From Bradymonadales bacterium (lineage in GTDB: Bacteria > Myxococcota_A > UBA9042 > PWKZ01): 64,000 nt of DNA. Under the pieces are notes generated by a model that searched no databases, had not been told where the DNA came from, and saw only the letters and a program-made list of their open reading frames with translations. Each line of letters opens with the position of its first letter. Within the stretch, counting starts at the first letter, position 1. Shown one piece after another: positions 1 through 64,000 of the stretch. The stretch is taken from positions 35,471 to 99,470 of the forward strand of contig PWKZ01000147.1 in the NCBI GenBank assembly GCA_003559575.1. The letters run 5' to 3'. The position numbers and the translations under genes are program-made.

Positions 1-1
1 C

Positions 2-607
2 GTCTACCCGCCGGACGAAGAGGGCGATGGCGAACGGAACGACTTGGCGTCGCTCGAGGCGGAGCTGGCCGAGGTTCGCAATCGCTTGGTGCGCAATACC
101 GCTGACTACGACAACTACCGCAAGCGGCTGCGGCGCAATCAGGAAGAGGGATTGCGCTACGCGAACGAGGGGTTGCTGCGAGATCTCCTGCCCATCATCG
201 ACGATCTCTCGCGGGCGGTTACCGTGGCGCCCGAAAAGACGAGTTTCGAGGTGTTGCACGAGGGGGTGACAATGGTCGTCGAGGCGCTCCAAGGGTTGTT
301 GAGGCGCTACGGCGTTGAACCGATCCACGCCGACGAAGGGGTGCTTTTCGACCCGGCGGTTCACGACGCGATGCAGCGTGTGGAGACCGCGGAGATGCCG
401 TCCGGCTGTGTTGTTCGGGAGCTTCAGACCGGCTATCTCTATCATCAGCGGCTGTTGCGACCGGCGCGTGTGACGGTCGCGGCGCCCGATTCCAGCGGCA
501 AGGCGTTTGACGCCGATTATGACGAATCCGACGACGAAGCTGAGGTCGATATCATTGAGAGCGAAGATACAATCCCGGAGGTGGAGTGTCTGGATGAGAA
601 CGGCTGA
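2..607 (+). CDS. grpE: Nucleotide exchange factor GrpE (5' end outside window)
   Basis: Reading frame is open from base 2, so the ORF track's start at 44 is probably internal. Translation LAEVRNRLVRNTADYDNYRKRLRRNQEEG...LLPIIDDL...GVEPIHADEGVLFDPAVHDAM matches the GrpE coiled-coil and beta-domain pattern. Acidic C-terminal tail. Stop TGA at 605-607. Confidence 0.8.
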   Translation, partial: VYPPDEEGDGERNDLASLEAELAEVRNRLVRNTADYDNYRKRLRRNQEEGLRYANEGLLRDLLPIIDDLSRAVTVAPEKTSFEVLHEGVTMVVEALQGLLRRYGVEPIHADEGVLFDPAVHDAMQRVETAEMPSGCVVRELQTGYLYHQRLLRPARVTVAAPDSSGKAFDADYDESDDEAEVDIIESEDTIPEVECLDENG

Positions 608-608
608 C

Positions 609-1451
609 ATGAGCGGATTGGCCCGGTGCGTGCTCGTGGCGCTCATGGTGGCGACAATCGGCTGTGCCCGCAAGCCGCAGATGCGTGGCGAGGGGGTCGA
701 AGTCCAGGCCGCGCAGACCTATTTGGATGGTCTGGTGGCGCTCCAGTCGGGGGACTACAGCGAGGCGCTGCGCCATTTTCAGACCGTGGCCACCAGCCCA
801 CGCTATCTCAGGTTCACCTCGTTGGCGGCGCTGCGCGCGGCGGACACCCTCTTTTATCAGGGCTTCTATCCGCAAGCGATCGACGCCTATCGCGGTTTTT
901 TAAAGCAGTTCGCCGGCAACCCCAACGTCCCGTACGCCGAGGCCCGAATTGTGCTGGCCCATTACCGCCGTATTCCGGGCGATTGGTTTTTCATGCCGCC
1001 GGCCTACGAGCGTGAGCTGACCTCTGTTCGGAGCGCCTACGAGGCGGCCGAGCGGTTCTTGGCCCGCTATCCGCGCCATCGTTTTGCCCCTCAGGTGCGC
1101 GAGGTGCGAGATTTCTGCGCTGACCGCCTCTTCGGGCACGAGATGTACGCCGCGCGATTCTACGAAAAACGCAAGAAGCCGCGTGGGGTGGCGCTCCGAC
1201 TCGAAGCCGCCATGCAACGATTTCCCAAGCGCGCCAAGACGGAAGAGAACCTTTTCCGTCTGGCGCGCGCGTACAGTCGCTCAGAGGACCGCGAGGGTCT
1301 CGAGAGCGCCCTTGACCGCTATCTGGCGGTTGTGCCGGATGGCCGGAGGCGCCAACGGATCGAAAACTGGCTAGCGGAGCTGCCGGCCGTCGAGAAGCAG
1401 GAGCAGGAATCGGTGATTGAGGGGCTTGACTGGCAGGGCATCGCGGAGTAG
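609..1451 (+). CDS. TPR-repeat outer-membrane lipoprotein, BamD/YfiO-like
   Basis: ATG at 609 (alternative at 594) immediately after the grpE stop. N-terminus MSGLARCVLVALMVATIGC is a signal peptide with lipobox-like IGC. Downstream TPR-like helices (YLDGLVALQSGDYSEALRHFQTV..., YPRHRFAPQV). Resemblance to BamD is by architecture only. Confidence 0.5.
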   Translation: MSGLARCVLVALMVATIGCARKPQMRGEGVEVQAAQTYLDGLVALQSGDYSEALRHFQTVATSPRYLRFTSLAALRAADTLFYQGFYPQAIDAYRGFLKQFAGNPNVPYAEARIVLAHYRRIPGDWFFMPPAYERELTSVRSAYEAAERFLARYPRHRFAPQVREVRDFCADRLFGHEMYAARFYEKRKKPRGVALRLEAAMQRFPKRAKTEENLFRLARAYSRSEDREGLESALDRYLAVVPDGRRRQRIENWLAELPAVEKQEQESVIEGLDWQGIAE

Positions 1452-1572
1452 ATAGGCGCGCGCAGGGTCGACGCGGAATGCCGGTCGGCCGGCTTGACCA
1501 AACTCCGGGGCAGCTGATGCCCTGGATCGCACCACACATGAGTTGTCGTGCGTCATTACGGGAGCAATCACG

Positions 1573-1896
1573 ATGCCTAAGCGCACACCAAAGCAGATAG
1601 TTCAGCAACAATTTGGCGGCCGCGAGCAGCTCGTCTCGGCCCTTCTGCCGTTGCTCGAAGACGACAGCGCTGATGTCCAGCGACGGCTCAGGGGAGCCAC
1701 TAACGAGAAATTGCTTGCGCTGCATCGTGCCGCCAGTGAAGTGCGGACACGCTTCCAGAGCAAGCAAAATCTCGTCGCCGAGATCGCGAAAAAGAAATTC
1801 GCCGAACGTGGGCAGCCCGAGAAACTCTTTATCGAGAAGATCTCGAAGCTCTCCGTCAAGCGCCTGCTGGATCTCCATCGGCAGGTGAGCGCGTAG
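1573..1896 (+). CDS. Small hypothetical protein (107 aa, lysine-rich helical)
   Basis: ATG at 1573 preceded by GGAG. Codon-like GC3 bias. No recognisable motif. Sits between the BamD-like gene and the rpoH-like gene. Confidence 0.4.
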   Translation: MPKRTPKQIVQQQFGGREQLVSALLPLLEDDSADVQRRLRGATNEKLLALHRAASEVRTRFQSKQNLVAEIAKKKFAERGQPEKLFIEKISKLSVKRLLDLHRQVSA

Positions 1897-1978
1897 GGAC
1901 TCTCCCCTCCGCGATGGAGAGGCGATCGCGCGGGCGCGCTTCGTCCGGCCGCTACGGCGGAAGCGCTAAAAGGCGCGC

Positions 1979-2821
1979 ATGAGCAAGCAGAAAGACACAT
2001 CGACGCTGCCCGTCCCACGCTCCTCGTTTGATCAATACCTCGAAGAGATCAATCGCTTCGAGCTTCTCACTCGCGAGGAGGAGGAGCGTCTGGCGCGGAC
2101 CTATCGCGACCACGGCGATCTCAAGGCCGCGCAGCGGCTCGTGACGGCCAACCTGCGTTTCGTAGTCAAGATGGCTTACGAGTATCGTCGCTACGACATC
2201 AAGCTCTCCGATTTGATCCAGGAGGGCAACATCGGGCTGATGCGCGCGGTCTCGAAGTTTGATCCCGATCGGGGCTATCGCCTGATCTCATACGCGGTGT
2301 GGTGGATCCGGGCGTACATGCAGGACTACATCATCCGCAACTGGAGCGTGGTGAAGATGCGCTCCGGAGGGCGTGGCCGCAGCCTCTTCTTTCGCGCTCA
2401 GCCATCTCAAGAGGAGAAACTGCTGCTGCCCGGGGCGTCGAAGCCGACGGAGGAGCCCGCCGCGAAGCCCGAGGTGCGGCGCGCGTTGCGTGACTTCTCG
2501 CTCGATGCGATGCAAGACGAGGACGGCAAGCGCAGCTTCCTAGACGCGATCCCTTCGCCGTCTCCCGCGCCCGACGAGGCGATGGGGCAGACCGAGGATC
2601 GGACGCTGGTGACCGAGACCTTGCGAGAAATGGACGGCTCCTTCAACCCCAAGGAGCGCTATATTTTGGCTCACCGGATGCTCGCCGACGAACCCGAGAC
2701 GCTGCAAGAGATAGGAGAGCGGTTCAGTATCTCCCGCGAGCGGGTGCGGCAAATCGAACAAGCCCTCAAGTCCAAAATTGAAAAGGGTCTGCGTCGCCAC
2801 GAGACTTTCGCCGGGCGCTAG
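1979..2821 (+). CDS. rpoH: RNA polymerase sigma-70 family factor, sigma-32 (RpoH)-like
   Basis: Region 2 (RLVTANLRFVVKMAYEYRRY, NIGLMRAVSKFDPDRGYRLISYAVWWIRAYM) and region 4 (ETLQEIGERFSISRERVRQIEQALKSKI) of sigma-70 family. GRGRSLFFRAQ resembles the RpoH box QRKLFFNLR. Confidence 0.65.
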   Translation: MSKQKDTSTLPVPRSSFDQYLEEINRFELLTREEEERLARTYRDHGDLKAAQRLVTANLRFVVKMAYEYRRYDIKLSDLIQEGNIGLMRAVSKFDPDRGYRLISYAVWWIRAYMQDYIIRNWSVVKMRSGGRGRSLFFRAQPSQEEKLLLPGASKPTEEPAAKPEVRRALRDFSLDAMQDEDGKRSFLDAIPSPSPAPDEAMGQTEDRTLVTETLREMDGSFNPKERYILAHRMLADEPETLQEIGERFSISRERVRQIEQALKSKIEKGLRRHETFAGR

Positions 2822-2960
2822 TGTCTAGATTCCGGCGTGTACGGCGGGAGTATTGGGTGGGAATATTGGTCGGCGTCTTTGTGTTGATGCTCGTCGGGGA
2901 GAAACCGCGGGTGGCGCTTGCGCCGTTTTGGGGTGCAGGCCTTCGCTGAAAGGAGACCAT

Positions 2961-3953
2961 ATGGAGACCGGAGTCAAGGCGATTACGGAGATGGTCCGGC
3001 GCGAGAGCGCGTTCGTCGACCGAGTCCGGGAAGAGGTCGACAAAGTAATCGTTGGCCAGCAGGTGATGGTGGAGCGGCTGCTCATTGGGTTGCTCACCGG
3101 TGGGCATATTTTGCTCGAGGGGGTGCCGGGGCTGGCCAAAACCCTCACTGTCCGCACTGTCGCGGAGACCATGAACTCGCGCTTTCAGCGCATTCAGTTC
3201 ACGCCCGACCTGCTGCCGGCCGATCTCATCGGCACCATGATCTACAACCAGCACGACTCTTCGTTCTCGACCCGCAAGGGCCCGATCTTCGCCAACCTGG
3301 TGTTGGCCGACGAGATCAACCGCGCGCCGGCCAAGGTGCAAAGCGCGCTGCTCGAGGCCATGCAGGAGAAGCAGGTGACCATCGGCGAGAACACTCACAT
3401 TTTGGAGGAGCCGTTCCTGGTCATGGCGACCCAGAACCCGATCGAGCAAGAGGGCACCTACCCTCTGCCCGAAGCACAAGTGGATCGCTTCATGTTGAAA
3501 GTGCACGTGGGCTACCCCGGGCGCGAAGAGGAGCTAATCATCATGGAGCGCGCGACCGGGATAGAAAAGCTGCAGGCGGTCCGTCCGGTGATGACCTCGG
3601 CCGAGCTCTTGGCGGCGCGCGCGACGCTGCCGCACATAATTCTGGACGATAAGATCAAGCGCTATATCGTCGATCTCGTGTTCGCGACGCGAGAGCCGCA
3701 AGCCTACGGCCTGTCGCGCCTCGAGGGGCTCATCGGCTGGGGAGCCTCGCCACGCGCCAGCATCTACTTGAACCTGGCGGCGCGCGCCCACGCCTTCCTG
3801 CGGCACCACGGCTATGTGGACCCCGAAGACATCAAGAGTGTGGCCCTCGATGTGTTGCGCCACCGCGTGATCCCGACCTATGAGGCGGAAGCCGAGGAGT
3901 TGACCTCCGAGGATCTCGTCCAGCAAATCTTGGACAAGGTCGAGGTGCCGTGA
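2961..3953 (+). CDS. MoxR-family AAA+ ATPase (BatI-like)
   Basis: ATG at 2961 with AAAGGAGACC upstream. Walker A GVPGLAKT, Walker B LVLADEINRA, and sensor/arginine-finger region typical of MoxR (QNPIEQEGTYPLPEAQVDRF). Confidence 0.85.
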   Translation: METGVKAITEMVRRESAFVDRVREEVDKVIVGQQVMVERLLIGLLTGGHILLEGVPGLAKTLTVRTVAETMNSRFQRIQFTPDLLPADLIGTMIYNQHDSSFSTRKGPIFANLVLADEINRAPAKVQSALLEAMQEKQVTIGENTHILEEPFLVMATQNPIEQEGTYPLPEAQVDRFMLKVHVGYPGREEELIIMERATGIEKLQAVRPVMTSAELLAARATLPHIILDDKIKRYIVDLVFATREPQAYGLSRLEGLIGWGASPRASIYLNLAARAHAFLRHHGYVDPEDIKSVALDVLRHRVIPTYEAEAEELTSEDLVQQILDKVEVP

Positions 3954-5005
3954 TGCGGTCATCGCCTACCCCCACAAAGTGGGCGCCGAATCAAACGGCG
4001 GCGCCACGACGGACGGCACGCGAAGAGGTCGCTTTGCGACCGGTGAGCCGCGAGGTGCTACGGCGGATCCGCAAGATCGAGATCATCACGAACCGGCTCG
4101 TCAGCGATCAACTCGCCGGGCAGTACCAGAGTGTTTTCAAGGGGCGTGGGATGAGCTTCGACGAGGTGCGCCCTTATCAACCGGGGGATGAGATCCGCCA
4201 GATTGACTGGAACGTCTCGGCGCGCACCGGGGACATCTATGTCAAGCAGTTCGTCGAGGAGCGGGAGTTGACCATCCTGCTGGTGGTGGACGCCAGCGCC
4301 TCGCAGAGTTTCGGCACCCGTGAACAGACCAAGATCTCCGACGCCGCCTGGCTTTCGGCCCTTCTCGGGTTCTCGGCCATTCGCAACAATGACCGGGTGG
4401 GGCTAATCGCCTTCGTGGAGCAGGCCGAGGACACGCCGGAAGACGAGGCGCTGCTTTTCATTCCCCCCAAAAAAGGGCGTTCGCACTGCTTGCGGTTGGT
4501 GCGCGATGTGATGGCGGTCGAAGATTGGGCCGAGGCGCGGATAGCGGAGCGCCGTGAGCGCGCGAGGCCCGATGTGCAGACCCGCCTCGAGACCGCCCTT
4601 GGGTACTTGAACCGCGTCACCAGGCGGCGGGTGGTGGCGTTCTTGATCTCCGACTTCCGCGCCCACGGGTTCACCCAGGCGCTTGGGGTGACCTCCCAGC
4701 GTCACGACTTGATCCCCATCGTGACGAGCGATCCCGGAGAAGAGACACTCATCGGCGCCGGCCTGACCTTTTTCGAAGATCCCGAGACCGGCGAGCTTTT
4801 CCCGGGCTGGGTCGGCGGGCGCGCGCGGCGGCGTTTCGCCGCCGCTGAGGCGCGGCGACGCGCGGAGCTACAACAGACCTTCGCGCGCTACGGGATGGCG
4901 CCGATTGTCTTGCCGACGGGAGTGACGGAGGATCTGGAGAGCCGCGCTTCCCGTTACACGAAGGCGATTATCAACTATTTCCGCCTCCGGGCCAAACGGC
5001 AATGA
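3950..5005 (+). CDS. DUF58 family protein (MoxR partner, VWA-like fold)
   Basis: Start overlaps the moxR stop (ATGA). Motif DWNVSARTGDIYVKQFVEERELTILLVVDASASQSFG is characteristic of DUF58 proteins that follow MoxR ATPases. Confidence 0.8.
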   Translation: MMRSSPTPTKWAPNQTAAPRRTAREEVALRPVSREVLRRIRKIEIITNRLVSDQLAGQYQSVFKGRGMSFDEVRPYQPGDEIRQIDWNVSARTGDIYVKQFVEERELTILLVVDASASQSFGTREQTKISDAAWLSALLGFSAIRNNDRVGLIAFVEQAEDTPEDEALLFIPPKKGRSHCLRLVRDVMAVEDWAEARIAERRERARPDVQTRLETALGYLNRVTRRRVVAFLISDFRAHGFTQALGVTSQRHDLIPIVTSDPGEETLIGAGLTFFEDPETGELFPGWVGGRARRRFAAAEARRRAELQQTFARYGMAPIVLPTGVTEDLESRASRYTKAIINYFRLRAKRQ

Positions 5006-5027
5006 GCCCGTAAAAACGAGGGAGACC

Positions 5028-6614
5028 GTGGTCAGGCCATCTCGTCACAACGTCTGCTGCTTATGGGTGACGGCGCTCCTGCTGCTTCAAGCCGGCACCG
5101 GAGCGGGGCCGCTTTGGGCCTCCGACGTGTCCGACGCTCCCGAACGGCCGCAAGCAACGCTCCCCCGCGAGGAGTCGCCGCCGCGCTTCGAGCTCAACGT
5201 GGCGCCCGAGCAGATCGAGCTTGGCGCCGAGGTCCTCTATCGCGTGGTGTTCACGGCCCCCGAGGACTATCGTTTCTACTTCCCCTCGCCGCCGGCGCTT
5301 CAGCCGTTCGTGCTCGTCCCGGGCAGCCTGGTCACCCGCCGCGAGCCCGGAGAAGGCCCCGACCTGGGCCTCGTGAACACCGTAGTCGAGCTACGCCTCA
5401 GGAGCTACCGTCTCGGGGTGCGGTGGATCCCGGCCGTCGAGGTGGCCTTTTTGGGGCCCGAGGGGGAGACCGGCGTGGTGGATTTGCCGCGCCGGCGGGT
5501 CGAGGTAGTGGCCCGGGTGGCGGTGGACGATTTGCCGGCGCTGGCGAACCCGCCGCCGCCGCGCTCGGTCATCGCCACCAACTGGACGCTCGTCTGGGGG
5601 GCCGTCATCCTTGGCAGCGTGCTTGGCGCCGTGGTCCTGACTGTTCTGGCGCTATGGCTGTTTGGCGGCCGTCTGATGCGCCCGCCACCGCCGCCGCCGC
5701 CGCGCCCGCCCCACGAGACGGCGCTGATCAAGCTGGCCCAAATCGAGCGTGAGCGGCTGCCGGAGAGCGGCGCCTTGATGGACTACTATGTGCGGGTCAG
5801 CGAGGCGGTGCGTGAGTATCTCGGAGCGCGCTACCGCGTCGACGGCCTGATGATGACCACAGGCGAATTACTCCGGTCGCTCGAATCGGCCGATCTCAGA
5901 GGGGTCCCGCATAGCCGGGTGCGCGCTTTCTTGGAAGAGTGCGATCTGGTCAAGTTCGCCAACTTCGCACCGTCCCCCGAGGAGATCGAGTGGCTGCTCG
6001 CCACCGCCTATGGGTTGGTGCGCGACACGATGCAGGTCGTCACTCCCGAAGAGCAGGAGGCCGCGCGCCCGCAGGCGGCCGATCATCCCGCCCGCCCATC
6101 GGCGCGGGCCTTCGCGTGGTCGCTCGATCTGGCCTCGTTCGCATTGCCGGCCGGCGGCCTCCTGGTGCTCGGGCGGCTCATCGAGGCCGAATCGGTGTTT
6201 GTGGCCGCCGCCGTTCTGTTGGTGCTGCTTGGGCTGTTGCTGCGCGATTTGCCGTCGGCGGGGAGCCTCGGCAAGGCCATCACCGGCCTGCGCCTGGCCG
6301 GTTATCGGCCACCGGCCCAGGATCCCAAGACCCGGCGGCTGGTCCCCCAGGAGGGGAGGCTCCCCGGCGGCGGCGCCCGCGTCCGGCGTAACCTGGCACA
6401 GCTGGTCCCGTTCGTGGGTCAGGCGGTGGAGTTCGTGGTTTTGGCCCATGACCCCGACAGCCGACGACTGGGGGATCGCCTCGCCGGAACGGCGGTGCTG
6501 GATATTCGAGCGGTGGAGCGCAAGCGGGGGGGTGAGGTCGGCTTGTTGCTCGGCGCGATGGTGACGACTTTGTTGGCGTTGGCGGCGTTGGTAATGCCGC
6601 TCGTAGCGCTTTAG
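5028..6614 (+). CDS. Membrane protein: periplasmic domain + TM + poly-Pro linker + DUF4381-like region (KFANF) fused to C-terminal RDD-like domain
   Basis: Signal sequence LLLLQAGTGA; TM helix WTLVWGAVILGSVLGAVVLTVLALWLF followed by RPPPPPPPRPP. C-terminal hydrophobic segments with GKAITGLRLAG, resembling the RDD-family GKRxxGLRV motif. Located where DUF4381 sits in Bacteroides bat operons. Confidence 0.5.
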   Translation: MVRPSRHNVCCLWVTALLLLQAGTGAGPLWASDVSDAPERPQATLPREESPPRFELNVAPEQIELGAEVLYRVVFTAPEDYRFYFPSPPALQPFVLVPGSLVTRREPGEGPDLGLVNTVVELRLRSYRLGVRWIPAVEVAFLGPEGETGVVDLPRRRVEVVARVAVDDLPALANPPPPRSVIATNWTLVWGAVILGSVLGAVVLTVLALWLFGGRLMRPPPPPPPRPPHETALIKLAQIERERLPESGALMDYYVRVSEAVREYLGARYRVDGLMMTTGELLRSLESADLRGVPHSRVRAFLEECDLVKFANFAPSPEEIEWLLATAYGLVRDTMQVVTPEEQEAARPQAADHPARPSARAFAWSLDLASFALPAGGLLVLGRLIEAESVFVAAAVLLVLLGLLLRDLPSAGSLGKAITGLRLAGYRPPAQDPKTRRLVPQEGRLPGGGARVRRNLAQLVPFVGQAVEFVVLAHDPDSRRLGDRLAGTAVLDIRAVERKRGGEVGLLLGAMVTTLLALAALVMPLVAL

Positions 6615-6634
6615 GGGCGAAGGAGGCGAGGCGG

Positions 6635-7765
6635 ATGAGCTTCGCGAATCTGGAATTTTTGATTGTCGGCAGTGTCGCGACGCTTTTGGCCGCTTGGTAT
6701 GTCCTGCGGCGGCCGACCGCCGGCCTACGGGTGTCGGATGGATCCGCGGTTCGTCACGTCGCGCGCGCCGGCCGCGCGCGTTTCTGGCGTTTGCCGGATC
6801 TGTTGAGGCTGGCGGCGCTCGCGCTCCTCGTGGTCGCGCTGGCCCGTCCCCAGAGCGACTCGCTGACGGAGCTCACCGGCGAGGGCGCCGACATCATGAT
6901 CGCGCTCGACATGTCAGGTTCGATGAACGCCGTCGACATGAGCATGGAGGAGTTGGCTCTGTTGCAGGCGCGCGGGCAGGACCCGATGAATCGCTTTGAG
7001 GTGGCGCGCGATATCTTGAAGCAATTCATCGCCGGCCGCCGGGGGGATCGGATAGGCCTCATCATCTTCGGGCCGGAAGTGTATTTGAAGTTTCCGCTGA
7101 CACTGGACTACCGAATGATTGTGGCGCAGCTCGACTCGCTTGTGCTCGACAATGGGATTCGCACTTCCGATGGGGAGTGCACCAACCAATGCACCATCAG
7201 CGGCGCGGGGACGGCGCTCGGCGATGCCCTGGCGCGCGCCTATCGGCGGCTCAGGCACTCCGAGGCGGCGACCCGCGCGATTGTGCTCATCACGGACGGC
7301 GAGCGCGAGGGCGGTAAGCTCTGCCCGCGCATGGTCGCGACCTACATGGCCGACCAAGCGGATCAGGAGCAGATGCGGGTCTACACATTCCTGGTGGGGT
7401 CCCCCACCGCCATGACCACCCTCGTACCGCGCTACATCCGCCAAGTCGACCGGAGGCGCGGGGGGTATGATCTGGTGGTGGCCCGCGACGAGCGTGGGCG
7501 AGTGATCTATGAGCGCTCGCCGGAGCCGTTTGCCACCGATCCGCAGCTCATGCAAGAGATCGCGCGCCTGACCGGCGGGGAGTACTTCGAGGCCTTTGAT
7601 GAGCGCCAGTTTCGCGAGCAGTTCGAGGTGCTCGCCGGGACCGAGTTTCGCACCACCACTCGGACCCGTAAGCGGGATTTGTTCTTGCCGTGGCTGCTGG
7701 TGGGGCTTGGAGTGCTACTGCTCGAGTGGTGGCTGCGGGTCGGGCCGCTTCGAAAATTTCCGTGA
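6635..7765 (+). CDS. batA: BatA-like von Willebrand factor A domain membrane protein
   Basis: N-terminal TM pair, then VWA/MIDAS motif IMIALDMSGSM ... RIGLIIFG ... LITDGE. Same operon order as known bat clusters. Confidence 0.8.
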   Translation: MSFANLEFLIVGSVATLLAAWYVLRRPTAGLRVSDGSAVRHVARAGRARFWRLPDLLRLAALALLVVALARPQSDSLTELTGEGADIMIALDMSGSMNAVDMSMEELALLQARGQDPMNRFEVARDILKQFIAGRRGDRIGLIIFGPEVYLKFPLTLDYRMIVAQLDSLVLDNGIRTSDGECTNQCTISGAGTALGDALARAYRRLRHSEAATRAIVLITDGEREGGKLCPRMVATYMADQADQEQMRVYTFLVGSPTAMTTLVPRYIRQVDRRRGGYDLVVARDERGRVIYERSPEPFATDPQLMQEIARLTGGEYFEAFDERQFREQFEVLAGTEFRTTTRTRKRDLFLPWLLVGLGVLLLEWWLRVGPLRKFP

Positions 7766-7782
7766 GGGCGGGATGAAGGACG

Positions 7783-10700
7783 ATGAACTGGTCTGAACTC
7801 ACTTGGCAAAATGGTCACTTGTGGTGGGTCGTGCCTGTCGGGGTGGGGGTCGTCGCGCTCGGCTTCCTGCTCGTTTTTCTCTGGCGACAGAGGATGCTCG
7901 AACGGATCGCCGACCCGGCCCTCCGCGAACGTTTGGTGGAGACCTTGAGCCGCCCCCGGCAGGTGCTCAAGGCGGTCATCATGACCGTCGCCGTGGCGTT
8001 GCTGCTGCTCGCGGCGCTCCGGCCCCAGTACGGGGTGCGCGAGACCGAGGTGAGAAACGTCGGGATCGACATCGCCGTGTTGCTCGACGCCAGCCAGAGT
8101 ATGCTGGTGCGGGATGTGGTGCCCGACAGGTTCGTGGCCGCCCGGCAGGAGATAAGCCGGGTGCTCGAGGGCTTGAGTGGTGGCCGGGTGGCGCTCATTC
8201 CATTTTATTTCATCCCCTTCGTGCAGTCTCCGCTCACCTCCGACTTTGACGCGTTGCAGGTCTACTTGCGTGATCTGAGGCTCGATGACATCGCCGAACC
8301 CGAGATGCGCGGGACAAGTATCGGCCGCGCGCTGATGGCCGCCGTAGGGTTGTTGGCCCAGGATCGGGAGTTGCTCTCCGAGGCCGGGGCGGGCGTCGTC
8401 CCGGATTTGGACGAGGACCACGACGTGAGCGCGATGGACGGCAGCCGCTACAAGGCGATTCTGCTATTCACCGACGGCGAGGAGCACGAGGATCTCCCCG
8501 AGGAAATCTACACGGTGGCGGAGTCCGCCGGTATCCGGATCTTCTCCGTCGGGGTCGGGACACGGGCCGGTCACGCGGTGCCCATCGTGCAAGAGGACGG
8601 CGAGGTGACCGGAGTGCTCAAAGGCGAGGATGGCCACCCAATCTTCTCGGCGCTCAACGAGGAGCTGCTGGGCGGGCTGGCCGAGCGCACCGGCGGCGCC
8701 TATTTCAACTTCTCGGGCCGCTCGGTGGCCGACGAGCTTTTGGCCGAGATCGAGAAGCTCGAAAAGAAGGAGTTCGAAGCTCAGACCCGCGATCTTGGAG
8801 AGGATCGCTACCAATTCCTGTTGCTTCCGGCGCTGATACTGCTGATGGTCGAGGGGCTCATGTCTGATCGCTTGCGGCGCAGGAGAGCCACCGATGACAA
8901 GCGGCGGCAGGGAAAGCGCGGGAGACGCCGCCTTGGCGCGCTGGTTATGGCGCTGGTGCTGCTTGCCGGTCCCCAGGCCGTCGCCTGGGATCTCTTCAAG
9001 ACCCGGCAGAGCGACGTCGAGGCCGGGAACGCTCTGCTTCGGTCCGGGAGCCCACGCGAGGCGCTCGAGGCTTATGAGCGGGCGCGGGAGGTCTTGCCCG
9101 AACAGGCCGAGTTGCACTACGCCATTGGGGTCGCGCGGCACGAACTCGGAGAATATGACATGGCGGTGCGGGCACTTGAGCGGGCGCTCGAGCGGCTCCC
9201 GGATCTCGGTGTCGCCGAGGAGACGCGCGAGCTAAGGTTCGCCGTGCTGTTTGCCCTCGGGACGACCTATGCCGCATGGGGCGAACGAGCCGAGGCGCGG
9301 GCTCTAGGGCGGGCTGCCCCCGAAGAAGAGGAGGGACCGGAGCCGCGGCAGGACGCCCGGACCAAGGCCATCGAGCGGTTCGAGCGAGCGGTTCATTTCC
9401 TCGAGCGCGCCCTGAGATTCGAGCCGGGTCACGAGGGGGCGCTCCTCAACCTCGAGCTTGCCCTGCTGCGGGTGGATCCGCCATGTCATCTTCGCAACGA
9501 TGAATACGCCCCCAACGACACGTTCGACTCCGCGGCGGCGCTCGAGGTGGAAGATCTGCAAGAGGAGCAAATGTTTCCGCTCGTGCTGTGTCCCGGGGAG
9601 GACGACTGGTTCACGTTCGAGACCGAGCCCGGGGACCGGATTTTCGCCTCCGTCAAGACCGATAACCGCGCCGCCGAGCTCCGCGTCGCGCTCTATGCGC
9701 CGGACGGCGTCAGGGTGCGCCCTCCTGCCGGCAGTGAGAGAACGATCTCGGAGCTGAGCTATCAGGAGGGGGCGCTCGCGGGGCCGGTGAGGCTGCACGT
9801 CTTTGATCCGACCGAGGAGGAGAGCGACTATCGCTTGAAACTCCGAGTCCTGCCGGCCTGCGAGCGGCTGGACGATTCGTTCGAGCCCAACGACAGCTTC
9901 GAGGAGGCGCGGCTGGTGACCGACGAAGATCGGGAGAGGCTCGCGGCGCTCAGGTTGTGCCCCGGGAACGACGACTGGTTCAAGATCGATGTGCCCGACG
10001 AGTGGAGCTTGATGGTCATCGGTGAGTTCGACATCAAGCAGGGCCTCCCCGAGCTTGCGATCTTCGACGAGCAGCAAAATGAACTCATGCGGCGCTCGTT
10101 TTCGAGTGAGGAAGCGCAGGTTGATGACAGCGCGCCTTTGATGTTGAGCTTGCTCGAACCTCCTCCCGGTCGCTACCGCTTGAAGGTGACCGGCACCCTG
10201 GACGTCGAGGCGGCCTATGGGTTGACTCTCCAGGTGGTCCCCCCTTGTCCGGAGGGGGACGATCACATGGAGCCCAACGACGAGTTCGGGGAGGCCAAGC
10301 CGTTTCCCGAGGGGGAGCCGATGTTGCTCCGCCGGTGCCCCGACAACGACGACTGGTTCGAGGTGATGGCGAGCGGCGACGAGCGACGCGTGGTGACCGC
10401 CCTGTTCGATCACGAGAGCGGCGATTTGGCGCTCGAGCTCTACGATTCCAAGCAGCAACTCGTGGGCGAGAGCGATCAGAGCAGCGCTCAAATGGGCGGT
10501 GAGGCGCTCGTGTTACCCGAGGTGCCCGAGGAGGATGAGGTGCCGTATTATGTGCGAGTCACCTCGCACGTGAACGAGAGCAACTTCTATCTGCTCGAAT
10601 TGCGCGCTCCGGACGCCGATCCGGACGCGCCTGATGACGAGCGGGACGAACAAGACGAACAGGACGAGCGGGACGAACAGGACCGGCAAGACGAACGGGA

Positions 10701-10875
10701 CGAGCGGGACGAACAGGACCGGCAGGACGAACGGGACGAGCGGGACGAACAGGACGAGTTGGATGCGATGCGAGAGGAGATGGAGAAGCTCGATCGCAAC
10801 CCACGGAATCTCGAAGCGGAGCGGGCGCGACGCACCTCGCCGCTTGGCAATGCACGCCCGACAAAGCCGTGGTAG
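7783..10875 (+). CDS. batB: BatB-like VWA protein fused to TPR (BatC-like) region, three PPC-like beta-sandwich domains and an acidic (DERDEQ)n repeat tail
   Basis: N-terminal TMs and VWA MIDAS (IAVLLDASQSM, LFTDGEEHED). TPR helices around aa 400-500. Three ~110-aa repeats each starting (Y/F/M)xPND(S/T/E)F and containing CPGxDDWF, as in pre-peptidase C-terminal (PPC) domains. C-terminal DERDEQDEQDERDEQDRQDER... repeats. Confidence 0.75.
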   Translation: MNWSELTWQNGHLWWVVPVGVGVVALGFLLVFLWRQRMLERIADPALRERLVETLSRPRQVLKAVIMTVAVALLLLAALRPQYGVRETEVRNVGIDIAVLLDASQSMLVRDVVPDRFVAARQEISRVLEGLSGGRVALIPFYFIPFVQSPLTSDFDALQVYLRDLRLDDIAEPEMRGTSIGRALMAAVGLLAQDRELLSEAGAGVVPDLDEDHDVSAMDGSRYKAILLFTDGEEHEDLPEEIYTVAESAGIRIFSVGVGTRAGHAVPIVQEDGEVTGVLKGEDGHPIFSALNEELLGGLAERTGGAYFNFSGRSVADELLAEIEKLEKKEFEAQTRDLGEDRYQFLLLPALILLMVEGLMSDRLRRRRATDDKRRQGKRGRRRLGALVMALVLLAGPQAVAWDLFKTRQSDVEAGNALLRSGSPREALEAYERAREVLPEQAELHYAIGVARHELGEYDMAVRALERALERLPDLGVAEETRELRFAVLFALGTTYAAWGERAEARALGRAAPEEEEGPEPRQDARTKAIERFERAVHFLERALRFEPGHEGALLNLELALLRVDPPCHLRNDEYAPNDTFDSAAALEVEDLQEEQMFPLVLCPGEDDWFTFETEPGDRIFASVKTDNRAAELRVALYAPDGVRVRPPAGSERTISELSYQEGALAGPVRLHVFDPTEEESDYRLKLRVLPACERLDDSFEPNDSFEEARLVTDEDRERLAALRLCPGNDDWFKIDVPDEWSLMVIGEFDIKQGLPELAIFDEQQNELMRRSFSSEEAQVDDSAPLMLSLLEPPPGRYRLKVTGTLDVEAAYGLTLQVVPPCPEGDDHMEPNDEFGEAKPFPEGEPMLLRRCPDNDDWFEVMASGDERRVVTALFDHESGDLALELYDSKQQLVGESDQSSAQMGGEALVLPEVPEEDEVPYYVRVTSHVNESNFYLLELRAPDADPDAPDDERDEQDEQDERDEQDRQDERDERDEQDRQDERDERDEQDELDAMREEMEKLDRNPRNLEAERARRTSPLGNARPTKPW
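10636..10758 (+). repeat. Tandem ~36-bp (GACGAGCGGGACGAACAGGACCGGCAGGACGAACGG-like) coding repeat, about 3.5 units
   Basis: Direct tandem repetition visible in the sequence. It encodes the acidic DERDEQDRQDER tail of the BatB-like protein and also generates spurious minus-strand ORFs (10513..10881, 10559..10891). Confidence 0.8.
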
Positions 10876-10917
10876 AAGCACCGGAGGGCAAGAGCGACGG
10901 GGAAGGCTAAGCAGGAG

Positions 10918-12699
10918 TTGATGAGAGGGCGGGTTGCCATAGCAGTCGGAGTCGTTGTGCTGTCGGTCTTCGTGGCCCGGTCGGCGCCGGCACAGGAGGT
11001 CGAGCTGTCGGTCGACCGGCGGGTGCTCTCCATGGACGAGGACCTACAGGTCGAGGTGCGCGCCACGGGCGCCTTCGATGAGCTGGTGCAGCCGGAGACC
11101 CCGGGCTTTGAGGTGGGAGGCACCTCGCGCTCCTCCGAGATCTCGATGGGGCCTTCCGGCACCGTCCAGTCGCATGTCCTCCGTTTGACTCTGGTCCCGA
11201 CCTCCCCCGGCCGCCATCGCCTGGGCCCGGCGAGTGTTCGCAGTGGAGGCCGGGAGGTGGCGCGCTCCGAGCCCGTCTTCGTGACCGTCAAGGACGTACC
11301 GCAGGTGACGGTGTCGCCGGAGCAGGCCGGCGAGCTTGAATCGCGGGCCGGCGAGCGCTATTTCCTGGTGCCGGTGTTTCCTGAGCGCCCGCTCTATGTG
11401 GGTGAACCGTTCGTGCTCAGTTACAAGCTTTATACGCGCGCCGACTCGCCGGTGACGAATGCCTCCTGGCGCGAGGTGCCGGAGCTTGCCGCCTTTTCGG
11501 TTGAGAACCTGCTCCGCTCGCAACGGCGGCGCTCACAGCGGCGCACCATCGGGCGTTATACCTATAACGTCTCCTTGCAGCTCCAGTATCTAGCGGTGCC
11601 GCTCTCGGCCGAGTCGGGCAGGGTGGAGGGAGCGGTTTTGGACGTTGTCGCCGGCGATTTTTTTCAGCGCCGGCGCTACACAGTGCGGGCGCCTTCGTTC
11701 GAACTGGACATAAGGCCGCTGCCGGCCGAGGGTCGACCACCAGAGTTTCAATCAGGCAACATCGGCCGCTTTGAACTCGAGACCGACTTGCACCCGACGA
11801 CGGTCGGCGCCGGGGAACGCGCGGTGTTGACTCTGCGAGTCACCGGCCGGGGCGCGTTGGAGAGCGTGCGGCCGCCCCGATTGCCGGAGGCGCTCGGCGC
11901 CGAGCTTCTGCCCACCGGCGATGGCGATCGGATTGAGAGGAGCGCGGCGGGGGTCGAGGGGACCCGCGTCTTCCGCTATGTTCTCGTGCCGCATGAGCCG
12001 GGCAAGCTCACGATCCCGCCAATCCGTCTGGCTTACTTCGACCCCGAGCGAGCGCGCTATCGCGTGGTGACGAGCGCGCCGATGGATCTCGAGGTCACCG
12101 GGGAGGCACCGCCGACGCGCGCGGCGGCCCTCACGGCCGAAGTCGACGAGGAGTCATTCCTTCTCGGGCTCAGGGACATTCGCGCCGAGAGCGATCTCAC
12201 CTCGCGCCGTCCTCCGGTGCGGCCCCACCGCGCGTGGTGGTTCTGGACGCTTCTGGCAGTCCCGGCGGCGCTCCTCCTGGCGGTGGAATTCGTCGTTTGG
12301 TTGAAGCGATACAAGGCGCGCACGGAGCCCCGGCGCCGGATGCGTCGCGCCGCGGCCGTTTTCCGGCGCGCCCTCAAGGCGGCGCGACGAAAGCTCCGCG
12401 CCGGCGACTCGCGCGCTTTCTTTGAGATCATCGGGACAGCGCTCAGGGAGTTTTGTTACAACCGCTTCGGACTCTCGGTGCGAGGACTGACGCACGGCCA
12501 GCTCCGTCGCCGGTTGGTCGAACTCGGCGCCGATCCGGAGTTCGCCGAGGCGGTGGTGGCGGAGCTCGAGAACACCGACTTCGCGCGCTATGCGCCCGTG
12601 AACATGCGCGATGACGAGATGCGCGGCTCCCTGGAGCGCTCGTGGCGGCTGGTGGCGTCGCTCAACCGGTTGCCGAGGAGGGCCGACGGCGATGAATAG
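10918..12699 (+). CDS. batD: BatD-like protein
   Basis: Signal peptide MMRGRVAIAVGVVVLSVFVARSAPAQ, large periplasmic region, C-terminal TM (WWFWTLLAVPAALLLAVEFVVWL) then basic cytoplasmic tail: the BatD architecture. Lies in the operon position of BatD. Confidence 0.65.
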   Translation: MMRGRVAIAVGVVVLSVFVARSAPAQEVELSVDRRVLSMDEDLQVEVRATGAFDELVQPETPGFEVGGTSRSSEISMGPSGTVQSHVLRLTLVPTSPGRHRLGPASVRSGGREVARSEPVFVTVKDVPQVTVSPEQAGELESRAGERYFLVPVFPERPLYVGEPFVLSYKLYTRADSPVTNASWREVPELAAFSVENLLRSQRRRSQRRTIGRYTYNVSLQLQYLAVPLSAESGRVEGAVLDVVAGDFFQRRRYTVRAPSFELDIRPLPAEGRPPEFQSGNIGRFELETDLHPTTVGAGERAVLTLRVTGRGALESVRPPRLPEALGAELLPTGDGDRIERSAAGVEGTRVFRYVLVPHEPGKLTIPPIRLAYFDPERARYRVVTSAPMDLEVTGEAPPTRAAALTAEVDEESFLLGLRDIRAESDLTSRRPPVRPHRAWWFWTLLAVPAALLLAVEFVVWLKRYKARTEPRRRMRRAAAVFRRALKAARRKLRAGDSRAFFEIIGTALREFCYNRFGLSVRGLTHGQLRRRLVELGADPEFAEAVVAELENTDFARYAPVNMRDDEMRGSLERSWRLVASLNRLPRRADGDE

Positions 12700-13504
12700 C
12701 CCCAAGAGAACTCTGCGCGTGACGTCCGGTGTCCTGTCTCTGCTTCTGCTCGTGCTGAGCGCGCTCCCGGCGGGGGCGGCCACCCTGCAAGAGCAGTTCA
12801 ATCGCGCCAACCAGCACTACTGGGATGGTGAGTACGAGGCCGCGCAGGAGCTCTACCAAGATCTGGCGGAGCGCTATCGGATCGAGAACCCCGAGCTGTA
12901 CCACAACCTCGCCAACAGTTACGCAAAGACCGGACAGCTCGGCGTGGCGGTGCTGTATTACAACCGCGCTCTGGCGGCGTCGCCCGGTCCCGAGACCAGA
13001 GTGGCGGCCACGGCCAACCTGGAGCGCACCCGCGCCGCTCTTGCCGCCGCCCACCAGAAGCACATCAGGCCACAGCGGGCGTTGTTCGCCGAGGGCCACG
13101 GGGTCTTCTACGCGCTCTTTCAGTTGCTCTCCGAGCCCACTCTCGCGGTGATCTTCCTGGCGCTCTTTTTCTCTCTGGTGGCGGTGCTGCTGCTGCGCCA
13201 CCTGCCTGCCTACGGTCTCAAGCGCGCCACCAAGCCGCTCGCCCTGACCTTGCTATTCCTTCTGCTCATCACCGGAGGGTGGCTGGCCGGCAACATCGCC
13301 ACTACCGAGAGCGTGCGGTCGGGGATCGTCCTCGTGGCGGACACCCCGCTCCGGGCCACGCGATTGCCCCACTCACCGCGCGTAACCTTGCCCGAGGGGC
13401 TGGAGGTGGCCATCTCGGGCGAGCCGGACGACGGCTTGTTGCGAGTGCGCCTCGCCGGCGGTCGCGAGGGGTTCGTCCCCGCGGAGAACATCGGTGAGAT
13501 CTAA
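12692..13504 (+). CDS. BatE-like TPR + SH3b-like domain protein
   Basis: ATG at 12692 overlaps the batD stop. Signal peptide and TPR (NPELYHNLANSYAKTGQLGVAVLYYNRALAASPG); central TM segments; C-terminal SH3b-like GLLRVRLAGGREGFVPAENI. Confidence 0.6.
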   Translation: MNSPKRTLRVTSGVLSLLLLVLSALPAGAATLQEQFNRANQHYWDGEYEAAQELYQDLAERYRIENPELYHNLANSYAKTGQLGVAVLYYNRALAASPGPETRVAATANLERTRAALAAAHQKHIRPQRALFAEGHGVFYALFQLLSEPTLAVIFLALFFSLVAVLLLRHLPAYGLKRATKPLALTLLFLLLITGGWLAGNIATTESVRSGIVLVADTPLRATRLPHSPRVTLPEGLEVAISGEPDDGLLRVRLAGGREGFVPAENIGEI

Positions 13505-13560
13505 CTCGTGGGATCCGCGGGCATTGAAGGTCGAGACGCGGAGCGCCGGAACAAGGTCCG

Positions 13561-14469
13561 CTAGGGGGTGAGTGGGACGGAGTCCAGCGTGGGGTGGCGA
13601 AACGAGTAACCAAAGTCGGTGGCGCGTTGAGGCACGACCCGGCGGCTCGCCAAAAGCTCGCCGGCGAAGCCCCCAAGCGCCAGCCGCAATGCCGGCGCGG
13701 GGGTTGGGAGAACAGAAGGGCGCCCTAGCGCCCGCCCTAGCCTGCGGGCAAACTCGCCCTGGCGCACGGAGTTCGGGGCGACCACGTTCATGGGGCCGCT
13801 TAGCTCCGGCGCCTCGAGCGCCAGCGCAATCATGCCCACCACGTCGTCGCGATGGATCCAGGACCACCACTGCCGCCCGCCTCCCAACGGTCCTCCCAGC
13901 CCATAACGGAACAAGGGGAGCATGGCCGCCAACGCGCCGCCTTTGGGGTGCAGGACAATCCCCGTGCGCAAAAGGGTCACGCGGACTCCAAGCGCCTCCA
14001 TCGAGGTGGCGGCGGCCTCCCACTCGCGACAGACCTCCGCAAGGAAAGAGTCGTCGGGGGGCGAAGTTTCGTCGAGCAGCTCGTCACCGCGCGATCCGTA
14101 GTAGCCGGTGGCGCTACCGGAGACGAGCACGCTCGGCCTCTCGCTCGCCGGGAGCTCGGCCACAGCCGTCACCAAGCTCTTGGTCCCGACTATCCGACTC
14201 TCCTTGATGCCGCGCCGTTTGGCCGAAGTCCAGCGCCCACGGACGGTCTCTCCGGCCAGGTTGACTATCCCCTCGCACCCGAGCAACGCTTGGCGAGGCG
14301 GCGGTGCGGCGCAGTCGCGCCACGAGTATACGTCGTCGACCCCCGGGAGCTGAGCGCGGGTCTTGCCCGCGTCGCGGCTCAATACGACCACCGAGTGCCC
14401 TCCGGCACACAGTTGCTCCACCAGCGCTCGACCGATGAAACCACTACCGCCCGTCACCATCACACGCAT
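13561..14469 (-). CDS. NAD-dependent epimerase/dehydratase family protein (TIGR01777/YfcH-like, DUF1731 C-terminus)
   Basis: N-terminal Rossmann MRVMVTGGSGFIGRALVEQL. C-terminal region (RRLGRALGRPSVLPTPAPALRLALGGFAGELLASRRVVPQRATDFGYSFRHP) matches the DUF1731 pattern of YfcH-type SDRs. Confidence 0.75.
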   Translation of the reverse strand: MRVMVTGGSGFIGRALVEQLCAGGHSVVVLSRDAGKTRAQLPGVDDVYSWRDCAAPPPRQALLGCEGIVNLAGETVRGRWTSAKRRGIKESRIVGTKSLVTAVAELPASERPSVLVSGSATGYYGSRGDELLDETSPPDDSFLAEVCREWEAAATSMEALGVRVTLLRTGIVLHPKGGALAAMLPLFRYGLGGPLGGGRQWWSWIHRDDVVGMIALALEAPELSGPMNVVAPNSVRQGEFARRLGRALGRPSVLPTPAPALRLALGGFAGELLASRRVVPQRATDFGYSFRHPTLDSVPLTP

Positions 14470-14569
14470 GCGTTACCTCCCGAGAAGAGCGGCCGCGTTC
14501 GGCACCCTGTCGACTGTCGCCGAGCGTGACCATACAGAGCATCTTGACCACCACGCTAGCACTTTTCCC

Positions 14570-15976
14570 CTAGAGTTTCAGGAAACGACCCATCTTCATC
14601 CCGAGCTTCATCATCCCGCGGCGTGTCAGGAGGTGCCGCGCGACATAGCCCAGGCGGCGAGGGTGGCCGTAAAATGCCGCCAGCGCTCCGAGCTGAATCG
14701 CGCGCAGTGTGCCCGCTCCGATGAGACTCGCTCGATCACTGAAGTTGCGCGCGTTGTAATAGTCGATGCCGGTGTTGGCGTCGTTGCAGAGGGCGAAGCG
14801 GTTGTCGGCGCTCATTTGAGTGGCGATGTGTGTTCCGGGGAGGACGGACGTCAGGGAGAACGTCGCCTCCGTCAGATCCAGCCGCGTGGCGAGCTTGACG
14901 GTCGCCAACATCTCTCTGAGATCCTCGGTCGGTGAGCCGAGCATGAAAAACCCCAGCGCATGGGCGCCGCGATGTCGCAGGTGCGCGAGCAGCGACTCGA
15001 GCCGGTCCAGATCGACTCGTTTGTGGAGCACTTCCTCCCGAATTCGACGGCTCCCGGCCTCGATCCCCAGATGGATGCTTCGCATTCCGCTCGCGACCAT
15101 TGCGTCGACGAGCTCATGGTCGAGGCAATCGACACGCGAGTTGCAGCCCCATAGAATCGGCCGCCGCATTTGCAGCAGCGCTTCGCATAGCTCCAAGAGC
15201 CAGCGCCGCCGCGTCGTCAGGGTGTCGTCGTGAAAGAAAATCCCGCGGACACCGTAGCGCTGTTGGAGAGCTTCCACCTCGGCGACGATGCTCGCGGGGC
15301 TGCGGCGTCTTGGGCCGCGCCCGAAGAGCGAGTCCAGTGTCGGTTGGCAGTAGGCACATTGTTCGGCGCAGCCACGGGACGCGACTATATTGGTCCCCAC
15401 GGTGGCGACGTCCAGGGTGTCCAAATAAGGCCAGCGGTGGAGGTAGCGCTCCATTGGGAGGAGATCCCAGGCGGGGAATGGGAGCGCGTCGAGGTCCGGC
15501 GGCCGGTACGGCGCGCACGATCTCTTCGGGGGGCCGCCGGCGCTCTCGCGCCACACGACGTTCGGCACGTCCCCAAAGGGCGCGCGCGCGATGGCGCGGT
15601 CGACCACGTCGGCGATGATGGGCTCGCCCTCCCCAAGGACTATGGCGTCGAAGGCGGGCAGCAGTGTTTCGGCGGCCACCGTGGCGTGGGGGCCTCCGGC
15701 CACCACCGAGGCGCCGCCCTCGCGCGCCGCTTCCGCCACCCGTGACGCGACTAACGGCATCAGCGAGTCCACATAGACTCCGACGACATCGCCGCGGGCG
15801 GCCCGTACGGCTTGAAGCAGCTTCTTTTCACCGCCGAGGAAGGTGCCGTCCACGATCCGGATGTCGAGCGCGGGCCGCGCCTTGCGCAGCGCCGCGGCGA
15901 GGTAGGCGACGCCGAGCGGCGGATCGCCGGTGCGATAGGTTGAGCGGGGGAAAACCAATACGACTCGATGGGCCAT
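14570..15976 (-). CDS. B12-binding domain radical SAM enzyme (class B rSAM)
   Basis: Start MAHRVVLVFP (ATG on minus strand at 15974-15976). The ORF track's 724-aa call includes about 256 codons of non-coding-looking leader. Cobalamin-binding-type N-terminal domain, then CxxxCxxC cluster motif ASRGCAEQCAYC and a TIM-barrel-like core. Confidence 0.8.
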   Translation of the reverse strand: MAHRVVLVFPRSTYRTGDPPLGVAYLAAALRKARPALDIRIVDGTFLGGEKKLLQAVRAARGDVVGVYVDSLMPLVASRVAEAAREGGASVVAGGPHATVAAETLLPAFDAIVLGEGEPIIADVVDRAIARAPFGDVPNVVWRESAGGPPKRSCAPYRPPDLDALPFPAWDLLPMERYLHRWPYLDTLDVATVGTNIVASRGCAEQCAYCQPTLDSLFGRGPRRRSPASIVAEVEALQQRYGVRGIFFHDDTLTTRRRWLLELCEALLQMRRPILWGCNSRVDCLDHELVDAMVASGMRSIHLGIEAGSRRIREEVLHKRVDLDRLESLLAHLRHRGAHALGFFMLGSPTEDLREMLATVKLATRLDLTEATFSLTSVLPGTHIATQMSADNRFALCNDANTGIDYYNARNFSDRASLIGAGTLRAIQLGALAAFYGHPRRLGYVARHLLTRRGMMKLGMKMGRFLKL

Positions 15977-16086
15977 TGAGCCTCTCTGGACGGCGGCCTT
16001 AAGGGGGTACCGCGACCCCGACGTGCGCGCCTGAGCGCGAAGGTAGCAAACGGGCCAAGTGCGCACAATGCCTTGATCATATAATC

Positions 16087-16237
16087 CATAATCGTCGGTT
16101 CGTTCTGAGGAGACCCGCCAAGTGGAGGCGCGTGCATGTGCACGGAAACAAGCCGTTCTCAGGCGCAGTCCAACGCAGAGCCTACGTCGAGCACTAATTA
16201 TTCTGCAGGTGACGCCGCAGATGGGCCGACGATTATG
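16087..16237. repeat. Copy 1 of a ~150-175 nt repeated intergenic element with perfect 12-bp terminal inverted repeats (CATAATCGTCGG...CCGACGATTATG); candidate structured sRNA or MITE
   Basis: Second copy at 61178..61352 in the same orientation. Shared blocks: TTCGTTCTGAGGA, GTGGAGGCGCGTGCATGTGCA(C/A)GGAAACAAG, CTACGTCGAGCACTAATT, GCAGGTGACGCCGCAGATG. The central block is variable. Contains the hairpin CGTGC-ATGT-GCACG. Lies in the divergent promoter region of the two radical SAM genes. Confidence 0.6.
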
Positions 16238-16373
16238 ACCTTGAGCCGCTGGGCGGGGGGGTGGTAGGGTGAAAACGGGTGGTTGCCCCTGGTGTGGTGC
16301 GTTTCGGGCTCGAGCCGCTCTCGTGCCGGGGGAGCGCTTTTTTGCGAGCTTTCCCGGTGGTGGAAGCGCCGTT

Positions 16374-17861
16374 ATGGCTCCAGTCAAAGGCTCCGGTCTT
16401 CGAGTCCTCTTTGTCAACGGACTGCTGGGCGGTGATTTTAGTGCGCTGGACATCGGCGTCACCGTGCTCGCCTCATGGCTGAACCAGAAAACCCGCCATC
16501 GGGCGGCCATCGCCGATCTCGTCTTCCATTCCAGGCATTGGCAGCGGCATCTGCATCGCGAGATTGAACGCAAGCGACCCGACGTGATCGCGCTCTCGTG
16601 CAACACGATGTACATGAAGTACGTCCGGCGTATCGTCGCCGAGGTGCGGCGACGGCATACGCTCCCGATCGTTTTGGGGGGGCACCACGCGAGCATCGAG
16701 CCGGCCGAGGTTTTTGCGCTCCCCGGTGTCGACGCGGTCGTCATCGGCGACGGAGAGCTGCCGCTCCAAGGCTACCTGGATCGGTTGAGTGAAGGCGGCA
16801 ACTTCGAGGGCGTCCCCGGGCTGTGGGTCCGTGAGCGCGGCCCCCTTGGGCGCGAGGTGCGCAATGAAGGCGGCGCCTTCCTCGAGGACATCGATCAGCT
16901 CCCCTATCTCGAGTGGGATCTCTGGGACGACCTCGATCGCTATTTTTATTTTTTGGGGATGATTTACGCGCAGGGCAGCCGCGGGTGCCCCTACCGCTGC
17001 ACGTTCTGCGACGCTCAGGGCTACGCGCGGGCGCTGCGGGGCACCGGCAGCTACTTCCGTCTGCGCGATCCCGAGGCGTTCGTCGCCGAACTCGAGCATT
17101 ACTATCACCGCTATCACCATAGGGGCGCCCGGCTGTTCCAGCTCTTCGATCCCGTCTTCACGATGGACGACGACTGGCTCACTCGTTTCTCCGCCGAGTA
17201 CCGCCGGCGCGGGCTCCATGAGCGGATGCGCTACTCGGCCTTCTCGCGGATCGACCATCTCTCCGAGGAGAAAGTCGCGCTGCTTGCCCGCTCCGGTTGC
17301 GCGCTATTGCGGGTCGGTATCGAGGCGGGCGACGATCACATTCGCATGGAGGTCTACAAAAAGAAGATCGGCAGCGCGACGATTCGGCGGATCTTTGCCG
17401 CTGCCAAACGTCAGGGGCTGGACTTCACAGCGTTTTTTATTTTCGGAGGGCCACAGGAGACGCACACGTCATTCTTCAAGACCACGCGGCTGGCGTGGGA
17501 GCTGGACGCCGCGCGCTCGGGGTTCTTCGTCTACAAGCCGTTCACCGCCGAAGGGCGCGCCCAGATCGAGGCCGCCGGCGGCGGTATCGACTCGGTGCGC
17601 TACGCGGCCGCCGACAATATCGCCTGGGGTGGCGCGACCTCTGGGAAAGGCTGGGGGCCCCGGTCTCTCGAAGCCTGGCAGCTCGCGGCCTACGGGCTGA
17701 CTTTTGGGCGCCGGTGGGTGCGCATGATTCGCCGCCGTGGGCTGCCCGCGTACACGACGGCGCTGGCGCGTTACATGGCGCGCGGCCTCCGGCTGGGCTT
17801 GGACTGGCGCTATATGGCCATGTACTTCCACATCTACGAGGGCGACAACGTCGATCAGTGA
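16374..17861 (+). CDS. B12-binding domain radical SAM enzyme (class B rSAM), paralogue of 14570..15976
   Basis: ATG at 16374 with GGTGGAAG upstream; MAPVKGSGLRVLFVNG begins the B12-binding domain; CxxxCxxC motif GSRGCPYRCTFCD. The ORF track's N-terminal extension from 16269 is probably not translated. Confidence 0.8.
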   Translation: MAPVKGSGLRVLFVNGLLGGDFSALDIGVTVLASWLNQKTRHRAAIADLVFHSRHWQRHLHREIERKRPDVIALSCNTMYMKYVRRIVAEVRRRHTLPIVLGGHHASIEPAEVFALPGVDAVVIGDGELPLQGYLDRLSEGGNFEGVPGLWVRERGPLGREVRNEGGAFLEDIDQLPYLEWDLWDDLDRYFYFLGMIYAQGSRGCPYRCTFCDAQGYARALRGTGSYFRLRDPEAFVAELEHYYHRYHHRGARLFQLFDPVFTMDDDWLTRFSAEYRRRGLHERMRYSAFSRIDHLSEEKVALLARSGCALLRVGIEAGDDHIRMEVYKKKIGSATIRRIFAAAKRQGLDFTAFFIFGGPQETHTSFFKTTRLAWELDAARSGFFVYKPFTAEGRAQIEAAGGGIDSVRYAAADNIAWGGATSGKGWGPRSLEAWQLAAYGLTFGRRWVRMIRRRGLPAYTTALARYMARGLRLGLDWRYMAMYFHIYEGDNVDQ

Positions 17862-17910
17862 ACCCCTGCGCCCCCCACCCCCCCACCTGCACCGGCATTC
17901 GGCTGCTCAT

Positions 17911-19692
17911 TCAGCGTGGTGAGAGGCGGTAGACTCCCATCGTGACTGTGTCTGCCGGGACCAAAAAGCGTCCGTCAGGGCGGCTCTCGACGGTCGTCGC
18001 GGCGATCGGGGTGGCTTTGAAGCGGCTCAGCACATCACGACACAGATCTCGCTCGACCACCTCGGGAGGCGGCTCTCGATCGAACCGATAGCAGGAGGCG
18101 CCGCGGTAGAAGAGCGTAATCTTGTCATCCGGGAGCGCCTGGAGGGCGAGTAATTCGCTTGCCGGCATAGGCGCGACGATGAGCCCGGCGGCTTCAAACA
18201 GGTTGGTCGGTGGCGCGGTGATGATGCGCCCCTGCCCGGCGGGGGAGTCGAGGTGAGCGAGGAGAATGGGGAGGCCTGGCGGATCTTCGGCGAGCCGCCG
18301 GGCGGCGTGTCTGGACTGCTCCCATGCCACCTGCGGATCGCGCCGCCACTCGAGCGAATCGAACGCCAGGAGCGGTTGTGCGGCCAGGACGAGGACGAAC
18401 AAGACCGTCACCGCTTGACGCGGGCGACCGGGCGCCACCGCGCGCCTCACCCCCTCGAGCGCGACACCGGTGAGCAAGAGCAGTGGCAGCAGCATGTTGG
18501 CTTGCAGTCGAAACGCCTCCGTCGTCGAGTTGTGGTATGGCAGCCAGATGAGCGCGCCGATTAAAAACCACGCCGGCAGGAGAGCCGACTCGCGGGGACG
18601 CGTCACCAGCAGCGCGACGAAACCTAACGCCGCCGACGCCGGGACGAGCGGCAAAAGAAGTTTGGGATCCCAGAGGAGGCAGGACGAGGCGCTCGTGAGC
18701 GCGCTCAGCGCCTCCATGAAGTGATCTCCCTTGGGCGCCATCGCCTGGGTCGTGAGGCTTTGCCAGATAGTCACGATTCGCGGCAGAAGGGCCGCGCCGC
18801 CGGCCACGACGAACAGCCCAGTGGCGCCCCAGGGCAGCGGCCGGCGTGTGCGGCGGCCCACTAGAGCCAGAGTCATCGGCAGGAGCAGAAGCAGCGGTAG
18901 CGTCTCGGCGCGGATGTTCATGGCCGGCACGGTGGCGACCGTAGCGAGCGCGAGATCGAGCACCCGCCCGTACTGAACGAACCGGATCGCGCTGAACAGG
19001 GCGAGGCTCAATAGGACACAGAAGAGCACATAGGGGCTCTCGCTGCCCGCCACTCGAGCAAGCCAGGGGGAAAACGCCACCGCCGAGGCGGCAAACAGCG
19101 CCGCGCCGGCGCGCTCCGTCAGGGCCCAGATGAGCGCGAAGGCCAGCGGCACCAGCAGCGCGCCCAGAAGCGCGTTGATGAAGAGGACGGTGGTTGGGCG
19201 TGGCAGAGGGCGGCTCATGATCCAAAAAAAGACCCGCGCCGCCTCTCCTTGAAGGCGAAAGTAGCCTGTGTACATGTGGCCGTCCAAGTATGCCGCGATC
19301 TCGTGTGGCCCGTGATCGTTCTCCTTGATGGGGGCGTGAGGGACGACAACGCCTCGGAGCAGCGCGGCCAGAAAAAGGAGCAGCGCCAGCGCAAGTTTGA
19401 CCCGGGGAGAGAGGGCGGCGGCGCCCCTCTCGCGACTTACCATCTTGGCCGACAGGAGCACCAGCAGGAGCGCGAAGATGGCCCCGAGGGCGATTCGCAG
19501 CCCATCGTTGGGCTTCTCCGAGCCGGCCTCGATTCCGTCGGGGGGCCCGGCTTCGCCCACTGCCGCAACCGGCTCAGCGATGGCCGGCGGAGCGATCAAA
19601 GTGGTGAGTGTCAGCACCGCGAGCGTGAGCGCGACAGCCAGCCGGGCCACTCCCATGCCGCCTCCTGGTGGTGGTGCGCGAGTCGTCGTCAT
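17911..19692 (-). CDS. Polytopic membrane glycosyltransferase, GT-C fold (ArnT/PMT family-like)
   Basis: More than 10 predicted TM helices over the N-terminal two-thirds and a C-terminal soluble domain. Likely start MTTTRAPPPGGGMGVARLAVALTL (ATG minus strand at 19692); the ORF extends to 19851. The family assignment is by architecture and is tentative. Confidence 0.55.
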   Translation of the reverse strand: MTTTRAPPPGGGMGVARLAVALTLAVLTLTTLIAPPAIAEPVAAVGEAGPPDGIEAGSEKPNDGLRIALGAIFALLLVLLSAKMVSRERGAAALSPRVKLALALLLFLAALLRGVVVPHAPIKENDHGPHEIAAYLDGHMYTGYFRLQGEAARVFFWIMSRPLPRPTTVLFINALLGALLVPLAFALIWALTERAGAALFAASAVAFSPWLARVAGSESPYVLFCVLLSLALFSAIRFVQYGRVLDLALATVATVPAMNIRAETLPLLLLLPMTLALVGRRTRRPLPWGATGLFVVAGGAALLPRIVTIWQSLTTQAMAPKGDHFMEALSALTSASSCLLWDPKLLLPLVPASAALGFVALLVTRPRESALLPAWFLIGALIWLPYHNSTTEAFRLQANMLLPLLLLTGVALEGVRRAVAPGRPRQAVTVLFVLVLAAQPLLAFDSLEWRRDPQVAWEQSRHAARRLAEDPPGLPILLAHLDSPAGQGRIITAPPTNLFEAAGLIVAPMPASELLALQALPDDKITLFYRGASCYRFDREPPPEVVERDLCRDVLSRFKATPIAATTVESRPDGRFLVPADTVTMGVYRLSPR

Positions 19693-19980
19693 CGTGGAAG
19701 GGGCCCGCGGCAGAAAACTCGCGCGGACCTCCCCCGCCCAATCCTCGCCGATTTGAGGCGTAAGGTCCACGACGACCAGCAAAGAATTGGCAGCGGGCTC
19801 GCTTCTGCCCTCCGGTAGATGCGCTTTCATTCCGCGTACATGCAACTGCACCGAGATCCTCGGTGGTCGGTTTGAGAGGGCAAAAAGAGAGGTTTATTCG
19901 GGTTGCGAATCGTTCGACCTTCGTGGTAACAAAAAGGACCGCGTTGGGGAGGTCCTGGCAAGGTCTCGGCATCACTATGG

Positions 19981-21384
19981 GTGGAAGCTGTCATGCGCGC
20001 TACGTTTGATGATCAATGGGAAGAGGCGCTCGCCCTGGTTCGCAACAAAATCTCTAACGACCTGCAATATGGCCACTGGATCACCCCCCTCGAGATCTGC
20101 TCGCGAAGCAACGGCACCATCGAGCTTGGAGTCTCCGACGCGCTGTTCGCCGAGTGGTTTGAGAGCGAAGGCTACGCCAAGATCTTGCGCGAGAGTTTGC
20201 ACGAGGTGACGGGCTTGGACTTTGCGTTTGACTACAAAGTGCTCGGCGCGAACGGCGAGACTCACGAGGATTCCAACGAGGGCCAGCTCGAGTTCGAGCT
20301 GGCGCCGACAGGCTCATCCAAGCAGTCCCCGCGCCCATCTCTCGCCTCTCCCGGATCGGGAGTCAGCTTCATCGAAGATTACCGCTTCGAGAGCTTCGTC
20401 AAGGGAGACAGCAACAAGCTGGCTTATGCCGCCAGCGCCGCGGTGGCCGATAAACCGGGCAAGACCTACAACCCGCTGTTCGTCTATGGGGGCGCCGGGC
20501 TTGGCAAGACCCACCTGCTGCACGCCATCGGCAATGAGATGATGGCGCGCAACCCGCAAATGCGGGTCTTGTACGTCACGAGCGAGATCTTTTTCAACGA
20601 TCTGGTCGAGTCGATCCGGCGCAATCGGATGCATGTGTTTCGGGAGCGCTACCGGGACGCCTGCGACGCCCTGCTGATCGATGACGTGCAGTTCTTTGCC
20701 CGCAAGGGGCACACCCAGGACGAGTTCTTTCACACCTTCAACGCGCTGCACGCCGCCAACAAGCAGATCGTGTTCACGAGCGACCGCTTCCCCGAGGAGA
20801 TCGAGAACCTCGAGGAGCGCCTGCGGAGCCGCTTTCAGTGGGGGCTGACCACCGACATCAAGCCGCCGGTCATCGAGACCAGGATCGCCATTTTGGCCAA
20901 GAAGGCCGAGCTGCGCGGACTCGACTTGCCCGATGACGTGGCGTTCTTCATTGCCAGCCGAATTCGCTCCAACGTACGTCGCCTCGAAGGGGCGCTGACC
21001 AGCCTTGCGGCTTATACATCGCTGCACAACGTGCCCATCAACAAAGAGGTCGCGAAGAAGGCGCTCAGGGAGTTCCTCCCCGGCGAAGAACGGCCGGTGA
21101 CGGCCGAGCAGATAATCAAGCTGGTGGCGACCCACTACCACATCAAGCCCCAGGACATGAAAGGCCAAGGGCGACAGAGACAGGTGACCCGTCCGCGCCA
21201 GGTGGCCATGTACCTGACGCGCCGGTTTACGACATTGTCGTTCCCCGAGATTGGAGCGCGCTTCGGCAACCGCGATCACACCACTGTCATGAGCGCTGTG
21301 CGGAAGGTGGAGACCCTGATTGATCAGGAGGACATGGAGACCAAGCGCGCCGTTGAGGTCTTGTCCCGCCAGCTCGAGTCCTGA
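19981..21384 (+). CDS. dnaA: Chromosomal replication initiator protein DnaA
   Basis: GTG at 19981 (alternative ATG at 19993). AAA+ Walker A GGAGLGKTHLLHAIGN, Walker B LLIDDVQF, sensor FTSDRFPEEI, and C-terminal DNA-binding helix-turn-helix (RQVAMYLTRRFTTLSFPEIGARFGNRDHTTVMSAVRKV). Confidence 0.9.
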   Translation: MEAVMRATFDDQWEEALALVRNKISNDLQYGHWITPLEICSRSNGTIELGVSDALFAEWFESEGYAKILRESLHEVTGLDFAFDYKVLGANGETHEDSNEGQLEFELAPTGSSKQSPRPSLASPGSGVSFIEDYRFESFVKGDSNKLAYAASAAVADKPGKTYNPLFVYGGAGLGKTHLLHAIGNEMMARNPQMRVLYVTSEIFFNDLVESIRRNRMHVFRERYRDACDALLIDDVQFFARKGHTQDEFFHTFNALHAANKQIVFTSDRFPEEIENLEERLRSRFQWGLTTDIKPPVIETRIAILAKKAELRGLDLPDDVAFFIASRIRSNVRRLEGALTSLAAYTSLHNVPINKEVAKKALREFLPGEERPVTAEQIIKLVATHYHIKPQDMKGQGRQRQVTRPRQVAMYLTRRFTTLSFPEIGARFGNRDHTTVMSAVRKVETLIDQEDMETKRAVEVLSRQLES

Positions 21385-21593
21385 GCCCGGCGAGGCCCGC
21401 ACTTTAATTCTCCAGCACACCTAGAGTTGACTTTTTGGGCCAACTAGGCCAGTGAGTCATACGGCCTCCTGCGGGCGGCGGGAGATTCGGGGTTTTTTTT
21501 GCACGACCAACCCCTCGACGCGCCAAGCGACCCCGCCATTATTCGCGGGGAAGCAGGAGAACCGCATTCATCGCGCAACTTTGGAGATAGACT

Positions 21594-21743
21594 GTGAAGC
21601 GCACATATCAACCCAGCAATTTGAAACGACGCAGGACCCATGGCTTTCGCGAGCGGATGAGCACTCGCGGGGGGCGGGCGGTATTAAACGCTCGGCGCCG
21701 CAAGGGACGCAAACAGTTGGCCGTGGGGACGCCCAAGAAGTAG
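21594..21743 (+). CDS. rpmH: 50S ribosomal protein L34
   Basis: Not in the ORF track (49 aa). GTG start; translation [44 protein letters not shown] matches the L34 consensus (MKRTFQPSxLKRxRxHGFRxRM...GRxVLxxRRxKGR). Confidence 0.85.
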
Positions 21744-21746
21744 GTT

Positions 21747-22112
21747 TTGGGGCCCAAAACGGTGACTGATTTCGGATATCCACCGGCGCTTCGTTTGCGC
21801 AAACGGGGCCATTTCCTCAGAACCATGAAGTTCGGGCGGAGGTTTTTTTCGCCGAGCTTTATTCTGTACGCCAATCCGAACTCTGGTCCTCACACCCGGT
21901 TGGGTATCACGGTGACCAGAAAGATCGGCAACGCTGTAACGCGCAACCGCTTCAAACGGCTCGTGCGTGAGGCTTTTCGGCTACACCCGGAGTGGTTCGA
22001 CAGGCCGGTTGATCTGTTGGTGATAGTCAAGCGGGGGCGCTCCCCGGAAGGGCTGGGGCAAGTGGTGCGCGAGCTGCAAGAGGTGCTGGGGCGCTGCTTG
22101 GCTGAACGGTGA
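21747..22112 (+). CDS. rnpA: Ribonuclease P protein component
   Basis: Immediately follows rpmH; basic protein with the RNR-like motif region KIGNAVTRNRFKRLVREAFR; canonical rpmH-rnpA linkage. True start may be slightly downstream. Confidence 0.8.
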   Translation: MGPKTVTDFGYPPALRLRKRGHFLRTMKFGRRFFSPSFILYANPNSGPHTRLGITVTRKIGNAVTRNRFKRLVREAFRLHPEWFDRPVDLLVIVKRGRSPEGLGQVVRELQEVLGRCLAER

Positions 22113-22118
22113 AGTGAT

Positions 22119-22409
22119 ATGCAGTCCGAGTCGCGGGCAGAAAAGTTGTTGGGTGCTCTAGTGGTTTGGCCCCGGTGGCTCACGATCGCGCTCCCGGTCC
22201 TTTTGGTGCTGTTGTATCAGCGTTTGCTGCGCCCGCTACTGCCGGGAGCTTGCCGGTTTTATCCTACGTGTAGTGACTACGCCATCCTCGCCTTGCGCCG
22301 CCACGGCCTCTTGAGAGGCGGGGCGCTCGCAGTTTGGCGCTTGTTGCGCTGCCACCCCTTTCACCCTGGCGGTGTCGATCCAGTGCCGACAGCCGGAGAT
22401 AGACGATGA
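22119..22409 (+). CDS. yidD: Membrane protein insertion efficiency factor YidD
   Basis: Motif [28 protein letters not shown] is the YidD signature (CRFxPTCSxY); canonical position between rnpA and yidC. Confidence 0.8.
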
Positions 22410-24652
22410 CCAGACGGCTGCCGTTGTTCGTTATGCTTGCGGCGGGATTTGCTTTCCTGGTGCTCTTTGCGATCAATGAGTCTTCTCGCCCTGACGAATC
22501 CGACGGCGACCAAGCCCAAGGTGAACGACCGGGGACCATGTCCCCCGGAGAGCGCGACTCCGAGGCCCCTCGCGAAGCCCAAGGCGGCGCCTCCGGGACC
22601 TCCTCACAGCGCCACGCGCTGGAGGAGACCTGGAAGGTCAAGAACCGGATCGACGATGATGACGGCTATCTGGGGGTGCTCTCCAGCATTGGAGCGACCT
22701 TCTCGAGCGTCCAGATGCTCAAGGAGCAATACCGCCAGGCGGCCAACGAGGAGCGGCTGAATCCGCTGCCGGAGGTGTTGCGCGGTCGGATCCCCGAGCG
22801 CTTTTACGAGAACTCGCTGTTGGAGCTCGTCTGGGCGTGGGATCCGGAGAGCTACCCGTTTCGTATTCGTTTTGATGCGCTCCAACACAACGGCGAGGTG
22901 CGCCGCGTCCTGCGAGGGCCGGCCGAGGATGGGCAGATCGATCCCACCGACCGCTCTGTCTTCCGCATCGCCGAGTCGGAGGTTCAATTCACCACCACCT
23001 ACCCCGAAGTGCAGCGGGGCGATCAAATCGAACTGACGGTCACCGGCCGGAGCGGCGAGCCAAGCCTCCACACCATCGAAGAGGTGCGCAAGCGGCGGCT
23101 GGTCGTCTCCCCGAGGTTGCCGGAGCTTGCCGACGATGAGGTGGTGAGTTACCGGGTGCTGGCCGAGGGCCCTTTTCAGACCATCTATCACCGCGACGCA
23201 AGGTACACCCTGGTCTCCCGGGACGAGCAGCGCCTCGTGTTCGTGTGGCCGAACCCCGAGAGCGACACGAGTGACCTGTTCATCGAGCGCGAGCTGCGCC
23301 TGACCGGGCCCTACGACCACGAGCTGGATATCGTGCTTCACAACTTCGGCGACCAGGAGGTGACGGGACGCATCACCATGCTGGTGCGTGGGTTTCAACC
23401 ACCGGTGCGCTCGGGCGGGATCTTTTCGGGGCCGCCACCCGATCAGCGCTCGGCCATGTGTCACGCGGGGGGCAAGGCTCACCGCGCTTCACTCGCGGAC
23501 TTGCTCGCCAAGCCGCGGGATCCCGACTGGAGCCCTTCCGGCGACGTCTCCTGGGTAGGGATCGAGAGCCGCTACTTCTTGCTGGCGGCCGTGCCGCTCA
23601 ATTTGAGTAACAGCCAATGCTTCATGCAGGCGTTTCGGAGCGAACCCCCGGAGGGGGTCGCCACGGCGGGGGTCGGGCGGACCAAGAGTTGGGTCATTCC
23701 GCCGGCCAAGACCACCTGCCTGCCCTCCTGGATGCCGCGCCGTCCCGGCTTCGAGCACTGTGAGACCATGCTGGCGCGGTTGGGTCTCGAGGGCGACACC
23801 ACCAACCGCGTCATCGACGACACCTACGATGAGGTGCGACGGACACTCGACGGCGCCAAGCTCGAGGAGGCGCGCGAGGCGCGCGATGCGCTCATGGGCC
23901 GGCGGGCCACCTTGCATCGTTATCTGCTGTATGCCGGCCCCAAGGATCTGGCCGAACTTCAGGCTCAGGACGCCGGCCTGGAGGACAGCATCGACTTTTG
24001 GGTGGTCGGGATCATCGCCAAACCGATGGTCCACATGCTCAAGATGTTTCACGGCTGGATCCCCAACTGGGGGGTCGCCATTGTCCTGTTGACCCTGCTC
24101 GTCAAAGTGGCGCTGCTTTATTTCACGCACAAGAGCTTCAAGTCGATGCATGCGATGCAGAAGCTCAAGCCCCACATGGACGAGCTGAGGGCCAAGTACA
24201 GCAATGATCGCCAGAAGCTCAACGAAGAGATGATGGCGCTCTACAAGCGGCACAAGGTCAACCCCTTGGGCGGTTGCCTCCCCATGCTGCTTCAAATGCC
24301 GGTGTGGATTGCGCTCTATCGATCAATCTATGCGTCGGTGGAACTTTACCAGGCGCCGTTGTTCGGCTGGATTCAGGACATGTCGGCGCCCGATCCCTAT
24401 TACGTGCTCCCGCTCGTCATGGGGCTCTCGATGTTTTTGCAGCAACGGCTGATGCCGCCGGCGATGGACGCGCAGCAGGCGCGAATCATGATGTACATGA
24501 TGCCCATCATGTTCACCGTTTTCATGCTCTTTTTGCCCGCCGGCCTGGTGCTCTATATTTTCGTCAACACTCTGCTCGGGATGGCTCAACAGTATTATAT
24601 CAAGCGCAAGGGTGCGACCGAGCCGGCCGCAGCAGGAGCGGCGCGAGGGTGA
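22406..24652 (+). CDS. yidC: Membrane protein insertase YidC
   Basis: Overlaps the yidD stop. N-terminal TM, large periplasmic domain, and the conserved C-terminal five-TM core ([28 protein letters not shown]...[14 protein letters not shown]...[20 protein letters not shown]...[21 protein letters not shown]). Confidence 0.85.
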
Positions 24653-24701
24653 TCTCGAGGGGTCGGATGCCGCAGACGCGGCATCTTGAGATCCCCATCA
24701 G

Positions 24702-25460
24702 GTGAACGGTTGCGAGAGTCAACCGGTGGATAAGGGGGATGCAGTGAGCTTCCATCCTACATTTTATGGCCGCAATCTCGATCAAGCGCTGTGGGAGGCG
24801 GCGTCCAAGCTCAATCAGGAGCCGGGCAGCCTCGAGTATCGTGCCACCACAGTAGATGAAGGCTTTGTCATGGTCGAGGTGTTGAACGCGCCGATGATCG
24901 AGGTGGCCCCGGTGATGCCGGTGTTTGCGCCGCAGGGCGGCGAAGCCGCCAAAAAGGCGGCGCCGAAGCGTCGTCCTGCCGGGGAGGTGCCCAAGGTGTC
25001 CGCGGAGCTACCCTATCTCCAAGTTGTCCGGGAGGTGTTGCGCGAGATCCTGGGCCGCCTCGGCTTGGAGGGCTCGTTCGAGGTCACCGAGCGCGACGGC
25101 GATGTGCATGTGCAGCTCGATGAAGCACATGCCGAGGTGCTGCTGGGACAGGATGGCCGGCTGCTCGATTCACTCCGCCACCTCGTCAACCGCATGGTCC
25201 ATCAGCAGAGGCAAGGCGGCGCGGCGATCTTGATGGATGTCCAGGGTCGGCTGGCGGCGCGGGAGACCGCGCTTCACGCCATGGCGCAGAGAGTCGCCGA
25301 TTTTGCGGTGGCGCTCGGTGGTGCCGTGGCCGTCGACACCCTGCCGTCGTCTGACCGCCGCCTCATCCACGGGGCGCTGGCCAACAGACACGATGTCCGC
25401 ACCGAGTCGGTCGGCTCGGGCGCTTACCGCCGCTTCGTCATCCGCTCCGCCGGCCACTAG
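24702..25460 (+). CDS. jag: Jag/KhpB-like RNA-binding protein (Jag_N, KH, R3H)
   Basis: Canonical position after yidC. KH-like segment (PYLQVVREVLREILGRLGLEG) and C-terminal R3H-like (VDTLPSSDRRLIHGALANRHDVRTESVGSGAYRRFVI). Start may be the GTG near 24744. Confidence 0.7.
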   Translation: MNGCESQPVDKGDAVSFHPTFYGRNLDQALWEAASKLNQEPGSLEYRATTVDEGFVMVEVLNAPMIEVAPVMPVFAPQGGEAAKKAAPKRRPAGEVPKVSAELPYLQVVREVLREILGRLGLEGSFEVTERDGDVHVQLDEAHAEVLLGQDGRLLDSLRHLVNRMVHQQRQGGAAILMDVQGRLAARETALHAMAQRVADFAVALGGAVAVDTLPSSDRRLIHGALANRHDVRTESVGSGAYRRFVIRSAGH

Positions 25461-26653
25461 CGGAACCAGGGGCTCGGATCGATTGGCTCGCCGTCGTGAC
25501 GGAGCTCGAAGTAGAGCCCGGGGCGGGGTTGCCCCGGGCCTCCGACGAAACCGATTCGGTCGCGAGTCGCCACCACGTCTCCCTCTTCGACATTCAAGAG
25601 CGCGAGTCGCGCGTAGAGGGTGTAGTAGCCGCGCGCGTGGTCGATTATGACGGTGCGGCCGTATCCCGACAGCCAGTCCGCATAGACCACCTTGCCCGTG
25701 TAAACGGCGCGCACCGCGGCTCGGGGGTTGGCTTCATCCGGGAGCCGGGTGGGCTCGATGGCCAGGCCGCGGTGGAGCACTCGGGTCTTGAAGCGGGGGT
25801 GGGTTCGGTAGCCGTAAGGGATTCGCACCCGGGAGGGGGGGATCGGTGGGGTCAGGCGGCCGCGGTGGGCCTCGAACCACGCCGGCCCCTGCCAGCGCTC
25901 GAGCATCTCCACCCGGCGGGCGATATACCTGCTCCGCCGTCTCAGCTCGTGGTGATAGCGCTCATAGTAGGCGCGCTCGACCTCCACCAGCCGCAGCAAC
26001 TCTTCGTGATCGGCCAGATCCTGTTGGATCTCGGCCTTGGTGGTCGCTATTTCGGTCTCGAGGCGGGCCAGCTCGTCGCGTTTCTTCTGAAGCGCGGTCC
26101 GTGAGAGACGAAAGCGAGCGATGGCGTCGCGATATTCCAGGAGCCGCTCCCGGTCTTGCTCGAGGAGTCGCCCAAGCAGGCGTTCGCGGCGCAAATAGTC
26201 GGTGAAGTCGTCGGCGGCGAACAGGAGCAGCAACCCCTCCATGCGCCCGGCGTGGCGGATGGCCCGGAGGCGGTTGCGAATCCGCACTTGATGCTTGTCG
26301 AGAGCCTCTCGCTCCTCGCGAAACAGCTCCTCGAGTTCTCCCAGGCGCGCCTCGACCTCCTCGCGTTGCTCTTGCACCTGCTCGAGCTCGTACTCTTTCT
26401 TGGTGATGCCGAACGAGAGGCTCTCCAGAGTGTCGATGATCGATTGCCCGGCGTCGAGGAGGCGACTGAGGTCGCGCTGCGGGATACGTGGCCGTGAGCC
26501 GTCGGGCAGCGGCTCGGGGAGCACGCCCTCCAACATCGGTGGGAGCTTCGCGGCCTCATCGCCGGTCGCTCGGGCGGGCGGAGAGGCGGCCGCCAGAAGC
26601 GTGACCAAGGCGCAACCGATGAAGGCGCGAAGAAGCCTCACGTGGCACCTCAC
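25457..26653 (-). CDS. envC: Peptidase M23 family murein hydrolase activator (EnvC-like) with coiled-coil N-terminus
   Basis: Signal peptide, long coiled-coil, and C-terminal LytM/M23 domain (YTGKVVYADWLSGYGRTVIIDHARGYYTLYARL...GFVGGPGQPRPGLYFELRHDGEPIDP). Directly downstream of ftsEX. Confidence 0.75.
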   Translation of the reverse strand: MRCHVRLLRAFIGCALVTLLAAASPPARATGDEAAKLPPMLEGVLPEPLPDGSRPRIPQRDLSRLLDAGQSIIDTLESLSFGITKKEYELEQVQEQREEVEARLGELEELFREEREALDKHQVRIRNRLRAIRHAGRMEGLLLLFAADDFTDYLRRERLLGRLLEQDRERLLEYRDAIARFRLSRTALQKKRDELARLETEIATTKAEIQQDLADHEELLRLVEVERAYYERYHHELRRRSRYIARRVEMLERWQGPAWFEAHRGRLTPPIPPSRVRIPYGYRTHPRFKTRVLHRGLAIEPTRLPDEANPRAAVRAVYTGKVVYADWLSGYGRTVIIDHARGYYTLYARLALLNVEEGDVVATRDRIGFVGGPGQPRPGLYFELRHDGEPIDPSPWFR

Positions 26654-27555
26654 GCGCGCAGGTAGCGGCTGATTGACAGCGCGCTACCGAGGAAGCCGAG
26701 CAGCACTCCCCCCGCGACGAAGAGCAGCAAGGTGTGGGAGGGAAGTAGCTCGAACTCCAGGTTCAGGAGGTGGACTTCGCGCACGAACGAGTTGACCTGA
26801 TTGCGCATCGTGGCCAGGATGGCGAGCGCAACCAGCGAACCGACGAGCCCTTGCAAGATCCCTTCGAGATAGAAGGGGACGCGGATGAATCGGTGGGTGG
26901 CCCCCACCAGTCGCAGGATCTCAATCTCCTGTTGGCGCGCGTAGACCGCCAACTTGATCGTACTAAACGTGAAAAAGACGGCTGCCAGGAGGATTATCAT
27001 TGAGACTATCAGTCCGGCGGTTTGGATGAGATCGATCCCGGCGTGGAGGACGCGTAGCTGATCGGCCCCAAACAGGGCGTCATCGACGGCGTCGACCTCC
27101 GTTATCTGCCGCAGCCACTGATCGACCTCCTCGATGTCGGCGCGTCGCAGTGAGCGCTTCTTGAGCCCGATCTCGATGCTCGCTTGGGCGGGAATACTTT
27201 GCTCGTCGAGTCCTTCGAGCAGCATCGGGCTGAGCAGCGCCATGCTCCGGCGGCGATCCTCGGCGCGGGTGACGACCTCGATCTCCTCGACCTCCGGCTT
27301 GCGGCGCAGCTCGAGGGCCAAAGCGTCGATCTGCTCCGGGGTGATGTCGTCATTCAAATAAACGCTGATGCGGAGATCCTGGGCGACCTCATCCAGAAAG
27401 CGCCCGGCATTCAAGAGCAGGAAGGCGAAGAAGCCCACCAACACCAAACTCACCGCGATGGTGAAGACCGAGACGATGTTCAAAAACAGCGAGTAGCGGA
27501 CGTTCTTGAACGACTCGCGCAAGAAGTAGAGGATTCGATAGAAGAAGAGAGCCAT
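26650..27555 (-). CDS. ftsX: Cell division ABC transporter permease FtsX
   Basis: Four-TM FtsX architecture with a large first periplasmic loop; start overlaps the neighbouring stop; immediately downstream of ftsE. Confidence 0.8.
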   Translation of the reverse strand: MALFFYRILYFLRESFKNVRYSLFLNIVSVFTIAVSLVLVGFFAFLLLNAGRFLDEVAQDLRISVYLNDDITPEQIDALALELRRKPEVEEIEVVTRAEDRRRSMALLSPMLLEGLDEQSIPAQASIEIGLKKRSLRRADIEEVDQWLRQITEVDAVDDALFGADQLRVLHAGIDLIQTAGLIVSMIILLAAVFFTFSTIKLAVYARQQEIEILRLVGATHRFIRVPFYLEGILQGLVGSLVALAILATMRNQVNSFVREVHLLNLEFELLPSHTLLLFVAGGVLLGFLGSALSISRYLRA

Positions 27556-27579
27556 TACCGCCTCTTTCGCCGCCGGAGG

Positions 27580-28257
27580 TCAGGCCGGCAGCCGCTCCTT
27601 CTCGTCGGCGACGAGCGCGCCGCGGTCCAACACCAGCAGGCGTTGACTGTAGCGCTCGATTAATGCCCGGTCGTGCGTCGCCACCAAGACGGTGGTCCCT
27701 TTGCGTTGCACGTCCTGCAGCAAGTTCATGATATCGACCGACAGCTCGGGGTCGAGGTTACCGGTGGGCTCGTCGGCCAGCAAGATGGCCGGTTCGTTGA
27801 CCAGCGCGCGGGCGATGGCGACCCGCTGCTGTTCGCCGCCGGAGAGCACTGGGGGCAGCTCATTGGGATAGTTCTCGAGGTGCAAAAGCTCGAGCATCTG
27901 GTGGACCCGCGCGCGAATCTCGCGGCGCGGCAAGCCGATTATCTCGAGCGCGATGGCGATATTGTCGAACACTGTGCGGTTGGCCAGTAGTTTGAAGTCC
28001 TGGTGGACCACCCCGATATTACGCCGTAAGTAGGGAATGCTGGCCTTGCGCAGGAGTTGGGTGTTACGCCCGGCGACCAATATCCGGCCGTCCGAGACCT
28101 TCTCGCTGCACAGGATCAGGCGGATCAGGGTGGTCTTGCCCGCTCCGCTGGCACCCGAGAGGAACGCGAACTCGCCCTCTTGGAGCTCGAACGTGACGTC
28201 CTGGAGGGCATCGACTCCGTTCGGATAGCGTTTGGAGACGTTGTAGAATTGAATCAT
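27580..28257 (-). CDS. ftsE: Cell division ABC transporter ATP-binding protein FtsE
   Basis: Walker A GASGAGKTT, ABC signature LSGGEQQRVAIARAL, Walker B ILLADEPTGNLD, H-loop ATHD; about 225 aa, typical of FtsE. Confidence 0.85.
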   Translation of the reverse strand: MIQFYNVSKRYPNGVDALQDVTFELQEGEFAFLSGASGAGKTTLIRLILCSEKVSDGRILVAGRNTQLLRKASIPYLRRNIGVVHQDFKLLANRTVFDNIAIALEIIGLPRREIRARVHQMLELLHLENYPNELPPVLSGGEQQRVAIARALVNEPAILLADEPTGNLDPELSVDIMNLLQDVQRKGTTVLVATHDRALIERYSQRLLVLDRGALVADEKERLPA

Positions 28258-28329
28258 GCCTCACCAATCCGGCTCCGCAGCCGCATCGCCTTGGCCAATT
28301 CAATAACACAGTGCCGGGCCCGGCTCAAT

Positions 28330-30540
28330 TTAGTGCCGAAACAAGAGGATCTGATTGGTGGTGGGATCGGCGAGCGCAAACTGGGGGTGGCGCCCTTCGC
28401 GGAGCGTCAGAGCGACGGACGCCGGCTGGTCGGTCATCGAGTGGTGGATGGTCTGGAGGGTCCACCGCGCTCCGGCCCAGCGCAGGTACAGCAGGCCCTT
28501 GTAGTACGCGTCGCCAGAGTCGCCGAAGTAGGCCAGATGGGCGCGGCCGCCGTCGTCCAGCGCGAAGGAGACAGAGTGTCCTTGGCCGCCTTCAAAGCTC
28601 TTTAGTGGCTCAGAGCGGACCCAGACCTGGCCCTTCCAGGCGTGGAGGACGTGGGCGCGAAAATCTTTCATGAAGACCGCCGCCACATGAGGGTTGCCCT
28701 CATGGCAAAAAGCAAGATCGAGGGCGACCACTTCAATGTTCTCCCCCGCCCCCCAATTGATGACGGGCTCCCGAAGCCAGCCACCGTCGTGGGTTTGGCG
28801 GGCATAGACGAGCCCATTGGCTCGTCCCACCGGGCCGTCGGCGAATACGATGGCGGCGCCTCTCTCCGGGTGAGCGGCGAGTTTGCCATAGCGCGCCTGG
28901 CCGGAAGAGATGGCCTCCGAGCGCCAGATCTCGCCGTCGAGACGGCGGAGCTGGAGCTCGAAAGCCTCATGGTCATAGTGGGTGATGAGCGGGTTGCCGT
29001 CGGCGCCGAAGATCAGTGACGCGTACGCGCCTCGCGTTTCGCCGGTGGTCACTGTCTCGACCGCCCAGGTTGGTGCGTTACGAGAGGCGAACATGAGCGC
29101 TGTTTGCGGTCGTGTTTGGAACGCCAGGTGAGGAGCGCCGCCCGGGGCCAGCGCCAGCGCCGGGAAAGCCGCGTCGGTGTCGTCGTAGACGGTCTCCGCC
29201 GTGTCGCCTTGGGGCCCGCTAGAGGCGTAGCCGATCCCTCCCCCACCGGGATCGCCCACGAGCGTGTAGGCCAGGTGCAGCGTGCCATCATCACCCGGCT
29301 TCATCGCCAGGAATCGACCGTCGGCGCCGTCGTCGAGTGTCGTCTGGCGCCAAGTGCAGCATCCCGACTCGCAAGGGTATTGGCCGCGCTCACATTCGTC
29401 GCAGTCGTTGTCGAGCTCGGCAAGGCAGCCGGTGGGGCAGCAGCCGTCGTCGTCGATGCACGCGGTGACGGGCTCAAAGTGGCAGACCACGTCGCAGGTC
29501 TCGGGGCTGCCGGTCATGGTGCCGATGGTACAGGGGTCGCCGTCGTCGCAGTCGGTGGGGCAGTCGCCGTCGCAGGTCTCGCCAGGCTCGATGACACCGT
29601 TGCCGCAGACCGGCTCGCAGTCGGAGTCGGTGTTGGCGTTGCAGCCCGGTGGGCAGCAGCCGTCGTCGTCACGGCAGTAGGTGATCACGTTCTTGAGACA
29701 CTGGGCCGAGCAGTTGTCCGGGCTGCCGATGCGATAGTTGAAGGTGCAGGGGTCGCCGTCGTCGCAGTCGGTGGGACAGTCGCCGTCGCACAGCTCGCCG
29801 GGATCGAGCACGCCGTCGCCGCAGGTGGGCGAGCAGTCGTCGTCGTTGTTGGGGTTACAGCCCGGCGGGCAGCAGCCGTCGCCGAACCAGCATGTCCGAA
29901 TCTCAACGAACAAACACTGGGCGCTGCAGTTGTCGGGACAGCCCACCAAGATGCCGCGAGTGCAGGGGTTGCCGTCGTCGCATTCGGTTGGGCAATCTCC
30001 GTCGCAGACCTCGCCCGGATCGACTATTCCGTCGCCACAGGTGGGCGAGCAGTCGGAGTCGGTCTCCGGGGTACAGCCCGGCGGGCAGCAGCCGTCGCCG
30101 TCGATGCACTCGGTGATCGGGTGGGAGACGCATTTGGCGGTGCAGATCGAGGCGTCCCCCTCGAGCACCACCTCGGTACACAGCAGGCCATCGTCGTGGC
30201 ATTCAGTGGGGCAGTCGCCGTCGCAGGTCTCGCCCCAGTCGATGACTCCGTTGCCGCAGAGCACCCCTTCGCAACCTTCGTCGGTGATCCCGCTGCAGTT
30301 GTCGTCGAGGCCGGTGCCGCAGATCTCTTCCGGCTCGGGGCCGCAGAAGCCACAGGCGTTCAGTTGAGTGTAATCGGTCGCGCACGCCGAGACGACGCAG
30401 ATCTCGCACGGCCCGCAGTCGTCATCGGTGCGACAGCCTTCGAACTCCTCTTCCGGATCGCAGGCCGCGAGGTGCGCCGGAAGAGCCAGAAGCATCGCCC
30501 AAAGAAATATCCGCTTACTCGGAGAGTGACCGGGCCGCAT
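28330..30540 (-). CDS. Secreted (lipo)protein with 4 tandem 'Myxococcus cysteine-rich repeats' plus C-terminal beta-propeller-like domain
   Basis: Start MRPGHSPSKRIFLWAMLLALPAHLAAC (ATG on minus strand at 30540). Four ~72-aa repeats CG(D/N)GV(I/L)(D/E)PGE(V/T/L)CDGDCPT(E/D)C(D/H)DG(D/N)PCT...DGCCPPGC... correspond to TIGR02232-type repeats. The C-terminal ~330 aa show recurring xHLAYxx/AIVFADG beta-strand motifs. Confidence 0.7.
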   Translation of the reverse strand: MRPGHSPSKRIFLWAMLLALPAHLAACDPEEEFEGCRTDDDCGPCEICVVSACATDYTQLNACGFCGPEPEEICGTGLDDNCSGITDEGCEGVLCGNGVIDWGETCDGDCPTECHDDGLLCTEVVLEGDASICTAKCVSHPITECIDGDGCCPPGCTPETDSDCSPTCGDGIVDPGEVCDGDCPTECDDGNPCTRGILVGCPDNCSAQCLFVEIRTCWFGDGCCPPGCNPNNDDDCSPTCGDGVLDPGELCDGDCPTDCDDGDPCTFNYRIGSPDNCSAQCLKNVITYCRDDDGCCPPGCNANTDSDCEPVCGNGVIEPGETCDGDCPTDCDDGDPCTIGTMTGSPETCDVVCHFEPVTACIDDDGCCPTGCLAELDNDCDECERGQYPCESGCCTWRQTTLDDGADGRFLAMKPGDDGTLHLAYTLVGDPGGGGIGYASSGPQGDTAETVYDDTDAAFPALALAPGGAPHLAFQTRPQTALMFASRNAPTWAVETVTTGETRGAYASLIFGADGNPLITHYDHEAFELQLRRLDGEIWRSEAISSGQARYGKLAAHPERGAAIVFADGPVGRANGLVYARQTHDGGWLREPVINWGAGENIEVVALDLAFCHEGNPHVAAVFMKDFRAHVLHAWKGQVWVRSEPLKSFEGGQGHSVSFALDDGGRAHLAYFGDSGDAYYKGLLYLRWAGARWTLQTIHHSMTDQPASVALTLREGRHPQFALADPTTNQILLFRH
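29392..30258 (-). repeat. Four tandem ~216-bp coding repeats (Cys-rich repeat units)
   Basis: Protein-level period of 72-73 aa (CGNGVID at aa 108, CGDGIVD at 181, CGDGVLD at 253, CGNGVIE at 325) is mirrored by DNA-level tandem similarity; the plus-strand 527-aa ORF 29104..30687 is a shadow of this region. Confidence 0.7.
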
Positions 30541-30590
30541 GGTGTTCCTCACGAGAGTGGCAAGAAGGTGCCACCCCAAGTCCTGACAGT

Positions 30591-31984
30591 CTACCGGAGA
30601 GGGCCGCGCGGGACAAAGCGCCCCGTCCCTTGCGTGGCGCTCAAATTGCGATCACGGACCACGAAGCGACCGCGCACCAAGGTGTGAAGAGGCCACCCGC
30701 GCATCACCATCCCTTCATACGGGTTGTAGTCACATCGTGAGGCAAGCGCGCTTGCGGTGACCGTCACCTCGGCCGCCGGGTCGAAGACCACCACGTCGGC
30801 GTCGCTGCCCACGGTCAAGGTGCCTTTGCGCGGCCAAAGGCCGAACAGTTGGGCCGGTCGCTCGCAGAGGATCTCGACCATGCGCTCGAGGCTGAAGCGT
30901 CCCGTGCCGACTCCGGTGGTAAACGTGAGCGGCAGGAGCAACTCAATCCCCGGCATCCCGAACGGGATCTTGCGGTAGTCGCCCTCCCAGAGATCCTTTT
31001 GGGCGCTTGTGAAGCTGCAGGTGTCGGTGGCCAGCACGTCGAGGGTCGAGTCGGCCAACGCCGCCCAGAGTGCTTCCTGATGCGGAGGGGTGCGAACCGG
31101 CGGGCAGGTGGCGAAGCGATGCCCGTCGGGGCGCTTGAACAGCTCGTCGTCGAGCAGCAGGTACTGGGGGCAAGTCTCGGCCCGGACATCCACACCGCGC
31201 GCGCGCGCTTCGGTGAGCAGCTCGGGGCCGCGAGCCACCGCCATATGGAAGATATAGAGCTTGCCCTCGGCGGCCTCGGCCAGGTTGATGGCCCGTGCGA
31301 TGGCCTCACTCTCGGTGAATGGGGCCGGGTCAAGGCGTGGGCATAGCAGCCGGGAGCGTTCGGGTGTTCGGGGTTGGCCGCATATTCGGCTTGCAACAAC
31401 TCGAGGAGATCGTTGCTCTCGGCGTGAACACCCACCATCCCGCCGTGGAGTGTCGCCAACCGCAACGCCTGGAAGATCTCGGCGTCGCCGGCCATGAACC
31501 CTTGGTCGCGGTAGATCATGAACATTTTGAAGGTCGGGTGGCCGGCCGCGATCAAGGCTGGGATTTCCGCCGCCCGATCGGGGTTCCAAGAAGTGATCCC
31601 GGCGTGCAGGCCGTAGTCCACCACCACCTTTGGATCGGCGAGCGCGCGACGCTCGGCCACCGCCTCCTGAATCGGCTGGGTCTTGGCCGGGATGGCGAAG
31701 TCGATGAAGCAAGTGACCCCGCCGAGCGCCGCCGAGCGGCTGCCGCTCGCGAAGTCGTCGGCGCTGACCGTACCGCAGAACGGTAACTCGAAGTGGGTGT
31801 GGACGTCGATCACGCCCGGCAGCACAAGCTTCCCGCTGACATCGATCACTTCACGTGCTTGGGCGTCATTGGTGGAGGGGGCCAGAATGGCGGCCACCTT
31901 CTCGCCTCTGATCCCGAGATCCGCGCGCACCACACCGCCGGAGCTTACAAGCCGGCCGCCTTTGAGGATGATGTCGAAATGCAT
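30591..31984 (-). pseudogene. Dihydropyrimidinase/hydantoinase (cyclic amidohydrolase) disrupted by a 1-nt frameshift in a GGGG run (sequencing error or true pseudogene)
   Basis: N-terminal 223 codons (30815..31984 frame; HxH metal motif DVHTHFELPF) and C-terminal 250 codons (30591..31712 frame; ESEAIARAINLAEAAEGKLYIFHMA...) are both hydantoinase-like. They join at about 31320-31327, plus-strand GGGG. Adding one G would restore a continuous ...HALTRPPFTESEAIARAINLAE... frame. Confidence 0.7.
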
Positions 31985-32003
31985 TTGCCAAAACCTTTAC
32001 CCT

Positions 32004-32876
32004 TCAGGGGAGTTGCTCCACTAGTTCGCCGTAACTCTCAGGCCGTCTGTCACGATAGAACTGCCAGATCCGACGCACCTCTTCAATCTGGTCGAGGTCG
32101 AGATCGGCCACCACGAGCTGATCTTCGTCGCGGCTGCCTTCAACCATGATCTGGCCGCGTGGATCGCAGAAGTAGCTCGTGCCGTAGAACTCGCCGATGT
32201 TCCACGGGGCCTCCACGCCCACGCGGTTGACGGCGCCCACGAAGTAGCCGTTGGCCGCCGCGTGGGCCGTCTGCTCCAGCTTCCAGAGATACTGGGACAA
32301 GCCGGCGACGGTGGCCGACGGGTTGAAGACCACCTCGGCGCCCTTGAGCCCCAGCACCCGCGCACCCTCCGGGAAATGGCGGTCATAGCAGATATAAACG
32401 CCGATTTTGGCAAACGCGGTCTCGAACACCGGGTAGCCGTCGTTGCCCGGCTTGAAGAAATATTTCTCGAAGAACCCGGCCACCTGGGGGATGTGGTGTT
32501 TGCGATAGCGGCCCAAATAGCGCCCGTCGGCGTCAATGACCACCGCCGTGTTGTAGTATACGCCTGGGAGCACACGCTCCATCAGCGGCACAATCATGAC
32601 CATCCCATGACTCTTGGCGAGCGCCTGCATCCGCCGGACCGTCGGCCCTCCCGGGATCTCCTCGGCCAGCTCGCTCCACTTCATGTCCTGGCTTGGACAG
32701 AAGTAGGGCCCATAGAACAATTCCTGTAAGCACAGCACCTGGACCCCGCGGCGGCCCGCTTCGGCGATCAACCCCTCGTGCTTCTCCAGATTCGCCTCGC
32801 GGATGGCGTCGATCGGTTGAGCGGTGTCGATGGCGTTACTGCATTGGATGAGGCCGCCGCGCACAATTCTGGTCAT
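32004..32876 (-). CDS. Carbon-nitrogen hydrolase (nitrilase superfamily): beta-ureidopropionase / N-carbamoyl-amino-acid amidohydrolase-like
   Basis: Start MTRIVRGGLIQ (ATG on minus strand around 32876). Catalytic triad context: E in LQELF, K in YRKHHIP, C in VYICYDRHFPE. Adjacent to the hydantoinase gene, the classic pyrimidine reductive-degradation pair. Confidence 0.75.
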   Translation of the reverse strand: MTRIVRGGLIQCSNAIDTAQPIDAIREANLEKHEGLIAEAGRRGVQVLCLQELFYGPYFCPSQDMKWSELAEEIPGGPTVRRMQALAKSHGMVMIVPLMERVLPGVYYNTAVVIDADGRYLGRYRKHHIPQVAGFFEKYFFKPGNDGYPVFETAFAKIGVYICYDRHFPEGARVLGLKGAEVVFNPSATVAGLSQYLWKLEQTAHAAANGYFVGAVNRVGVEAPWNIGEFYGTSYFCDPRGQIMVEGSRDEDQLVVADLDLDQIEEVRRIWQFYRDRRPESYGELVEQLP

Positions 32877-32895
32877 GGTTGCAAGCTCCTCTGGT

Positions 32896-33921
32896 TCAAT
32901 GGGAAGGGAAAGTCTGAATGAACAGGCGGGCCTTGCATGGACCTCCGCCCACCTGCCCGACCCAGATGTCATAGTCGCCTTCGTGCGCGCGACGGAGGCG
33001 CAGCCGGGGGTCCAATCGTCCGTTGCTGTCGCTGTCGAAATGCCACTGCCGCACCGGATCGTTGACCAAAAGGATGGCGTTGCAAGTGCTCACCACCCGC
33101 AGCTCGAGCGCCCACCCGGCGTGGTTGCCGCGAAAGCTCAAGGTGTAGTTGGGCGCGTGGGTGACAAAACCGTAGCCCGGGACCGAGCTGCATTGGGACA
33201 GATCCAGCTCGCCGCCGGGTTGGACCGGATGCTCCTGCGCCTGCCGCAGCTCGCCTGTTATATAGGACAGCGAGCGGCCTTGCTCCATCCAGTCGGGACA
33301 GTAGCGCTGCTTGTCGCGCTCATCCGGGGTCAGCTCACCGGCCGGGTATGTCTTGATGAACAGGCGCGCGTCGCAGGTCTCGTCTCCCGCGGTCCCCGCC
33401 CAGATGTCGTAGTAACCCTCGGGGGCTTCAAAAACTCGCACTCGCGCCTCGGCGTCCGCTCTTCCGCCACCGTTGTCGAAGCGCCATCGCTGGTCGGCGG
33501 TGTTCACGAGCAGCGTGGTCTCACAATCGCCGGTAATCAGAAACTCCAAGGTCCGGAGATCGTCGTTGTCGCCAAAGCGCATCGTGATGTCCGGCTGGTG
33601 GGCAATATGGCCAAGGCCGGGGACTGTGGCGCAGCGGGTCAGATCGACGTCTCCCCCCGCCTGCAACGGGACCTCTTTGACATTACTGAGCTGGGCGGCT
33701 TTGTAGCTCAGGCGCTCGCCGCTCTCGAGCCAGCTCGGACAGACCGGCGGCTGTGGGGTGACCTCGGGATCCTCCCGCGACTCGTCGCCAAGCACCGGTT
33801 GCGCTGCCAAGAGCAGCAGGACTCCGAGCGCGACAGCAACAGGGCGCGAGCCGGCAAGCCATTGTAAGAGTTGCCTTTTATTTCGCAGGCCGTTTGTGCC
33901 GAAGCGCGCTGAGCAAGACAT
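32896..33921 (-). CDS. Secreted hypothetical protein with internally duplicated ~135-aa Cys-containing domain
   Basis: Signal peptide (VAVALGVLLLLAAQPVLG). Two homologous halves, each CP(S/D)W(L/M)E(S/Q)G..LSY...G(D/E)(V/L)DL(T/S)(R/Q)C..VPG(L/Y)G...L(V/L)VN....W(R/H)FD.....G(Y/D)YDIW(A/V)G....C.ARLFI(K/Q)T(Y/F)P. Confidence 0.5.
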   Translation of the reverse strand: MSCSARFGTNGLRNKRQLLQWLAGSRPVAVALGVLLLLAAQPVLGDESREDPEVTPQPPVCPSWLESGERLSYKAAQLSNVKEVPLQAGGDVDLTRCATVPGLGHIAHQPDITMRFGDNDDLRTLEFLITGDCETTLLVNTADQRWRFDNGGGRADAEARVRVFEAPEGYYDIWAGTAGDETCDARLFIKTYPAGELTPDERDKQRYCPDWMEQGRSLSYITGELRQAQEHPVQPGGELDLSQCSSVPGYGFVTHAPNYTLSFRGNHAGWALELRVVSTCNAILLVNDPVRQWHFDSDSNGRLDPRLRLRRAHEGDYDIWVGQVGGGPCKARLFIQTFPSH

Positions 33922-34185
33922 GAGCGCCCGCTCCCCCTTTCAATCAGCAGTCGACAATTCCCTCTTCATCTCCGGCGGCTTCCCGGCCGCCGAGCGCCCT
34001 CCCATAGCCTAGTGGACCAACGAAGGTCTTGTCGACCCTTTACTTCCTGAAGCGCGGAGCGCCGACACCAGGTTTAGCCAGCTCGGGATGTGGTGCGCTA
34101 TTCAAGATTGTGCTACCAGACCAATAGTTCTCCGGGCGGCTCGATGAGACCGGCGCGCCCATGGATTTGACTCTTGGGGGCAGTG

Positions 34186-35430
34186 ATGCATGACTTTTTG
34201 TTGAACGATGAGCAGCGGGCGTTGAGGGATGAGGTGCGAGAATTCGTGCGGAGTATACCGCGACAGCTCGTGCTTGATATGGACGCCGACCAGGTTGAGT
34301 TCCCGGAAGAGTTTCTGCGCGAGGCGGGGCGGCGGAATCTGATGGGCTGTCGCTATCCTCGCGAGATTGGCGGGCGGGGTCTCGATTGGGCGACCACCGT
34401 GATGGTGATGGAAGAGGTCGGGGTCATCGGCTACATCTTTGCGTGCGTCTTCGGGGTCGGCGCCGAGCTGGTCTGCGATGCGATAGTCCTCCACGGCACT
34501 CCGGAGCAGCAGGCGCGTTACGTCACGCCGTTGCTCAAAGGTGAGCTATTTGCCGCCGAGTGCCTGACCGAGCCGCGCGGTGGGTCGGATTTTTTCGGGA
34601 CCACGACGCGCGCTGAAAATCGCGGCGATCACTTCGTCCTCAATGGACAGAAGCGCTTCATAGTGGGGGGCAGCGCGGCCGACTTTTTCCTGGTCTATGC
34701 GCGCACCGATCCCGACGCGGCGCCGCACGAAGGGATCTCCTGCTTCATCGTCGATCGTACCGAGGGGGTGGAGACCAGCTATCTCTATGGGCTCATGGGG
34801 TGTCGCGGGGGCGGCGCCAGCCGAGTCACCTTCAACGACGTGGTCGTGCCGCGGGAGAATCTCCTCGGGCGGTTGCACGGCGGCGCGGCGGTCTTTGAGA
34901 CGATGATGATCCCCGAGCGCCTCGGGACGGCCGCCATGACCATCGGCGCGGCGTGGCCGGCGCTCGATGTGGCCACCCGCTACACCCGGCGGCGCAAGGC
35001 CTTTGGGCGCACAATCGATCGCTTCCAGGGCGTGTCGTTTCAAATCGCGGAGGCCGCCATGCTGCTCGACGCGGCGCGCTCGAGCGTTTTCACCACCGCG
35101 CTGGCGGTGGACAGGGGCGCGCCCCCGCGTCATGTGCGCCGGCAAATCTCCCAGACCAAGAAATTCGTCACCGAATCCTGCCAAAAGGTGGCTCACAACG
35201 CCATGCAGGTCATGGGTGGGATCGGCTACACCAACATCTATCCCGTCGAGCGCATCGTCCGCGATCTCAGGTTGGCCTCCATCTGGACCGGCACCAACGA
35301 GGTGATGTCGCTCGTGACGGCCTCCGAGTGGTACCGCGAGCATGCCGCGATGCACAGCGCCGGCGTGCTGCGCGATGTGGAGCACGACGCCGCCGAGGCC
35401 GACGCCACGGACGAAAAAATCTTCGAGTAA
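34186..35430 (+). CDS. Acyl-CoA dehydrogenase family protein
   Basis: ACAD N-terminal alpha, middle beta (FIVGGSAADFFLVYART) and C-terminal alpha domains (GGIGYTNIYPVERIVRDLRLASIWTGTNEV). Alternative TTG/GTG starts at 34174/34183. Confidence 0.8.
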   Translation: MHDFLLNDEQRALRDEVREFVRSIPRQLVLDMDADQVEFPEEFLREAGRRNLMGCRYPREIGGRGLDWATTVMVMEEVGVIGYIFACVFGVGAELVCDAIVLHGTPEQQARYVTPLLKGELFAAECLTEPRGGSDFFGTTTRAENRGDHFVLNGQKRFIVGGSAADFFLVYARTDPDAAPHEGISCFIVDRTEGVETSYLYGLMGCRGGGASRVTFNDVVVPRENLLGRLHGGAAVFETMMIPERLGTAAMTIGAAWPALDVATRYTRRRKAFGRTIDRFQGVSFQIAEAAMLLDAARSSVFTTALAVDRGAPPRHVRRQISQTKKFVTESCQKVAHNAMQVMGGIGYTNIYPVERIVRDLRLASIWTGTNEVMSLVTASEWYREHAAMHSAGVLRDVEHDAAEADATDEKIFE

Positions 35431-35445
35431 GTTCGGGAGCTGAGC

Positions 35446-36867
35446 TTGGCGCACCTGTTCGATAAGGCGCTCGGGGGCCGCATCCTGAGACTTGCCGGCC
35501 CCGTTGTCCTCGCCATGCTGAGCCAGACGGCGATAAACCTTCTGGACACCATAATGGTGGGCCGTCTGGATCCAAAGTACAGCACGACCGGCCAGGCGGC
35601 GATCAGCCACAGCCTGATCCTCGTCTGGATGTTCGGTGGCTTCCTGAGCGCGCTGGCGGTGGGTACTCAAGCCATCACGGCGCGTCGTTTCGGCGCCGAT
35701 GACTTCCACAAGAGCGGGCAGGTACTCACCAACTCGCTGTTGCTGGCGGTCGTCGCCGGAGCGCTGTTTTCAGTGCTCGGCTGGTATCTGACACCGCTCA
35801 TTTTTCCGTTTTTCAACCCCAACGCCGACGTCATCCGAGAGGGGATCCCATACAGCCAGGTGCGGATGTTGGGTGTTCTGTCGATGGTCGCCACGGTGAG
35901 TTTCAAGGCGTTTTACGACGGTGTCGGGCGGACCCGGGTGCATATGGGCGCGGCGCTCGTCATGAACGTCCTCAACTTAGTGCTCAATTGGCTCTTGATC
36001 TTCGGCAACCTGGGGCTCCCCAAGCTCAACGTCCTTGGGGCGGGCATCGGCTCGGCCATCTCGAGCTATATCGGGTTGCTGCTGATGTTCGTGTGGACTT
36101 TGCGCGCGGCTGATCGCAAGGGCTACCGCTTCTATCGCCCGAGAAACCTGAACCCCCGCGTCATGTGGGAGATAACCCGTCTCTCGGTCCCCTCGGGGCT
36201 GGCGACCGTCTTCGTCATGAGCGGCTTCGCGCTCTTCTTGAAGATCGTCGCCGACCTGGATGTGCTTGAGTCCGCGCGGATCGCGAGTGACCTCGGCCGC
36301 GTCACAGCGGACGGGGTGGCGCGCCCGGCCATTTACACGGCGGCCACCAAACTCGTGATAGACATCTTGAGCATCTCGTTCATGAGCAGCCTGGCCTTCG
36401 GCACGGCCACCGCGACCCTGGTCAGCCAGAGCCTTGGGGCCAAACGTCCTGAGCTGGCGGCGCGTTTCGGCTGGGAGTCGGTCAAGCTCGGGATGGGAAT
36501 CATGGCGGTGCTTGGCGGGATCTCGCTCCTGTTCCCCGATCTCGTGCTGGCCCTCTTCTCGCGCGACCCGGCGGTCATCGAGGCCGCCCGCGGCCCGCTG
36601 CGCCTGATGGCGGTGAGCAAGTGCCTGATCGCCGCGGGGCTCATTCTGGCGCAGGCGTTGTTCGGCGCGGGCAACACCAAGTTCGTGATGTACGTGGAGC
36701 TTATCCTGCACTTCACTTGCCTCGTGCCGTTGGCCTGGGTGCTGGGAGTGATTCTGGAAGGCGGCCTGTTCGGAGTGTGGCTGGCGGCGTTCATCTATAT
36801 TTTCTTGATGGCCGTACTCATGGCCTGGAAGTTCCACGAAGGCAAGTGGAAGCAAATCAAGCTCTAG
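35446..36867 (+). CDS. MATE family efflux transporter
   Basis: 12 predicted TMs; N-terminal ILRLAGPVVLAMLSQTAINLLDTIMVGRL is typical of the MATE/NorM family; 473 aa. Confidence 0.8.
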   Translation: MAHLFDKALGGRILRLAGPVVLAMLSQTAINLLDTIMVGRLDPKYSTTGQAAISHSLILVWMFGGFLSALAVGTQAITARRFGADDFHKSGQVLTNSLLLAVVAGALFSVLGWYLTPLIFPFFNPNADVIREGIPYSQVRMLGVLSMVATVSFKAFYDGVGRTRVHMGAALVMNVLNLVLNWLLIFGNLGLPKLNVLGAGIGSAISSYIGLLLMFVWTLRAADRKGYRFYRPRNLNPRVMWEITRLSVPSGLATVFVMSGFALFLKIVADLDVLESARIASDLGRVTADGVARPAIYTAATKLVIDILSISFMSSLAFGTATATLVSQSLGAKRPELAARFGWESVKLGMGIMAVLGGISLLFPDLVLALFSRDPAVIEAARGPLRLMAVSKCLIAAGLILAQALFGAGNTKFVMYVELILHFTCLVPLAWVLGVILEGGLFGVWLAAFIYIFLMAVLMAWKFHEGKWKQIKL

Positions 36868-37062
36868 GGCGGAGGCCAACGCAGCCCCTATGGGGAACTA
36901 CCACCTAGTTCGAGCATCCAATTCAAGATGTTGCAGGCAAGACGCACCTCGACTTCTTGTGCGTCCGGCTCGCAACGGCCTTGGTCCCACCGGAACTCAG
37001 AGCCTCTTATGCGGCCAGGGGTCATTCGTGTGATCGAGGTGGCCCAAGGACACGATCAAGGT

Positions 37063-38559
37063 TCAGGCGTGCCCCGCCCGAGCTCTCAACCTGGTCCACG
37101 CGATGAGCGAGCCCGGAAGAAGCAAGAGGAGGCCCCCCGCAAAGGGCGAACCCGTCGTGTGGCATCCTCCCCCGCCTGACGAGGGGCCGGCGGATCCCGG
37201 CGCTCGGTCGGACCACCGCGCGATCTCCGCGCTCGTCGGCACATCGCCGGTCGACGGACCGTCAGGAGGGCCTCCCGAGGGGGGAGCCTGCCCAGCGTCG
37301 TCGTGATTCATGTCCGCGGGCTCGCCCCCGCTCGAGCCCGTGTCGGCGCGCGCAAGCCCCGCATCATGCGCCTTGACGTCGGGATCGGGCGCCACCACAT
37401 CGGGACTGGGGGAGGGATCGGGCGGGAGCGGATCCGGCTCTTCCCCGTCGACTGGACAACCCTCGGTCCCCGCGCCCCGGTTGTCGATGGTCAGATCGAT
37501 CGCCCCGCGATCGTCGGTTGCCCAAGCGTAGAAATCTTCAAAGCGCGCGCCGTAACGCGCGACCTTTGCAATCTGGGTTGTCGTGGGTGGCCGGCCCGTC
37601 GAATAGACGAGGACTAACGCACCCTTCCAATGACACGGATCGGTCGGCGGCACGCGCGCTCCATCGGCAAGGATGATATCGTCGACCGTGAACTCCTCGC
37701 GTCGACCGGAAACTTCCTTCTCCGTCCCGGGCATGACGGGGAAACGGGCCGAGTTACCCATCACATCGGGGCGCACATAGAACAGCGGCCCGACCTCGTC
37801 GGCTCCGCGCAGCCCCATGAGGTATTGATCGAGCGGTCCGTACCTCAACCCTCCGTCATTGTAGAACCGAAACAGACGCTCACCAATCTGTTCGATCTGA
37901 TTACCGAACATCACGCTTTCGGAGGCGAAATAGTATGACCAGTGGAGGGTGTAGGCCGACTCGGGTTGGCCGCTGCACATGCGGCCACCGGGCGAGGACT
38001 CGTCGGTGGGGGGGATGAACGCCCGCAGGAGACACTGCCGCCCATAGCCGTCTCCCCGGTCAAACGAAGAGTGAGCGAGCCAGTAATGGCCAAGCTCATG
38101 CGCCATCACCTGTACCCCCGTCAGCGACATCTCGCTGACCGCGGTGTAAATCCGGTCGGGGTCATCCGGTAAGTCGTCCACCTGCGCCATGTTCACTGCG
38201 TGCTTGAGGCGTCCCGTGCAGAACTCACTCGACAGGTTCGTAGGACCCTTGCCGATTCCTCCTTGATTTTGAAAGACCGTGATCCCCATCGGGATGTTGT
38301 GCAAAAAGCCAAGTGATTTGGTTGCGAAGACAAAGATGACATCATAAAGGTCTCTCTTGGGGTCTGCCTCTAAGATCGCGCACGCCACCTTGGATAGGTA
38401 GCTGTGAGGCCATAGATTGTGGCTGGTGAGGGAGTTGTTGACATCCTCCACGAGGAGGACATCCGTGGAGGTAACCGCCGCCCGGGCGTGTCGCGGAATG
38501 CCGGGCAAATGGCTGCTCGCGATCAATAGAAACGTGACTACCACAAGTTCTTTGCACAT
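37063..38559 (-). CDS. Secreted zinc metalloprotease (HExxH) with Pro/Gly-rich linker and MYXO-CTERM-like C-terminal sorting tail
   Basis: Start MCKELVVVTFLLIAS (signal peptide; ATG on minus strand at 38559). Zinc-binding site MAHELGHYWL. C-terminus GGGGCHTTGSPFAGGLLLLLPGSLIAWTRLRARAG (GC + hydrophobic helix + Arg cluster) resembles the MYXO-CTERM motif. Confidence 0.65.
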   Translation of the reverse strand: MCKELVVVTFLLIASSHLPGIPRHARAAVTSTDVLLVEDVNNSLTSHNLWPHSYLSKVACAILEADPKRDLYDVIFVFATKSLGFLHNIPMGITVFQNQGGIGKGPTNLSSEFCTGRLKHAVNMAQVDDLPDDPDRIYTAVSEMSLTGVQVMAHELGHYWLAHSSFDRGDGYGRQCLLRAFIPPTDESSPGGRMCSGQPESAYTLHWSYYFASESVMFGNQIEQIGERLFRFYNDGGLRYGPLDQYLMGLRGADEVGPLFYVRPDVMGNSARFPVMPGTEKEVSGRREEFTVDDIILADGARVPPTDPCHWKGALVLVYSTGRPPTTTQIAKVARYGARFEDFYAWATDDRGAIDLTIDNRGAGTEGCPVDGEEPDPLPPDPSPSPDVVAPDPDVKAHDAGLARADTGSSGGEPADMNHDDAGQAPPSGGPPDGPSTGDVPTSAEIARWSDRAPGSAGPSSGGGGCHTTGSPFAGGLLLLLPGSLIAWTRLRARAGHA

Positions 38560-38615
38560 CTTGGGCCGGCTCCTCGGATCCGTACGGCATGAAATCTCTT
38601 GAACAGCGCCCGGCA

Positions 38616-39092
38616 CTAACGCCTGGCGGGCATCGTCGCCACCGTCCCGTCAATGCGGGCGTCGAGCGGGGCCTCGGGGTCGTAGTTCCACAGCGCGATG
38701 CGACGCTCGGCCAACTCCTCCTTGAGCTCGCGACAGAAGTGGCGCTCCCACGGCATTTGCAAAAAGAGCTGCCGGATGCGGCGGCGATAGGCGCGGATCT
38801 CCTCGAGCGCCTGCTCGGCGAACAGCGCGGGCGGCCTGTAGCGCTGCATGCGGATCTCGTCGAGGAGGGCCATGCGGTCACGCTGCCACCCTTGGCTCCG
38901 GTCTAACTCGAGCTCTTCATCGGCGTAGTACTCGACTCGAGGGACATTGCGGAGCGTGAATTGGGGCTCGAGCGCCTCCATGCGTTGAGTTAGCTCGGGC
39001 GGATATTCCTCCTCGGACATCGGGCGCACCGGCCACGGTAGCGGGCCGCGCCGGGTCGTGGTCAAATCGAACGCCATCAGCCGGGTCAGCAT
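38616..39092 (-). CDS. Hypothetical protein (start uncertain)
   Basis: Only the C-terminal ~150 codons of the 300-aa track ORF look coding (MLTRLMAFDL...EEEYPPELTQRMEALEPQF...). The N-terminal part is R/P/S-rich low complexity typical of off-frame GC-rich translation. Confidence 0.3.
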   Translation of the reverse strand: MLTRLMAFDLTTTRRGPLPWPVRPMSEEEYPPELTQRMEALEPQFTLRNVPRVEYYADEELELDRSQGWQRDRMALLDEIRMQRYRPPALFAEQALEEIRAYRRRIRQLFLQMPWERHFCRELKEELAERRIALWNYDPEAPLDARIDGTVATMPARR

Positions 39093-39378
39093 ACCGAGCG
39101 CCGCCGACGTGGTGGGAGTCCGGGCGGCTTGCTCGAAGCGGTCACCGATGGCGGCGCGCGTGACCTCCGTCGCTCCGGGGCCGCTCCTGGCTGTCAGGCC
39201 CGCCCAAAACGCGCGCGCGCGACGGTCGCGAGAGCCGAAAGGAGGCCGAAGCGGCAGCTGGGCCGCCGGCGGCGAGGTGGTCGGCACCTCAACACTCTCC
39301 CTTTGCGGTCTCGTGGGCGTCCGCTTCACTACCCCAGTCTCCAATCCTCGAGGCACTCGAGTTACGCTTGGCGCTCCT

Positions 39379-40824
39379 TCACTCCTTGGCCGCAGGGGGC
39401 TCGACAGCGTTCTCGAGGGCCTCGGTGCTCTCGGTGAGAATGGCAAGTACCTCCTTGACCAGCGAAAGCGCCTCGTGCGGCTTGTGTCGTTCGAGCCGCT
39501 TGCGTTTTTCCGCTCCAAGCTGCTCTGAGTCGATCCCGGCGTAGACCTTGAGCCCTTTTTCGACGTCGCGGAGGTAGCTCCGGCATGTCCGCACTTCGTT
39601 CCTGATACTCTCGAGGGGTTCGGCGATGGCGGCCCGGACGTCTTTGGCCGCGCTCTCGAGAGCCGTCGCCGGGGCCGCCTCGAGTTCTTCCTCCCGCGCG
39701 CCGGCGTGCCGCAGTTGGCGGTTCTCTCGCCGCAGCCTCTCGGCTTCGCGCTGGGCGGTGTAGTAGTCTTCGAGCAGTTTCCCGCGCTCCTCGTCCATGC
39801 CGGTGATGCCGGCCCCCAATTGGACCTGTCGCATCTCGTAGTCCTTCTCGTCGATCATCCGACGCAGATCGCCGATATGGTTCTCCTTTTCGACTATCAC
39901 CTCGCGCAGCTCATTGACGCGCTTTTCAAGATCGGCCTGAATGCGGTTGTCCTCGTTATAGCGGTCCTCGATGCTCTGCATCTCCTCGCGGAGTTGCTGA
40001 AGATCGTATTCTTTGAGATCGAGCCCCTTGCGCATCTCTTCGAGTTGGCGCTCTTTGTGGACGACCTGGATCTTCAAGTTGGAGAGCAAGTCGGCGCGCT
40101 CCGACTCCTTGCGGATGAACTCCTCGATCCGGCGCTCGAGCTTTTCGGCTCGCGCCTCGGCCTCCTCGGCCGCCGCGGCGCGCTCCTCAGCCAGCTCACG
40201 GGCCTCCTTGTGCTGCTGTTGCAGGAGCCGCAATTGCTGCTCGAGTTCAGCCCGCGCCGCTTCCAGCCGTTTTGCCTCGTTGGTCTGGTGGCGGAGCCGG
40301 CTCTTGAGTTCGGCCGCGTCGCCCTCGGCGCCGTCGGGGGCGGAGGGCTCGGAGGGGGGCACCATCGCCACCACGTCGGCGACGGCCTCAGGAGTGGCCG
40401 CGGGCTCGGCCACCTGCGCGGGCCGCGAATCGGTGGCTTTTTTGCGCGCGGCTTTGGTCTTGGGTCGCGGCTTGGCCTCCCGGGCCACTGCCTTGGCGGC
40501 AGTGACGCGCGGCTGATCCTCGAAGACGACGGTCACGTCCCCCACCTGGAGCTCCACCCGCGGGCCCTCGAGCGCGCGCGTGGTGACGCGCTCTTCACCA
40601 ATGAACGTGCCGTTGGCGCTCTTGAGGTCGTGCAGCACGAACTGCCCATGCTCGTGGGTGATTTTGGCGTGTTGCCGTGAGATCGAGGGGTTGCGGATCA
40701 CTACCGCGCAGCGAGGATGACGCCCGATTGTGACTTCATCGGCGTCCGGAATGAGCTCGATCTCGCTTTGGCCGCCGTCCGGGTTTGGAAAGAGCAACCG
40801 AGCCAAAGCAATCCTCCAGGTCAA
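39379..40824 (-). CDS. FHA domain protein with long C-terminal coiled-coil
   Basis: N-terminal FHA (VTIGRHPRCAVVIRNPSISRQHAKITHEHGQFVLHDLKSANGTFIGEERV). Ala/Pro-rich linker, then ~270 aa of heptad-rich E/R/L/Q coiled coil. Confidence 0.7.
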   Translation of the reverse strand: MTWRIALARLLFPNPDGGQSEIELIPDADEVTIGRHPRCAVVIRNPSISRQHAKITHEHGQFVLHDLKSANGTFIGEERVTTRALEGPRVELQVGDVTVVFEDQPRVTAAKAVAREAKPRPKTKAARKKATDSRPAQVAEPAATPEAVADVVAMVPPSEPSAPDGAEGDAAELKSRLRHQTNEAKRLEAARAELEQQLRLLQQQHKEARELAEERAAAAEEAEARAEKLERRIEEFIRKESERADLLSNLKIQVVHKERQLEEMRKGLDLKEYDLQQLREEMQSIEDRYNEDNRIQADLEKRVNELREVIVEKENHIGDLRRMIDEKDYEMRQVQLGAGITGMDEERGKLLEDYYTAQREAERLRRENRQLRHAGAREEELEAAPATALESAAKDVRAAIAEPLESIRNEVRTCRSYLRDVEKGLKVYAGIDSEQLGAEKRKRLERHKPHEALSLVKEVLAILTESTEALENAVEPPAAKE

Positions 40825-40879
40825 GAAGTAGATTCTGCGGACGGGACGAGTATAGCCACCACGGCGCCGCGCTGTCCAC

Positions 40880-41689
40880 TTAGGGTGGGCTCGTGTTGAG
40901 GCGCTTCTGGACCTGCTGCATGTCCTCCCAGACGGGTCGCTTGAGTTTGGCGTCGCGCAGTAGCGCCGCCGGGTGGTAGGTGGGCATTATCGGGGTACCG
41001 TGGTAGTCGTGAAAGCGCCCTCGCAGGCTCCCGAGCGGCTTTGTTGTGTTGAGCAGGGCCTGCGTCGCCACCTTGCCAAGGGCGACTATCACCTCGGGCT
41101 TCACCAGCTCAATCTGACGTTGCACAAACGGGACGCAGGCCGCCATCTCAGGTGGCCGGGGGTCGCGGTTTTGCGGTGGCCGGCACTTGACGATGTTGCA
41201 GATGTAGACCTCGTCGCGCGCGAGCCCGATTGCTTTGAGAATGCGGGTCAGCAGCTCCCCCGCGGGCCCGACGAACGGCCGGCCCGAGCGGTCCTCGCGG
41301 TATCCCGGCCCCTCACCTATAACCAACAGCCGCGCCTGTGCCGGACCCTCGCCGAATACGATCTTCGTGCGCTGGTGAGCAAGATCGCAGCGCCGGCAGG
41401 CGCCCAAGATGTGGCGTAATGACTCGAGGTCGGTGGCGGTGGCGGGCTCACCTGCGGGAGATGGAGGGCCGGAGGGGCTGTCCGGTGAGTCGCCGGAGGA
41501 GGGGGGGCGGAGAGGGGCGAGGGTGCGCTTGGCCTGGGGCGTGCGTGGGACGCCCCACGCGCCGGCGCTCTTCTCCCAGTCCAGTAGCGCGCGCGCATCG
41601 GCGACCAGCTCGCCCAGGGAGGCCTTGATCTCGGCGGCAAATTGTTGGCGGAGATCGTCGCCGGCTTGATGATCGCGGGAGGCGGGCAT
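40880..41689 (-). CDS. Uracil-DNA glycosylase, family 4, with ~100-aa N-terminal extension
   Basis: Family-4 UDG motifs: CRRCDLAHQRTKIVFGEGPAQARLLVIGEGPGYREDRSGRPFVGPAG ... NIVKCRPPQNRDP ... HPAALLR. Confidence 0.75.
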   Translation of the reverse strand: MPASRDHQAGDDLRQQFAAEIKASLGELVADARALLDWEKSAGAWGVPRTPQAKRTLAPLRPPSSGDSPDSPSGPPSPAGEPATATDLESLRHILGACRRCDLAHQRTKIVFGEGPAQARLLVIGEGPGYREDRSGRPFVGPAGELLTRILKAIGLARDEVYICNIVKCRPPQNRDPRPPEMAACVPFVQRQIELVKPEVIVALGKVATQALLNTTKPLGSLRGRFHDYHGTPIMPTYHPAALLRDAKLKRPVWEDMQQVQKRLNTSPP

Positions 41690-42957
41690 CAGGTGACCTC
41701 CTCGGGTGTGCGGGTGGCGAGCCGAGGCGCCAGCCGATCAAGCAGGGCGTGCGCCAACTCCGCCTTGTCGACCAGTGGAAATGACTCTTGGGTGCCTGAG
41801 CGGTCCACCAGCACCCCGGAGTTTTTGCGACAGGCGAAGCCGCCGCGCCCTCCCCCTACCAGATTGCCGAACAGGAAGTCGACGTTCTTGGCGGCCCTCT
41901 TGCGGTGCGCGGCGGCGACTACATCCTCGGTCTCGGCGGCAAAGCCGAGGGTCAACGGCCTGGTCTCGAGAGAGCCCACCTCGGCGAGAATGTCCGGGTT
42001 GAGCGCCAGGCGAATCTCTTTGTCGCCCGAGGTCTTGTGGATCTTGGCGGTGGCCCGCGCGGTGGGCCGATAATCGCTCACGGCGGCCACCATCGCCAGC
42101 ATATCGGCCTCGGCCAGACGCGTCATGACCTCGGCGCGCATCTCGATTGCCGTCGTGACGGATACCACCTCGACCCCCCGCGGAGGGTTGAGCGCGGTGG
42201 GTCCACTTATCAGCACCACCCGTGCTCCGCGCAGTTGGGCCGCGGCGGCCAGGGCATAACCCATCAGGCCGGTGGAGTGGTTGCCCACGAAGCGGACCGG
42301 ATCGAACGGCTCGTAGGTCGGGCCGGCGGTGACGAGCACAAACCGGCCGGCGAGATCCTGAGGGGAGAGCAGGCGGCGTGCGTCGTCCATGATCTGGTCG
42401 ATCGGGGCAAGACGTCCGGCGCCGTCGACGCCGCAGGCCAGCTCCCCGCTCTCGGGCGGCACCACATGATAGCGCGCGAGGTTCGTCAGCCGCGCCAGGT
42501 TCTCTTGCACGAGAGGGTTCGACCACATCTCGACGTTCATCGCCGGCGCCAGCAGGACCGGAGTGCGGGAGGCCATCACCAGCGAGGTCAAGAGATTGTC
42601 GGCGAGTCCGCCGGCGATGCGGCCGATGGTGTTGGCTGTCGCTGGCGCGATGATGATGAGGTCGCTCTGGCGGCCGTGGTCCGTGTGTTGGATCCTGGTG
42701 CCGGGCGCGGTCTGCCACATATCGCAGGCCACGGGGCGGGTCGAGAGCACTTCAAAGGTCAAGGGCTGCACCAACCGGGTCGCGGCCTCGGTCATCACCA
42801 CCTGGACCCGAGCGCCTTCGCGGACCAGCGCGCGAGTCAGCTCGGCTGATTTGTAAGCGGCGATGCCGCCACACACGCCGAGGAGCACGCGACGGTCTTC
42901 CAACGGCGCGGCGGTGGCGCCGGGTGATGAGAGCTGTGTGTCGTTCATGGTCCCCAC
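41689..42957 (-). CDS. coaBC: Bifunctional phosphopantothenoylcysteine decarboxylase / phosphopantothenate-cysteine ligase
   Basis: N-terminal flavoprotein domain (VLLGVCGGIAAYKSAELTRAL...PAMNVEMW) and C-terminal CoaB domain (VLVTAGPTYEPFDPVRFVGNHSTGLMGYALA...AAVSDYRP). Confidence 0.85.
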   Translation of the reverse strand: MGTMNDTQLSSPGATAAPLEDRRVLLGVCGGIAAYKSAELTRALVREGARVQVVMTEAATRLVQPLTFEVLSTRPVACDMWQTAPGTRIQHTDHGRQSDLIIIAPATANTIGRIAGGLADNLLTSLVMASRTPVLLAPAMNVEMWSNPLVQENLARLTNLARYHVVPPESGELACGVDGAGRLAPIDQIMDDARRLLSPQDLAGRFVLVTAGPTYEPFDPVRFVGNHSTGLMGYALAAAAQLRGARVVLISGPTALNPPRGVEVVSVTTAIEMRAEVMTRLAEADMLAMVAAVSDYRPTARATAKIHKTSGDKEIRLALNPDILAEVGSLETRPLTLGFAAETEDVVAAAHRKRAAKNVDFLFGNLVGGGRGGFACRKNSGVLVDRSGTQESFPLVDKAELAHALLDRLAPRLATRTPEEVT

Positions 42958-43138
42958 TCTCTTTCAGGGCAGTGTGTCTCCGGAGGCGCGCTCGCTTCGA
43001 CCAAGATTCAGTGTAGCACCGCCGAGGCAGTTACATCCAGGCGGGAGGGGGCCTTTGCCGGATTGAGGACTGCGGAGGTACAATCGCGTCGGCTGTTGAC
43101 GAATTGAGCGCAGCAGACCGCTTCCATGAGGAGACGAC

Positions 43139-45073
43139 ATGATGTTACCACGGCTCGCTCTGTTTCTGGTGCTCACTTGCAACCTCGCTTGCTCGCTTTC
43201 GAGCACGCCGAAGGAGTACCCGGGCGAGCGCCCTGTTCACGCCGCCACATCGGCGACGCCGATGGTGGCGGCGGCGGTCCTCGGGGAGGACCATCCGGGC
43301 GATGGGCAGGCAAACTGCACCCAATGTCATGGGGTCCCTCACGGCGGCACGCGGAGCGACCACTGTGCCGTCTGTCACGGCTTGAACGCCGCTCCCCCTC
43401 GTCCGGTGGACCACGCGGCGGTCGCTTGCGCCGCTTGTCACGCCCACAGTCACGAAGAGGCCGACTTCTTTGGCGACGAACAAAGCTGCGCGGTTTGCCA
43501 TCACTACGCGGCGCCGTCCTCTTGTGGCATCACCAAGAGCTATGACGTGATCGTGGTGGGGGCAGGCGGCGGCGGGCTTGCGGCCGCGGCGCGGCTCGCG
43601 CGTTCCGGCTACAAGGTGCTGCTACTCGAAAAACACAACAAGGTGGGTGGCTACATGACGAACTTCGTCCGCGGTGATTACCGTTTCGAGGTCTCGCTTC
43701 ACGCGATGGGAGGGCTGAACGAGGGGGGTTCGGTTCATGCCATGTTCGAGCGGCTGGGAATCCTCGAGCACGTCCAGATCGTAGCCTCCGATCCGCTTTA
43801 CCGGGTCGTGATGCCGGGGCTGACTTTTGACGTCCCGGCCGATATCGGCGCATACGAGGCGCGGCTCAAGGAGACCTTCCCCGCAGAGGCCGAAGCGCTT
43901 GCGGCCTTCTTCCAACTGACCGACGACGTCGATCACGCCTTGGAGGCCATAGTGGCGATGCTGGCCGGCGACATGGCGCCCATCAACGCACTCGTGGCCG
44001 AGCGGCCGCAAGCGATGGCCACAATCCTGGGTTACATGGACGCCACGCTTGCCGAGGTGATGCGTAACTACTTCGAAGACGAGACACTCATGGCGCTCAT
44101 GACCCAGCTTGCATGCTACGCGGGCGCTGAACCGGAGCGCCTGTCGGCGGCCTTCTTCATGGCGATGTGGAACAGCTATCATCGCACCGGATTCTTCAAC
44201 TTCATCGGCGGATCCCAGGCGGTCTCGGACGCGATGGCGGAGGTGGTTCGGCAGAATGGCGGGGAGGTGCAGCTCGGGAGCTTGGTGGAAGAGATAGTGA
44301 TCGAAGACGGGCGCGCCACCGCCGTGCGCACGGCCGACGGGAGTTGCTACCGGACCCGCTTTGTGGTCTCCAACGCCAACCCAGCCACGACCCTCGAGCT
44401 CATCGGACGCGACAACCTGCCCGAGGAGTGGGTCACCGAGGTCGAGGAGGCACGCGTGGCCTTCTCGATCTTCGTGGTCTACCTTGGGGTCGATCACGAC
44501 TTCGTGCCGGAGATGGATGGCGCCCACGAGATAATCATCCAGGCCCACGCGACGATGGACGCTCCCTACCGCGCCATCGAGGAGTGCGACGTGGACGGGA
44601 CGATGCTGTTGGTGACCAATTATTCGCTCATCGATCCGACCGCCGCGCCCGAGGGCAAGAACCTCATCACGATCACCGGAGGGCTGGACTACGACTGCTT
44701 TGAACAGTGGGGCTGGGCCAACCGCGACGGTTATTTTGACATCCGCGACGAGCTGGCTTGGCGGGTGGTGGCGCGTACCGAGGAGCTGTTGCCCGGGCTG
44801 AGTGGTCATGTGGAGGTGATGGAGGTCGCCTCACCGATCACGATGGAGAAGTTCACCTTGAACCCGCGCGGCACAATCTACGGCTCCGAGCCCTCGCCGG
44901 ATCAGGCCTTGACGGAGCGTCTGGATCCGCAGACGCCAATCCCCAACGTGCTCCTGGCCGGCGCCTGGACTTTCCCCGGTCCGGGGCAGTCGGCGGTCCT
45001 GCAGAGCGGAGAGATCGCCGCCGAAACCATTTTGGAGGTTGATGCAGACATGGCGACCGGAGTCGTCCCGTGA
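43139..45073 (+). CDS. Periplasmic flavocytochrome: N-terminal tetraheme cytochrome c domain fused to phytoene-desaturase (CrtI)/amine-oxidase family FAD oxidoreductase
   Basis: Signal peptide MMLPRLALFLVLTCNLACS; four CxxCH motifs (CTQCH, CAVCH, CAACH, CAVCH) within aa 60-125. Then Rossmann FAD motif DVIVVGAGGGGLAAAARLARSGYKVLLLEKHNKVGGY and CrtI-like body to the C-terminus. Confidence 0.75.
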   Translation: MMLPRLALFLVLTCNLACSLSSTPKEYPGERPVHAATSATPMVAAAVLGEDHPGDGQANCTQCHGVPHGGTRSDHCAVCHGLNAAPPRPVDHAAVACAACHAHSHEEADFFGDEQSCAVCHHYAAPSSCGITKSYDVIVVGAGGGGLAAAARLARSGYKVLLLEKHNKVGGYMTNFVRGDYRFEVSLHAMGGLNEGGSVHAMFERLGILEHVQIVASDPLYRVVMPGLTFDVPADIGAYEARLKETFPAEAEALAAFFQLTDDVDHALEAIVAMLAGDMAPINALVAERPQAMATILGYMDATLAEVMRNYFEDETLMALMTQLACYAGAEPERLSAAFFMAMWNSYHRTGFFNFIGGSQAVSDAMAEVVRQNGGEVQLGSLVEEIVIEDGRATAVRTADGSCYRTRFVVSNANPATTLELIGRDNLPEEWVTEVEEARVAFSIFVVYLGVDHDFVPEMDGAHEIIIQAHATMDAPYRAIEECDVDGTMLLVTNYSLIDPTAAPEGKNLITITGGLDYDCFEQWGWANRDGYFDIRDELAWRVVARTEELLPGLSGHVEVMEVASPITMEKFTLNPRGTIYGSEPSPDQALTERLDPQTPIPNVLLAGAWTFPGPGQSAVLQSGEIAAETILEVDADMATGVVP

Positions 45074-45750
45074 AAAAAAAAGCTACCGAAGTCATCGCAC
45101 GCGCCGAGACCGACGACGGGTTGCTGGAGCTCGTCCGGCGGGCCGACGGCGCCTATCTGATTCTACACGGCGGTCGAGTGTTGATGAACAGTGCCCAGAA
45201 CCGCTCGGAGGTGGTGCTCGGCGAGCTGGCGGCCCGGGCGGTGGCCGACAGGACAGCACCGCGAGTGCTGGTGGGTGGCCTCGGGATGGGCTTGACGCTG
45301 CGCGCGGTCCTGGCGATTCTGCCGCGGCGGGCCGAGGTGCTGGTCGCCGAACTCAACCCGGTGGTGGTCTCCTGGTGCGAGGGGCCCCTCGCACCGCTCA
45401 ACGGAGCGGCGCTCGACGATCCGCGGGTGCGTTTACAGATCGGCTGCGTGGCGGCGGTCCTTGCGGCGGCACGCGCGGCCGGCGGCACGCGACGGTTTGA
45501 CGCGGTGTTGTTCGACCTCTACGAAGGGCCGCGGACCGCCACCCAGGGTGCCGACGACCCCTTGTATGGCCGCGCCGCCATCGGCGCGGCGCGCGGCGCG
45601 CTCTGCTCCGACGGCGTGTTCGCGGTATGGGGCGAGGCCCCGGACGCGCCCTTTGAGGCCCGCCTGAAACGGGCGGGCTTCACAGTCAGCCGCCACCGCC
45701 CCGGCCGCGGTGGTCACCGGCATGTGGTCTATCTCGCGAATCTCGCCTAG
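45070..45750 (+). CDS. Spermidine-synthase-like / class I SAM-dependent methyltransferase-fold protein
   Basis: GTG start overlapping the upstream stop (GTGA). Motif VLVGGLGMGLTLRAVL...VLVAELNPVV... is consistent with the polyamine aminopropyltransferase-like fold. Assignment is tentative. Confidence 0.5.
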   Translation: MKKKATEVIARAETDDGLLELVRRADGAYLILHGGRVLMNSAQNRSEVVLGELAARAVADRTAPRVLVGGLGMGLTLRAVLAILPRRAEVLVAELNPVVVSWCEGPLAPLNGAALDDPRVRLQIGCVAAVLAAARAAGGTRRFDAVLFDLYEGPRTATQGADDPLYGRAAIGAARGALCSDGVFAVWGEAPDAPFEARLKRAGFTVSRHRPGRGGHRHVVYLANLA

Positions 45751-45881
45751 CATCAAGTTGCGCGACCAAAAGCGGTAGTGCGAGACAGGCGCAATCCTGA
45801 GATTATCCCGCCAACCGCGGCGCGCGCTGCGTCTATGACTTCGGTACGCAACACAAGGTTGTGGGGTGAGCCGAGTCGTCC

Positions 45882-47336
45882 TCAGAGGTAGGGCGCGAAG
45901 AGACGGCAGAAGCCGTCTCGGAGCCTCACGGGGACAGAGCGACCGTCGACCTCGGCCTTGCTCAAGAGTCTCGACTCATTCGCCCGGTGGTCGAAATACT
46001 CCGCCATCCGCGCCGCGAGGCCGCGGCCGTATGCCTCGACGTTGAGTTCGAAATTGAGCCGCAGACTCCGCGGGTCCCAGTTGGCCGACCCGAGAAAGAC
46101 CCAGGTCTCGTCGACCACCATCAGCTTCGTATGCTCGAACGGCGGCGGCGACAGATGGATCCTGCATCCCCCCGCCAACACCTGCCAGAGCTGAGCGGTG
46201 CTCGCCCACTGAACGGCCCGCAGGTTGCCGTCAGAGGGGAGGATGACATCCACCTGGACCCCCCTCATCGAGGCCAGGCACAGCTCGCTTATCAATGTCT
46301 GATCCGGCAGGAAATAGGGGGTCATCACCCGCACTGAACGCCGTGCCGCCGACAACGCCCCGAACAATATCCAGCGCAGCTTGTCCGGATTGCCGTCGGG
46401 CCCGTCGACCACCGCGCGCGCCACCACCGGCCCGCTCCCCTCGGCGAGATCGATTGCAAGCCAGTCGGCTCCCTCGAGCCTCTCGCCCGTGGTGAAGGCC
46501 CAATCCTCGATGAAAGCGATCTGCAACTGGGAGACCACCGGCCCCTCGATTCGAAAGTGCACGTCGAGGGTGGGTCTCTTGGGATTTTTCGAGAGCCAGT
46601 GGTCGACGCGGATATTCATCCCCCCTGTGAAAGCGATGCGTCCGTCGACAACCAAGCACTTGCGGTGGTTGCGGAGATTCAAATAGGGCATGCGCCACGG
46701 CAGAAGAGTCGGCAGGAAACGCGCGGCTTCGATCCCGGCGCGGCGCATCAGGGTTATCATCGTGGGAAACGAGTAGCGTGAGCCCACCGAGTCGACGAGC
46801 ACACGAACCGCGACGCCTCTCGCGTGGGCGCTCTTCAGGGCCTCCAGAAATGCGGCGCCGGCCTCATCGTTGTCGAAGATGTAGCTGCAAAGCGTGATCG
46901 AACGTTTGGCGCCGTCGATCATTTCGAGCATGGCGGGATAGGCCTCATCCCCGCCGAACAAAGGATCGACTCGATTGCCGCGGGTCAGCGGATGCCTCGT
47001 GATCTCATCGGCCACCCGAACCAGATCGAAGAGGTGCCGGTCGCTGTCCCCAATCACCTCGTCCAACCCCGGGAAGTTGCTCTCGCGGGGGTCCCGCGGC
47101 GCCCGGAGCGTCGGTCGATGAGCCAAGAGCGCCTCGGCGCGCCGCTCGATGCGATTAATCCCCAGGAAAAGATAGAGCAGCGCCCCGACCACCGGGGCGA
47201 GCCAGATCAAGGCGAACCACCCGGACGCGGAGCGCATATCGCGCTTGAAGAGGATCGCATGCCCCGAAGCCACTAGCGAGATTAGAATAGTCAGTGCTCC
47301 GGCCAGATGCGGCCAGATGACGCTCAGGACTTCCAT
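45882..47336 (-). CDS. cls: Cardiolipin synthase (two HKD motifs, PLD superfamily)
   Basis: Two N-terminal TMs; first PLD/HKD region (HRKCLVVDGRIAFTGGMNI); second HKD (HTKLMVVDETWVFLGSANWDPRSLRLNFELNV). Confidence 0.8.
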   Translation of the reverse strand: MEVLSVIWPHLAGALTILISLVASGHAILFKRDMRSASGWFALIWLAPVVGALLYLFLGINRIERRAEALLAHRPTLRAPRDPRESNFPGLDEVIGDSDRHLFDLVRVADEITRHPLTRGNRVDPLFGGDEAYPAMLEMIDGAKRSITLCSYIFDNDEAGAAFLEALKSAHARGVAVRVLVDSVGSRYSFPTMITLMRRAGIEAARFLPTLLPWRMPYLNLRNHRKCLVVDGRIAFTGGMNIRVDHWLSKNPKRPTLDVHFRIEGPVVSQLQIAFIEDWAFTTGERLEGADWLAIDLAEGSGPVVARAVVDGPDGNPDKLRWILFGALSAARRSVRVMTPYFLPDQTLISELCLASMRGVQVDVILPSDGNLRAVQWASTAQLWQVLAGGCRIHLSPPPFEHTKLMVVDETWVFLGSANWDPRSLRLNFELNVEAYGRGLAARMAEYFDHRANESRLLSKAEVDGRSVPVRLRDGFCRLFAPYL

Positions 47337-47566
47337 GTCTCGTTCCTCGGGGGCCGCACGGAGTACATTTCTTTGAATGACACCGGCGAAGCGGTGAAGC
47401 GACTTGACGCTACGCTACCACGTCCGGCGTGGGCAGCGCGAGTTTGGCGAACTTGCAAAGGGAATATTCTTGAGGCCGCCCGGCCTGCGGATTGGGCCCC
47501 CTCGCGGTCGAGCGAGCGCCGGCAGAGCGGGTAATGAGAGGCAACTAGATGCGGTTGCGCTGCCTG

Positions 47567-48010
47567 TTATTGGAATAGCAACAGAGCGGAGAGCGCGAAG
47601 CCGAGGATGGCGTAGAATTCGGGGAAGACCGCCAACAGCAACACCTGGCCCATCGGCATACGGCCCTGGTTGATGGACTTGATGCCCGCGGCGCAGACCT
47701 GCCCCTGGAACCAACCGGAGAACAGGCACGAGAGCCCGGTGACGAGCCCCGAGGCGAAAACGATCAAGAAGCGCGGCTCGTCCCCCCCAAGCTCCTGCAG
47801 GCAGAGGAAGCCGACCGCAAAGGCGTATAGCCCCTGCGTCCCCGGCAGCACCGAGACCGCGAGCCCCTGGGTCCGCCGTTCGTCAGACATTCCGGTGACG
47901 GCGCTCCCACCGAGGCTCAGCCCGATGGCCGAACCCGCGAGCCCGAGACCGAGCAGACCGATTCCCAAGTACGCCAAAAACTCAGCGACGTTCAGCCCAA
48001 TTTGTTCCAT
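47567..48010 (-). CDS. atpK: V/A-type ATPase proteolipid subunit K (4-TM c-subunit)
   Basis: Two Gly-rich helical hairpins. Conserved carboxylate in the last helix (AVFPEFYAILGF). Helix-2 motif LPGTQGLYAF and helix-3 Gln resemble the Na+-coordinating set of Enterococcus hirae NtpK. Confidence 0.75.
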   Translation of the reverse strand: MEQIGLNVAEFLAYLGIGLLGLGLAGSAIGLSLGGSAVTGMSDERRTQGLAVSVLPGTQGLYAFAVGFLCLQELGGDEPRFLIVFASGLVTGLSCLFSGWFQGQVCAAGIKSINQGRMPMGQVLLLAVFPEFYAILGFALSALLLFQ

Positions 48011-48016
48011 TTGCGC

Positions 48017-49858
48017 CTAGCCTCCCTTTGTAAACCTTGTGAGGGGACGGTACGACTCGCCGCCACCTTCGAAAAACTTGCCGAAGAACTCCAGGAACTG
48101 GAGCCGCGCGGGGTGGACAATGGAGCCGATGACCGCCATCGCGAAGTTGAACGTGTGACCCACGAGTAGAATCAGCAACGCCGCAACATACCCCACCACC
48201 GAACCCGACTCCGTCACGGTCCCGGCGATGATGTTGACCACCTGGGCGATAATCCCGGAGGACAACCCCAAACCAAAGATACGAGCATAAGACATCACGT
48301 CACCGAACAGTGAGGTGACGTTGTAGAGCCCCCAGGCCCCACCGCCAAGCCGCGAGACTACGCTCGGGCTCGGTGAGTTGAACAGCAGGATGGCGCCGAG
48401 CGACACGAGGAACAGCACCGAGGTGCCGGCCATGACCCAGATGGCGATCCCCGGAATCACCAGCAGCCACCCGACGCTCGCGATCGCGCGCTGGTAATTG
48501 CCACGCCTGAGGTTTTGGCTGAGCTGCAGGATCATCCCAAAGCTCAACTGGGCTACACCGAACAGGAGCGCCGCGTAGAAGAAGTTGGCCGGATCCTCAT
48601 TGAGCAGCGAGAGCGGCATGAGGGGCGCCAAGGCCGCGATCTCGTAAAGCTCGATCCCGAACAGGCTGCCGGTCAAGAAGCCCACCGCGACGGTGCACAG
48701 CCCGAGCACTTGAATCAGCCCGAGCGCCTTGCCCATCTCGCCGCCGCCGTCGGGCCCGCTCGCGAAGCGCCGCCGTGCCCAGGTGGCAATGGCAAAGAGG
48801 ATCAACCCGTAGCCGGTGTCGCCGAGACAGAAGCCGAAAAACAGCCCCATGAAGGGCGCAAAGAACAGCGTCGGATCGCCCTCGCGATAGTTGGGAAGCT
48901 GGAACGCCTTGAGCAGCGGCTCGAAGAAGCGCACGAGCGGTCCGTTCTTGAGTTCAATCGGCGGTTGGTCTTCCGGGCCGGGATCGTTGACTATCAGGCC
49001 ACCCCGGGCTTGCAGCACCGCCTCTTGCAGCGCCGCCACCCTGTCAGCGGGGCACCAGCCGGCCACCGTCGAGAGGTGCTCGTCGCCCTTGGCGCTCTCC
49101 CGCGCTTCGCTCAACGCCAACTTGTCGTTGAGCCGTGCCTCTTCGCGGTCGAACACATCGTTCAAGGCCGCGAGGCCCTGGAGTTTGCGCTCGACCTCGG
49201 CGATCGCCCGATCCGCTTCCTTGCGCTCGGCGATGACGGCTGAGAGGCCCTTCGGCGGCGCCTCGACACGCTCGCCGAGTGAATCGAGCGCGCGCCATAA
49301 CTCGTCCTGGTCGGCCCCGTTGCCCTCGTCGCGCTCGGAGTCGAGCCTGGCGGCCACCACTCCGGCACCCTGTTGCTCGCTCTCAAAGCGTGCCAGGAAG
49401 ACTCCCGGCGGCGGGGCGATCTCGACCAAATCTTTTTCTCGCTCGGGCCGCACTCGCCAAGCCTGCAATTTTACGCCGGCCTCGGCCAGGTGCTCCAGGT
49501 CGGCGCGCACCTTATCACCCCAGGGGTGCGCCGCCGCTTCTTCTTTGGCGAGAGTCGCGGCCTGCGAGAGCAGCTCCCCGCGGCGCGCAAGCGTGCCCTC
49601 GATGTCGGCCAGGAGCGCGGCGTCGTCGCGTGGCGGGGTGTCCGGCGGAGCCGTCCCCGCGATGTTGGCGAAACGCTTGAGAGCGCTCTTTTGCCGGCGC
49701 AACACGGACAAGCGGTTGGTGATCTCGGCCGGCGCTTCGATCTCGCCGGCGAGTGGTGTGAGATGCAGCGCACCAAGCTCCTGTAAGCGCTGCAAGAGAG
49801 TCTCTTGTGCATCGGCCGGCGCGACGATGGCCAGCCGCTTCATCGGAACGATGGCCAC
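48017..49858 (-). CDS. atpI: V/A-type ATPase subunit I (a-subunit)
   Basis: ~300-aa N-terminal cytoplasmic coiled-coil domain, then 7-8 TMs; 613 aa; located between atpD and atpK. Confidence 0.8.
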   Translation of the reverse strand: MAIVPMKRLAIVAPADAQETLLQRLQELGALHLTPLAGEIEAPAEITNRLSVLRRQKSALKRFANIAGTAPPDTPPRDDAALLADIEGTLARRGELLSQAATLAKEEAAAHPWGDKVRADLEHLAEAGVKLQAWRVRPEREKDLVEIAPPPGVFLARFESEQQGAGVVAARLDSERDEGNGADQDELWRALDSLGERVEAPPKGLSAVIAERKEADRAIAEVERKLQGLAALNDVFDREEARLNDKLALSEARESAKGDEHLSTVAGWCPADRVAALQEAVLQARGGLIVNDPGPEDQPPIELKNGPLVRFFEPLLKAFQLPNYREGDPTLFFAPFMGLFFGFCLGDTGYGLILFAIATWARRRFASGPDGGGEMGKALGLIQVLGLCTVAVGFLTGSLFGIELYEIAALAPLMPLSLLNEDPANFFYAALLFGVAQLSFGMILQLSQNLRRGNYQRAIASVGWLLVIPGIAIWVMAGTSVLFLVSLGAILLFNSPSPSVVSRLGGGAWGLYNVTSLFGDVMSYARIFGLGLSSGIIAQVVNIIAGTVTESGSVVGYVAALLILLVGHTFNFAMAVIGSIVHPARLQFLEFFGKFFEGGGESYRPLTRFTKGG

Positions 49859-49859
49859 A

Positions 49860-50516
49860 CTATCCTCCGGTGCTCGGTGTCGCGGATTGTTGGCTCGCCT
49901 GAGCCTCGGCCTCGGCCGCGCGAGTAAGCTTTGATTTGGCTGCTTTGGCCCGGCAAACCGCCGCGGTCTGCTGATCGCCCAGGTAGACCTTGATGCGCCG
50001 GATATTCTCGCGGCACTCGGGGATCAGGACCTTCTCGTAGAGGTTGATCCGCTGGGTCGTCTTGGTGAGTTGAATCTGGAGCGCCTCGCGCTGCTGTTCG
50101 AGCAACTCGAGCTCGGCCCGCGCGCTCTCGACCTGCCGCCACAACTCAATCGCGGTGTCCAGAAACGGGCTGGTGCCGAGGAGTGCATAGGGGACGGTCT
50201 CGAATCGCACCTCTTGAAACACCGGGACCCTGACCCCGGCCACGTTTCCATCGCGCGCCACGACCTCATCCACCATCACCAACTCGCGCGCGAGATCGGC
50301 CGTCCCGGCCAGCAACTGGGCATAGCCGGCCGCTCCCTCGAGGGTGCGATCCAGCTCGGCCTTGCGCTCGCGCATTCGCGCTTCCACCCGGCGCACCTCT
50401 GCCTGGAGTTGCTGCTTGCGCAGCTCCAACGTCGGCAAAAACTCCTCGTAGAGTTTCAGCGCCAGGTTTTGCTCGCGCAGGGTGTTCTTGTTGAGCTTGA
50501 TCTTGGTGGACGACAC
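49860..50516 (-). CDS. atpD: V/A-type ATPase subunit D (central stalk)
   Basis: MSSTKIKLNKNTLREQNLALKLYEEFLPTLELRKQQLQ is the conserved V-type D N-terminus; ~218 aa coiled-coil protein directly after atpB. Confidence 0.8.
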   Translation of the reverse strand: MSSTKIKLNKNTLREQNLALKLYEEFLPTLELRKQQLQAEVRRVEARMRERKAELDRTLEGAAGYAQLLAGTADLARELVMVDEVVARDGNVAGVRVPVFQEVRFETVPYALLGTSPFLDTAIELWRQVESARAELELLEQQREALQIQLTKTTQRINLYEKVLIPECRENIRRIKVYLGDQQTAAVCRAKAAKSKLTRAAEAEAQASQQSATPSTGG

Positions 50517-50519
50517 CGC

Positions 50520-51827
50520 TTACTCCGCCTTGGGCCAGTACTTCTCCAAAAGAGCCTTCTTGATGCCGACCTCTTCGGGCTCGAAACACTCGGCCATTGT
50601 CTTCCAACCGTTGTCGAGCGCCTTCTCGAGGGTCACATCCACCCGCAGGTCCATGAACCGGTCGACGAACAGATCGGCGTACTTCAAGTACTTCTCGTCC
50701 TGTTCGGTGACCTCGAAGCCCATGGCGAGCTTCTTCTTGGTCTCCTGGGCGCGGGCATACAGCCGGATCATGGAGTTCATCACCGCGCCGTGGTCTTCGC
50801 GGGTGACGCTGTCGATGACGAGCTGCTTCAACCGCGAGAGACTGCCGAACGGGTTGATCATGCCGGTGTCGAGATAGTACTGGCCCTCGGTGATGTAGCC
50901 CGTGTTGTCCGGCACCGGGTGGGTGACGTCGCCGCCCGGCATGGTGGTCACCGCCAGCACGGTGATCGATCCGGCGCCCTTGAAGTCGACCGCTTTCTCG
51001 TAGCGCGCCGCCAGATCGGAGTACAGGGAACCCGGGTAACCCAGGTTCGACGGCACTTGCTCCATGGCGACGTTGATCTCCTTGAGCGCGTCGGCGAAGG
51101 CGGTCATGTCGGTGAGTAGCACCAGCACCCGCTTGCCTTGGACGCCGAACTGCTCGGCCACCGCCAGCGCCAGATCAGGCACCAGCAAGCGCTCGACCAC
51201 CGGGTCGGCCGCAGTGTGGACGAACATCACTGTCCGGTCCATCACGCCGCCCTCTTCGAAGGTCTGGCGGAAGAAGATGTACTCGTCGAACTTCAGCCCG
51301 ATGCCGCCAAGCACGATGACGTCGGCCTGGGCCTGCAGCCCGACCCGCGCCAGCAGCTCGTTGTAGGGCTCGCCGGCCTGGGAAAAGATGGGGAGCTTCT
51401 GGCTCTCCACAAGCGGGTTGAAGACGTCGATCATCGGGATGCGAGTCTCGATGAAGTTGTGCGGCACGATCCGTTTCACCGGGTTGACCGATGGCCCGGC
51501 GATGTCCACTTGGCCGCTTTCGTCCATCGGCGGCTTGCCGTCCATCGGCACGCCGGAGCCGTTGAAGATGCGTCCCAAGAGCGCATCGGAGTGATGCACG
51601 GTCATCGGGTGGCCCAGGAAGCGCACCTTGGCCCCGTTGGACAGCCCCTTGGCGCCCGCGAAGACCTGCAGCGAGACCCGGTCGCCATCCATTCGGATGA
51701 CCTGCGCGAGTGAGGTCTCGCCGTTGTGGTTGGTCACCTGGGCCAGCTCGTTGAAGCTCACATCCTTGGCGTCAAGCTCGGCGATATCTCCGATAATGTT
51801 GGTGATCCGATTATACGCCTTGATCAT
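50520..51827 (-). CDS. atpB: V/A-type ATPase subunit B
   Basis: Start [18 protein letters not shown] (ATG on minus strand at 51825-51827, overlapping the atpA stop as ATGA). The track ORF extends 149 codons upstream through an R/P-rich frame. Non-catalytic nucleotide-binding fold typical of V-type B. Confidence 0.85.
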
Positions 51828-53599
51828 GGGGCGACCCCCTCCGCCAGCAGATTCTCGATCTTGGTCTCGTACTGGGTGTAATCGGCGGAGTCCTCCGCGC
51901 AGTAGTTCTTCTGGTAGAAGGCATCTTGCAGTTTCGCGAAGAAGCGCCGCGCCTCGGGTTTGTCGGGGAAGGAGAATTTGGTCCTCAATGCGCGGACGAG
52001 CAGCTTGAAGTCGCGTAGTTGCCGTTTCATGGAGCAAGCCTGGTCGACGGCGTCGAACGCGTTCTGCTGCAAGTAGACCGCATCGAGCATGTCGCTTCGC
52101 AGGTAATCCAGGAGGTCGGCCTGGCTCACCCCCTCCTCGCCGACGACGGTCATCATGCGACCGACCTGGGAGCCACGGCGGAGCAGATCTTGGCACTCGA
52201 CCACCATCGGCACCCACTCGGGGTCGAGTTCGGCGTTGAGGCTCTTTTCCATCTGCTTCAGGTACAAGGACCACGAGTCGATGGGATCGATCGCGGGATA
52301 GCGTCGCTCGTCGGAGCGCTTGCGCGACAGGCCGTGGAACGCCGAGACGACTTTCAAGGTCCCCTGCGTGACCGGCTCCTCGAAGTTACCGCCGGCCGGC
52401 GAGACGGTCCCTATCAGAGTGACCGAGCCGGTCTCGTCGTTGGCGAGCCTGACCTGCCCACCGCGCTCATAGAAGCCGGCGATGCGGCTCTCGAGGTAGG
52501 CCGGGAAAGCCTCCTCGCCCGGGATCTCCTCGAGGCGGCCCGACATCTCGCGCATCGCCTGCGCCCAGCGAGAAGTGGAGTCGGCCAGAAGCAGAACGTT
52601 ACGGCCCATTTGCCGATAGTACTCGGCCAGGGTAACGCCGGTGTATACCGACGCGTCACGAGCCGCCACCGGCATCGAGGAGGTGTTGCAGATGATTATC
52701 GTGCGGTCCATCAGCGAACCGCCGGTCTTCGGGTCCTCGAGCTCCGGGAAGGTGATGATGGTCTCGACCACCTCGCCGGCGCGCTCTCCGCAGGCCACGA
52801 CGATCACGATGTCCACTTGCGCGTACTTCGCCAAAATGTGCTGCAGTACCGTCTTGCCGGCGCCGAACGGACCTGGAACGCACGCCACACCGCCACGCCC
52901 CACAGGGAAGAAGGTGTCGATGATGCGGCACTGGGTGACCATCATCTCCTGCGGATAGAGCCGCTCGGCGTAAGCCCTGATAGGCTTCTTGACCGGCCAG
53001 GTCTGGAGCATGGAGATGGGGATCTCGCGCCCGTTGCCATCTTCGAGCACCGCCACCGTGTCGCGGATGGTGTACTCGCCCTCCTCGACTATCGACTTGA
53101 CCGTGGCGGCTCCGAGCATATTGAGCGGCGCCATGATCTGGTGCGGGTAGTGCAGCTCCTGCACCCACCCGAGCCATGAGCCGGCCTGAACTCTGTCGCC
53201 CGGCTTGGCGGTGGGGTTAAAGAGCCAGCGCTTCTCCTGGTCGACAGCCGGCGGGTACTGGCCGCGCTTGAGGAAGAAGCCCTGTCGATTGTCGAGATGC
53301 TCGAGCGGGTTTTGTAGGCCGTCGTAGGTCATCCCGAGGAGGCCCGGCGCAAGCTCCACCGACAACAGTTCTCCTGAGAACTCCACGTCTTGACCGACGC
53401 GGACCCCTCGAGTGTCCTCAAAGACCTGGAGACTTGCTTGCCGGCCGCGGATCTTGATCACCTCGGCCTTGAGCCGCTCGTCGCCACAGTTCACAAAGGC
53501 GACTTCGTTTTGGATGAGCGACCCCTCGGAGACGTCCACGGAAACCATGTTCCCGTTGACGCCAGTAATTTTACCCCGGGTCGCGGGCGCCTGATTCAC
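51824..53599 (-). CDS. atpA: V/A-type ATPase catalytic subunit A
   Basis: Probable GTG start (..[22 protein letters not shown]) preceded by GGAGGT and overlapping the upstream stop. Walker A GPFGAGKT. Non-homologous insert region typical of A subunits. The track ORF extends to 53650. Confidence 0.85.
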
Positions 53600-54393
53600 G
53601 CGGATACCTCCAGCAATTCGTGCACGTTGACGGTTTCGGGGAGATCCCAACGGTCGAGCACCAGGCTGCCGGCCACGAGGGCCAACAAGGCGTCGCTGCC
53701 GAAGGGGTCACCCCCACTGAAATATTCGATGGCTTCAAGCTGCGCCGTATCGAGTAGGCGTTCCCGCTCCATCGGGTTGGCCTCTTCGGTGACGCGACTC
53801 AGAAGGCTGTCATGGATGGCTCCACCCAAGGGCTCCTCGGATTGCACCAGATCGGTGGTCTCCCAGCCAAGTCGGCCCGCTCGTTGACGAGCCAGGGCGT
53901 TCTTTAGCGGCGCCTCCCAGGCGGCAAAAGCCTCGAGAAACGCCGAGCCCTGCTCGTGGGCGAGAGCACTCAAGTACTCGAAATATGCCTTCCAGATGAG
54001 GTTGGGCCTGTAGTCGGGGCCACCGGCGCGCTCACCGCCGGAACCCCCGCGGCCGCTCGCGCCCAGGCCCTGGGAGTCGTCGCCGGAGACCACTCCTTCG
54101 AGGAAAGGTAACGCGGCCACTGCCGGCGAGGTCGTGCGGGCCCCGTCCTTGATGAGCGCGGCGATCTCTTCTCGCGAGAGCGCCCCGCGGGAGTCGAAGA
54201 GGCTCTCGCGCCCGGTCAGGATCGCCTCGATGTTGGCCACGTCGATGCGCGCCAACAGAGCGTCCACCAGCAAGCGGTCCCTGCCCTCGGCCTCGTTGCG
54301 GACCGCCTTGATCACGTCCCCAAGCGGCACGGCCGGCTTGGCGGGCGCCGTCGGTGGGGTCGGCAACTCTGTCATGAGCCGAAAATACTTCAA
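53596..54393 (-). CDS. Conserved hypothetical protein of E-X-A-B-D-I-K type V-ATPase operons (possible peripheral/C-subunit analogue)
   Basis: 265-aa acidic protein occupying the 'X' position between atpE and atpA, as in chlamydial and spirochaetal V-ATPase operons; no diagnostic motif recognised. Confidence 0.4.
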   Translation of the reverse strand: MKYFRLMTELPTPPTAPAKPAVPLGDVIKAVRNEAEGRDRLLVDALLARIDVANIEAILTGRESLFDSRGALSREEIAALIKDGARTTSPAVAALPFLEGVVSGDDSQGLGASGRGGSGGERAGGPDYRPNLIWKAYFEYLSALAHEQGSAFLEAFAAWEAPLKNALARQRAGRLGWETTDLVQSEEPLGGAIHDSLLSRVTEEANPMERERLLDTAQLEAIEYFSGGDPFGSDALLALVAGSLVLDRWDLPETVNVHELLEVSA

Positions 54394-54406
54394 CCTGCTC
54401 CCCGTC

Positions 54407-55027
54407 TCAGGACTTGTAAAACGCCTCGCGGAAACGAGGCGAGAGGAACTTCACGAGGATCTCGCGGAACCCGTCCTCGCTGAGGTCGAAGGAGAAGCCT
54501 CCCTCCTCGGGTCCAACGCGGAAGCCGAACGAGAGGGAGTCGTCGAACCGCACCTCAACACCCTTGGCGCCTCGCTCCATCAATTTGTTGAGGAAGGCGC
54601 CCGACAACTCCTCACGGCGATTCTCGGGGAGCGTCACCACCAAATCGCTTGCGCTCATCCCGGAGGCCACGAACCCCTTCACCATCTCGAGGATGGCCGT
54701 CTCGAGGAAGGTCGGACGGCCCGTCACGGTCCGTACCGCCTCGTTGACTTCCGGCACGAGGAAGCTGTTCTCGATGCTCTCGCGGAACGCCGTCAGCCCA
54801 ACCCGCGCGGCCTGCTTCATCTCGGCCTTCATGGCCGCCAGGGTCTTTTGCTTTTCAGCCTTGGCCTGCTCTTTGAGCGCTTCCGCTTGAGCACGAGCTT
54901 CGGCCACGATGCCCTCCGCGCGTGTTTTGGCCTCTTGGAGGAGTTGCTCGGCGGCCTCTTGACCGGCCTTGACGCCTCTCGTCTTTAGCTCTTCGACCAC
55001 CTGATCCAAGCCGTACTGTTGCATCAT
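54407..55027 (-). CDS. atpE: V/A-type ATPase subunit E (peripheral stalk)
   Basis: N-terminal long A/E/K-rich helix (LLQEAKTRAEGIVAEARAQAEALKEQAKAEKQKTLAAMKAEMKQAA), then globular C-terminal domain. Start chosen at MMQQYG; the ORF extends to 55078. Confidence 0.6.
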   Translation of the reverse strand: MMQQYGLDQVVEELKTRGVKAGQEAAEQLLQEAKTRAEGIVAEARAQAEALKEQAKAEKQKTLAAMKAEMKQAARVGLTAFRESIENSFLVPEVNEAVRTVTGRPTFLETAILEMVKGFVASGMSASDLVVTLPENRREELSGAFLNKLMERGAKGVEVRFDDSLSFGFRVGPEEGGFSFDLSEDGFREILVKFLSPRFREAFYKS

Positions 55028-55256
55028 GTTCACCTTCAGGTCCAAGCTCGCGGTCACCGCCGAACGCAGTCGCCTCATAACGCGCCAAACCTCGGGCGCG
55101 GCCCCTCAATAGGGTGAGCGTCCGCTCCGAGAAGGGGCGACCATAACCGAACCTTTTTGCTCAGGCAAGCCCTTTTGACAGTTTTTATGTCGATTTTTAT
55201 GCGGCGCGTCATTAGACGACTGGGAGTTGGTGTCGTGAAGCGGATCTTAGAACCCG

Positions 55257-57635
55257 TCAGAGGGTCGTCGAGAACCGACCGACCGAAAATGAGGGGCCGA
55301 AGAGAAAGGCCCATGGGCTCTCGCCATCCCCCCTGCGAGTGGGGGAGTACTCGGCCCAGGCGTGAATGTTGAACGAGGTCTGGAGGACGGTGTCCGGGTT
55401 CAACACCGGGATACTGAAGCCAATCCCGCCAATGAACGACAGGTGCGCGGTTTCACTCAAGTCGGTGCCCAGAATCCCAAGCTCCAGGCCGATTGGAAAC
55501 TCGTTGCCCTCACGATAAAGGAGCGCGAGGCGGCTCGTCGCGCCGGCCGAGAGCGGTATCGAGCCTCGGCCACCGCTTCGACCGAAGCGAAACAGGCCGG
55601 TGGGCAGCGCGGTGCCGGCGCTGATCCTGACGGGCCGATCGCCCAGCACGATGCGATAGCGGGCTTCCGGGCCGATGCTATGACGCGGTGAGAGATCGTA
55701 GTGTCCCCCCGAGTACTCGTGCCCCACCGCCACCAGCAGTCGCGAGAACTCCCGTTGATCGCCGGCGCTCAGAGCGACCCGGACGGTTCCCTCGCCGTGG
55801 CTCACAAGCAGCAGCTCCTCCTTACCGCCGGTGGTGATGCGAATCTGCTGCTCCCCGGCCTCCGGTGGGATGGCGCTCCGATCGATGGTCACGCTGCAGC
55901 TGTCCCGATCACGGTAGGGGACGTTCGTGATCCGTCCGGGAGGCACCGTGAACTCCTCTGCTCGCCGACGGCACATGACCTCTACGACGCGCGGCTCGGA
56001 TTCGCTGACGAGCGGTACCGGGACGTTCATGGCGCGCAGCCGGAAGCGCCCCTCCGTGTCGATTCGAGCCAACACCTCGGGCCTTCCCAGCGCGTTTTCG
56101 AGCGCTTGCGGACGATACGCGAGCCGCAGCGGGATACTGCCGAACATGGCGTCGGTGCCATGCACGAACACATCCGGTCCTTCGCGCCGGACGCGATATA
56201 ACCCTCGCCGGCTCTCGACCCGAATATCCTCCCCCCAACGGTCCTCCTCGAACGCCAACACCACGCGCGCCTCGCGGTTGGTGGGGATGAAATCCACCAG
56301 CCCCTGATTGGGGATCTCGAGCCCGGCTATCACCGGCAGGTAGCCTTCCTCCACCGGGATTGAGAAGGCGCCGAGGCTGGTGCGCTGCAGATCGCGCCGC
56401 ACGAGCGTCAACTCGAGTTTTCGCAAGCCGGCCGGCACCTTCTCGAAGATCACCTCGAACACCCGCCAGGCCCGATCAGCGCTGCTCACTTCGCCGCGCA
56501 CCCACGCATAGGTCGGTGGCCGGGTCTCGATCAGGAGCTCGCGCGGCTCGGTGGCGAAACAGTCGCGTGCGACCACAATCAAATAACGGTGGTTGGCGAT
56601 TCCCGCCAACAGCGGTACTCCGGCGAGCGGCTGCATCGCGCAGCGCACCAGAGGGATTTCTATTTGCTCACGTGTTTGGCTGCGCCCATCGATGACGCGC
56701 TCGGCACCAGGGACGAGATCGATGAGCATTGTCACCGCCAGGGCGGACGGATCGATCCCGAAAATCTCCACCCCGTCGTCCACCAACACACAGCTTGCTC
56801 TCCGGCAACGCACGTCTTTGACTGCCTCCGGGAGCACCAGTGGTACGGTGGTGCGCTCGGCGGCGACATTGAGCTGGCGGGTCGCCACGAGGGGGTGGAG
56901 AAATGAGAGTACGACCTCGGGGATGAATAACCCCTCGCGCCCTATCGCGTGCCCGGCGGCGTCTCGGAGCATCGGCAGCGGCGCGCCCACCTCGAGCGCC
57001 ACCGCGGAGGGCCACAGCATTAGCTCGGCGCGCCCGCCCCGCGCCTTGGTCCGCATGAACTCGCGATCCACCGGCAGCGCGCAGCTCCGCTCCCCCAAAC
57101 AGGGCGCCACGCCCTGGACTCGCCCATCCAGGATCGCCACGAGCGCCAGTTCGGCCAGGTCGTCGCCGCGCACCTCGGCCACCCGCGCCTCGGCCTGCAA
57201 AACGGCGCTCACCGAGCGCTCTCGCCACGGCTCGGGCGCACCCACATACAGCCGCAGCATTTCAGGGGTGTCACAGCTCTCCCGTGTGTCGGCGAGCGCA
57301 ATCTCCAGCCAGGAGGCAGCCCACTCGGCGGGAGAGAGGACCCCGTCCTCCAGCATCGTCGGCTTATCCTCCGGCGCACTCCGCAGACCACAGAGCACAC
57401 CGTCAAACATGACGCGGGAGGGTCGTCCGGCGATTACCACCGCCGGGATGTGCCCCTCCGGCGCCTCGCGCGCCAGTGCGAGCGCCGGCAGCGTGATCGT
57501 GCCGTCTGCGGCGTCCTCCGGCGGCGCAGCCGAAACGCGCAGCGAGGACACCAAGAGGAGCAGGAACGTCAGCCTCGAAAAACCGTGGGGTCGCCCCCAC
57601 CGACAGTGTCGACCTGCAATCACGAGCGCCTCCAC
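55257..57635 (-). CDS. Large secreted hypothetical protein (792 aa)
   Basis: Signal peptide (LTFLLLLVSSLRVSAAPP); no recognised domains. The C-terminal ~150 aa have alternating beta-strand-like pattern. The opposite-strand 375-aa ORF (56593..57720) is Ser/Arg-rich and treated as a shadow. Confidence 0.5.
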   Translation of the reverse strand: MEALVIAGRHCRWGRPHGFSRLTFLLLLVSSLRVSAAPPEDAADGTITLPALALAREAPEGHIPAVVIAGRPSRVMFDGVLCGLRSAPEDKPTMLEDGVLSPAEWAASWLEIALADTRESCDTPEMLRLYVGAPEPWRERSVSAVLQAEARVAEVRGDDLAELALVAILDGRVQGVAPCLGERSCALPVDREFMRTKARGGRAELMLWPSAVALEVGAPLPMLRDAAGHAIGREGLFIPEVVLSFLHPLVATRQLNVAAERTTVPLVLPEAVKDVRCRRASCVLVDDGVEIFGIDPSALAVTMLIDLVPGAERVIDGRSQTREQIEIPLVRCAMQPLAGVPLLAGIANHRYLIVVARDCFATEPRELLIETRPPTYAWVRGEVSSADRAWRVFEVIFEKVPAGLRKLELTLVRRDLQRTSLGAFSIPVEEGYLPVIAGLEIPNQGLVDFIPTNREARVVLAFEEDRWGEDIRVESRRGLYRVRREGPDVFVHGTDAMFGSIPLRLAYRPQALENALGRPEVLARIDTEGRFRLRAMNVPVPLVSESEPRVVEVMCRRRAEEFTVPPGRITNVPYRDRDSCSVTIDRSAIPPEAGEQQIRITTGGKEELLLVSHGEGTVRVALSAGDQREFSRLLVAVGHEYSGGHYDLSPRHSIGPEARYRIVLGDRPVRISAGTALPTGLFRFGRSGGRGSIPLSAGATSRLALLYREGNEFPIGLELGILGTDLSETAHLSFIGGIGFSIPVLNPDTVLQTSFNIHAWAEYSPTRRGDGESPWAFLFGPSFSVGRFSTTL

Positions 57636-57866
57636 GGGGCCGGTTTCTATCCGGCCCGCCCGTTCTTGGGATCAACTTCTATCTCGCGCGCCGGGCGCTG
57701 GCAAGATCACACTAGATTAACTACAATGCCGCTGAGAGGCGAGAGCACGGGCAGAATTACACCCTGACTCCTCGGCTGCCGCCGGTCGGCATCGAAAGCG
57801 GTGGGCCTCGCCCGCGACATGGCAAGAAGAGACGGCGTTTCGGACGCGAGAAGAATGAGAGACGAG

Positions 57867-58379
57867 ATGAAACGACACATTTTGATGCTCGCCGTGGTCG
57901 CCGCCATGCTGTTGTCCGCCACCGTAGTTTCCGCCGGTGAGCTCGCGAGGCCGGGGCGCTTCGGCCTCGGGGGCGCCATGGGCTGGCCGGGAATCGGTTT
58001 GTCCACCAACACCTTCGTGAGCCAGGGGGTCTCCATCCAGGCGGCCGCCTACGGCTTCTGGTCCTTCAACGGATTTGCCGTCGATGTCGATTGCCTTTTC
58101 TGGTTGCATACCATAGTGAGGCACAGAGCGTTCGACTTCACTTGGTACGCCGGTCCCGGGGCAGCCTTCGCCTACTGGGGCGGCGTCGGCCTGGGGCGTT
58201 ATGGCGGAACCCGCGGGGGTATGCTGGGGGGCGCCATCAAGGGCTCCGCCGGGTTGGCGTTACAGTTCAAGGACGCCCCGGTGGATCTCACCTGGCAGCT
58301 CTCTCCGGGGGTCTTCGTGAGCCAATATGGGGCCGGCTTGTGGCTGACGAGTATGCTGGCCTCGCGCTTCTACTTCTGA
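57867..58379 (+). CDS. Small outer-membrane beta-barrel protein
   Basis: Start MKRHILMLAVVAAMLLSATVVSAG (signal peptide). Alternating Gly/aromatic amphipathic strands. C-terminal ...SRFYF with terminal Phe, typical of OMP beta-barrel insertion signal. Confidence 0.55.
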   Translation: MKRHILMLAVVAAMLLSATVVSAGELARPGRFGLGGAMGWPGIGLSTNTFVSQGVSIQAAAYGFWSFNGFAVDVDCLFWLHTIVRHRAFDFTWYAGPGAAFAYWGGVGLGRYGGTRGGMLGGAIKGSAGLALQFKDAPVDLTWQLSPGVFVSQYGAGLWLTSMLASRFYF

Positions 58380-58421
58380 GCCCGAGGAGGGCGGCATAGA
58401 GATAAGAGGGGCGCGTTTCGG

Positions 58422-61148
58422 ATGGGGGACGAGATGGAGGAGCGGGGCCTCCCGCCCGGCGTGACGGTAGTCGAGTTCATCAACACTCCCGCGCCCGACT
58501 CTCAGAGCGCCCCCCTGGTAGCCTCGCTCGCCTCGTTGGGCGCGCTCGAGCGCAACGTCATCGTCCTTTGCGGCGCGCCCGCAAATCCGGAGGGGTCCCA
58601 TTTTGTCGCCGGGGATGAGCGTCTCCTTTTCCCCGGCCCTGTGTTGTTCTCAGGTCTCCCGCCGCGGGGGTTTCTGGGGCGGCTGGAGCGCGCCGGGGCG
58701 ACACCGGCTGCCTGGGGCGAGTTTGCGCCCCCCGGAGCGACTACACTCCAAACACTCGACCAGGTGCTCGCCTGGTGGGCTCCCCTGTCTCACGGTGTTC
58801 CCGGCGCCGACCGGCATCCGATCCAATCACGCGCACCGGCGCCACCCCTGGTCATCGCCGCCACCGGGAGAGCGCAGGCCGCAGCGGCGGTGCCTCTCGC
58901 GCTTCGTCGAATCGCGGCGCTCGGCGCCGCCGGCTATGCGATCCGGTCGACCCCGCTCCGGCTGAGCTTGATGGGCGCCACCAGCGCCACGGGGCTCATG
59001 GATCTGGCCCGCCGGCTTGCGTGCGAGGGGCCGGTCGAGCTTGTCTTTGATGCCGACCTCGATCTCCTGGTCGAATCCGGCCCGACTCTGCTGAGCGCCA
59101 TCGAGTTTCTCGCCGCCGCCGGCCACCGCCTTGAACTTGGCCGGCTCTTTCATCGCCCTCTCACCGTCTCCCCCGCGAGCCACCGACCGGGCGTCGCCGG
59201 CGACGCTCAAGCGCACGTCTTATTGGCGGCGCTCAGGCTCGTCTCCGCCCTCGCCGAAGAGTACAGCGAGACCTTTGGCTGGCGTGCCCACGGACAACTT
59301 TGGCCCGATGCGACTCACGGGCCCAAGGAGCGCGACGAGGCCGATCTCGCCCTGGCGCTCCTGCGGCTCATGGGGATGGAGTCCTTGTCGTCCATGGGCG
59401 GCCCTCAAACGGCGACCGAAGGGGAGACTGTCTCATACCGTGTCGCGGCCGAGCGTTTCGAGGCGCGAGGCTACGAGCCCGGCCAGGAGCGGGCGCGGCA
59501 CACTCCGCCCACCGATCCCAGGATCGCCCGGGAGGTTAGCGACCCCGTTCATCCCAGCGCCGATTGGCTGGGTTTCATCGCCGACGTCAAACCCGTCTGC
59601 CGCCTGGAGGCCTTGCCGCCGGAGCGCGCCGAGGCGCTGGCGACGCAAATCACCACTCGATGGCCGGAGGCGTTCGTCACCAGGGGCCGGGTGAGTGCCC
59701 ATCTGGTCGATCTGGTCGTCGCCCGCCAACCGGAGTTGGCCGAACAGCTCGCCACGATGAAGCCGATGCGCGGGACCGGTGTCGCGGTCGACGAGCGCGC
59801 GCGCATCGAACGAACCGGGCGGTTGCTGGGCTATCCGCCATGCTGTGCGGCGCGGTTCGCCGCCAACGCAGCGGGAGGGCGCGAGACCGACAACGAGTGG
59901 TTGCACCTCGAGAACCGGGTGTGGGAGCCGGGCTCGGTCCCTCTCGCGCTAAGGCCTCTTGTTGGGCCGCTCTCCTTCGTGCCCTGCTCAGCGTGTTGCC
60001 CGCGCGCGCTCGAGCAGGCGGCGACACTCGCAGCGAAAGGGATTCCCACCGTCGCGCCGGACGCGGCTTGGCCGCTGCTGATCATGCTCGACCGGCCGGG
60101 CTGGTTCGCGCAGCTCGAACCACTCTCGCCGGTGGGGGAGCGATTTCACTTCCGTGTGGCGCGGGTGCAAGGGGATGATCAGCGGCTCGCGAAGTTGGCC
60201 GAGGCCGACCGGCTGGAGGTTCTGCCCGGGCGGATCCGCGGACTGCGGGGGGCCGAAGTGGTGGCCGGTTTCACGCTCGAGGCTTTCTTGTGGTGGCATC
60301 AGCGACCGTTCCACGTCGCCTTTTGGCGGCATGTGCTCTGGGCCCGCGCGTGCCGCCCGGCCAAACGAACGCTCGAGGAGGCCGCGCCGGTCGAGCGGAC
60401 CGCGCCGCGGGTGCGACCCCGTATCCTGCCGCTGGACCAAGCGCTCGGGCTACTCCACTCCGGCATCAACACCGGCGCGCTGAGCTGCGCGCGGGTGGCG
60501 CCGACGGCCGACGGCAAGCTTCTGTTGATCGATCTCGCCCTCGCCGGATCACCGGCGGGGTCGTTTTGCTGGTTGCCGCGGGGCGCGCGTCGAGGGGAGC
60601 CGCGGCTTTTCGGTGACGCGTTGATTCCGTCCGGCCCCAAGGCAGCCTGTCTCCAGCGCGACGAGACCTCGCGCCTCGCCGGTCTTCTGGCGGCAGAGCT
60701 TGGCCCGTTGTGGCGTCGTAGCCTGGGTCGGCGCCTCGAGCGCAGCAACCGCGAGCTTGTCTCCGTCGCACCGCGCGAGGGGCTCGGCTCGCTGCTGCGC
60801 GACCGACTGGTGCAAGGGATGCGGTGTTGGGGGCGCTATGTTCTCGAGCTGTTCGAGGAGTGGCTCGGACCCGACGGACTGCCCCGCGTTCGTTTCGTGC
60901 TGGCCGGCAACCGCCATCGAATCGAGCTGCGTTTCGGTCCCCACCGCGAGGCGCCGGCAAGTCGGACGCTGTTGACCACTACACTCGGAGCGCTGTGGCT
61001 GGCACACGACGAAAGACCGCAAGAGCTTCTCGCGCGAGGAGCCGAGCGCCCTGAGCTGGCCGTGGCGTTCGAGTTGGCCAGAGCGGTACCACGCACCGCG
61101 CGCTTTGAGCATTCAGTTGTCGGCCAAAAGCGGCCGACAATCAGCTAA
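58422..61148 (+). CDS. Large orphan protein (908 aa) with paired-cysteine motifs
   Basis: Long uninterrupted ORF with GC3-rich codon usage. Contains GYPPCCAARF and VPCSACCP (two vicinal Cys pairs ~70 aa apart). No recognised catalytic motif. Confidence 0.5.
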   Translation: MGDEMEERGLPPGVTVVEFINTPAPDSQSAPLVASLASLGALERNVIVLCGAPANPEGSHFVAGDERLLFPGPVLFSGLPPRGFLGRLERAGATPAAWGEFAPPGATTLQTLDQVLAWWAPLSHGVPGADRHPIQSRAPAPPLVIAATGRAQAAAAVPLALRRIAALGAAGYAIRSTPLRLSLMGATSATGLMDLARRLACEGPVELVFDADLDLLVESGPTLLSAIEFLAAAGHRLELGRLFHRPLTVSPASHRPGVAGDAQAHVLLAALRLVSALAEEYSETFGWRAHGQLWPDATHGPKERDEADLALALLRLMGMESLSSMGGPQTATEGETVSYRVAAERFEARGYEPGQERARHTPPTDPRIAREVSDPVHPSADWLGFIADVKPVCRLEALPPERAEALATQITTRWPEAFVTRGRVSAHLVDLVVARQPELAEQLATMKPMRGTGVAVDERARIERTGRLLGYPPCCAARFAANAAGGRETDNEWLHLENRVWEPGSVPLALRPLVGPLSFVPCSACCPRALEQAATLAAKGIPTVAPDAAWPLLIMLDRPGWFAQLEPLSPVGERFHFRVARVQGDDQRLAKLAEADRLEVLPGRIRGLRGAEVVAGFTLEAFLWWHQRPFHVAFWRHVLWARACRPAKRTLEEAAPVERTAPRVRPRILPLDQALGLLHSGINTGALSCARVAPTADGKLLLIDLALAGSPAGSFCWLPRGARRGEPRLFGDALIPSGPKAACLQRDETSRLAGLLAAELGPLWRRSLGRRLERSNRELVSVAPREGLGSLLRDRLVQGMRCWGRYVLELFEEWLGPDGLPRVRFVLAGNRHRIELRFGPHREAPASRTLLTTTLGALWLAHDERPQELLARGAERPELAVAFELARAVPRTARFEHSVVGQKRPTIS

Positions 61149-61177
61149 GGGACTCGAATCACCGGCAGCGCCTGCTG

Positions 61178-61352
61178 CCATAATCGTCGGTTCGTTCTGA
61201 GGAACGAGCGTGTGGAGGCGCGTGCATGTGCAAGGAAACAAGACGAATTAGGCGGAGGCGTAGCAGCGCTACGTCGAGCACTAATTCGGTGCAGGTGACG
61301 CCGCAGATGTGCGCGGATCCGCGCGCGAATCCCAGGATGGGCCGACGATTAT
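61178..61352. repeat. Copy 2 of the terminal-inverted-repeat element (see 16087..16237), here upstream of glgB
   Basis: Same 12-bp TIRs (CATAATCGTCGG / CCGACGATTATG) and shared internal blocks. Relative to copy 1 it carries a 29-nt insertion containing the palindrome GCGCGGATCCGCGC and a divergent central segment. Confidence 0.6.
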
Positions 61353-61444
61353 GGACGTTGACAATGTTGGCGTGGGGCTTGTAGACCGAGAACTACTTGG
61401 GATCGAGTCGCCGAATCCCGTTCGTGGAGGGGCCGGGGGTGCGG

Positions 61445-63630
<2,186 letters not shown>

Positions 63631-63631
<1 letters not shown>

Positions 63632-64000
63632 TGTTTCGGGGGCTTGATCGGCACGTCGCGCCAAGCGAGGAAGAGCACGTCCCTGCGAGCGGGGGCGGCA
63701 ATCTTCTCGCGGAGGCGACGTATGGGTTCCGCAACCGCTGGCTCCAGACAGCCGGCCGCCGAATCACCCTGCTGCTGTGCTTGGTGGGGCTCGTCGTGGG
63801 AGGCTTTTTTACCCAGTACAGTCGCCTCGACATCAAGTACGAGCGCGCCCTTGGGGGGGCCATGGGGAGCGCCGAGACGTTTTATTTGCCCCCCAACCCG
63901 GTGCTGCGCGTGTTGAGCTTGGGCCGCGACCCGTTCCTCGCCGACATCATGTTCATTCGCGCCTACATGTATTTTTTGAGCCACCTGTTCACCGACAGGA
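63631..64000 (+). CDS. 3'-truncated ORF, probable membrane protein (not in supplied ORF track)
   Basis: ATG overlapping the glgB stop (TGATG). Frame stays open to the window end with strong GC3 bias. Hydrophobic segment ITLLLCLVGLVVGGFF. The listed 63644..63916 ORF is in another frame and looks like a shadow. Confidence 0.4.

Follow-up and report, generated by a model that had tools for sequence, protein, structure and literature searches.

The window analyzed here, 64,000 nt of DNA, contains a long open reading frame in which BatB and BatC are joined and three PPC-type beta-sandwiches are added, and it raises the question of how these parts came together in one protein and what such a protein would do in the cell envelope. 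A first-pass annotation placed the ORF at 7783-10875 with 1030 aa and read it as a VWA domain, TPR, three PPC-type beta-sandwiches and an acidic repeat; both the extent and the architecture stood in our analysis. In this 1030-aa ORF BatB and BatC are genuinely fused, and the gene belongs to a MoxR-type Bat operon that is complete; the host is a high-GC bacterium.

The fusion gene lies in a Bat operon

The fusion is the fifth gene of an operon encoding MoxR, DUF58, an unknown membrane protein, BatA, the fusion, BatD and BatE. We compared it with L001, a metagenome locus in which BatB and BatC are separate genes overlapping by ATGA.

1979..2821, + strand: sigma-70 family gene directly upstream of the operon (Pfam Sigma70_r2, r4, r1_2); the same position is filled in L001
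2853..3953, + strand: MoxR-type AAA+ ATPase, operon gene 1 (Pfam AAA_3, E 2.5e-66; AAA_lid_2; bpMoxR)
3950..5005, + strand: DUF58 protein (Pfam DUF58, E 9.5e-61)
5028..6614, + strand: conserved membrane protein, 528 aa (no Pfam/NCBIfam match)
6635..7765, + strand: BatA, BatA N-terminal domain and VWA (Pfam BatA, VWA_2, VWA; NCBIfam VWA_BatA_Lepto, E 1.8e-32)
7783..10875, + strand: BatB–BatC fusion ORF (ATG start; 1030 aa; AAGGA Shine-Dalgarno-like motif upstream)
10918..12699, + strand: BatD (Pfam BatD, E 1.6e-28)
12611..13504, + strand: BatE-like protein with signal/TM segment, TPR and TM (Pfam TPR_2, E 5e-8)

The true starts of the MoxR and BatE-like genes are probably the ATG codons at 2961 and 12692, respectively, and the SH3 match of the BatE-like protein is weak (Pfam SH3_2, E 0.093). 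MoxR (AAA_3) and then DUF58 head the operon, which encodes two membrane-anchored VWA proteins, BatA and BatB, with the MIDAS seen in the fusion; the TPR protein BatC lies between BatB and BatD, and the BatE-type TPR gene comes after. The bat operon context proposed in the first-pass annotation was confirmed by the Pfam and NCBIfam matches, which give MoxR, DUF58, BatA, VWA plus TPR, BatD and a TPR protein. Gene content and order are those of the Bat (Bacteroides aerotolerance) / MoxR-MRP operon (MoxR–DUF58–BatA–BatB–BatC–BatD–BatE), and the membrane-anchored VWA domains in BatA and BatB, the TPRs in BatC and BatE and the own domain of BatD are shared as well. In contrast to that operon, BatB and BatC form one ORF here, three PPC-like domains and a long charged spacer are part of BatC, and a gene for the 528-aa membrane protein is additional. 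The N-terminal ~320 aa of this protein are orthologous to a 323-aa gene that L001 has in this place (L001:6827-7798; 33% identity, E 7e-24), relative to which its C-terminal part of ~200 aa is extra. Rfam and tRNA scans of the window were empty, and a promoter and terminator scan gave counts at background level.

The junction between BatB and BatC resembles a signal peptide

Residues 1–366 correspond to BatB: a pair of TM helices leads into a VWA domain whose MIDAS is intact, and a third TM follows. This part shares 44% identity with L001 BatB, a separate protein that stops 5 residues past the helix equivalent to TM3.

7825..8019, + strand: BatB N-terminal membrane hairpin, TM1 (aa 15–33), Arg-rich loop, TM2 (aa 61–79) (hydropathy peaks 2.54 and 2.65; loop R/K-rich)
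8068..8787, + strand: BatB VWA domain (aa 96–335) with MIDAS DASQS at aa 102–106 (Pfam VWA, VWA_2; DxSxS motif)
8809..8865, + strand: TM3 (aa 343–361), the usual BatB C-terminal anchor (hydropathy)
8866..8988, + strand: fusion junction, a basic loop (aa 362–383, 12 R/K) and then TM4 (aa 384–402, LGALVMALVLLAGPQAVA-W) (sequence; alignment to unfused BatC N-termini)

Pfam VWA/VWA_2 matched residues 96–261 of the fusion, and the NCBIfam BatB and BatC models matched it too, both below their cut-offs. The VWA domain of the BatA-like protein BB0173 has been located experimentally in the periplasm (PMC5700661). We infer that the VWA domain of the BatB part is periplasmic, TM1 and TM2 putting it there together with its MIDAS. 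TM3 would bring the chain back into the cytoplasm for the very basic loop, and TM4 would then re-export it, so that everything from the TPR to the tail, the three PPC-like domains and the spacer included, would be periplasmic. The four hydrophobic segments with Arg-rich loops found by hydropathy, and the occurrence of Cys only in the repeat pairs, support the earlier proposal that the C-terminal part is extracytoplasmic.

The junction loop and TM4 have the make-up of a type I signal peptide, with n-, h- and c-regions and an AxA motif (RRR–LGALVMALVLL–AGPQAVA-W), and unfused BatC-PPC proteins begin with lipoprotein or AxA signal peptides. Given this resemblance of the junction helix to a signal peptide, the fusion may be cleaved; judged from its sequence, TM4 would be a retained signal peptide, and the odds are about even that it is cut, perhaps by signal peptidase I. 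Cleavage at TM4 would turn one translation product into membrane-bound BatB and soluble periplasmic BatC-PPC3. It is also conceivable, at somewhat below an even chance, that the fusion stays intact as one inner-membrane protein, TM4 being an uncleaved fourth anchor between two periplasmic lobes (VWA and TPR–PPC3–tail). No sequence feature forces cleavage, the published BatB–BatC fusions have been handled as single proteins (PMC3557215), and a lipobox is present in only 1/15 PPC-less fusions. However, TM4 is built like a textbook signal peptide: the n-region is basic, the h-region has 11 residues, and Gly-Pro helix breakers precede AVA-W. At the site of this AVA-W, where TM4 ends, an internal lipobox with its Cys in exactly the same position is kept by 30 of 48 divergent fused relatives, a retention not easily accounted for unless processing or lipidation is under selection. 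Alternatively, signal-peptide motifs could have been retained because the fusions are recent or have arisen repeatedly. The family-wide occurrence of such motifs at the junction offers a handle for a simple biochemical test.

PPC-like repeats are inserted within BatC

Residues 403–1030 correspond to BatC and share 32% identity with L001 BatC, which is a separate protein.

8989..9474, + strand: BatC-type TPR region (aa 403–564) (Pfam TPR_1, TPR_2, TPR_16; alignment to L001 BatC)
9475..9849, + strand: PPC/CBD-like repeat 1 (aa 565–689) (Cys568/Cys603; APND, EDDWF)
9850..10236, + strand: PPC/CBD-like repeat 2 (aa 690–818) (Cys693/Cys726; EPND, NDDWF)
10237..10608, + strand: PPC/CBD-like repeat 3 (aa 819–942) (Cys822/Cys852; EPND, NDDWF; the repeat modelled)
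10609..10761, + strand: charged low-complexity spacer (aa 943–993) (60% D/E over the 50-residue stretch measured; net charge −22)
10762..10872, + strand: conserved BatC C-terminal segment (aa 994–1030), predicted helical, KPW end (family conservation; AF2 helix)

Pfam TPR families matched residues 413–484, and NCBIfam TPR_BatC_Lepto matched the TPR region with E 2.4e-8, below the model cut-off. The acidic repeat had been annotated as the end of the protein, but residues 994–1030 (37 aa, ...LDRNPRNLEAERARRTSPLGNARPTKPW) lie past it and are conserved across the family, with the pattern '...NLEA..A.R.SP......K[DP]W' in PPC-containing members. No NCBIfam family model covers this tail. Comparison within the family indicates that the PPC-like repeats are an insertion inside BatC, between the TPR and the conserved charged spacer plus C-terminal tail. 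In support, PPC-less fusions keep the DW tail, and P0107, the PPC-less fusion that was compared, has an acidic stretch past the TPR. The PPC domains were thus misread as an extension of BatB, since they lie within BatC and are present also in unfused BatC.

An equivalent spacer was found in 67/67 family members examined, ranging from 22 to 261 aa and periodic in many of them. Cation storage was rejected as a family-wide role because the spacer is net-positive and Lys-rich in 12/67 members. Tandem Repeats Finder recovered the 36-bp tandem DNA repeat annotated at 10636..10758, with periods of 9, 18 and 36 (for the 36-bp period 3.3 copies, 91% matches, score 184); it codes for residues 952–992, which are (DERDEQ)-like. 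No DNA structure of the repeat was apparent, its folding-energy z-score of +3.3 meaning that it is less stable than shuffled sequence. AF2 predicts a helix over aa 955–1004, but a long helix through the acidic repeat is doubtful given the net charge of −22 in this segment, and a balanced ER/K single alpha-helix was rejected on the count of 30 acidic versus 8 basic residues.

The tandem repeat with its 91% matches, and the variable and often periodic spacers of the family, would suit a contingency locus in which frequent copy-number change of the (DERDEQ)n array tunes the protein. We regard this as improbable, since repeat sequence and length are identical in four alleles that otherwise differ by 1–2 residues, and the 9% divergence among the copies lowers slippage. 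The length polymorphism suggested for the repeat was accordingly not seen among these four alleles; between species the spacer varies widely.

The repeats are related to PPC and clostridial collagen-binding domains

The three internal repeats (565–689, 690–818 and 819–942) each carry the PPC signature described in the first-pass annotation, xPND and CPxxDDWF, and are ~125 aa long instead of the ~110 aa given there. The HMM check suggested at the same time succeeded for VWA and TPR but not for PF04151, which gave no match even at E<=10 with the whole protein, the C-terminal half or the three isolated repeats; relative P0002 reached this model only at E 0.033. The PPC identity of the repeats is instead based on homologues, a profile search and fold comparison. 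By phmmer, the repeats are linked to P0004–P0008 (E 3e-25 to 5e-16), all of which match PF04151 (3e-11 to 4e-23), and the repeats are thus significantly homologous to bona fide PPC domains. A phmmer search of the C-terminal region against PDB sequences found nothing, and only a 29-repeat profile succeeded, matching ColG, ColH and Tk-SP chains at E 8e-11 to 2e-4 (ColG s3a-s3b, 8e-11; ColH CBD, 3e-6). Fold comparison also assigns the repeats to the PPC / CBD beta-sandwich fold.

The EPND and DxDW motifs of the repeats align column for column with those of ColG and ColH. In clostridial collagen-binding domains, residues at these positions chelate Ca2+, the dual site being built from the N-terminal linker and the D-x-D-aromatic loop. 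The only six Cys residues of the fusion form the three repeat pairs, and 183/187 Bat-type repeats contain exactly two Cys. Each repeat may therefore be pictured as a rigid beta-sandwich, probably stabilized by two Ca2+ (EPND, DxDW) and one disulfide, to judge from motif conservation. The repeats are not the C-terminal appendage of a secreted peptidase, of the kind that maturation removes: they are internal, between the TPR and the conserved tail, and no peptidase domain was detected by Pfam or NCBIfam in the fusion or the operon genes scanned. In contrast, ColG s3a/s3b and ColH s3 (PPC superfamily, PF04151) belong to collagenases. Compared with these clostridial CBDs, the repeats do not conserve the collagen-contact tyrosines, have gained a conserved Cys pair each, would reside in a didermic periplasm and are not scored by PF04151.

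Clostridial collagen-binding domains are the top structural and profile matches, and Myxococcota are predators, so that the repeats could be imagined as functional collagen/matrix-binding domains of a surface adhesin for eukaryotic or prey material. This is very improbable. Of the presumed collagen-contact aromatics of ColG, Y970, Y994 and Y996, the Y994 and Y996 columns are F/T/T and P/T/H in repeats 1–3, which leaves no conserved aromatic collagen-contact surface at these columns; moreover, the repeats are placed between the TPR region and the conserved Bat tail, in an inner-membrane/periplasmic setting with no secretion signal besides Sec. A collagen-binding adhesin was rejected on the replaced collagen-face aromatics and the periplasmic Bat context. 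The locus presents PPC / collagen-binding-type domains in a non-protease, periplasmic setting.

BatB–BatC-PPC fusions are common in uncultured Myxococcota

The first-pass annotation took BatB and BatC to be separate in characterised operons; in fact, a BatB–BatC fusion has been reported in Leptospira biflexa, and bat coding-region fusions in Borrelia burgdorferi, Spirochaeta thermophila and Francisella tularensis Schu S4 (PMC3557215). The published BatB–BatC fusions are likewise one ORF with VWA followed by TPR, but they have no PPC domains, and the 1030-aa fusion is 300–400 aa longer. Nor is the architecture singular: among the best 150 representatives, the fused BatB–BatC-PPC layout occurs in at least 47 clusters at 50% identity and the unfused one in 18. 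A further 15 fusions lack PPC domains; they are 590–740 aa long and invariably have DW at the C-terminus, in most cases as KDW. This makes 62 fused clusters. Genome loci were found in 25 cases, mostly Myxococcota MAGs. The BatC half belongs to a widespread subfamily with 2–5 PPC/clostridial-CBD-fold domains (three here) before the spacer and tail. The unfused BatC-PPC lipoproteins of Myxococcota MAGs (P0002 in L001, P0017) are 32–49% identical to the fusion and resemble it in TPR, three repeats, spacer, tail, operon and flanking genes; they differ in that each is encoded by a gene of its own and begins with a lipoprotein or AxA signal peptide.

The fusion is reproducible between assemblies as a single uninterrupted ORF of VWA (BatB) and TPR (BatC). 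P0161, on a 112-kb NCBI contig, is identical to the fusion, and P0009, P0159 and P0160 from public assemblies are variants with 1–2 residues different, each of 1030 aa; the same junction and length recur in 4 alleles on five contigs (NCBI, ENA), which refutes the assembly join that had been flagged for checking. P0011, 70% identical, is fused across the same junction. Although a single-base error could in principle merge genes such as batB and batC of L001 with their 4-bp overlap, an assembly or sequencing artefact is effectively refuted by the concordant alleles, by P0011, by the 47 further fused clusters and by the junction itself, which consists of 36 extra in-frame codons and not of a shifted overlap. 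A 40-nt junction probe gave 0 matches in JGI metagenomes, and a protein-based scan yielded distant fragments only. The BatB–BatC-PPC layout is common in uncultured Myxococcota and is not described in the literature searched; the 1030-aa fusion is an undescribed, moderately interesting variant of the known Bat system.

A possible periplasmic arm of the Bat complex

Taken as a whole, the locus is probably best explained by a BatB–BatC fusion with a PPC insertion, the topology given above, a stalk and the option of cleavage. The three repeats in tandem and the highly charged spacer would form an elongated stalk, which would hold the conserved C-terminal KPW helix away from the inner membrane and towards a partner, BatD, BatE and a cell-wall or outer-membrane component being candidates. 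Within the Bat envelope complex the fusion might serve as a scaffold or reach arm, and MoxR with DUF58 would drive assembly or remodelling of this complex from the cytoplasm. Against such a role, L. biflexa bat mutants had no oxidative-stress phenotype (PMC3557215); the literature on a role of Bat in aerotolerance and stress is inconsistent (PMC3557215, PMC11834572). Bat operons are widespread (Bacteroidota, Spirochaetes, Francisella, Myxococcota) and influence stress resistance and virulence in several pathogens. The practical impact of the present variant is modest, as it comes from an uncultured Myxococcota-like bacterium with no phenotype attached. It does bring structurally interpretable modules, namely Ca2+-site PPC sandwiches, disulfides and a charged spacer, from which we argue that BatC may act as an extended periplasmic arm; if true, the stalk would provide a testable envelope-spanning architecture for the long-unexplained Bat system.

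A bolder and rather unlikely extension is that the Myxococcota BatB–BatC-PPC proteins are polyprotein precursors, in which the internal signal peptide would be cut after insertion to release a stiffened BatC stalk that connects the inner-membrane Bat/MoxR complex with the wall or outer membrane. If true, an internal lipobox that is routinely processed would be unusual. The FbcH cytochrome b/c1 polyprotein of Bradyrhizobium japonicum, studied by Thöny-Meyer et al. in 1991, reportedly has an internal signal peptide that is cleaved post-export. FbcH likewise joins a membrane protein to a periplasmic one via an internal signal peptide and would be a precedent for the proposed maturation, although the proteins are unrelated, and cleavage occurs in FbcH whereas in the BatB–BatC fusion it is conjectural. 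As precursors of this kind, the fusions would supply the Ca2+- and disulfide-stiffened BatC stalk in a fixed 1:1 ratio with BatB. The internal signal peptide is of type I in the window protein and of the lipoprotein type in about two thirds of its relatives.

A BatB–BatC fusion in a Bat operon

The 1030-aa window protein is encoded by an ATG-started ORF of 1030 codons with an AAGGA motif a few bases 5′ of it. The gene is the fifth of a co-directional cluster that constitutes a canonical Bat/MoxR-MRP operon.

Genes of the cluster and its 5′ neighbor
1979..2821, +, sigma-70 family gene
2853..3953, co-directional with the fusion gene, MoxR (AAA_3)
3950..5005, co-directional with the fusion gene, DUF58
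5028..6614, +, 528-aa membrane protein without family match
6635..7765, co-directional with the fusion gene, BatA
7783..10875, +, BatB–BatC fusion
10918..12699, co-directional with the fusion gene, BatD
12611..13504, co-directional with the fusion gene, TPR BatE-like

Pfam placed VWA/VWA_2 at residues 96–261 and several TPR families at 413–484, and the Leptospira BatB, BatA and BatC models of NCBIfam all matched below threshold. Tandem Repeats Finder returned a single array at 10636..10758 with periods of 9, 18 and 36 (36-bp period: 3.3 copies, 91% matches, score 184), which encodes residues 952–992 (DERDEQ DEQDER DEQDRQ DERDER ...). These coordinates, Pfam and Tandem Repeats Finder results agree with the first-pass annotation of the ORF, domains and array, with two amendments. 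The three internal repeats, bounded by an HMM built from them at 565–689, 690–818 and 819–942, are ~125 aa rather than ~110 aa, and the acidic repeat is not the end of the protein, as 37 more residues come after. The coding strand of the array is strongly purine-rich. The array DNA is less stably folded than shuffled controls (folding-energy z-score +3.3) and therefore shows no hairpin-forming potential.

The fusion is genuine and has precedents

The related metagenome locus L001, reached via its unfused BatC-PPC protein P0002, has the gene order of the window and, like it, is flanked by sigma-70 and radical-SAM genes, but encodes BatB (363 aa) and BatC (641 aa) separately with an ATGA overlap. 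Window residues 1–366 are 44% identical to L001 BatB and residues 403–1030 are 32% identical to L001 BatC, the 36 residues between them being additional in-frame sequence relative to L001. An assembly join of separate genes, the artefact against which the first-pass annotation had cautioned, is ruled out by further database sequences. In the protein collection, P0161 is identical and lies on an NCBI contig of 112 kb, and P0009, P0159 and P0160 are variants with one or two changed residues; each of these four proteins has 1030 aa and an identical junction (4/4), and a 70%-identical relative, P0011, is likewise fused. The headline feature is thus real, yet not novel as a concept: a BatB–BatC fusion is reported from L. 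biflexa, and bat coding-region fusions are described in B. burgdorferi, S. thermophila and F. tularensis (PMC3557215).

PPC superfamily membership of the repeats

PF04151, the model proposed for verifying the repeats as PPC-like, did not match the whole protein or the repeats taken singly, not even at E≤10, and phmmer against PDB sequences found nothing for the C-terminal region. Homology was nevertheless recovered indirectly. Residues 565–943 as query found P0004–P0008 (E 3e-25 to 5e-16), each of which matches PF04151 (3e-11 to 4e-23). A profile built from 29 repeats (alignment A2) matched ColG s3a-s3b (5iku; E 8e-11), the ColH CBD (3jqw; E 3e-6), ColG s3b (1nqd; E 2.5e-5) and the C-terminal domain of Tk-SP subtilisin (E 2e-4). 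Three lines of evidence, including the transitive homology and the profile search, agree that the repeats are PPC superfamily members; the finding is real, and its support is stronger than the plain Pfam test implies.

When aligned with the help of the HMM, all three repeats have their EPND and D-x-D-W-F motifs in the columns of the ColG/ColH motifs E-(P/N)-N-(D/N) and D-x-D-Y-(F/Y), which supply the residues of the double Ca2+ site in the clostridial domains. Ca2+ is required for binding by ColG CBDs (PMC6168687). ColG Y994 and Y996 are not kept, their columns being F/T/T and P/T/H in repeats 1–3. Since these tyrosines contact collagen in ColG, nothing leads one to expect that the repeats bind it. 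Repeat 3 is 38–42% identical to repeat 3 of relatives but 27–30% identical to the first two repeats within the same protein, and the triplication is therefore old.

Distribution of the architecture

phmmer was run exhaustively against 1.84 billion cluster representatives and yielded 20,212 matches, the best 150 of which were sorted into classes by the repeat HMM.

Classes among the best 150 of 20,212 matches
BatB–BatC fusion with C-terminal tail, carrying 2–4 PPC-like repeats: 47 clusters, 828–1305 aa
Unfused BatC carrying PPC-like repeats (in most cases 3–5): 18 clusters
BatB–BatC fusion without PPC: 15 clusters, 590–740 aa
Giant proteins of non-Bat type carrying 6–55 of these repeats: 36 clusters, up to 6725 aa

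The giant proteins mostly have two Cys per repeat and lack Bat domains; P0010 (6725 aa), P0023, P0041 and 33 others, all metagenomic, consist almost wholly of tandem PPC-like repeats. The PPC-containing classes have a common C-terminal segment, '...NLEA..A.R.SP......K[DP]W'. As PPC-less fusions likewise have DW at the end, and one of them, P0107, continues from the TPR into an acidic stretch and the same sort of tail, the PPC block is an insertion between the BatC TPR and the spacer plus tail.

With one narrow search pattern, 25 loci were confirmed in GTDB species genomes, nearly all labeled as Myxococcota, Myxococcales or Deltaproteobacteria MAGs and one as Oligoflexales; the fused state occurs in 4 of the 25, the majority being unfused. 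No paper in the literature searched pairs 'pre-peptidase C-terminal' with 'aerotolerance'. The window protein belongs to a large subfamily, of Myxococcota type and so far uncharacterised, of a known operon.

A low-complexity spacer separates the last repeat from the tail in 67/67 family members examined (22 to 261 aa, median 67; median D+E fraction 0.32) and is often periodic, e.g. (KQDQQ)n or (DKKDQ)n. The window spacer, with 60% D/E and a net charge of −22, is the most acidic among those of typical length. Because the charge sign is not conserved (negative in 55/67, positive in 12/67), a hydrophilic spacer role fits better than specific cation binding. AlphaFold modelled the spacer as a single long helix running into the tail, a prediction made uncertain by the charge imbalance. 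The proposed length polymorphism was not seen among the four alleles, whose acidic repeats are identical, and thus length change is evolutionary rather than a demonstrated population feature.

Topology and a signal peptide-like junction

Hydropathy indicated four membrane segments (15–33, 61–79, 343–361 and 384–402), with Arg-rich loops linking the first segment to the second and the third to the fourth, the latter loop having 12 R/K among 22 residues. The positive-inside rule makes it very probable that the VWA domain and the whole chain beyond residue 402 are periplasmic, in agreement with the experimentally periplasmic VWA domain of BatA-like BB0173 (PMC5700661). The six Cys of the protein form one pair per repeat (568/603, 693/726 and 822/852), and exactly two Cys occur in 183/187 Bat-type repeats across the family. 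Such pairing is as expected of disulfides in an oxidising compartment, which are likely here, and lends independent support to the topology.

The junction, RRR–LGALVMALVLL–AGPQAVA↓WDLF, is built like a type I signal peptide, with n-, h- and c-regions and Ala at −3/−1. Among unfused proteins, P0017 and P0032 begin with an AxA↓W signal peptide, and P0001–3 and many others with a lipoprotein signal peptide. In 30/48 fused relatives a lipobox Cys follows the hydrophobic stretch at the same junction point, and several more show the lipobox by eye; the window protein has an AxA motif in its place (8866..8988). The [LVI]xGC lipobox ends the internal fourth TM helix in most fused relatives (among P0022 and P0040–P0146). 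The junction thus resembles a retained signal peptide, and retention of the motif across clusters <50% identical suggests that the segment still works as one. If so, the fusion may be cut, and we consider it about an even chance that it yields BatB together with a BatC-PPC3 that is periplasmic and, in this case, soluble. The AxA or lipobox at the fourth TM helix suggests internal signal-peptide processing of a polyprotein, for which the FbcH cytochrome b/c1 precursor, matured by such cleavage, may serve as a precedent.

A possible scaffold of the Bat complex

MoxR ATPases serve, together with VWA partners, as chaperones of assembly or remodelling. Reported Bat phenotypes vary from species to species (PMC11834572, PMC3557215). 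The domain identities and architecture are established by the data, and we infer Ca2+ binding, disulfides, cleavage and a docking role. In our reading, the protein would serve the Bat complex as a scaffold or reach arm in the periplasm: the VWA domain with its MIDAS would be placed at the membrane, the TPR region would be a platform, and the three beta-sandwiches would form a ~375-residue stalk, probably Ca2+- and disulfide-stabilised, followed by the charged spacer and a conserved terminal helix whose final Trp would dock a partner.

Neighboring genes

The sigma-70 family gene lies directly 5′ of moxR, a position kept in the distantly related L001, and may be part of operon regulation. A radical-SAM gene (14570..16744, −) lies 3′ of the operon on the opposite strand, as in L001, and in the window additionally has a B12-binding domain. 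The 528-aa membrane protein had no match in Pfam or NCBIfam; its first ~320 aa match a 323-aa L001 gene at the equivalent position (33% identity), and its last ~200 aa are an extra module of unassigned kind with several hydrophobic segments. The BatE-like ORF as listed shares 89 nt with the batD end (12611..12699); an internal ATG at 12692, ahead of a signal-peptide-like segment and with an 8-nt overlap, is the more likely start. The whole 64-kb window has no tRNA genes and no Rfam families at gathering score, and its G+C content is 64.8%.

Follow-up and report, generated by a model that had tools for sequence, protein, structure and literature searches.

What do two radical SAM enzymes encoded back to back do, and which of the genes beside them belong with them? 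In the window (the whole 64,000-nucleotide stretch analysed), a group of four genes lies among housekeeping genes, between the Bat operon and dnaA-rnpA-yidC-jag. Pfam identifies two class-B-architecture radical SAM proteins, rSAM1 (14570..15976, minus strand, 468 aa) and rSAM2 (16374..17861, plus strand, 495 aa), which diverge from a 397-bp spacer (15977..16373). An extended SDR of the YfcH/TIGR01777 family by Pfam and NCBIfam (13561..14469, minus strand, 302 aa) follows rSAM1 in the same orientation after 100 bp, and the two may be co-transcribed in the window. On the far side, a membrane protein whose predicted fold is that of a GT-C glycosyltransferase (17911..19656, minus strand, 581 aa) is encoded convergently with rSAM2, and is therefore not co-transcribed with it; its gene is divergent from dnaA, with which it has a common upstream region. 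All four genes lie where the initial annotation placed them, and the annotated flanks of the window agree with its statement that no precursor-peptide, PKS or NRPS genes are nearby. The window also holds no lipid-synthesis gene and no donor-making GT2, flavoprotein, DegT or NDP-sugar gene, and neither a GT2 nor a flippase is encoded near the GT-C gene.

The spacer carries a 151-bp MITE-like element (16087-16237) bounded by perfect 12-nt terminal inverted repeats, CATAATCGTCGG (16087-16098 and 16226-16237), whose arms are 127 nt apart. Four matches compare with 0.22 expected by chance, and a second copy lies at 61179-61353 of the window. Rfam reports no riboswitch in the spacer.

A conserved pair of radical SAM enzymes

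Both enzymes match the B12-binding (PF02310) and Radical_SAM (PF04055) domains of Pfam, with 46.4 bits (gathering score 32.1) and 65.7 bits for rSAM1 and 61.8 and 55.5 bits for rSAM2, in agreement with the class-B architecture first read from the sequence. rSAM1 opens with a Rossmann/B12-type domain at its N terminus and closes with a basic helical bundle at its C terminus. Its CxxxCxxC cluster motif, C203-x3-C207-x2-C210, is unchanged across 57 homologues, and that of rSAM2, C205-x3-C209-x2-C212, is unchanged across five orthologues. The cobalamin-binding domain ascribed to both proteins stands only as a domain match; AprD4, the nearest solved relative, binds no cobalamin (PMC12931638). The predicted structure of rSAM1 (pLDDT 95.8) finds AprD4 (6fd2, TM 0.72-0.77) as its best PDB match in Foldseek, followed by TsrM, MgmA, CysS, OxsB and TokK. 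In NCBIfam, neither protein reaches or approaches the cut-off of any curated model, which leaves both outside every characterised orthologous group. The C-terminal helices of both are very basic (12 and 10 Lys+Arg among the final 60 residues), and in rSAM2 the region is also strongly amphipathic (hydrophobic moment peaking at 0.73 over residues 437-454, net charge +5). Such helices would be compatible with peripheral membrane binding.

All evidence for the reading offered below is guilt by association among MAGs. Linkage was counted over ten independent loci, the window included, each with an rSAM2 orthologue and enough flank. An rSAM1 orthologue lies beside the rSAM2 orthologue in all ten, across a GC range of 28-75%. 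The two genes are divergent in the window, L003 and L005; in L007, L008, L010, L011, L013 and L091 rSAM1 immediately precedes rSAM2 on one strand; and in L094 a single GT-C gene sits between them, all on the same strand. rSAM1 orthologues, about 80 in number, 35-65% identical and all metagenomic, also occur without rSAM2 (L009, L090, L092), and rSAM2, the better-conserved member (47-76% identity across the pair loci), never occurs alone. What is conserved is the rSAM1-rSAM2 pair; the four-gene cluster originally described does not recur as a unit. The two proteins are 29% identical over 408 residues and are separate orthologous lineages, which fits the two different steps suggested for them.

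The SDR was likewise taken to be part of the system. It is a clear family member (322.5 bits against TIGR01777/YfcH, cut-off 207; Epimerase and DUF1731 in Pfam), with 3oh8 and human SDR39U1 (4b4o) as its nearest PDB entries. By tblastn, however, an orthologue is absent from all nine other pair loci and from 170 further loci. On these searches the SDR is a lineage-specific neighbour, not a conserved partner. By analogy with AprD3, which serves AprD4, it could at most reduce a keto intermediate.

The membrane protein and the glycan genes around the pair

The membrane protein has about 11 hydrophobic segments and, C-terminal to them, a soluble domain of about 140 aa. According to gene callers its start lies at 19656; an alternative start at 19692 gives 593 aa. 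It has no match in Pfam or NCBIfam, and the GT-C assignment made for it earlier, unreadable from those profiles, is borne out by its predicted fold. The model (pLDDT 89.8, pTM 0.90) retrieves GT-C enzymes as all of its top 31 Foldseek PDB matches, including STT3, ALG9/12, ArnT, PglB, AglB, DPY19, Emb and Pmt. PMT_2 was found in 33 of the 57 scanned among its 62 remote homologues. Modelled in this way, the protein is a very divergent GT-C-fold glycosyltransferase-like protein. Its closest homologues (P0122, P0123 and P0124) do not adjoin rSAM genes, on contigs that are short.

A profile of this family matches genes adjoining the pair in three other loci: the gene between rSAM1 and rSAM2 in L094 (7374-8918, 178 bits), two genes in L011 (2939-4516, 142 bits; 8798-10345, 47 bits) and one overlapping the end of rSAM2 in L010 (11421-12749, 73 bits; Pfam PMT_2, 9e-16). 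In L092, a profile-matched PMT_2 gene (8565-10004) overlaps the start of an rSAM1 orthologue that has no rSAM2 beside it. Eight of the ten pair loci have glycosyltransferase genes within 10 kb, including small GT2s of 216-244 aa whose best match is the AglJ / Dol-P-hexose transferase / PpgS / ArnC class, and pair orthologues repeatedly have NDP-sugar SDRs, DegT aminotransferases and further rSAMs nearby. A homologue of the GT-C protein is not detectable in the pair's two closest relatives, L003, with zero glycan genes within 10 kb, and L005, which has a different, unclassified polytopic protein instead. The initial annotation had named a lipid or glycoconjugate target. The glycoconjugate context recurs in other phyla; the membrane-lipid target, with its HpnP-type analogy, found no specific support.

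What the pair may act on

We tentatively propose, with somewhat less than even confidence, that the pair tailors a lipid-linked sugar that the GT-C enzyme then transfers. The functional unit would be rSAM1 and rSAM2, which would modify a carbohydrate twice in succession by radical chemistry. This carbohydrate would probably be anchored in the membrane, with a polyprenyl-phosphate-linked sugar or the head group of a glycolipid as the most plausible candidates. The GT-C-fold glycosyltransferase would then hand the modified sugar to an acceptor on the outside of the cytoplasmic membrane. All that this genome keeps of the module would be rSAM1, rSAM2 and the one very divergent GT-C protein. Domain architectures, pair conservation and recurrent GT-C/GT2 neighbours are observed directly, and the GT-C fold comes from a predicted model. 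The sugar reading is backed by analogy with AprD4, a sugar-ring enzyme and the nearest solved structure for both rSAMs. A lipid-linked sugar as substrate, the sequence of the steps, their chemistry (which may be methylation, dehydration/deoxygenation or ring rearrangement) and any use of cobalamin are inferred. A B12-type rSAM working on a lipid-linked sugar has a precedent in HpnI-HpnK-HpnJ (PMC13459092), and an rSAM paired with a reductase has one in AprD4/AprD3 (PMC5461906). The pair co-occurs across distant microbes, and its place next to a GT-C protein points to an unstudied cell-envelope sugar modification step.

In this genome the four genes could instead lack a common function: the substrate of the pair would be a soluble metabolite, cofactor or natural-product intermediate, and the SDR and GT-C genes would simply lie between the Bat operon and dnaA. 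The SDR is never kept with the pair, the GT-C gene converges on rSAM2 and is linked to dnaA by its upstream region, L003, the nearest relative, holds the pair alone amid unrelated genes, the membrane-protein family is found also without rSAM genes, and the MITE-like element indicates a disturbed locus. Yet a member of the family or PMT_2-like gene adjoins the pair in the window, L010, L011 and L094, and rSAM1 alone in L092, in DNA of 65, 40, 28, 30 and 48% GC, respectively. By a rough estimate, not a computed one, such repeated adjacency is unlikely by chance for a family with a few genes per genome, and we consider a chance neighbourhood doubtful.

Radical SAM models for lipid chains include HpnP/HpnR, GrsA/B, Hgm and the TIGR04072 'ladderane-type' enzymes. 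It is unlikely that the rSAMs likewise methylate, cyclise or cross-link the hydrocarbon chains of membrane lipids or polyprenyl carriers, with the glycosyltransferases only fellow travellers in envelope loci. rSAM2 partially matches TIGR04072 and both proteins partially match HpnJ and HpnR, but the scores fall far below the cut-offs (110.8 against 360 bits, 99 against 578 and 60 against 650, respectively). A flavoprotein of the amine-oxidase / HpnE / CrtI superfamily adjoins the pair in L008, L011, L091 and L094 (NF005560, PRK07233; 274-307 bits, above cut-off), L007 has FabA-like genes, the basic helices at the C termini, which in rSAM2 are amphipathic, would fit a lipid substrate as well, and known lipid rSAMs include B12-type enzymes (10.1101/2023.10.20.563219; PMC13459092). 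Against this, the window lacks lipid-synthesis genes, the recurrent neighbours handle sugars (GT2, GT-C, NDP-sugar SDR, DegT) and AprD4 is a sugar enzyme. C-methylation or cross-linking of a ribosomal peptide, as by ApyD, PoyC and other B12-rSAM peptide maturases, is highly improbable. In NCBIfam both proteins match ApyD best, but their scores of 151 and 119 bits compare with a cut-off of 750; short unannotated ORFs occur (94 aa beside rSAM2 in L003, 40-79 aa in L007), but the 94-aa ORF has no counterpart in the other loci, the window's spacer is occupied by the repeat element, and across the loci the pair has neither a RiPP recognition element nor a leader peptidase, dedicated exporter or conserved small ORF beside it.

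Comparison with known systems

The proposed transfer of a tailored, lipid-linked sugar resembles three-component polyprenyl-phosphate-sugar glycosylation (ArnC/ArnT, GtrB/GtrC, CsbB/YfhO, Dpm1/PMT). The window protein shares the GT-C fold (ArnT 5f15, E 3.5e-5, with STT3, PglB and Pmt1/2 also matching), and other pair loci place small GT2s of the AglJ/PpgS/ArnC class with GT-C genes. Unlike those systems, the window has no GT2 or flippase nearby and its membrane protein has no Pfam match; their GT-C enzymes usually carry a DE/DxD motif, whereas the first loop of the family here has the unusual H-E-N-x-H-G (K-E-N-D-H-G in the window protein). We know of no three-component glycosylation system with radical SAM enzymes, and literature searches were likewise unproductive.

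The class-B cobalamin-dependent sugar methylases (GenK, GenD1, Fom3-type) share the domain architecture and fold class of the rSAMs, and TsrM, TokK, CysS and MgmA align with rSAM1 at TM 0.65-0.71, but the sugar methylases give no family-level match. Methylation is one among several possible chemistries for the pair.

AprD4/AprD3, a radical SAM 1,2-diol dehydratase and its NADPH reductase, performs C3'-deoxygenation of paromamine, and the rSAM1-then-SDR order in the window mirrors this dehydratase-plus-reductase logic (PMC5461906). AprD4 has the same two-domain architecture as the rSAMs (phmmer E 3e-22 and 1.5e-16; for rSAM1, Foldseek E 2e-21 at 24% identity), and its own substrate is a sugar. 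On NF033070, however, the two score 104.5 and 69.1 where the cut-off is 500, so neither rSAM is a member; the window has no aminoglycoside genes, and its SDR is a YfcH-type extended one, not conserved with the pair.

In HpnI-HpnK-HpnJ, which converts hopanoid glucosamine to a cyclitol ether, once a glycosyltransferase has attached a sugar to a membrane lipid, the lipid-linked sugar undergoes rearrangement by a B12-domain rSAM (PMC13459092). The window differs in having no hopanoid genes, a GT-C protein where HpnI is a GT2, and two rSAMs instead of one, which score 98.8 and 65.1 against the HpnJ cut-off of 577.6. The general logic is the one we propose here, a sugar placed on a lipid and then worked on by a radical SAM enzyme.

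The radical SAM pair and its setting in the window

ORF listing, translation, and Pfam and NCBIfam scans agree that the four genes of the initial annotation are present. A 302-aa extended SDR of the YfcH type (13561–14469, − strand), with Epimerase and DUF1731 domains, matches TIGR01777 at 322.5 bits (cut-off 207.35) and PF08338 (DUF1731) at 53.6 bits, and has relatives in the PDB (3oh8, 4b4o). It lies downstream of the first radical SAM gene, rSAM1 (14570–15976, − strand; 468 aa), which is divergent from the second, rSAM2 (16374–17861, + strand; 495 aa). rSAM2 is transcribed convergently with the gene for a polytopic membrane protein (17911–19656, − strand), 581 aa long in the public gene calls; an alternative upstream ATG at 19692, the start chosen initially, is also possible. 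The window sequence is identical to contigs in assemblies GCA_007134265.1 and GCA_003566035.1.

Immediately to the left of the cluster stands a complete operon of the "aerotolerance" type, MoxR-DUF58-unknown-BatA-BatB(VWA/TPR, 1030 aa)-BatD-TPR (2853–13504, + strand), and a sigma factor gene also lies on this side. A 528-aa ORF within the operon (5028–6614) has no Pfam match. To the right are dnaA, rnpA, yidC and jag (19981–25460), followed by genes for M23, FtsX and FtsE; a 749-aa ORF adjoining these last three (28330–30579, − strand) is likewise without a Pfam match. Between the membrane-protein gene and dnaA, which are divergent, lie about 290–325 bp of spacer. Because the cluster directly adjoins dnaA, rnpA, yidC and jag, it is presumably near the replication origin.

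The 397-bp spacer between rSAM1 and rSAM2 contains a 151-bp MITE-like element (16087–16237), whose terminal inverted repeats, 12 nt each (CATAATCGTCGG), match perfectly and whose interior is conserved. A second copy, about 24 nt longer, is found at 61179–61353, between large + strand ORFs at 58422–61148 and 61397–63631. Control of the divergent spacer by a riboswitch or other RNA was considered and rejected: an Rfam scan of 13000–22500, run with E-value thresholds, returned only AsdA, the antisense RNA to dnaA mRNA, as a match that stayed below threshold (20485–20567, − strand; 44.9 bits, E = 1e-6; gathering score 52). This match falls inside the dnaA coding region and may merely mirror conserved dnaA sequence.

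Family placement and conservation of the pair

Class-B-type radical SAM enzymes form a very large group that is mostly uncharacterised. Judged by their architecture, rSAM1 and rSAM2 are both class B (B12-binding-domain) enzymes. Each combines an N-terminal cobalamin-type domain (PF02310; 46.4 bits in rSAM1 and 61.8 bits in rSAM2, gathering score 32.1) with a Radical_SAM domain (PF04055; 65.7 and 55.5 bits, gathering score 29.5) and a CxxxCxxC motif, in line with the initial description. The [4Fe-4S] cysteines of rSAM1 (Cys203/207/210) are invariant across 57 homologues, and Cys205/209/212 of rSAM2 across 5 orthologues. The two enzymes are, as first noted, only modestly alike, with 29% identity over 408 residues.

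Profile searches placed both proteins outside the characterised orthologous groups, as had been anticipated, with no NCBIfam model near its curated cut-off. Scores for rSAM1/rSAM2 were 151/119 bits for ApyD (cut-off 750), 104.5/69.1 for AprD4 (NF033070; cut-off 500, so that neither is a member), 99/65 for HpnJ (578), 96/81 for BchE (481) and 61/60 for HpnR (650). The HpnP and Tes models were not among the NCBIfam matches of either protein. About 80 orthologues of rSAM1 were found (35–65% identity), all metagenomic and bearing generic names only.

AprD4 is the nearest solved structure for rSAM1 and for rSAM2. Compared with the PDB, the predicted structure of rSAM1 (pLDDT 95.8) matched AprD4 best (E = 2e-21, TM 0.72–0.77, 24% identity), followed by TsrM, MgmA, CysS, OxsB and TokK (TM 0.65–0.72). 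The radical SAM 1,2-diol dehydratase AprD4, whose target is a sugar ring, is partnered by the NADPH reductase AprD3 (PMC5461906). Since AprD4 binds no cobalamin despite its Rossmann-like domain (PMC12931638), and the pair has the same domain, the label "B12-binding" describes an architecture rather than proving a cofactor.

The pair is conserved well beyond the window. Ten independent loci carry an rSAM2 orthologue (47–76% identity) with enough flanking sequence, namely the window and the metagenomic loci L003, L005, L007, L008, L010, L011, L013, L091 and L094, and in 10 of 10 an rSAM1 orthologue adjoins rSAM2, across a GC range of 28–75%. In L007, L008, L010, L011, L013 and L091 the two genes share a strand, with rSAM1 immediately ahead of rSAM2; in L094 a single GT-C gene separates them, all three genes sharing one strand. 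Only the window and the two loci most closely related to it, L003 and L005, have the divergent arrangement. Three loci (L009, L090 and L092) have rSAM1 orthologues without rSAM2, and rSAM2 alone was never seen. Such a one-sided pattern would be explained more readily by two successive steps, in which rSAM2 relies on rSAM1, than by an obligate complex.

All pair loci derive from MAGs or metagenomes. MAG labels among them include Planctomycetia and Fibrobacteraceae, L011 is labelled Methanosarcinales, and Myxococcota is the label of P0018, a homologue 56% identical to rSAM1. Contigs of low GC have an archaeal look, and L091 encodes Hjc and PolB. When genomes and metagenomes were scanned with an alignment of rSAM2, 160 loci emerged, of which at least 9 were further orthologous loci and the others paralogues at 22–31% identity. 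The yield of orthologues was small because the back-translated search patterns were generic.

The SDR did not travel with the pair: by BLAST and tblastn, its orthologue was absent from all other loci fetched. Thus the initial annotation's cluster of SDR, rSAM1, rSAM2 and GT-C is not a conserved unit, as the same set is not adjacent in other genomes, and what its neighbourhood check bore out was the adjacency of the two radical SAM genes.

A GT-C-like membrane protein and the recurrent neighbours of the pair

In the membrane protein, about 11 hydrophobic segments are followed by a soluble alpha/beta domain of roughly 140 aa at the C-terminus. Against Pfam and NCBIfam it gave zero matches, including to the GT-C families PMT_2, PMT and STT3, and a word-indexed homologue search returned the query alone. 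An exhaustive HMMER scan recovered 62 full-length remote homologues, the best at 37% identity and the others at 20–34%; among the 57 scanned with Pfam, 33 carry PMT_2 and 6 carry PMT. At the level of sequence, the link to GT-C Pfam families is transitive only, through these homologues. The family profile also matches STT3A (E = 0.002) and PglB weakly, and contains a conserved H-E-N-x-H-G motif that, in the 581-aa protein as modelled, comes after one of the early transmembrane helices and reads K111-E112-N113-D114-H115-G116 in the window.

We modelled the protein with AlphaFold2 from the homologue alignment (pLDDT 89.8, pTM 0.90) and searched the PDB with Foldseek. Ranks 1–31 were all GT-C enzymes (probability 1.00, E down to 1e-6, TM 0.39–0.52): STT3A/B, ALG9, ALG12, ArnT, PglB, AglB, DPY19, EmbA/B/C, Pmt1/2, AftA and ALG3. 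The predicted structure is a GT-C fold, in which a soluble extracytoplasmic domain comes after a polytopic transmembrane module at the N-terminus, and so bears out the original GT-C label of a protein without a Pfam or NCBIfam match.

BLAST and tblastn with the membrane protein detected no homologue in any fetched locus. These searches were of low sensitivity, and an HMM of the membrane-protein family (alignment A3) then found relatives beside the pair. In L094 one lies between rSAM1 and rSAM2 (7374–8918, 178 bits) and a second at 12832–14460 (161 bits). L011 has one just upstream of a flavoprotein-rSAM1-rSAM2 run (2939–4516, 142 bits) and another just downstream of rSAM2 (8798–10345, 47 bits). 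In L010 the relative overlaps the end of rSAM2 (11421–12749, 73 bits) and matches Pfam PMT_2 at 9e-16. The relative in L092, a PMT_2 gene, overlaps the start of that locus's lone rSAM1 orthologue (8565–10004), and in L008 a PMT_2 gene stands about 7 kb away from the pair. With the same family profile, no such GT-C gene was found beside the pair in L003, L005, L007, L013 or L091.

More broadly, glycosyltransferase genes lie within 10 kb of the pair in 8 of the 10 loci, the exceptions being L003 and L005. A Glyco_trans_1_2 gene immediately follows rSAM2 in L013. Small GT2 proteins (216–244 aa) have their best matches, all below cut-offs, in the AglJ, dolichyl-phosphate hexose transferase, PpgS and ArnC class. 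A flavoprotein of the amine-oxidase/HpnE-like superfamily (NF005560, PRK07233; 274–307 bits, cut-off 252) adjoins the pair in L008, L011, L091 (for example 8730–10004) and L094. NDP-sugar epimerase/dehydratase SDRs, DegT aminotransferases, SPASM radical SAM proteins and extra B12-type radical SAM paralogues also recur. The conserved unit is a widely distributed pair of radical SAM genes, and its link to GT-C and GT2 glycosylation is recurrent but not universal. The glycan side of the earlier interpretation thereby survives in part, while its unit is not the four genes.

A second polytopic membrane family adjoins rSAM1 in L005 (7856–9886, − strand) and L090 (11413–12819, + strand). The L005 and L090 proteins match each other at E = 5e-22 and nothing in Pfam, and a word-indexed search with the 676-aa L005 protein returned the query alone. 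By hhalign, the membrane-protein family of the window showed no kinship with this L005 protein or with unassigned proteins of 664, 589 and 546 aa in L009, L007 and L008, respectively. We also observed that in L005/L006 (1–21401) the pair is set in a striking cluster with two Oxidored_nitro genes of nitrogenase-like type, one for a NifH-like ATPase and no fewer than seven other radical SAM genes.

Possible roles of the pair and the GT-C-like protein

The best-supported reading, in our view a real possibility if one that falls a little short of probable, is that the pair tailors a carbohydrate, probably carrier- or lipid-linked, which a GT-C enzyme transfers on the outer side of the membrane. 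Where the clusters are fuller, the donor would be supplied by a polyprenyl-phosphate GT2; the pair would then modify the carbohydrate, and the GT-C enzyme would deliver the modified sugar. By analogy, the chemistry may be methylation, AprD4-like dehydration or an HpnJ-like rearrangement, for which HpnJ is the precedent (PMC13459092). Under AprD4-like dehydration, the local YfcH SDR could serve as the reductase. The C-terminal helices of both enzymes are very basic, and strongly amphipathic in rSAM2, features compatible with activity at a membrane surface.

The pair might instead act on lipid chains, a reading we judge distinctly unlikely; the TIGR04072 model of ladderane-type lipid radical SAM enzymes scored 92/111 bits for rSAM1/rSAM2, below its cut-off of 360, and the neighbours that recur handle sugars (GT2, GT-C, NDP-sugar SDR and DegT). 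It is also unlikely, to a somewhat lesser degree, that the genes were juxtaposed by chance in the window genome and that the pair works on a soluble substrate. Several observations tell against the carbohydrate reading: GT2, flavoprotein, DegT and SPASM genes are all missing from the window, rSAM2 and the GT-C gene there are convergent, the pair of L003 is surrounded by unrelated genes, and the three closest homologues of the membrane protein, on short contigs, have no radical SAM genes in their surroundings; set beside these are the GT-C relatives that flank or separate the pair in other loci. Maturation of a RiPP is very improbable, as the pair loci share no conserved short ORF and no RiPP accessory genes.

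Carbohydrate tailoring can be extended into a more doubtful proposal, which we offer tentatively. The pair and a divergent PMT_2-like GT-C enzyme, often with a PRK07233-type flavoprotein and a polyprenyl-phosphate GT2, may constitute an undescribed envelope-glycan route, in which a polyprenyl-phosphate sugar would be rewritten by radical chemistry on the cytoplasmic face (through C-methylation, deoxygenation or ring contraction) before GT-C transfer. Such a route would be common to bacteria (relatives of Myxococcota-labelled MAGs, Planctomycetia and Fibrobacteraceae) and to low-GC, archaeal-looking lineages. The window alone is a modest result, a reduced three-gene form of this module set between housekeeping operons.

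The components are known kinds of enzyme; their combination was not found in the literature searched, where queries for B12-domain radical SAM enzymes with GT-C, polyprenyl or polysaccharide returned nothing relevant. If the pair and the GT-C enzyme do act on carrier-linked sugars, two new enzyme families would become available for study, together with a first functional context for a family of PMT_2-like GT-C proteins that escapes current domain libraries. Pathways for antibiotics or hopanoids account for all the sugar-directed class-B-type radical SAM enzymes known so far; beside them, radical chemistry would become a general means by which uncultivated bacteria and archaea build unusual sugars for their envelopes.

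Follow-up and report, generated by a model that had tools for sequence, protein, structure and literature searches.

A probable new MITE family dispersed in soda-lake Myxococcota and present in two intact copies in a 64-kb genomic window

[quoted passage not shown] We call the family a MITE on the basis of its dispersal, its defined ends, its target-site duplications (TSDs), its decay products, its lack of coding capacity and the absence of a fixed association with any gene. A first-pass annotation of the window had entertained a MITE alongside other readings, and this suggestion is now backed by at least 17 sites, by TSDs, by fragments and by a nested copy. The element is an ordinary kind of genome parasite, and no dedicated sensor or regulatory RNA. 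In the mechanism that we propose, a transposase encoded elsewhere in the genome would bind both CC(A/C)TAAT-type ends and would move or copy the element, with insertion at staggered cuts leaving duplications of 5–7 bp. The element has multiplied into at least 17 sites and diversified into sub-variants, and copies have decayed by internal deletion (copy A), by truncation (the solo ends) and by erosion (a copy at 36.8 kb). Any effects on the radical SAM genes and glgB that adjoin copies A and B would be a by-product of insertion, for example through a stable hairpin in read-through transcripts.

The element accounts for assembly breaks at particular intergenic sites in soda-lake Myxococcota, and it provides a lineage-specific marker, with a covariance model ready for annotating these MAGs. 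It also calls for caution, in that neither the radical SAM spacer nor the glgB leader should be taken as regulatory RNA. Its evolutionary interest is modest and lies in subfamilies that have a near-identical centre with different complementary arms, and in variable duplications found at some copies only.

Ends and internal structure of copies A and B

The 12-mer CATAATCGTCGG was found at four sites in the window, 16087 (+), 16237 (−), 61179 (+) and 61353 (−), compared with 0.22 expected, and none of 100 shuffles gave four. The first-pass annotation had placed copy A at 16087-16237 with 12-bp terminal inverted repeats (TIRs), and these coordinates are exact, with CATAATCGTCGG at both ends; the TIR is 13 bp once the preceding C is counted in (Table 1). 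The second copy that it gave as 61178..61352 is present, but its coordinates were off by one. Blocks that had been described as common to the two copies proved to be long and fully identical, both in a pairwise alignment and in a repeat-family search. Copy A lies in the 398-nt spacer of divergent genes that start at 15976 (−) and 16374 (+), and copy B lies 29 nt past the stop of a 908-aa gene and 84 nt before the GTG of the following gene (61439). Pfam agrees with the gene names given in the first pass, identifying both neighbours of copy A as B12-binding radical SAM proteins and the gene after copy B as glgB. The motif CCTTGA recurs 9 nt left of the element and immediately right of it at copy A.

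Table 1. Coordinates of the element copies and their parts in the window, and the target-site duplications observed at other loci
Feature	Position	Strand	Description
Copy A	16086..16238	+	153-bp deletion derivative of type I, qualified as such by alignment; 67 bits with model R1
Copy A left TIR	16086..16098	+	CCATAATCGTCGG
Copy A right TIR	16226..16238	+	CCGACGATTATGA; 12/13, last base A, not G
Third, decayed copy	~36842-36950 (end approximate)	+	Central core only, with a 15-nt insertion
Copy B	61178..61354	+	Full-length type I, 177 bp, near-complete palindrome; 201.5 bits with model R1
Copy B left TIR	61178..61190	+	CCATAATCGTCGG
Copy B right-arm segment	61310..61339	+	30 nt, TGCGCGGATCCGCGCGCGAATCCCAGGATG, GATG repeats at its bounds
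Copy B right TIR	61342..61354	+	CCGACGATTATGG, perfect complement of the left TIR
TSDs			L008 ATCTATA; L013a AAATGG; L011 GGTTG; L018 TGTGT

A third copy, decayed and with no recognizable terminal repeats between 36842 and 36950, was detected by nhmmer (E = 5e-4 with the full model, 1e-3 with the core model), and blastn matched it to the cores of the copies in L015 and L013. A MATE transporter gene (35446-36867; MatE domain) ends inside this copy, sharing its final 8 codons and its stop with it.

Full-length type I copies are 177–181 bp long (153–181 bp when copy A is included), and copy B is 87–97% identical over its full length to seven metagenome copies. The 13-bp TIR, which reads CCATAATCGTCGG at the left end and CCGACGATTATGG at the right, is perfect in most full-length copies, with point changes in copy A, L012a/L025a and L025b, and the flanks of the copies diverge exactly outside it. 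The G+C content of the element is 0.58–0.60, compared with 0.65 for the window. The whole of type I is an imperfect palindrome whose inverted repeats extend imperfectly over most of its length, and copy B was predicted to fold into a single hairpin (−102 kcal/mol, z = −10.3). The predicted fold of copy A is weak (z = −2.8) because a 30-nt deletion removed the partner of its left inner arm. The segment concerned, 61310-61339 in copy B, is retained by every one of the ten other full-length copies; only copy A lacks it, and there the junction is the GATG at 16220-16223, immediately upstream of the right TIR. As judged from the aligned copies, copy A is a derivative formed by a 30-nt deletion between GATG repeats, and copy B is the full-length form. 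The hairpin-shaped indel noted in the first pass is accordingly real, but it is this right-arm piece, deleted in copy A alone. Similarly, the internal hairpin described as CGTGC-ATGT-GCACG is perfect in copy A, but copy B and nearly all others have GCAAG there, which breaks one pair.

Variation within type I was found to be modular, with two left-arm variants and two centre variants that occur in three combinations, each in several copies. The centre variants are AATTAGGCGGAGGCGTAGCAGCGC, as in copy B, and TTCTYAGGCGCAGTCCAACGCAGMGCC, as in copy A, which joins left-arm variant L2 to centre variant C2. The difference in the central segment of the two window copies had been remarked on already, yet each variant recurs in multiple copies elsewhere, and this suggests that copies A and B belong to two amplified sub-lineages. 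The local palindrome GCGCGGATCCGCGC was present in only copy B and L011 among the aligned full-length copies, and also in a solo fragment at L030:13861-13928.

Dispersal, insertion and decay

Searching JGI metagenomes with the exact 21-nt end pattern returned 13 loci, one of which (L016) was a chance match in a low-G+C gene. The other 12 loci come from a single sample of soda-lake sediment; together they contain 13 additional copies, in both orientations and with unrelated flanks. When a degenerate 21-mer was searched against species-representative genomes, three of the matches listed were chance matches in coding DNA (L001-L003) and one was real (L004; PWNW01000029.1, 1-35). The latter is a 5.4-kb soda-lake MAG contig with a different flank, which stops 34 nt into the element. 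It was binned as Spirochaetaceae, but given a correlation of 0.94 between its tetranucleotide profile and that of the window it is probably a mis-binned Myxococcota contig. Every further stretch of the same genomes that was reached through neighbouring proteins gave more copies. The contig L025 (8.6 kb) contributed three, and L030 contributed a solo right-end fragment of 68 nt (13861-13928), ~10 kb beyond glgB. A search for more copies had been proposed in the first pass; with the 13 from metagenomes, the tally reached at least 17 type I sites, each differently flanked, to which two type II copies, one type III copy and one decayed copy are added. No copies were found in viral contigs, searched with three patterns, or in PLSDB plasmids.

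L005 has an identical copy A, and two other contigs, L006 and L007, are broken at its edge or within it; copy B is present at the same locus in L030 and L032. In other assemblies of the organism of the window, contigs begin at or within copies A and B. These breaks are consistent with how short-read assemblers behave at repeats.

We found that TSDs of 5–7 bp abut the TIRs in four of the ten full-length copies (Table 1), with the element ends set at CC...GG, so that this check on the MITE reading, suggested in the first pass, came out in its favour. As a control, mismatched left and right flanks were paired, and none of 110 such pairs reached 5 bp; the longest match was 4 nt, seen once. The length of the duplication is not constant (5, 5, 6 and 7 bp), and no TSD was found at the other six full-length copies. 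At least two of these, copy A and L025b, sit between genes that are adjacent also in relatives, and therefore mis-assembly cannot explain their lack of TSDs. An inversion between two inverted copies around rpsA was considered as a cause of absent TSDs and rejected, as the flanks failed to cross-match on inspection.

Other junctions and orthologous loci also bear on insertion. At L015, a type I copy is nested within another family member, directly after CACTAAT. Distant relatives, with 72–86% protein identity, have no element at the orthologous spacers: the radical SAM spacer is 116 nt in a relative and 398 nt here, and a HIT-TPR spacer is 3 nt in a relative and 274 nt with the element. No precise empty site was recovered among orthologues or other assemblies, the near-identical assemblies either carrying copies A and B or breaking there. 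A type II copy closes a DUF4258-like frame, whose TAA lies within the TIR of the copy itself. This frame, in L013, may be interrupted by the element; L013:560-1700 (−) holds a cluster of small DUF4258-like and DUF2283-like genes of toxin-antitoxin type.

Truncated copies bear on whether the sequence spread by retroposition. Solo left ends were found in L009 (53 nt, between TCTAAT(C) direct repeats) and in L019 (next to GTGT direct repeats), and such left-end truncations beside short direct repeats, together with the variable length of the duplications and the presence of only two intact copies in the window, would suit a retroposed (SINE- or retron-like) sequence or a chance duplication. However, there are at least 17 independent sites, which also disposes of the chance duplication that the first-pass annotation had kept as an alternative; the copies have TIRs, and no reverse transcriptase was found near them. 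The solo right end in L030 shows besides that truncation has no polarity, which argues against target-primed reverse transcription, and retroposition, which the left-end fragments had suggested, was dropped in view of it. We therefore regard this explanation as scarcely credible. Directly after the solo end, L030:13861-13950 contains a 14-nt tandem duplication, ATTATGGCCTTGCA twice, made up of the last 7 nt of the element and 7 nt of flank; L019 shows a similar duplication of flank plus left end.

Subfamilies, arm pairing and known palindromic elements

Type II is represented by two copies (L013:897-1072 and L025:1-143) with the TIR CCCTAATTCCCCA and arms that are ~60–70% like those of type I, and a third arm type was found in L015. 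The central ~85 nt are ~95% identical between subfamilies; the arms, and with them most of the TIR, are different but remain complementary. The predicted fold of type II reaches −93 kcal/mol (z = −6.2), and both strands fold equally well. We aligned nine copies, eight of type I and one of type II, to examine pairing and found that 96% of cells pair. In this alignment 11 pairs are changed on both sides, compared with 1.4 in shuffles and 2–5 in slid controls. Every one of them falls in the two outer helices, and they all trace to the one type II sequence and so to one lineage. The three core helices (3–5) of the same nine sequences show no pair with a change on both sides; these helices never vary. 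The test for covariation put forward in the first pass thus went against a conserved RNA centre, with compensatory changes confined to the inverted-repeat arms. Complementary arms are expected from a transposon with equivalent ends or from arm-to-arm gene conversion, and so they do not establish an RNA function. The strong predicted hairpin may nevertheless make the element a structured non-coding RNA as a secondary property.

A strand-specific RNA structure was also considered from the excess of G-U among arm mismatches, and rejected. In type I, G-U falls on the plus strand in 9 cases versus 4 overall, and in ~8 versus 2 in the arms, which is not significant, and in type II the ratio is reversed (3 versus 8). 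As the two ratios are opposed, there is no family-wide strand signal.

A more distant palindrome was found at L026:18383-18567, and also at L027:16084-16268, in a relative with 73% G+C. It is a near-perfect palindrome of 185 nt (−121 kcal/mol, 29.5 bits) that overlaps the stop codon of a diacylglycerol-kinase-like gene; its centre resembles the core of the element and its ends are unrelated. From this resemblance, it may be a distant family member.

These features raise the question of whether spread depends on structure rather than on the ends. Under such an explanation, a single-stranded DNA or RNA hairpin would be propagated in the way that REPINs are by RAYT, or by IS200/IS605-type HUH enzymes, or else an RNA hairpin module would be kept by the host, for mRNA 3′-end protection or as an RNase III site, with selection on pairing and core. 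The element as a whole is one long hairpin in both copy B and type II, 11 arm pairs have changed on both sides and still pair around a nearly identical centre, and the palindrome of the 73% G+C relative combines a related centre with unrelated ends. Type I arm mismatches are mostly plus-strand G-U, and many copies lie in sense orientation a few nucleotides past stop codons. However, the compensatory changes come from one sequence and are equally expected from transposon ends or gene conversion, and the G-U bias is, as noted, neither significant nor shared by type II. Duplications of 5–7 bp would not be expected from REPIN or IS200/IS605-type movement, the 5′ flank has no conserved target motif, three copies run antisense to the gene closest to them, and the hairpin is not followed by the T-run of an intrinsic terminator. 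Taking both sides together, we consider a structure-dependent palindrome unlikely.

One feature at odds with a MITE is that conservation is higher in the centre than at the ends, opposite to what many MITE families show. Together with the missing TSDs and their varying length, this conserved centre keeps alive a reading in which the hairpin or centre is what is recognized. In its mobile form, which we judge quite unlikely, the hairpin and the ~85-nt centre, and not transposase-binding ends, would drive spread or retention, with duplications of 0–7 bp. Were this true, the centre would serve as a protein-binding module or as a functional RNA, spread about within the genomes of one Myxococcota lineage, and the reading would explain both the subfamilies and a 73% G+C relative that keeps palindrome and centre while swapping most of the arms.

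The MITE reading that we prefer finds parallels in described elements. Prokaryotic MITEs are 50–800 bp in size, with TIRs of at least 10–15 bp, TSDs of 2–10 bp and no transposase; their transcripts form stable hairpins, partial copies without TIRs or direct repeats occur, direct repeats wane over time, and reviews describe them as intergenic and AT-rich (PMC11602168, PMC10969869). The element agrees with this definition in size, TIR, TSD, dispersal and the lack of a conserved ORF, and its G+C is below that of its host. QMITE2 of Coxiella burnetii is ~190 bp long, with TIRs, a central core and variable direct repeats of 7–9 bp, its transcript is predicted to form one very stable long hairpin, and many of its copies are truncated and have lost direct repeats or TIRs (PMC10969869). 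Our element is similar in size, TIRs, core, variable duplications, long hairpin and truncated copies; it differs in having no sequence relationship to QMITE2, a shorter perfect TIR (13 bp) and shorter duplications (5–7 bp), and in its host, a high-G+C Myxococcota lineage rather than an AT-rich intracellular bacterium. [quoted passage not shown] Size range and the occurrence of intergenic and partial copies are shared with Chunjie as it is summarized there.

By analogy, the closest counterparts are QMITE2, Chunjie, and the Correia and ERIC elements, the last two being the subject of reviews (PMC3184786, PMC2229807). Correia elements of Neisseria and ERIC/IRU elements of enterobacteria are intergenic imperfect palindromes of 100–200 bp; besides full-length copies there are variants with internal deletions or insertions. 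They are transcribed together with adjacent genes, and their hairpins can change the fate of mRNA. A TA duplication and an IHF site are characteristic of Correia elements, and ERIC copies are generally without clear target-site duplications. The element described here is likewise an intergenic imperfect palindrome with deletion variants; unlike Correia, it shows, on inspection by eye, no TA specificity and no IHF consensus. REPs and RAYT-mobilized REPINs are also palindromic and intergenic, have compensatory stem changes and often lie just after genes. However, REPs are units of 20–40 nt with a conserved GTAG head and without target-site duplication, whereas our element forms one unit of ~177 bp that has 13-bp TIRs, 5–7-bp duplications and no conserved motif in the 5′ flank. 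Among described elements and Rfam families we found none related to it in sequence, and searching the literature for the TIR string or for myxobacterial MITEs gave no match.

Gene context, coding capacity and surroundings

Beyond the window, copies lie beside rpsA, a HIT gene, dnaN-recF, rpoD, cysE, and genes for a DegT aminotransferase, a PP2C phosphatase, a NarL-type response regulator, an MFS transporter and an amidotransferase, as well as toxin-antitoxin-like genes. In L020, the copy is directly upstream of dnaN-recF. Relative to the nearest gene, ~10 of 13 copies are in sense and ~3 in antisense orientation, a bias that is not significant. The element was found after genes as often as before them, and several of the sense copies lie a few nucleotides past stop codons and not in leaders. 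The best named relatives of RpsA are from Myxococcota, and the closest relative of a radical SAM protein of the window is in a bin named Myxococcota_PWKZ01. On these protein relationships the organisms bearing copies are Myxococcota, in line with the placement assumed in the first pass.

The first-pass annotation had also proposed that the element might act in 5′ untranslated regions as a riboswitch or attenuator. More broadly, control of the radical SAM genes and glgB could lie with small RNA genes of one family or with a cis-regulatory RNA such as a riboswitch, attenuator or leader, since copies A and B are both upstream of a gene in the same sense and fold strongly, and downstream of copy A lies a hairpin resembling a terminator, with a T-run (16316-16345). 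This proposal did not survive comparison of the copies. The unrelated neighbours and the copies past stop codons rule out a riboswitch or a gene-specific attenuator; in addition, some copies are antisense, TSDs and truncated fragments exist, and the conserved centre holds no covarying pair. A promoter scan found no sigma-70-like site in or beside copy A or B. Rfam 15 gave no match in the window at the gathering score and none at E ≤ 1 in six copy-bearing loci, which bears out the earlier statement that no described RNA family was recognized and speaks against a regulatory RNA. We conclude that this explanation is highly improbable. The hairpin of the element itself lacks a following T-run, and the element is therefore not an intrinsic terminator.

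The hairpin downstream of copy A, at 16316-16345 (+), consists of CGCTCTCGTGCCGGGGGAGCG followed by CTTTTTTG; a G-rich stretch (16250-16300) precedes it, and the plus-strand radical SAM gene begins ~30 nt further on, at the ATG (16374). It is outside the repeat, is absent at other copies and had no match in the other loci examined. It may act on the radical SAM gene, as its leader or attenuator, or may terminate a short transcript.

A coding function was considered because of a GGAGG followed after 7 nt by ATG, resembling a ribosome-binding site and start, at 16122-16150 and 61212-61240. The frame runs from copies A and B into the flank, and three 1-nt indels in the centre keep it. However, TAG or TAA breaks this frame in 5 of 10 type I copies, and in-frame stops in half of the copies rule it out. 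A six-frame check found stops in several copies for every frame and none open in all. Pfam identified no transposase in the 64-kb window, and no autonomous element was seen among the loci with the 21-nt end, all real ones continuing as the short element. Neither ARAGORN, run on the window, nor Tandem Repeats Finder, run on 15000-17000, gave anything relevant.

Several other features of the window were observed. The cluster at 19981-25460 comprises dnaA, rnpA, yidC and a jag-like KH/R3H gene, with dnaN not adjacent, and this arrangement suggests that the window spans the likely chromosomal origin region. At 10618-10793 (+), a 9-nt periodic repeat of ~14 units (GACGARCRG...) codes for an acidic low-complexity stretch rich in D/E/Q/R, within a 1030-aa VWA/TPR protein of a MoxR-DUF58-BatA-BatD operon. 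Four tandem 216-nt repeats, 73–88% identical, lie at 29383-30260 in a 749-aa cysteine-rich ORF (28330-30579 (−)) for which Pfam had no match. At 47567-55078 (−) is a V/A-type ATPase operon encoding subunits K/c, I, D, B and A, a DUF2764 protein and an E-like protein.

Follow-up and report, generated by a model that had tools for sequence, protein, structure and literature searches.

Bacterial respiration of soluble organic acceptors in the periplasm is modelled on flavocytochromes c of the Fcc3 type, and a relative, the split methacrylate reductase system, consists of the Mrd flavoprotein and a tetrahaem cytochrome. Among class III cytochromes, c3-type proteins with four distal histidines are associated with low potentials. 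Known substrates of enzymes with the CrtI-like fold are carotenoids, retinoids and lipids of the squalene type; canonical CrtI is a desaturase and hence oxidative, and CrtISO is redox-neutral. Related flavoproteins that hand electrons to haem have also been reported, as NicA2/Pnao-type amine dehydrogenases pass electrons to the cytochrome c CycN (PMC12224317), and natural fusions that join a NicA2-type amine oxidoreductase to a monohaem cytochrome c have been described (PMC12224317).

Here we report that a 64-kb stretch of DNA, analysed whole and called the window below, encodes a tetrahaem module and a CrtI-superfamily flavoprotein on one exported polypeptide of 644 residues, as an earlier note on this sequence had claimed. 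That note knew of no described CrtI-like partner for a tetrahaem domain, and none came to light in the literature searched for this pairing; its claim of novelty holds for the pairing but has a related precedent in the NicA2-type fusions to a monohaem cytochrome (PMC12224317). The features on which the analysis rests are collected in Table 1.

Table 1. Features of the flavocytochrome locus, in positions of the window.
Feature	Position	Strand	Basis or detail
Sigma-70-like promoter candidate, TTGCCG-18-TACAAT	43055..43084	+	consensus match only
Shine-Dalgarno sequence GAGGAG	43128..43133	+	5 nt before ATG
Flavocytochrome gene, 644 aa	43139..45073	+	single ORF, motifs, ribosome-binding site, Pfam, homologues
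Sec-type signal peptide ending at Cys18 (NLAC)	43139..43192	+	lipobox alignment with fusion homologues
H-A-A-T-S-A-T-P motif (family D-A-V-T-S-A-T-P)	43238..43261	+	23 aa before haem 1
Cytochrome c3-like tetrahaem module, aa 42-130	43262..43528	+	motifs, family profile, full-length model
CxxCH 1, aa 60-64	43316-43330	+	sequence motif
CxxCH 2, aa 76-80	43364-43378	+	sequence motif
CxxCH 3, aa 97-101	43427-43441	+	sequence motif
CxxCH 4, aa 117-121	43487-43501	+	sequence motif
Cys129, linker before Rossmann fold	43523..43525	+	invariant in 61/61 fusions, 0/19 haem-less relatives
CrtI/CrtISO/RetSat-superfamily FAD domain, aa 135-636	43541..45046	+	Pfam, NCBIfam, PDB sequence, Foldseek
GxGxxG dinucleotide-binding motif	43559-43576	+	within FAD domain
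Cys403, flavin domain	44345..44347	+	invariant in 61/61 fusions, 0/19 haem-less relatives
Aminopropyltransferase-like gene, 226 aa, class I SAM-fold	45070..45750	+	GTG overlaps TGA (GTGA)

Nothing was found in favour of an artefact, in which faulty assembly or gene calling would have merged separate cytochrome and flavoprotein genes. The frame is unbroken and GC3 is uniform at 0.81; the CxxCH region, the stretch DVIVVGAGGGGLAAAARL (residues 136-153) and the remaining flavin domain share one frame, so the CxxCH sites lie neither in another frame nor in a separate gene, either of which the earlier note had named as fatal to its reading. The protein recurs unchanged in GCA_007127155.1 and GCA_003566035.1, which are independent MAG assemblies, and dozens of divergent clusters carry the same fusion together with fusion-specific, invariant Cys129 and Cys403. 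An artefact or frame error was rejected on the frame, the two assemblies and the GC3, and we give it practically no chance. This is the only one of the approximately 55 predicted genes in the window to bear CxxCH motifs. The promoter candidate is a single site where 0.2 would be expected in shuffled sequence, and a search for a riboswitch upstream of the gene found none.

Signal peptides or lipoboxes are found throughout the fusion family. Among 61 fusion homologues, 56 align a lipobox cysteine with Cys18, the lipobox is canonical in 43, and a twin-arginine motif is seen in none; the lipobox of the window copy, NLAC, is itself non-canonical. Judging from this alignment, Cys18 is probably a lipoprotein acylation site and the flavocytochrome lipid-anchored, which adds a probable anchor to the signal peptide, here of the Sec type, that the earlier note had named.

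The haem region has no Pfam match above threshold (Cytochrom_c3_2 reaches 19.6 bits, its cutoff being 25), and the multihaem domain hit foreseen in the earlier note was thus not obtained, but a profile of the family's haem modules finds c3-type modules among solved structures, with E-values of 3e-11 for Hmc, 4e-6 for the nine-haem cytochrome, 3e-4 for c3 and 9e-4 for STC. The match to the haem domain of Fcc3 is marginal (E 1.5). A profile search with the module in a database of 5.8 billion proteins yielded four proteins, a small number owing to the word filter of that search. Beside the four CxxCH motifs, the alignment of the fusion family contains four candidate distal ligands (His52, His68 and His105 invariant, His92 near-invariant) and no conserved methionine. 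These four additional histidines suggest that all four haems are bis-His ligated, and such ligation in turn points to low-potential haems. The family signature reads H-x-G-W ... CxxCHGxNGAPxRP. The window copy lacks the Trp55 and Gly84 that are usual in the family, and the last haem motif lies about 15 residues ahead of the Rossmann fold. In the full-length AF2 model (pLDDT 90.7, pTM 0.90) the haem module has pLDDT values of 78-91, and no structural neighbour was detected for its model.

The same module is found in other settings. A stand-alone tetrahaem gene in Acidobacteria is homologous to it (hhalign probability 99.2%, E 6e-20) and lies 25 nt downstream of a gene for a Tat-exported FAD_binding_2 flavoprotein of the fumarate-reductase type, and the module therefore repeatedly partners periplasmic flavoproteins of that type. 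Further homologues are C-terminal in Shewanella and Ferrimonas lipoproteins. The c3-like tetrahaem module can thus be viewed as modular: alone, beside fumarate-reductase-type flavoproteins, at the C-terminus of lipoproteins, or fused to a CrtI-like domain as here.

The flavin domain matches both Pfam families that the earlier note anticipated, Amino_oxidase (PF01593, residues 146-632, 4.9e-28) and NAD_binding_8, and a match to PF00890 is limited to residues 136-174, the first approximately 40 residues of the Rossmann fold. Its NCBIfam matches are to CrtI, CrtISO, CrtD and CrtO models, with none to an amine-oxidase model. The CrtI, CrtISO and CrtD matches lie between 1e-52 and 1e-41, all below their curated cutoffs: crtI_fam (TIGR02734) scores 178.9 bits against 238.1 and carot_isom (TIGR02730) 177.1 bits against an equivalog cutoff of 586.9, both with alignments spanning the full length. 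The flavocytochrome c model NF005064 gives 29.7 bits, short of its cutoff at 542. Sequence searches of the PDB return 4dgk and 4rep, which are CrtI and a CrtD-like protein, respectively, at about 20% identity to solved structures, and Foldseek assigns the CrtI three-domain FAD fold (4rep, E 4.7e-32, TM 0.85; 4dgk, E 3.5e-25), with rice PDS and NicA2 also among its matches. The best reading of these matches is a non-covalent FAD in a CrtI/CrtISO/RetSat-superfamily domain, with a c3-type module in front. Cys129 and Cys403 are a candidate disulfide pair.

The earlier note implied that the fusion is rare, which proved wrong. Of the 120 database clusters nearest to the protein, about 60 (41-56% identity) show the same architecture, as do about 12 representatives at the 50%-identity level, so that the fusion forms a populous metagenomic family. 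A one-genome-per-species scan recovered the fusion only in uncultured MAGs, mostly Myxococcota, using a degenerate DNA pattern for CxxCHGxNGAP that favours signature-bearing members and that the window copy, with NAAP, would not match. The closest relatives of the flavin domain are exported haem-less flavoproteins, and in a neighbour-joining tree without support values the haem-bearing members cluster with only 11 of 59 of these. While the fusion is common, no functional annotation of it was found in databases, so that only the first half of the earlier note's proviso, that the fusion be common and already functionally assigned, applies. Public names for the homologues are only 'FAD-dependent oxidoreductase' or the automatic 'prolycopene isomerase' of JGI pipelines, and KEGG-style automatic naming labels them prolycopene isomerase or retinol 13,14-reductase. 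Such annotation overlooks the haem module altogether.

Electron exchange with the respiratory chain, as proposed in the earlier note, is the natural reading of an exported haem-flavin fusion. We suggest, with about even confidence in the explanation as a whole, that the protein is a periplasmic, probably lipid-anchored flavocytochrome c that most likely reduces a C=C bond in a hydrophobic substrate. Electrons from the quinol pool would pass via a membrane cytochrome to the four haems, a short wire that would connect the FAD with the electron-transfer network of the periplasm or of respiration, and the FAD would saturate a C=C bond of a hydrophobic isoprenoid, polyene or lipid-like substrate. 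The flavocytochrome would then correspond in function to Shewanella Fcc3 and to the urocanate and methacrylate reductases, but with another flavin fold.

Both the reductive direction of electron flow and the hydrophobic class of substrate are points that we infer. As CrtI is oxidative and CrtISO redox-neutral, the fold alone does not imply reduction. Cytosolic relatives of the flavin domain with 32-34% identity carry fused NAD(P)H-oxidising modules, either FNR-like plus 2Fe-2S or Pyr_redox_2 plus BFD, suggesting that members of this clade have to be supplied with electrons. The same relatives weigh against a periplasmic dehydrogenase or desaturase of identical architecture working in the opposite direction, in which the FAD would oxidise C-C to C=C and the haems would export the electrons. 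That alternative is a live one, if somewhat unlikely. The nearest solved folds are desaturases (4rep, 4dgk and rice PDS), with NicA2 matched as well; periplasmic dehydrogenases of the Amino_oxidase family are documented that work with cytochrome c as a partner or as a fused domain (PMC12224317); and 12-haem variants with a cell-surface-type tail (P0128 and P0146) would suit electron export. The documented dehydrogenases, however, employ monohaem class I cytochromes and Tat export, whereas the module here is c3-type, with four distal histidines and no conserved methionine, and its stand-alone homologue pairs with fumarate-reductase-type flavoproteins. The low potentials of c3-type haems would make them poor acceptors of electrons from C-C desaturation.

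A redox-neutral isomerase resembling CrtISO, whose haems would merely keep the FAD reduced in the oxidising periplasm, seems considerably less plausible. The carot_isom model scores close to crtI_fam, and the JGI label agrees with such an activity; the score nonetheless falls far under the isomerase cutoff, no carotenoid genes lie nearby (no crt gene within +/-10 kb of the flavocytochrome gene), and a four-haem wire in a conserved covalent fusion would be a heavy investment for occasional re-reduction.

Downstream, the earlier note saw a spermidine-synthase-like gene translationally coupled to the flavocytochrome gene and suggested a two-gene unit. Its GTG start does overlap the stop as GTGA, is preceded by GGAG 7 nt upstream and is confirmed by homologues of approximately 225 residues. 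With no terminator found between them, the two genes are probably co-transcribed in the window. The unit itself fails as a conserved pairing: the downstream protein belongs to a very widespread family, with more than 2200 matches and about 60% identity across phyla, and such a gene was absent beside all other fusion loci examined. The window copy has no Pfam match, its best PDB match is at E 0.003, and it scores far below cutoff with the SpeE models PRK03612 (34.8 against 472) and PRK00811 (22.6 against 260). We conclude that this gene is unrelated to the flavocytochrome and is not a conserved partner.

These observations bear on the amine substrate entertained in the earlier note. A periplasmic amine or polyamine oxidoreductase working with the coupled aminopropyltransferase-like gene could draw on the inclusion of polyamine oxidases in Pfam Amino_oxidase, on the 4-nt overlap and on the lack of an intervening terminator. 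The NCBIfam matches are nevertheless to carotenoid-type models throughout, and the downstream protein has no signal peptide and would therefore occupy a different compartment from the flavocytochrome. With the conserved linkage missing, the amine reading is largely refuted, and we regard it as very improbable.

Genomic context is otherwise silent on specific chemistry. All-against-all clustering of the neighbours of 17 fusion loci revealed no conserved neighbour, and three haem-less relatives likewise lie in unrelated contexts, with no neighbour conserved. Acyltransferase genes adjoin the fusion gene in two loci, and a cardiolipin synthase gene is present in the window; both were judged too weak to use as clues.

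The linker ahead of the first haem holds a further conserved element. In the family motif D-A-V-T-S-A-T-P, positions A39, P41 and T/S40 are conserved in 61 of 61 members and T/S37 in 60, and the motif is absent from the stand-alone and the Shewanella and Ferrimonas haem modules. The flavinylation motif of ApbE is D-x-x-[ST]-G-A-[ST] (PMC12052999), with which the family sequence D-A-V-T-S-A-T agrees at six of seven positions. At the glycine position 51 of 61 members have Ser, three have Gly and a few have His, Asn or Tyr. No apbE gene was found in the window or in any fusion locus by tblastn with E. coli ApbE, and of ten further ORFs of the window that were scanned with Pfam, none matched ApbE. 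Flavinylation of the motif by ApbE is an unlikely proposition.

If the motif were flavinylated, the protein would hold a three-cofactor wire from covalent FMN through four haems to FAD, merging two extracytosolic electron-transfer strategies mostly seen as alternatives. This modification would belong to the most extreme version of a bolder proposal, which makes the family the terminal reductase of an unrecognised anaerobic respiration of hydrophobic unsaturated isoprenoids, polyenes or lipids; we consider the bolder proposal tentative and rather doubtful. Such a respiration, if real, would operate in uncultured Myxococcota and other sediment bacteria, with its acceptors reduced on the outer side of the inner membrane. 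The family shows Fcc3-type wiring on an unrelated flavin fold. A respiratory reductase of the kind we favour would extend the organic electron acceptors to hydrophobic alkenes and offer a way into the energy metabolism, so far poorly known, of uncultured Myxococcota.

Set against known systems, the flavocytochrome shares parts with several and coincides with none. With CrtI (4dgk), the CrtD-like 4rep, CrtISO and RetSat it has the three-domain FAD fold in common; unlike CrtI-family enzymes, it is exported rather than cytoplasmic, carries an added haem module and lacks crt gene context. Class III cytochromes (c3, the Hmc and nine-haem modules, and STC) likewise pack four CxxCH motifs (occasionally CxxxxCH) and another four conserved histidines into about 90 residues, at profile similarities down to E 3e-11, whereas the module here stays under Pfam thresholds and has its own signature. 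ApbE-flavinylated extracytosolic electron-transfer proteins, such as NqrC, RnfG, UrdA, PplA and DUF2271 (PMC8238504), resemble the fusion family in their location and in its near-match motif in a flexible N-terminal linker, and differ from it in its serine for glycine, the lack of an FMN_bind domain and the lack of a linked apbE. NicA2/Pnao with CycN and the FAO-CytC fusions are also periplasmic Amino_oxidase-superfamily proteins that use c-type haem instead of O2; they are oxidative, and the window flavocytochrome has neither their true amine oxidoreductase branch, nor their Tat export, nor their single class I haem. Similar in design are Shewanella FccA/Fcc3 and Ifc3, in which an N-terminal tetrahaem c domain likewise precedes an FAD domain on one Sec-exported periplasmic polypeptide. 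Their non-covalent FAD and their role as a quinol-pool-fed terminal C=C reductase are what we presume for the flavocytochrome; it departs from them in its probable lipid anchor, in a haem module of marginal similarity, and in a flavin domain of the CrtI/amine-oxidase type rather than the FAD_binding_2/succinate-dehydrogenase type.

We find that the tetrahaem c module and the CrtI-like FAD domain are encoded in one uninterrupted frame of 644 aa, in which four canonical CxxCH motifs (residues 60, 76, 97 and 117) share their frame with DVIVVGAGGGGLAAAARL, starting at residue 136. Two independent MAG assemblies, GCA_007127155.1 and GCA_003566035.1, encode an identical protein; the fusion is therefore real, as the earlier note had claimed, and a frame or assembly artefact is ruled out on the same grounds. 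The architecture and cofactor complement are almost certainly as described here. No other gene of the ~55 predicted in the 64-kb window has any CxxCH motif.

The haem module (residues 42-130) is modelled with a pLDDT of 78-91 within a confident full-length AlphaFold2 prediction (pLDDT 90.7, pTM 0.90). Each of the eight cysteines and four histidines in its haem motifs is kept in 60 or 61 of 61 fusion proteins, which makes them essentially invariant; further histidines are conserved at positions 52, 68 and 105 (61/61) and 92 (53/61), and a conserved methionine is absent across the same 61 proteins; four bis-His haems would be the simplest reading. The module falls just under the Pfam threshold for Cytochrom_c3_2 (19.6 bits, cutoff 25). 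When a profile of the fusion family was compared with c3-like modules of solved structures, it matched high-molecular-weight cytochrome c (Hmc; E 3e-11), nine-haem cytochrome c (4e-6), cytochrome c3 (3e-4), small tetrahaem cytochrome (STC; 9e-4) and, marginally, the Fcc3 haem domain (1.5).

The complete FAD domain (residues 135-636) matches Pfam Amino_oxidase (4.9e-28) and NAD_binding_8. It scores below the NCBIfam cutoffs for crtI_fam (178.9 bits, cutoff 238.1), carot_isom (177.1, cutoff 586.9) and CrtD (142, cutoff 549.7), and no amine-oxidase model is among the NCBIfam matches. In structural comparison the model comes closest to 4rep, a CrtD-like gamma-carotene desaturase (E 4.7e-32, TM 0.85), and to CrtI 4dgk, with plant PDS, monoamine oxidases and NicA2 ranking after them. 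Cytosolic proteins that share 32-34% identity with the flavin domain (P0191 and P0214, ~915 aa; P0178, 971 aa) are fused either to FNR-like FAD_binding_6, NAD_binding_1 and Fer2 domains or to Pyr_redox_2 and a BFD [2Fe-2S] domain, which are typical NAD(P)H-driven electron donors. These fusions are a further uncharacterised wiring of the CrtI-like domain to an electron source, and suggest that the clade needs a dedicated electron supply in whichever compartment it works.

A signal peptide occupies residues 1-18. In 56 of the 61 fusion homologues a lipobox cysteine aligns with Cys18 (NLAC); the lipobox is canonical in 43 of the 61, and a twin-arginine motif occurs in none. The flavocytochrome is thus exported through Sec in unfolded form, as c-type cytochromes have to be, and a lipid anchor probably holds it at the membrane, although the lipobox of the window copy is atypical. 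Two cysteines, one in the linker (Cys129) and one in the flavin domain (Cys403), occur in 61/61 fusion proteins versus 0/19 haem-less relatives, and form a candidate periplasmic disulfide that would tie the two domains together; Cys483 and Cys520 are a second candidate pair. The haem-less relatives conserve cysteines at the equivalents of 406 and 511 instead, which suggests that disulfide patterns differ between the two exported clades.

The low-confidence stretch of the linker (residues 17-38, pLDDT <50) runs into H-A-A-T-S-A-T-P (residues 34-41), which closes the linker. In the fusion proteins this motif, [D/H/E]-A-[V/I]-[T/S]-[S]-A-[T/S]-P, lies exactly 23 residues ahead of the first haem cysteine, with Ala39 and Pro41 invariant and Thr/Ser37 and Thr/Ser40 essentially so. 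Stand-alone and Shewanella/Ferrimonas versions of the haem module do not have it, which links the motif to the flavoprotein fusion. Its sequence agrees with the seven-residue flavinylation motif of ApbE, D-x-x-[S/T]-G-A-[S/T] (PMC12052999; PMC8238504), save for the glycine, which is usually serine. Flavinylation by ApbE, an enzyme that works on the periplasmic side and on flexible termini, would fit the canonical forms in a few members (DRLTGAT in P0144, DDVSGAS in P0146) and the reported retention of ~50% flavinylation after a Gly-to-Ala change (PMC12052999). It is nevertheless unlikely, as histidine, asparagine or tyrosine replaces the glycine in a few members, the fusion proteins have no FMN-binding domain, and no apbE homologue occurs in the 64-kb window or at any fusion locus. 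Alternatively, the motif may have a structural part in the interface between the domains.

Judging by its sequence relatives, the haem module is mobile. Stand-alone cytochromes of 110-200 aa were found in Myxococcota and Acidobacteriota with a scan for the CxxCHGxNGAP signature, and a 117-aa copy from Acidobacteria matches the family profile (hhalign probability 99.2%, E 6e-20). In Acidobacteria MAGs the gene for the 117-aa tetrahaem protein follows, after 25 nt, a gene for a Tat-exported flavoprotein of the FAD_binding_2 type (PF00890, 3e-60). This pair amounts to a split classical flavocytochrome c3 or methacrylate-reductase system, so that the module is repeatedly the partner in electron transfer of fumarate-reductase-type periplasmic flavoproteins. 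The module is also C-terminal in 600-720-aa lipoproteins of Shewanella and Ferrimonas (L012, NZ_FNEM01000001.1 192001-200000; L035, L039, L009 and ~40 more loci), whose last ~150 aa, also tetrahaem, are homologous to the window module (hhalign probability 97%, E 1e-10) and for whose ~500-aa N-terminal domain neither Pfam nor NCBIfam gives a match. Ferrimonas sediminum has at least six paralogues, and an LSTGAT sequence occurs in the N-domain of some of these lipoproteins.

The fusion had been thought unusual, an expectation that does not hold: in a database of 5.8 billion proteins, about 60 of the 120 best clusters share the signal peptide, four haem motifs and flavin domain (41-56% identity, 630-705 aa), and an exhaustive search gave about a dozen fusion clusters among 50%-identity representatives. 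The next-nearest relatives (~535 aa, 45-50% identity) have a signal peptide and no haem module, which places the flavin domain in an exported clade. In a neighbour-joining tree without support values, 76 haem-bearing sequences form one clade that takes in just 11 of 59 exported haem-less sequences. The DNA-signature scan for CxxCHGxNGAP, covering one genome per species and favouring members that bear the signature, found the fusion in uncultured MAGs only and in no cultured isolate, mostly in Myxococcota (Myxococcales, Polyangia, Sandaracinaceae and Anaeromyxobacteraceae). Public names are "FAD-dependent oxidoreductase" or the automatic "prolycopene isomerase" and "all-trans-retinol 13,14-reductase", and our literature search found no paper describing the family.

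Twelve-haem relatives (P0128, 1018 aa; P0146, 1238 aa) add a C-terminal octahaem domain to the tetrahaem-flavin unit; in P0146 a Lamin Tail Domain (PF00932) and a hydrophobic C-terminal stretch ending in RRFRRRK are present as well, a tail that suggests a cell-surface electron conduit. P0144 (778 aa) and P0127 (671 aa) run from the lipobox through the C-terminal flavin half, the middle part, D-x-x-T-G/A-A-T-P and the tetrahaem module to the Rossmann start, so the haem module still adjoins the Rossmann start. These are apparent circular permutations, though mis-joined tandem paralogues are another possibility.

The following gene begins, as had been noted, with a GTG overlapping the flavocytochrome stop; a GGAG lies 7 nt upstream, the start is backed by ~225-aa homologues, and no terminator-like site occurs between or after the two genes. 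Its product has a class I SAM fold of the aminopropyltransferase type, far under curated cutoffs, with no signal peptide, and belongs to a very widespread family (>2200 matches at ~55-63% identity in Nitrospirota, Thermoanaerobaculia, Deltaproteobacteria and others). The gene is not adjacent to the fusion gene in the other loci examined individually, and clustering all neighbours at 17 fusion loci gave no conserved partner of any kind. The overlap is therefore probably a matter of local co-transcription, and not the functional two-gene unit of the earlier note, whose interpretation is supported in part.

Lipid-metabolism genes directly adjoin the fusion gene in three loci (L003 10062-10799, L005 6608-7669 and window 45882-47336: a PF01553 acyltransferase, a DAGAT/acyltransferase and a cardiolipin synthase). 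As none of the three is homologous to another, the adjacency may be coincidental. Genes for 464-467-aa B12-binding radical SAM proteins adjoin one fusion gene and one haem-less exported relative (L007 5103-6497, L130 8666-10069). Past the cardiolipin synthase gene, a V/A-type ATPase operon runs convergent to the flavocytochrome gene.

Features of the flavocytochrome locus, the wider window and the Acidobacteria gene pairs
Feature	Location	Strand	Remarks
BamD (YfiO)-like lipoprotein gene	window 507-1451		
MoxR AAA+ ATPase/DUF58/BatA-type VWA/TPR series	window 2853-13504	+	aerotolerance-operon-like
Promoter candidate	43055-43084	+	sigma-70-like; upstream of flavocytochrome ORF
Ribosome-binding GAGGAG	5 nt upstream of flavocytochrome ORF	+	Shine-Dalgarno
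Flavocytochrome ORF	43139..45073	+	644 aa
Cys129	43523-43525		invariant in fusion proteins
Cys403	44345-44347		invariant in fusion proteins
Cys483 and Cys520	44585-44587 and 44696-44698		~40/61 fusion proteins
Aminopropyltransferase-like gene	45070..45750	+	226 aa; GTG start overlaps TGA (GTGA)
V/A-type ATPase operon	window 47567-~55000	-	proteolipid c subunit, 613-aa I subunit, D, B, A
Split flavocytochrome operon, Acidobacteria MAG	L057 9-845 and 871-1224	+	Tat-signal FAD_binding_2 gene, then tetrahaem gene
Split flavocytochrome operon, Acidobacteria MAG	L051 3372-6090	-	Tat-signal FAD_binding_2 gene, then tetrahaem gene

The protein is very probably an oxidoreductase coupled to the respiratory chain. 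Electrons would pass from the quinol pool, through an inferred membrane cytochrome and the four haems, to FAD, there to saturate a C=C bond in a substrate that the CrtI/RetSat-type fold hints is hydrophobic. We favour this reductive role because of the bis-His c3-like haems, the module's partnering with fumarate-reductase-type flavoproteins, the donor-fused relatives and the wire-extending variants, and give reduction of a hydrophobic alkene about an even chance of being correct. The opposite direction is less probable, with a desaturase or dehydrogenase feeding electrons to the chain as NicA2 does through CycN (PMC12224317), and a redox-neutral isomerase resembling CrtISO is less probable still. 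The proteins make up a new enzyme family that is coherent and open to test, plausibly linked to a new class of respiratory substrate and marked by an intriguing conserved motif.

Given its mixed matches to flavocytochrome c3, CrtI and NicA2, the protein is best filed as a flavocytochrome c variant that is populous in metagenomes, uncharacterised and mis-annotated. It works like flavocytochrome c3 but falls outside that family by the flavin domain that defines it. With CrtI it has the fold in common, yet its scores lie under all the curated thresholds for CrtI, CrtISO and CrtD, it is exported, and it stands outside any carotenoid gene context. NicA2-type dehydrogenases belong to its superfamily and are likewise coupled to haem, whereas branch, export route and cytochrome class all differ.
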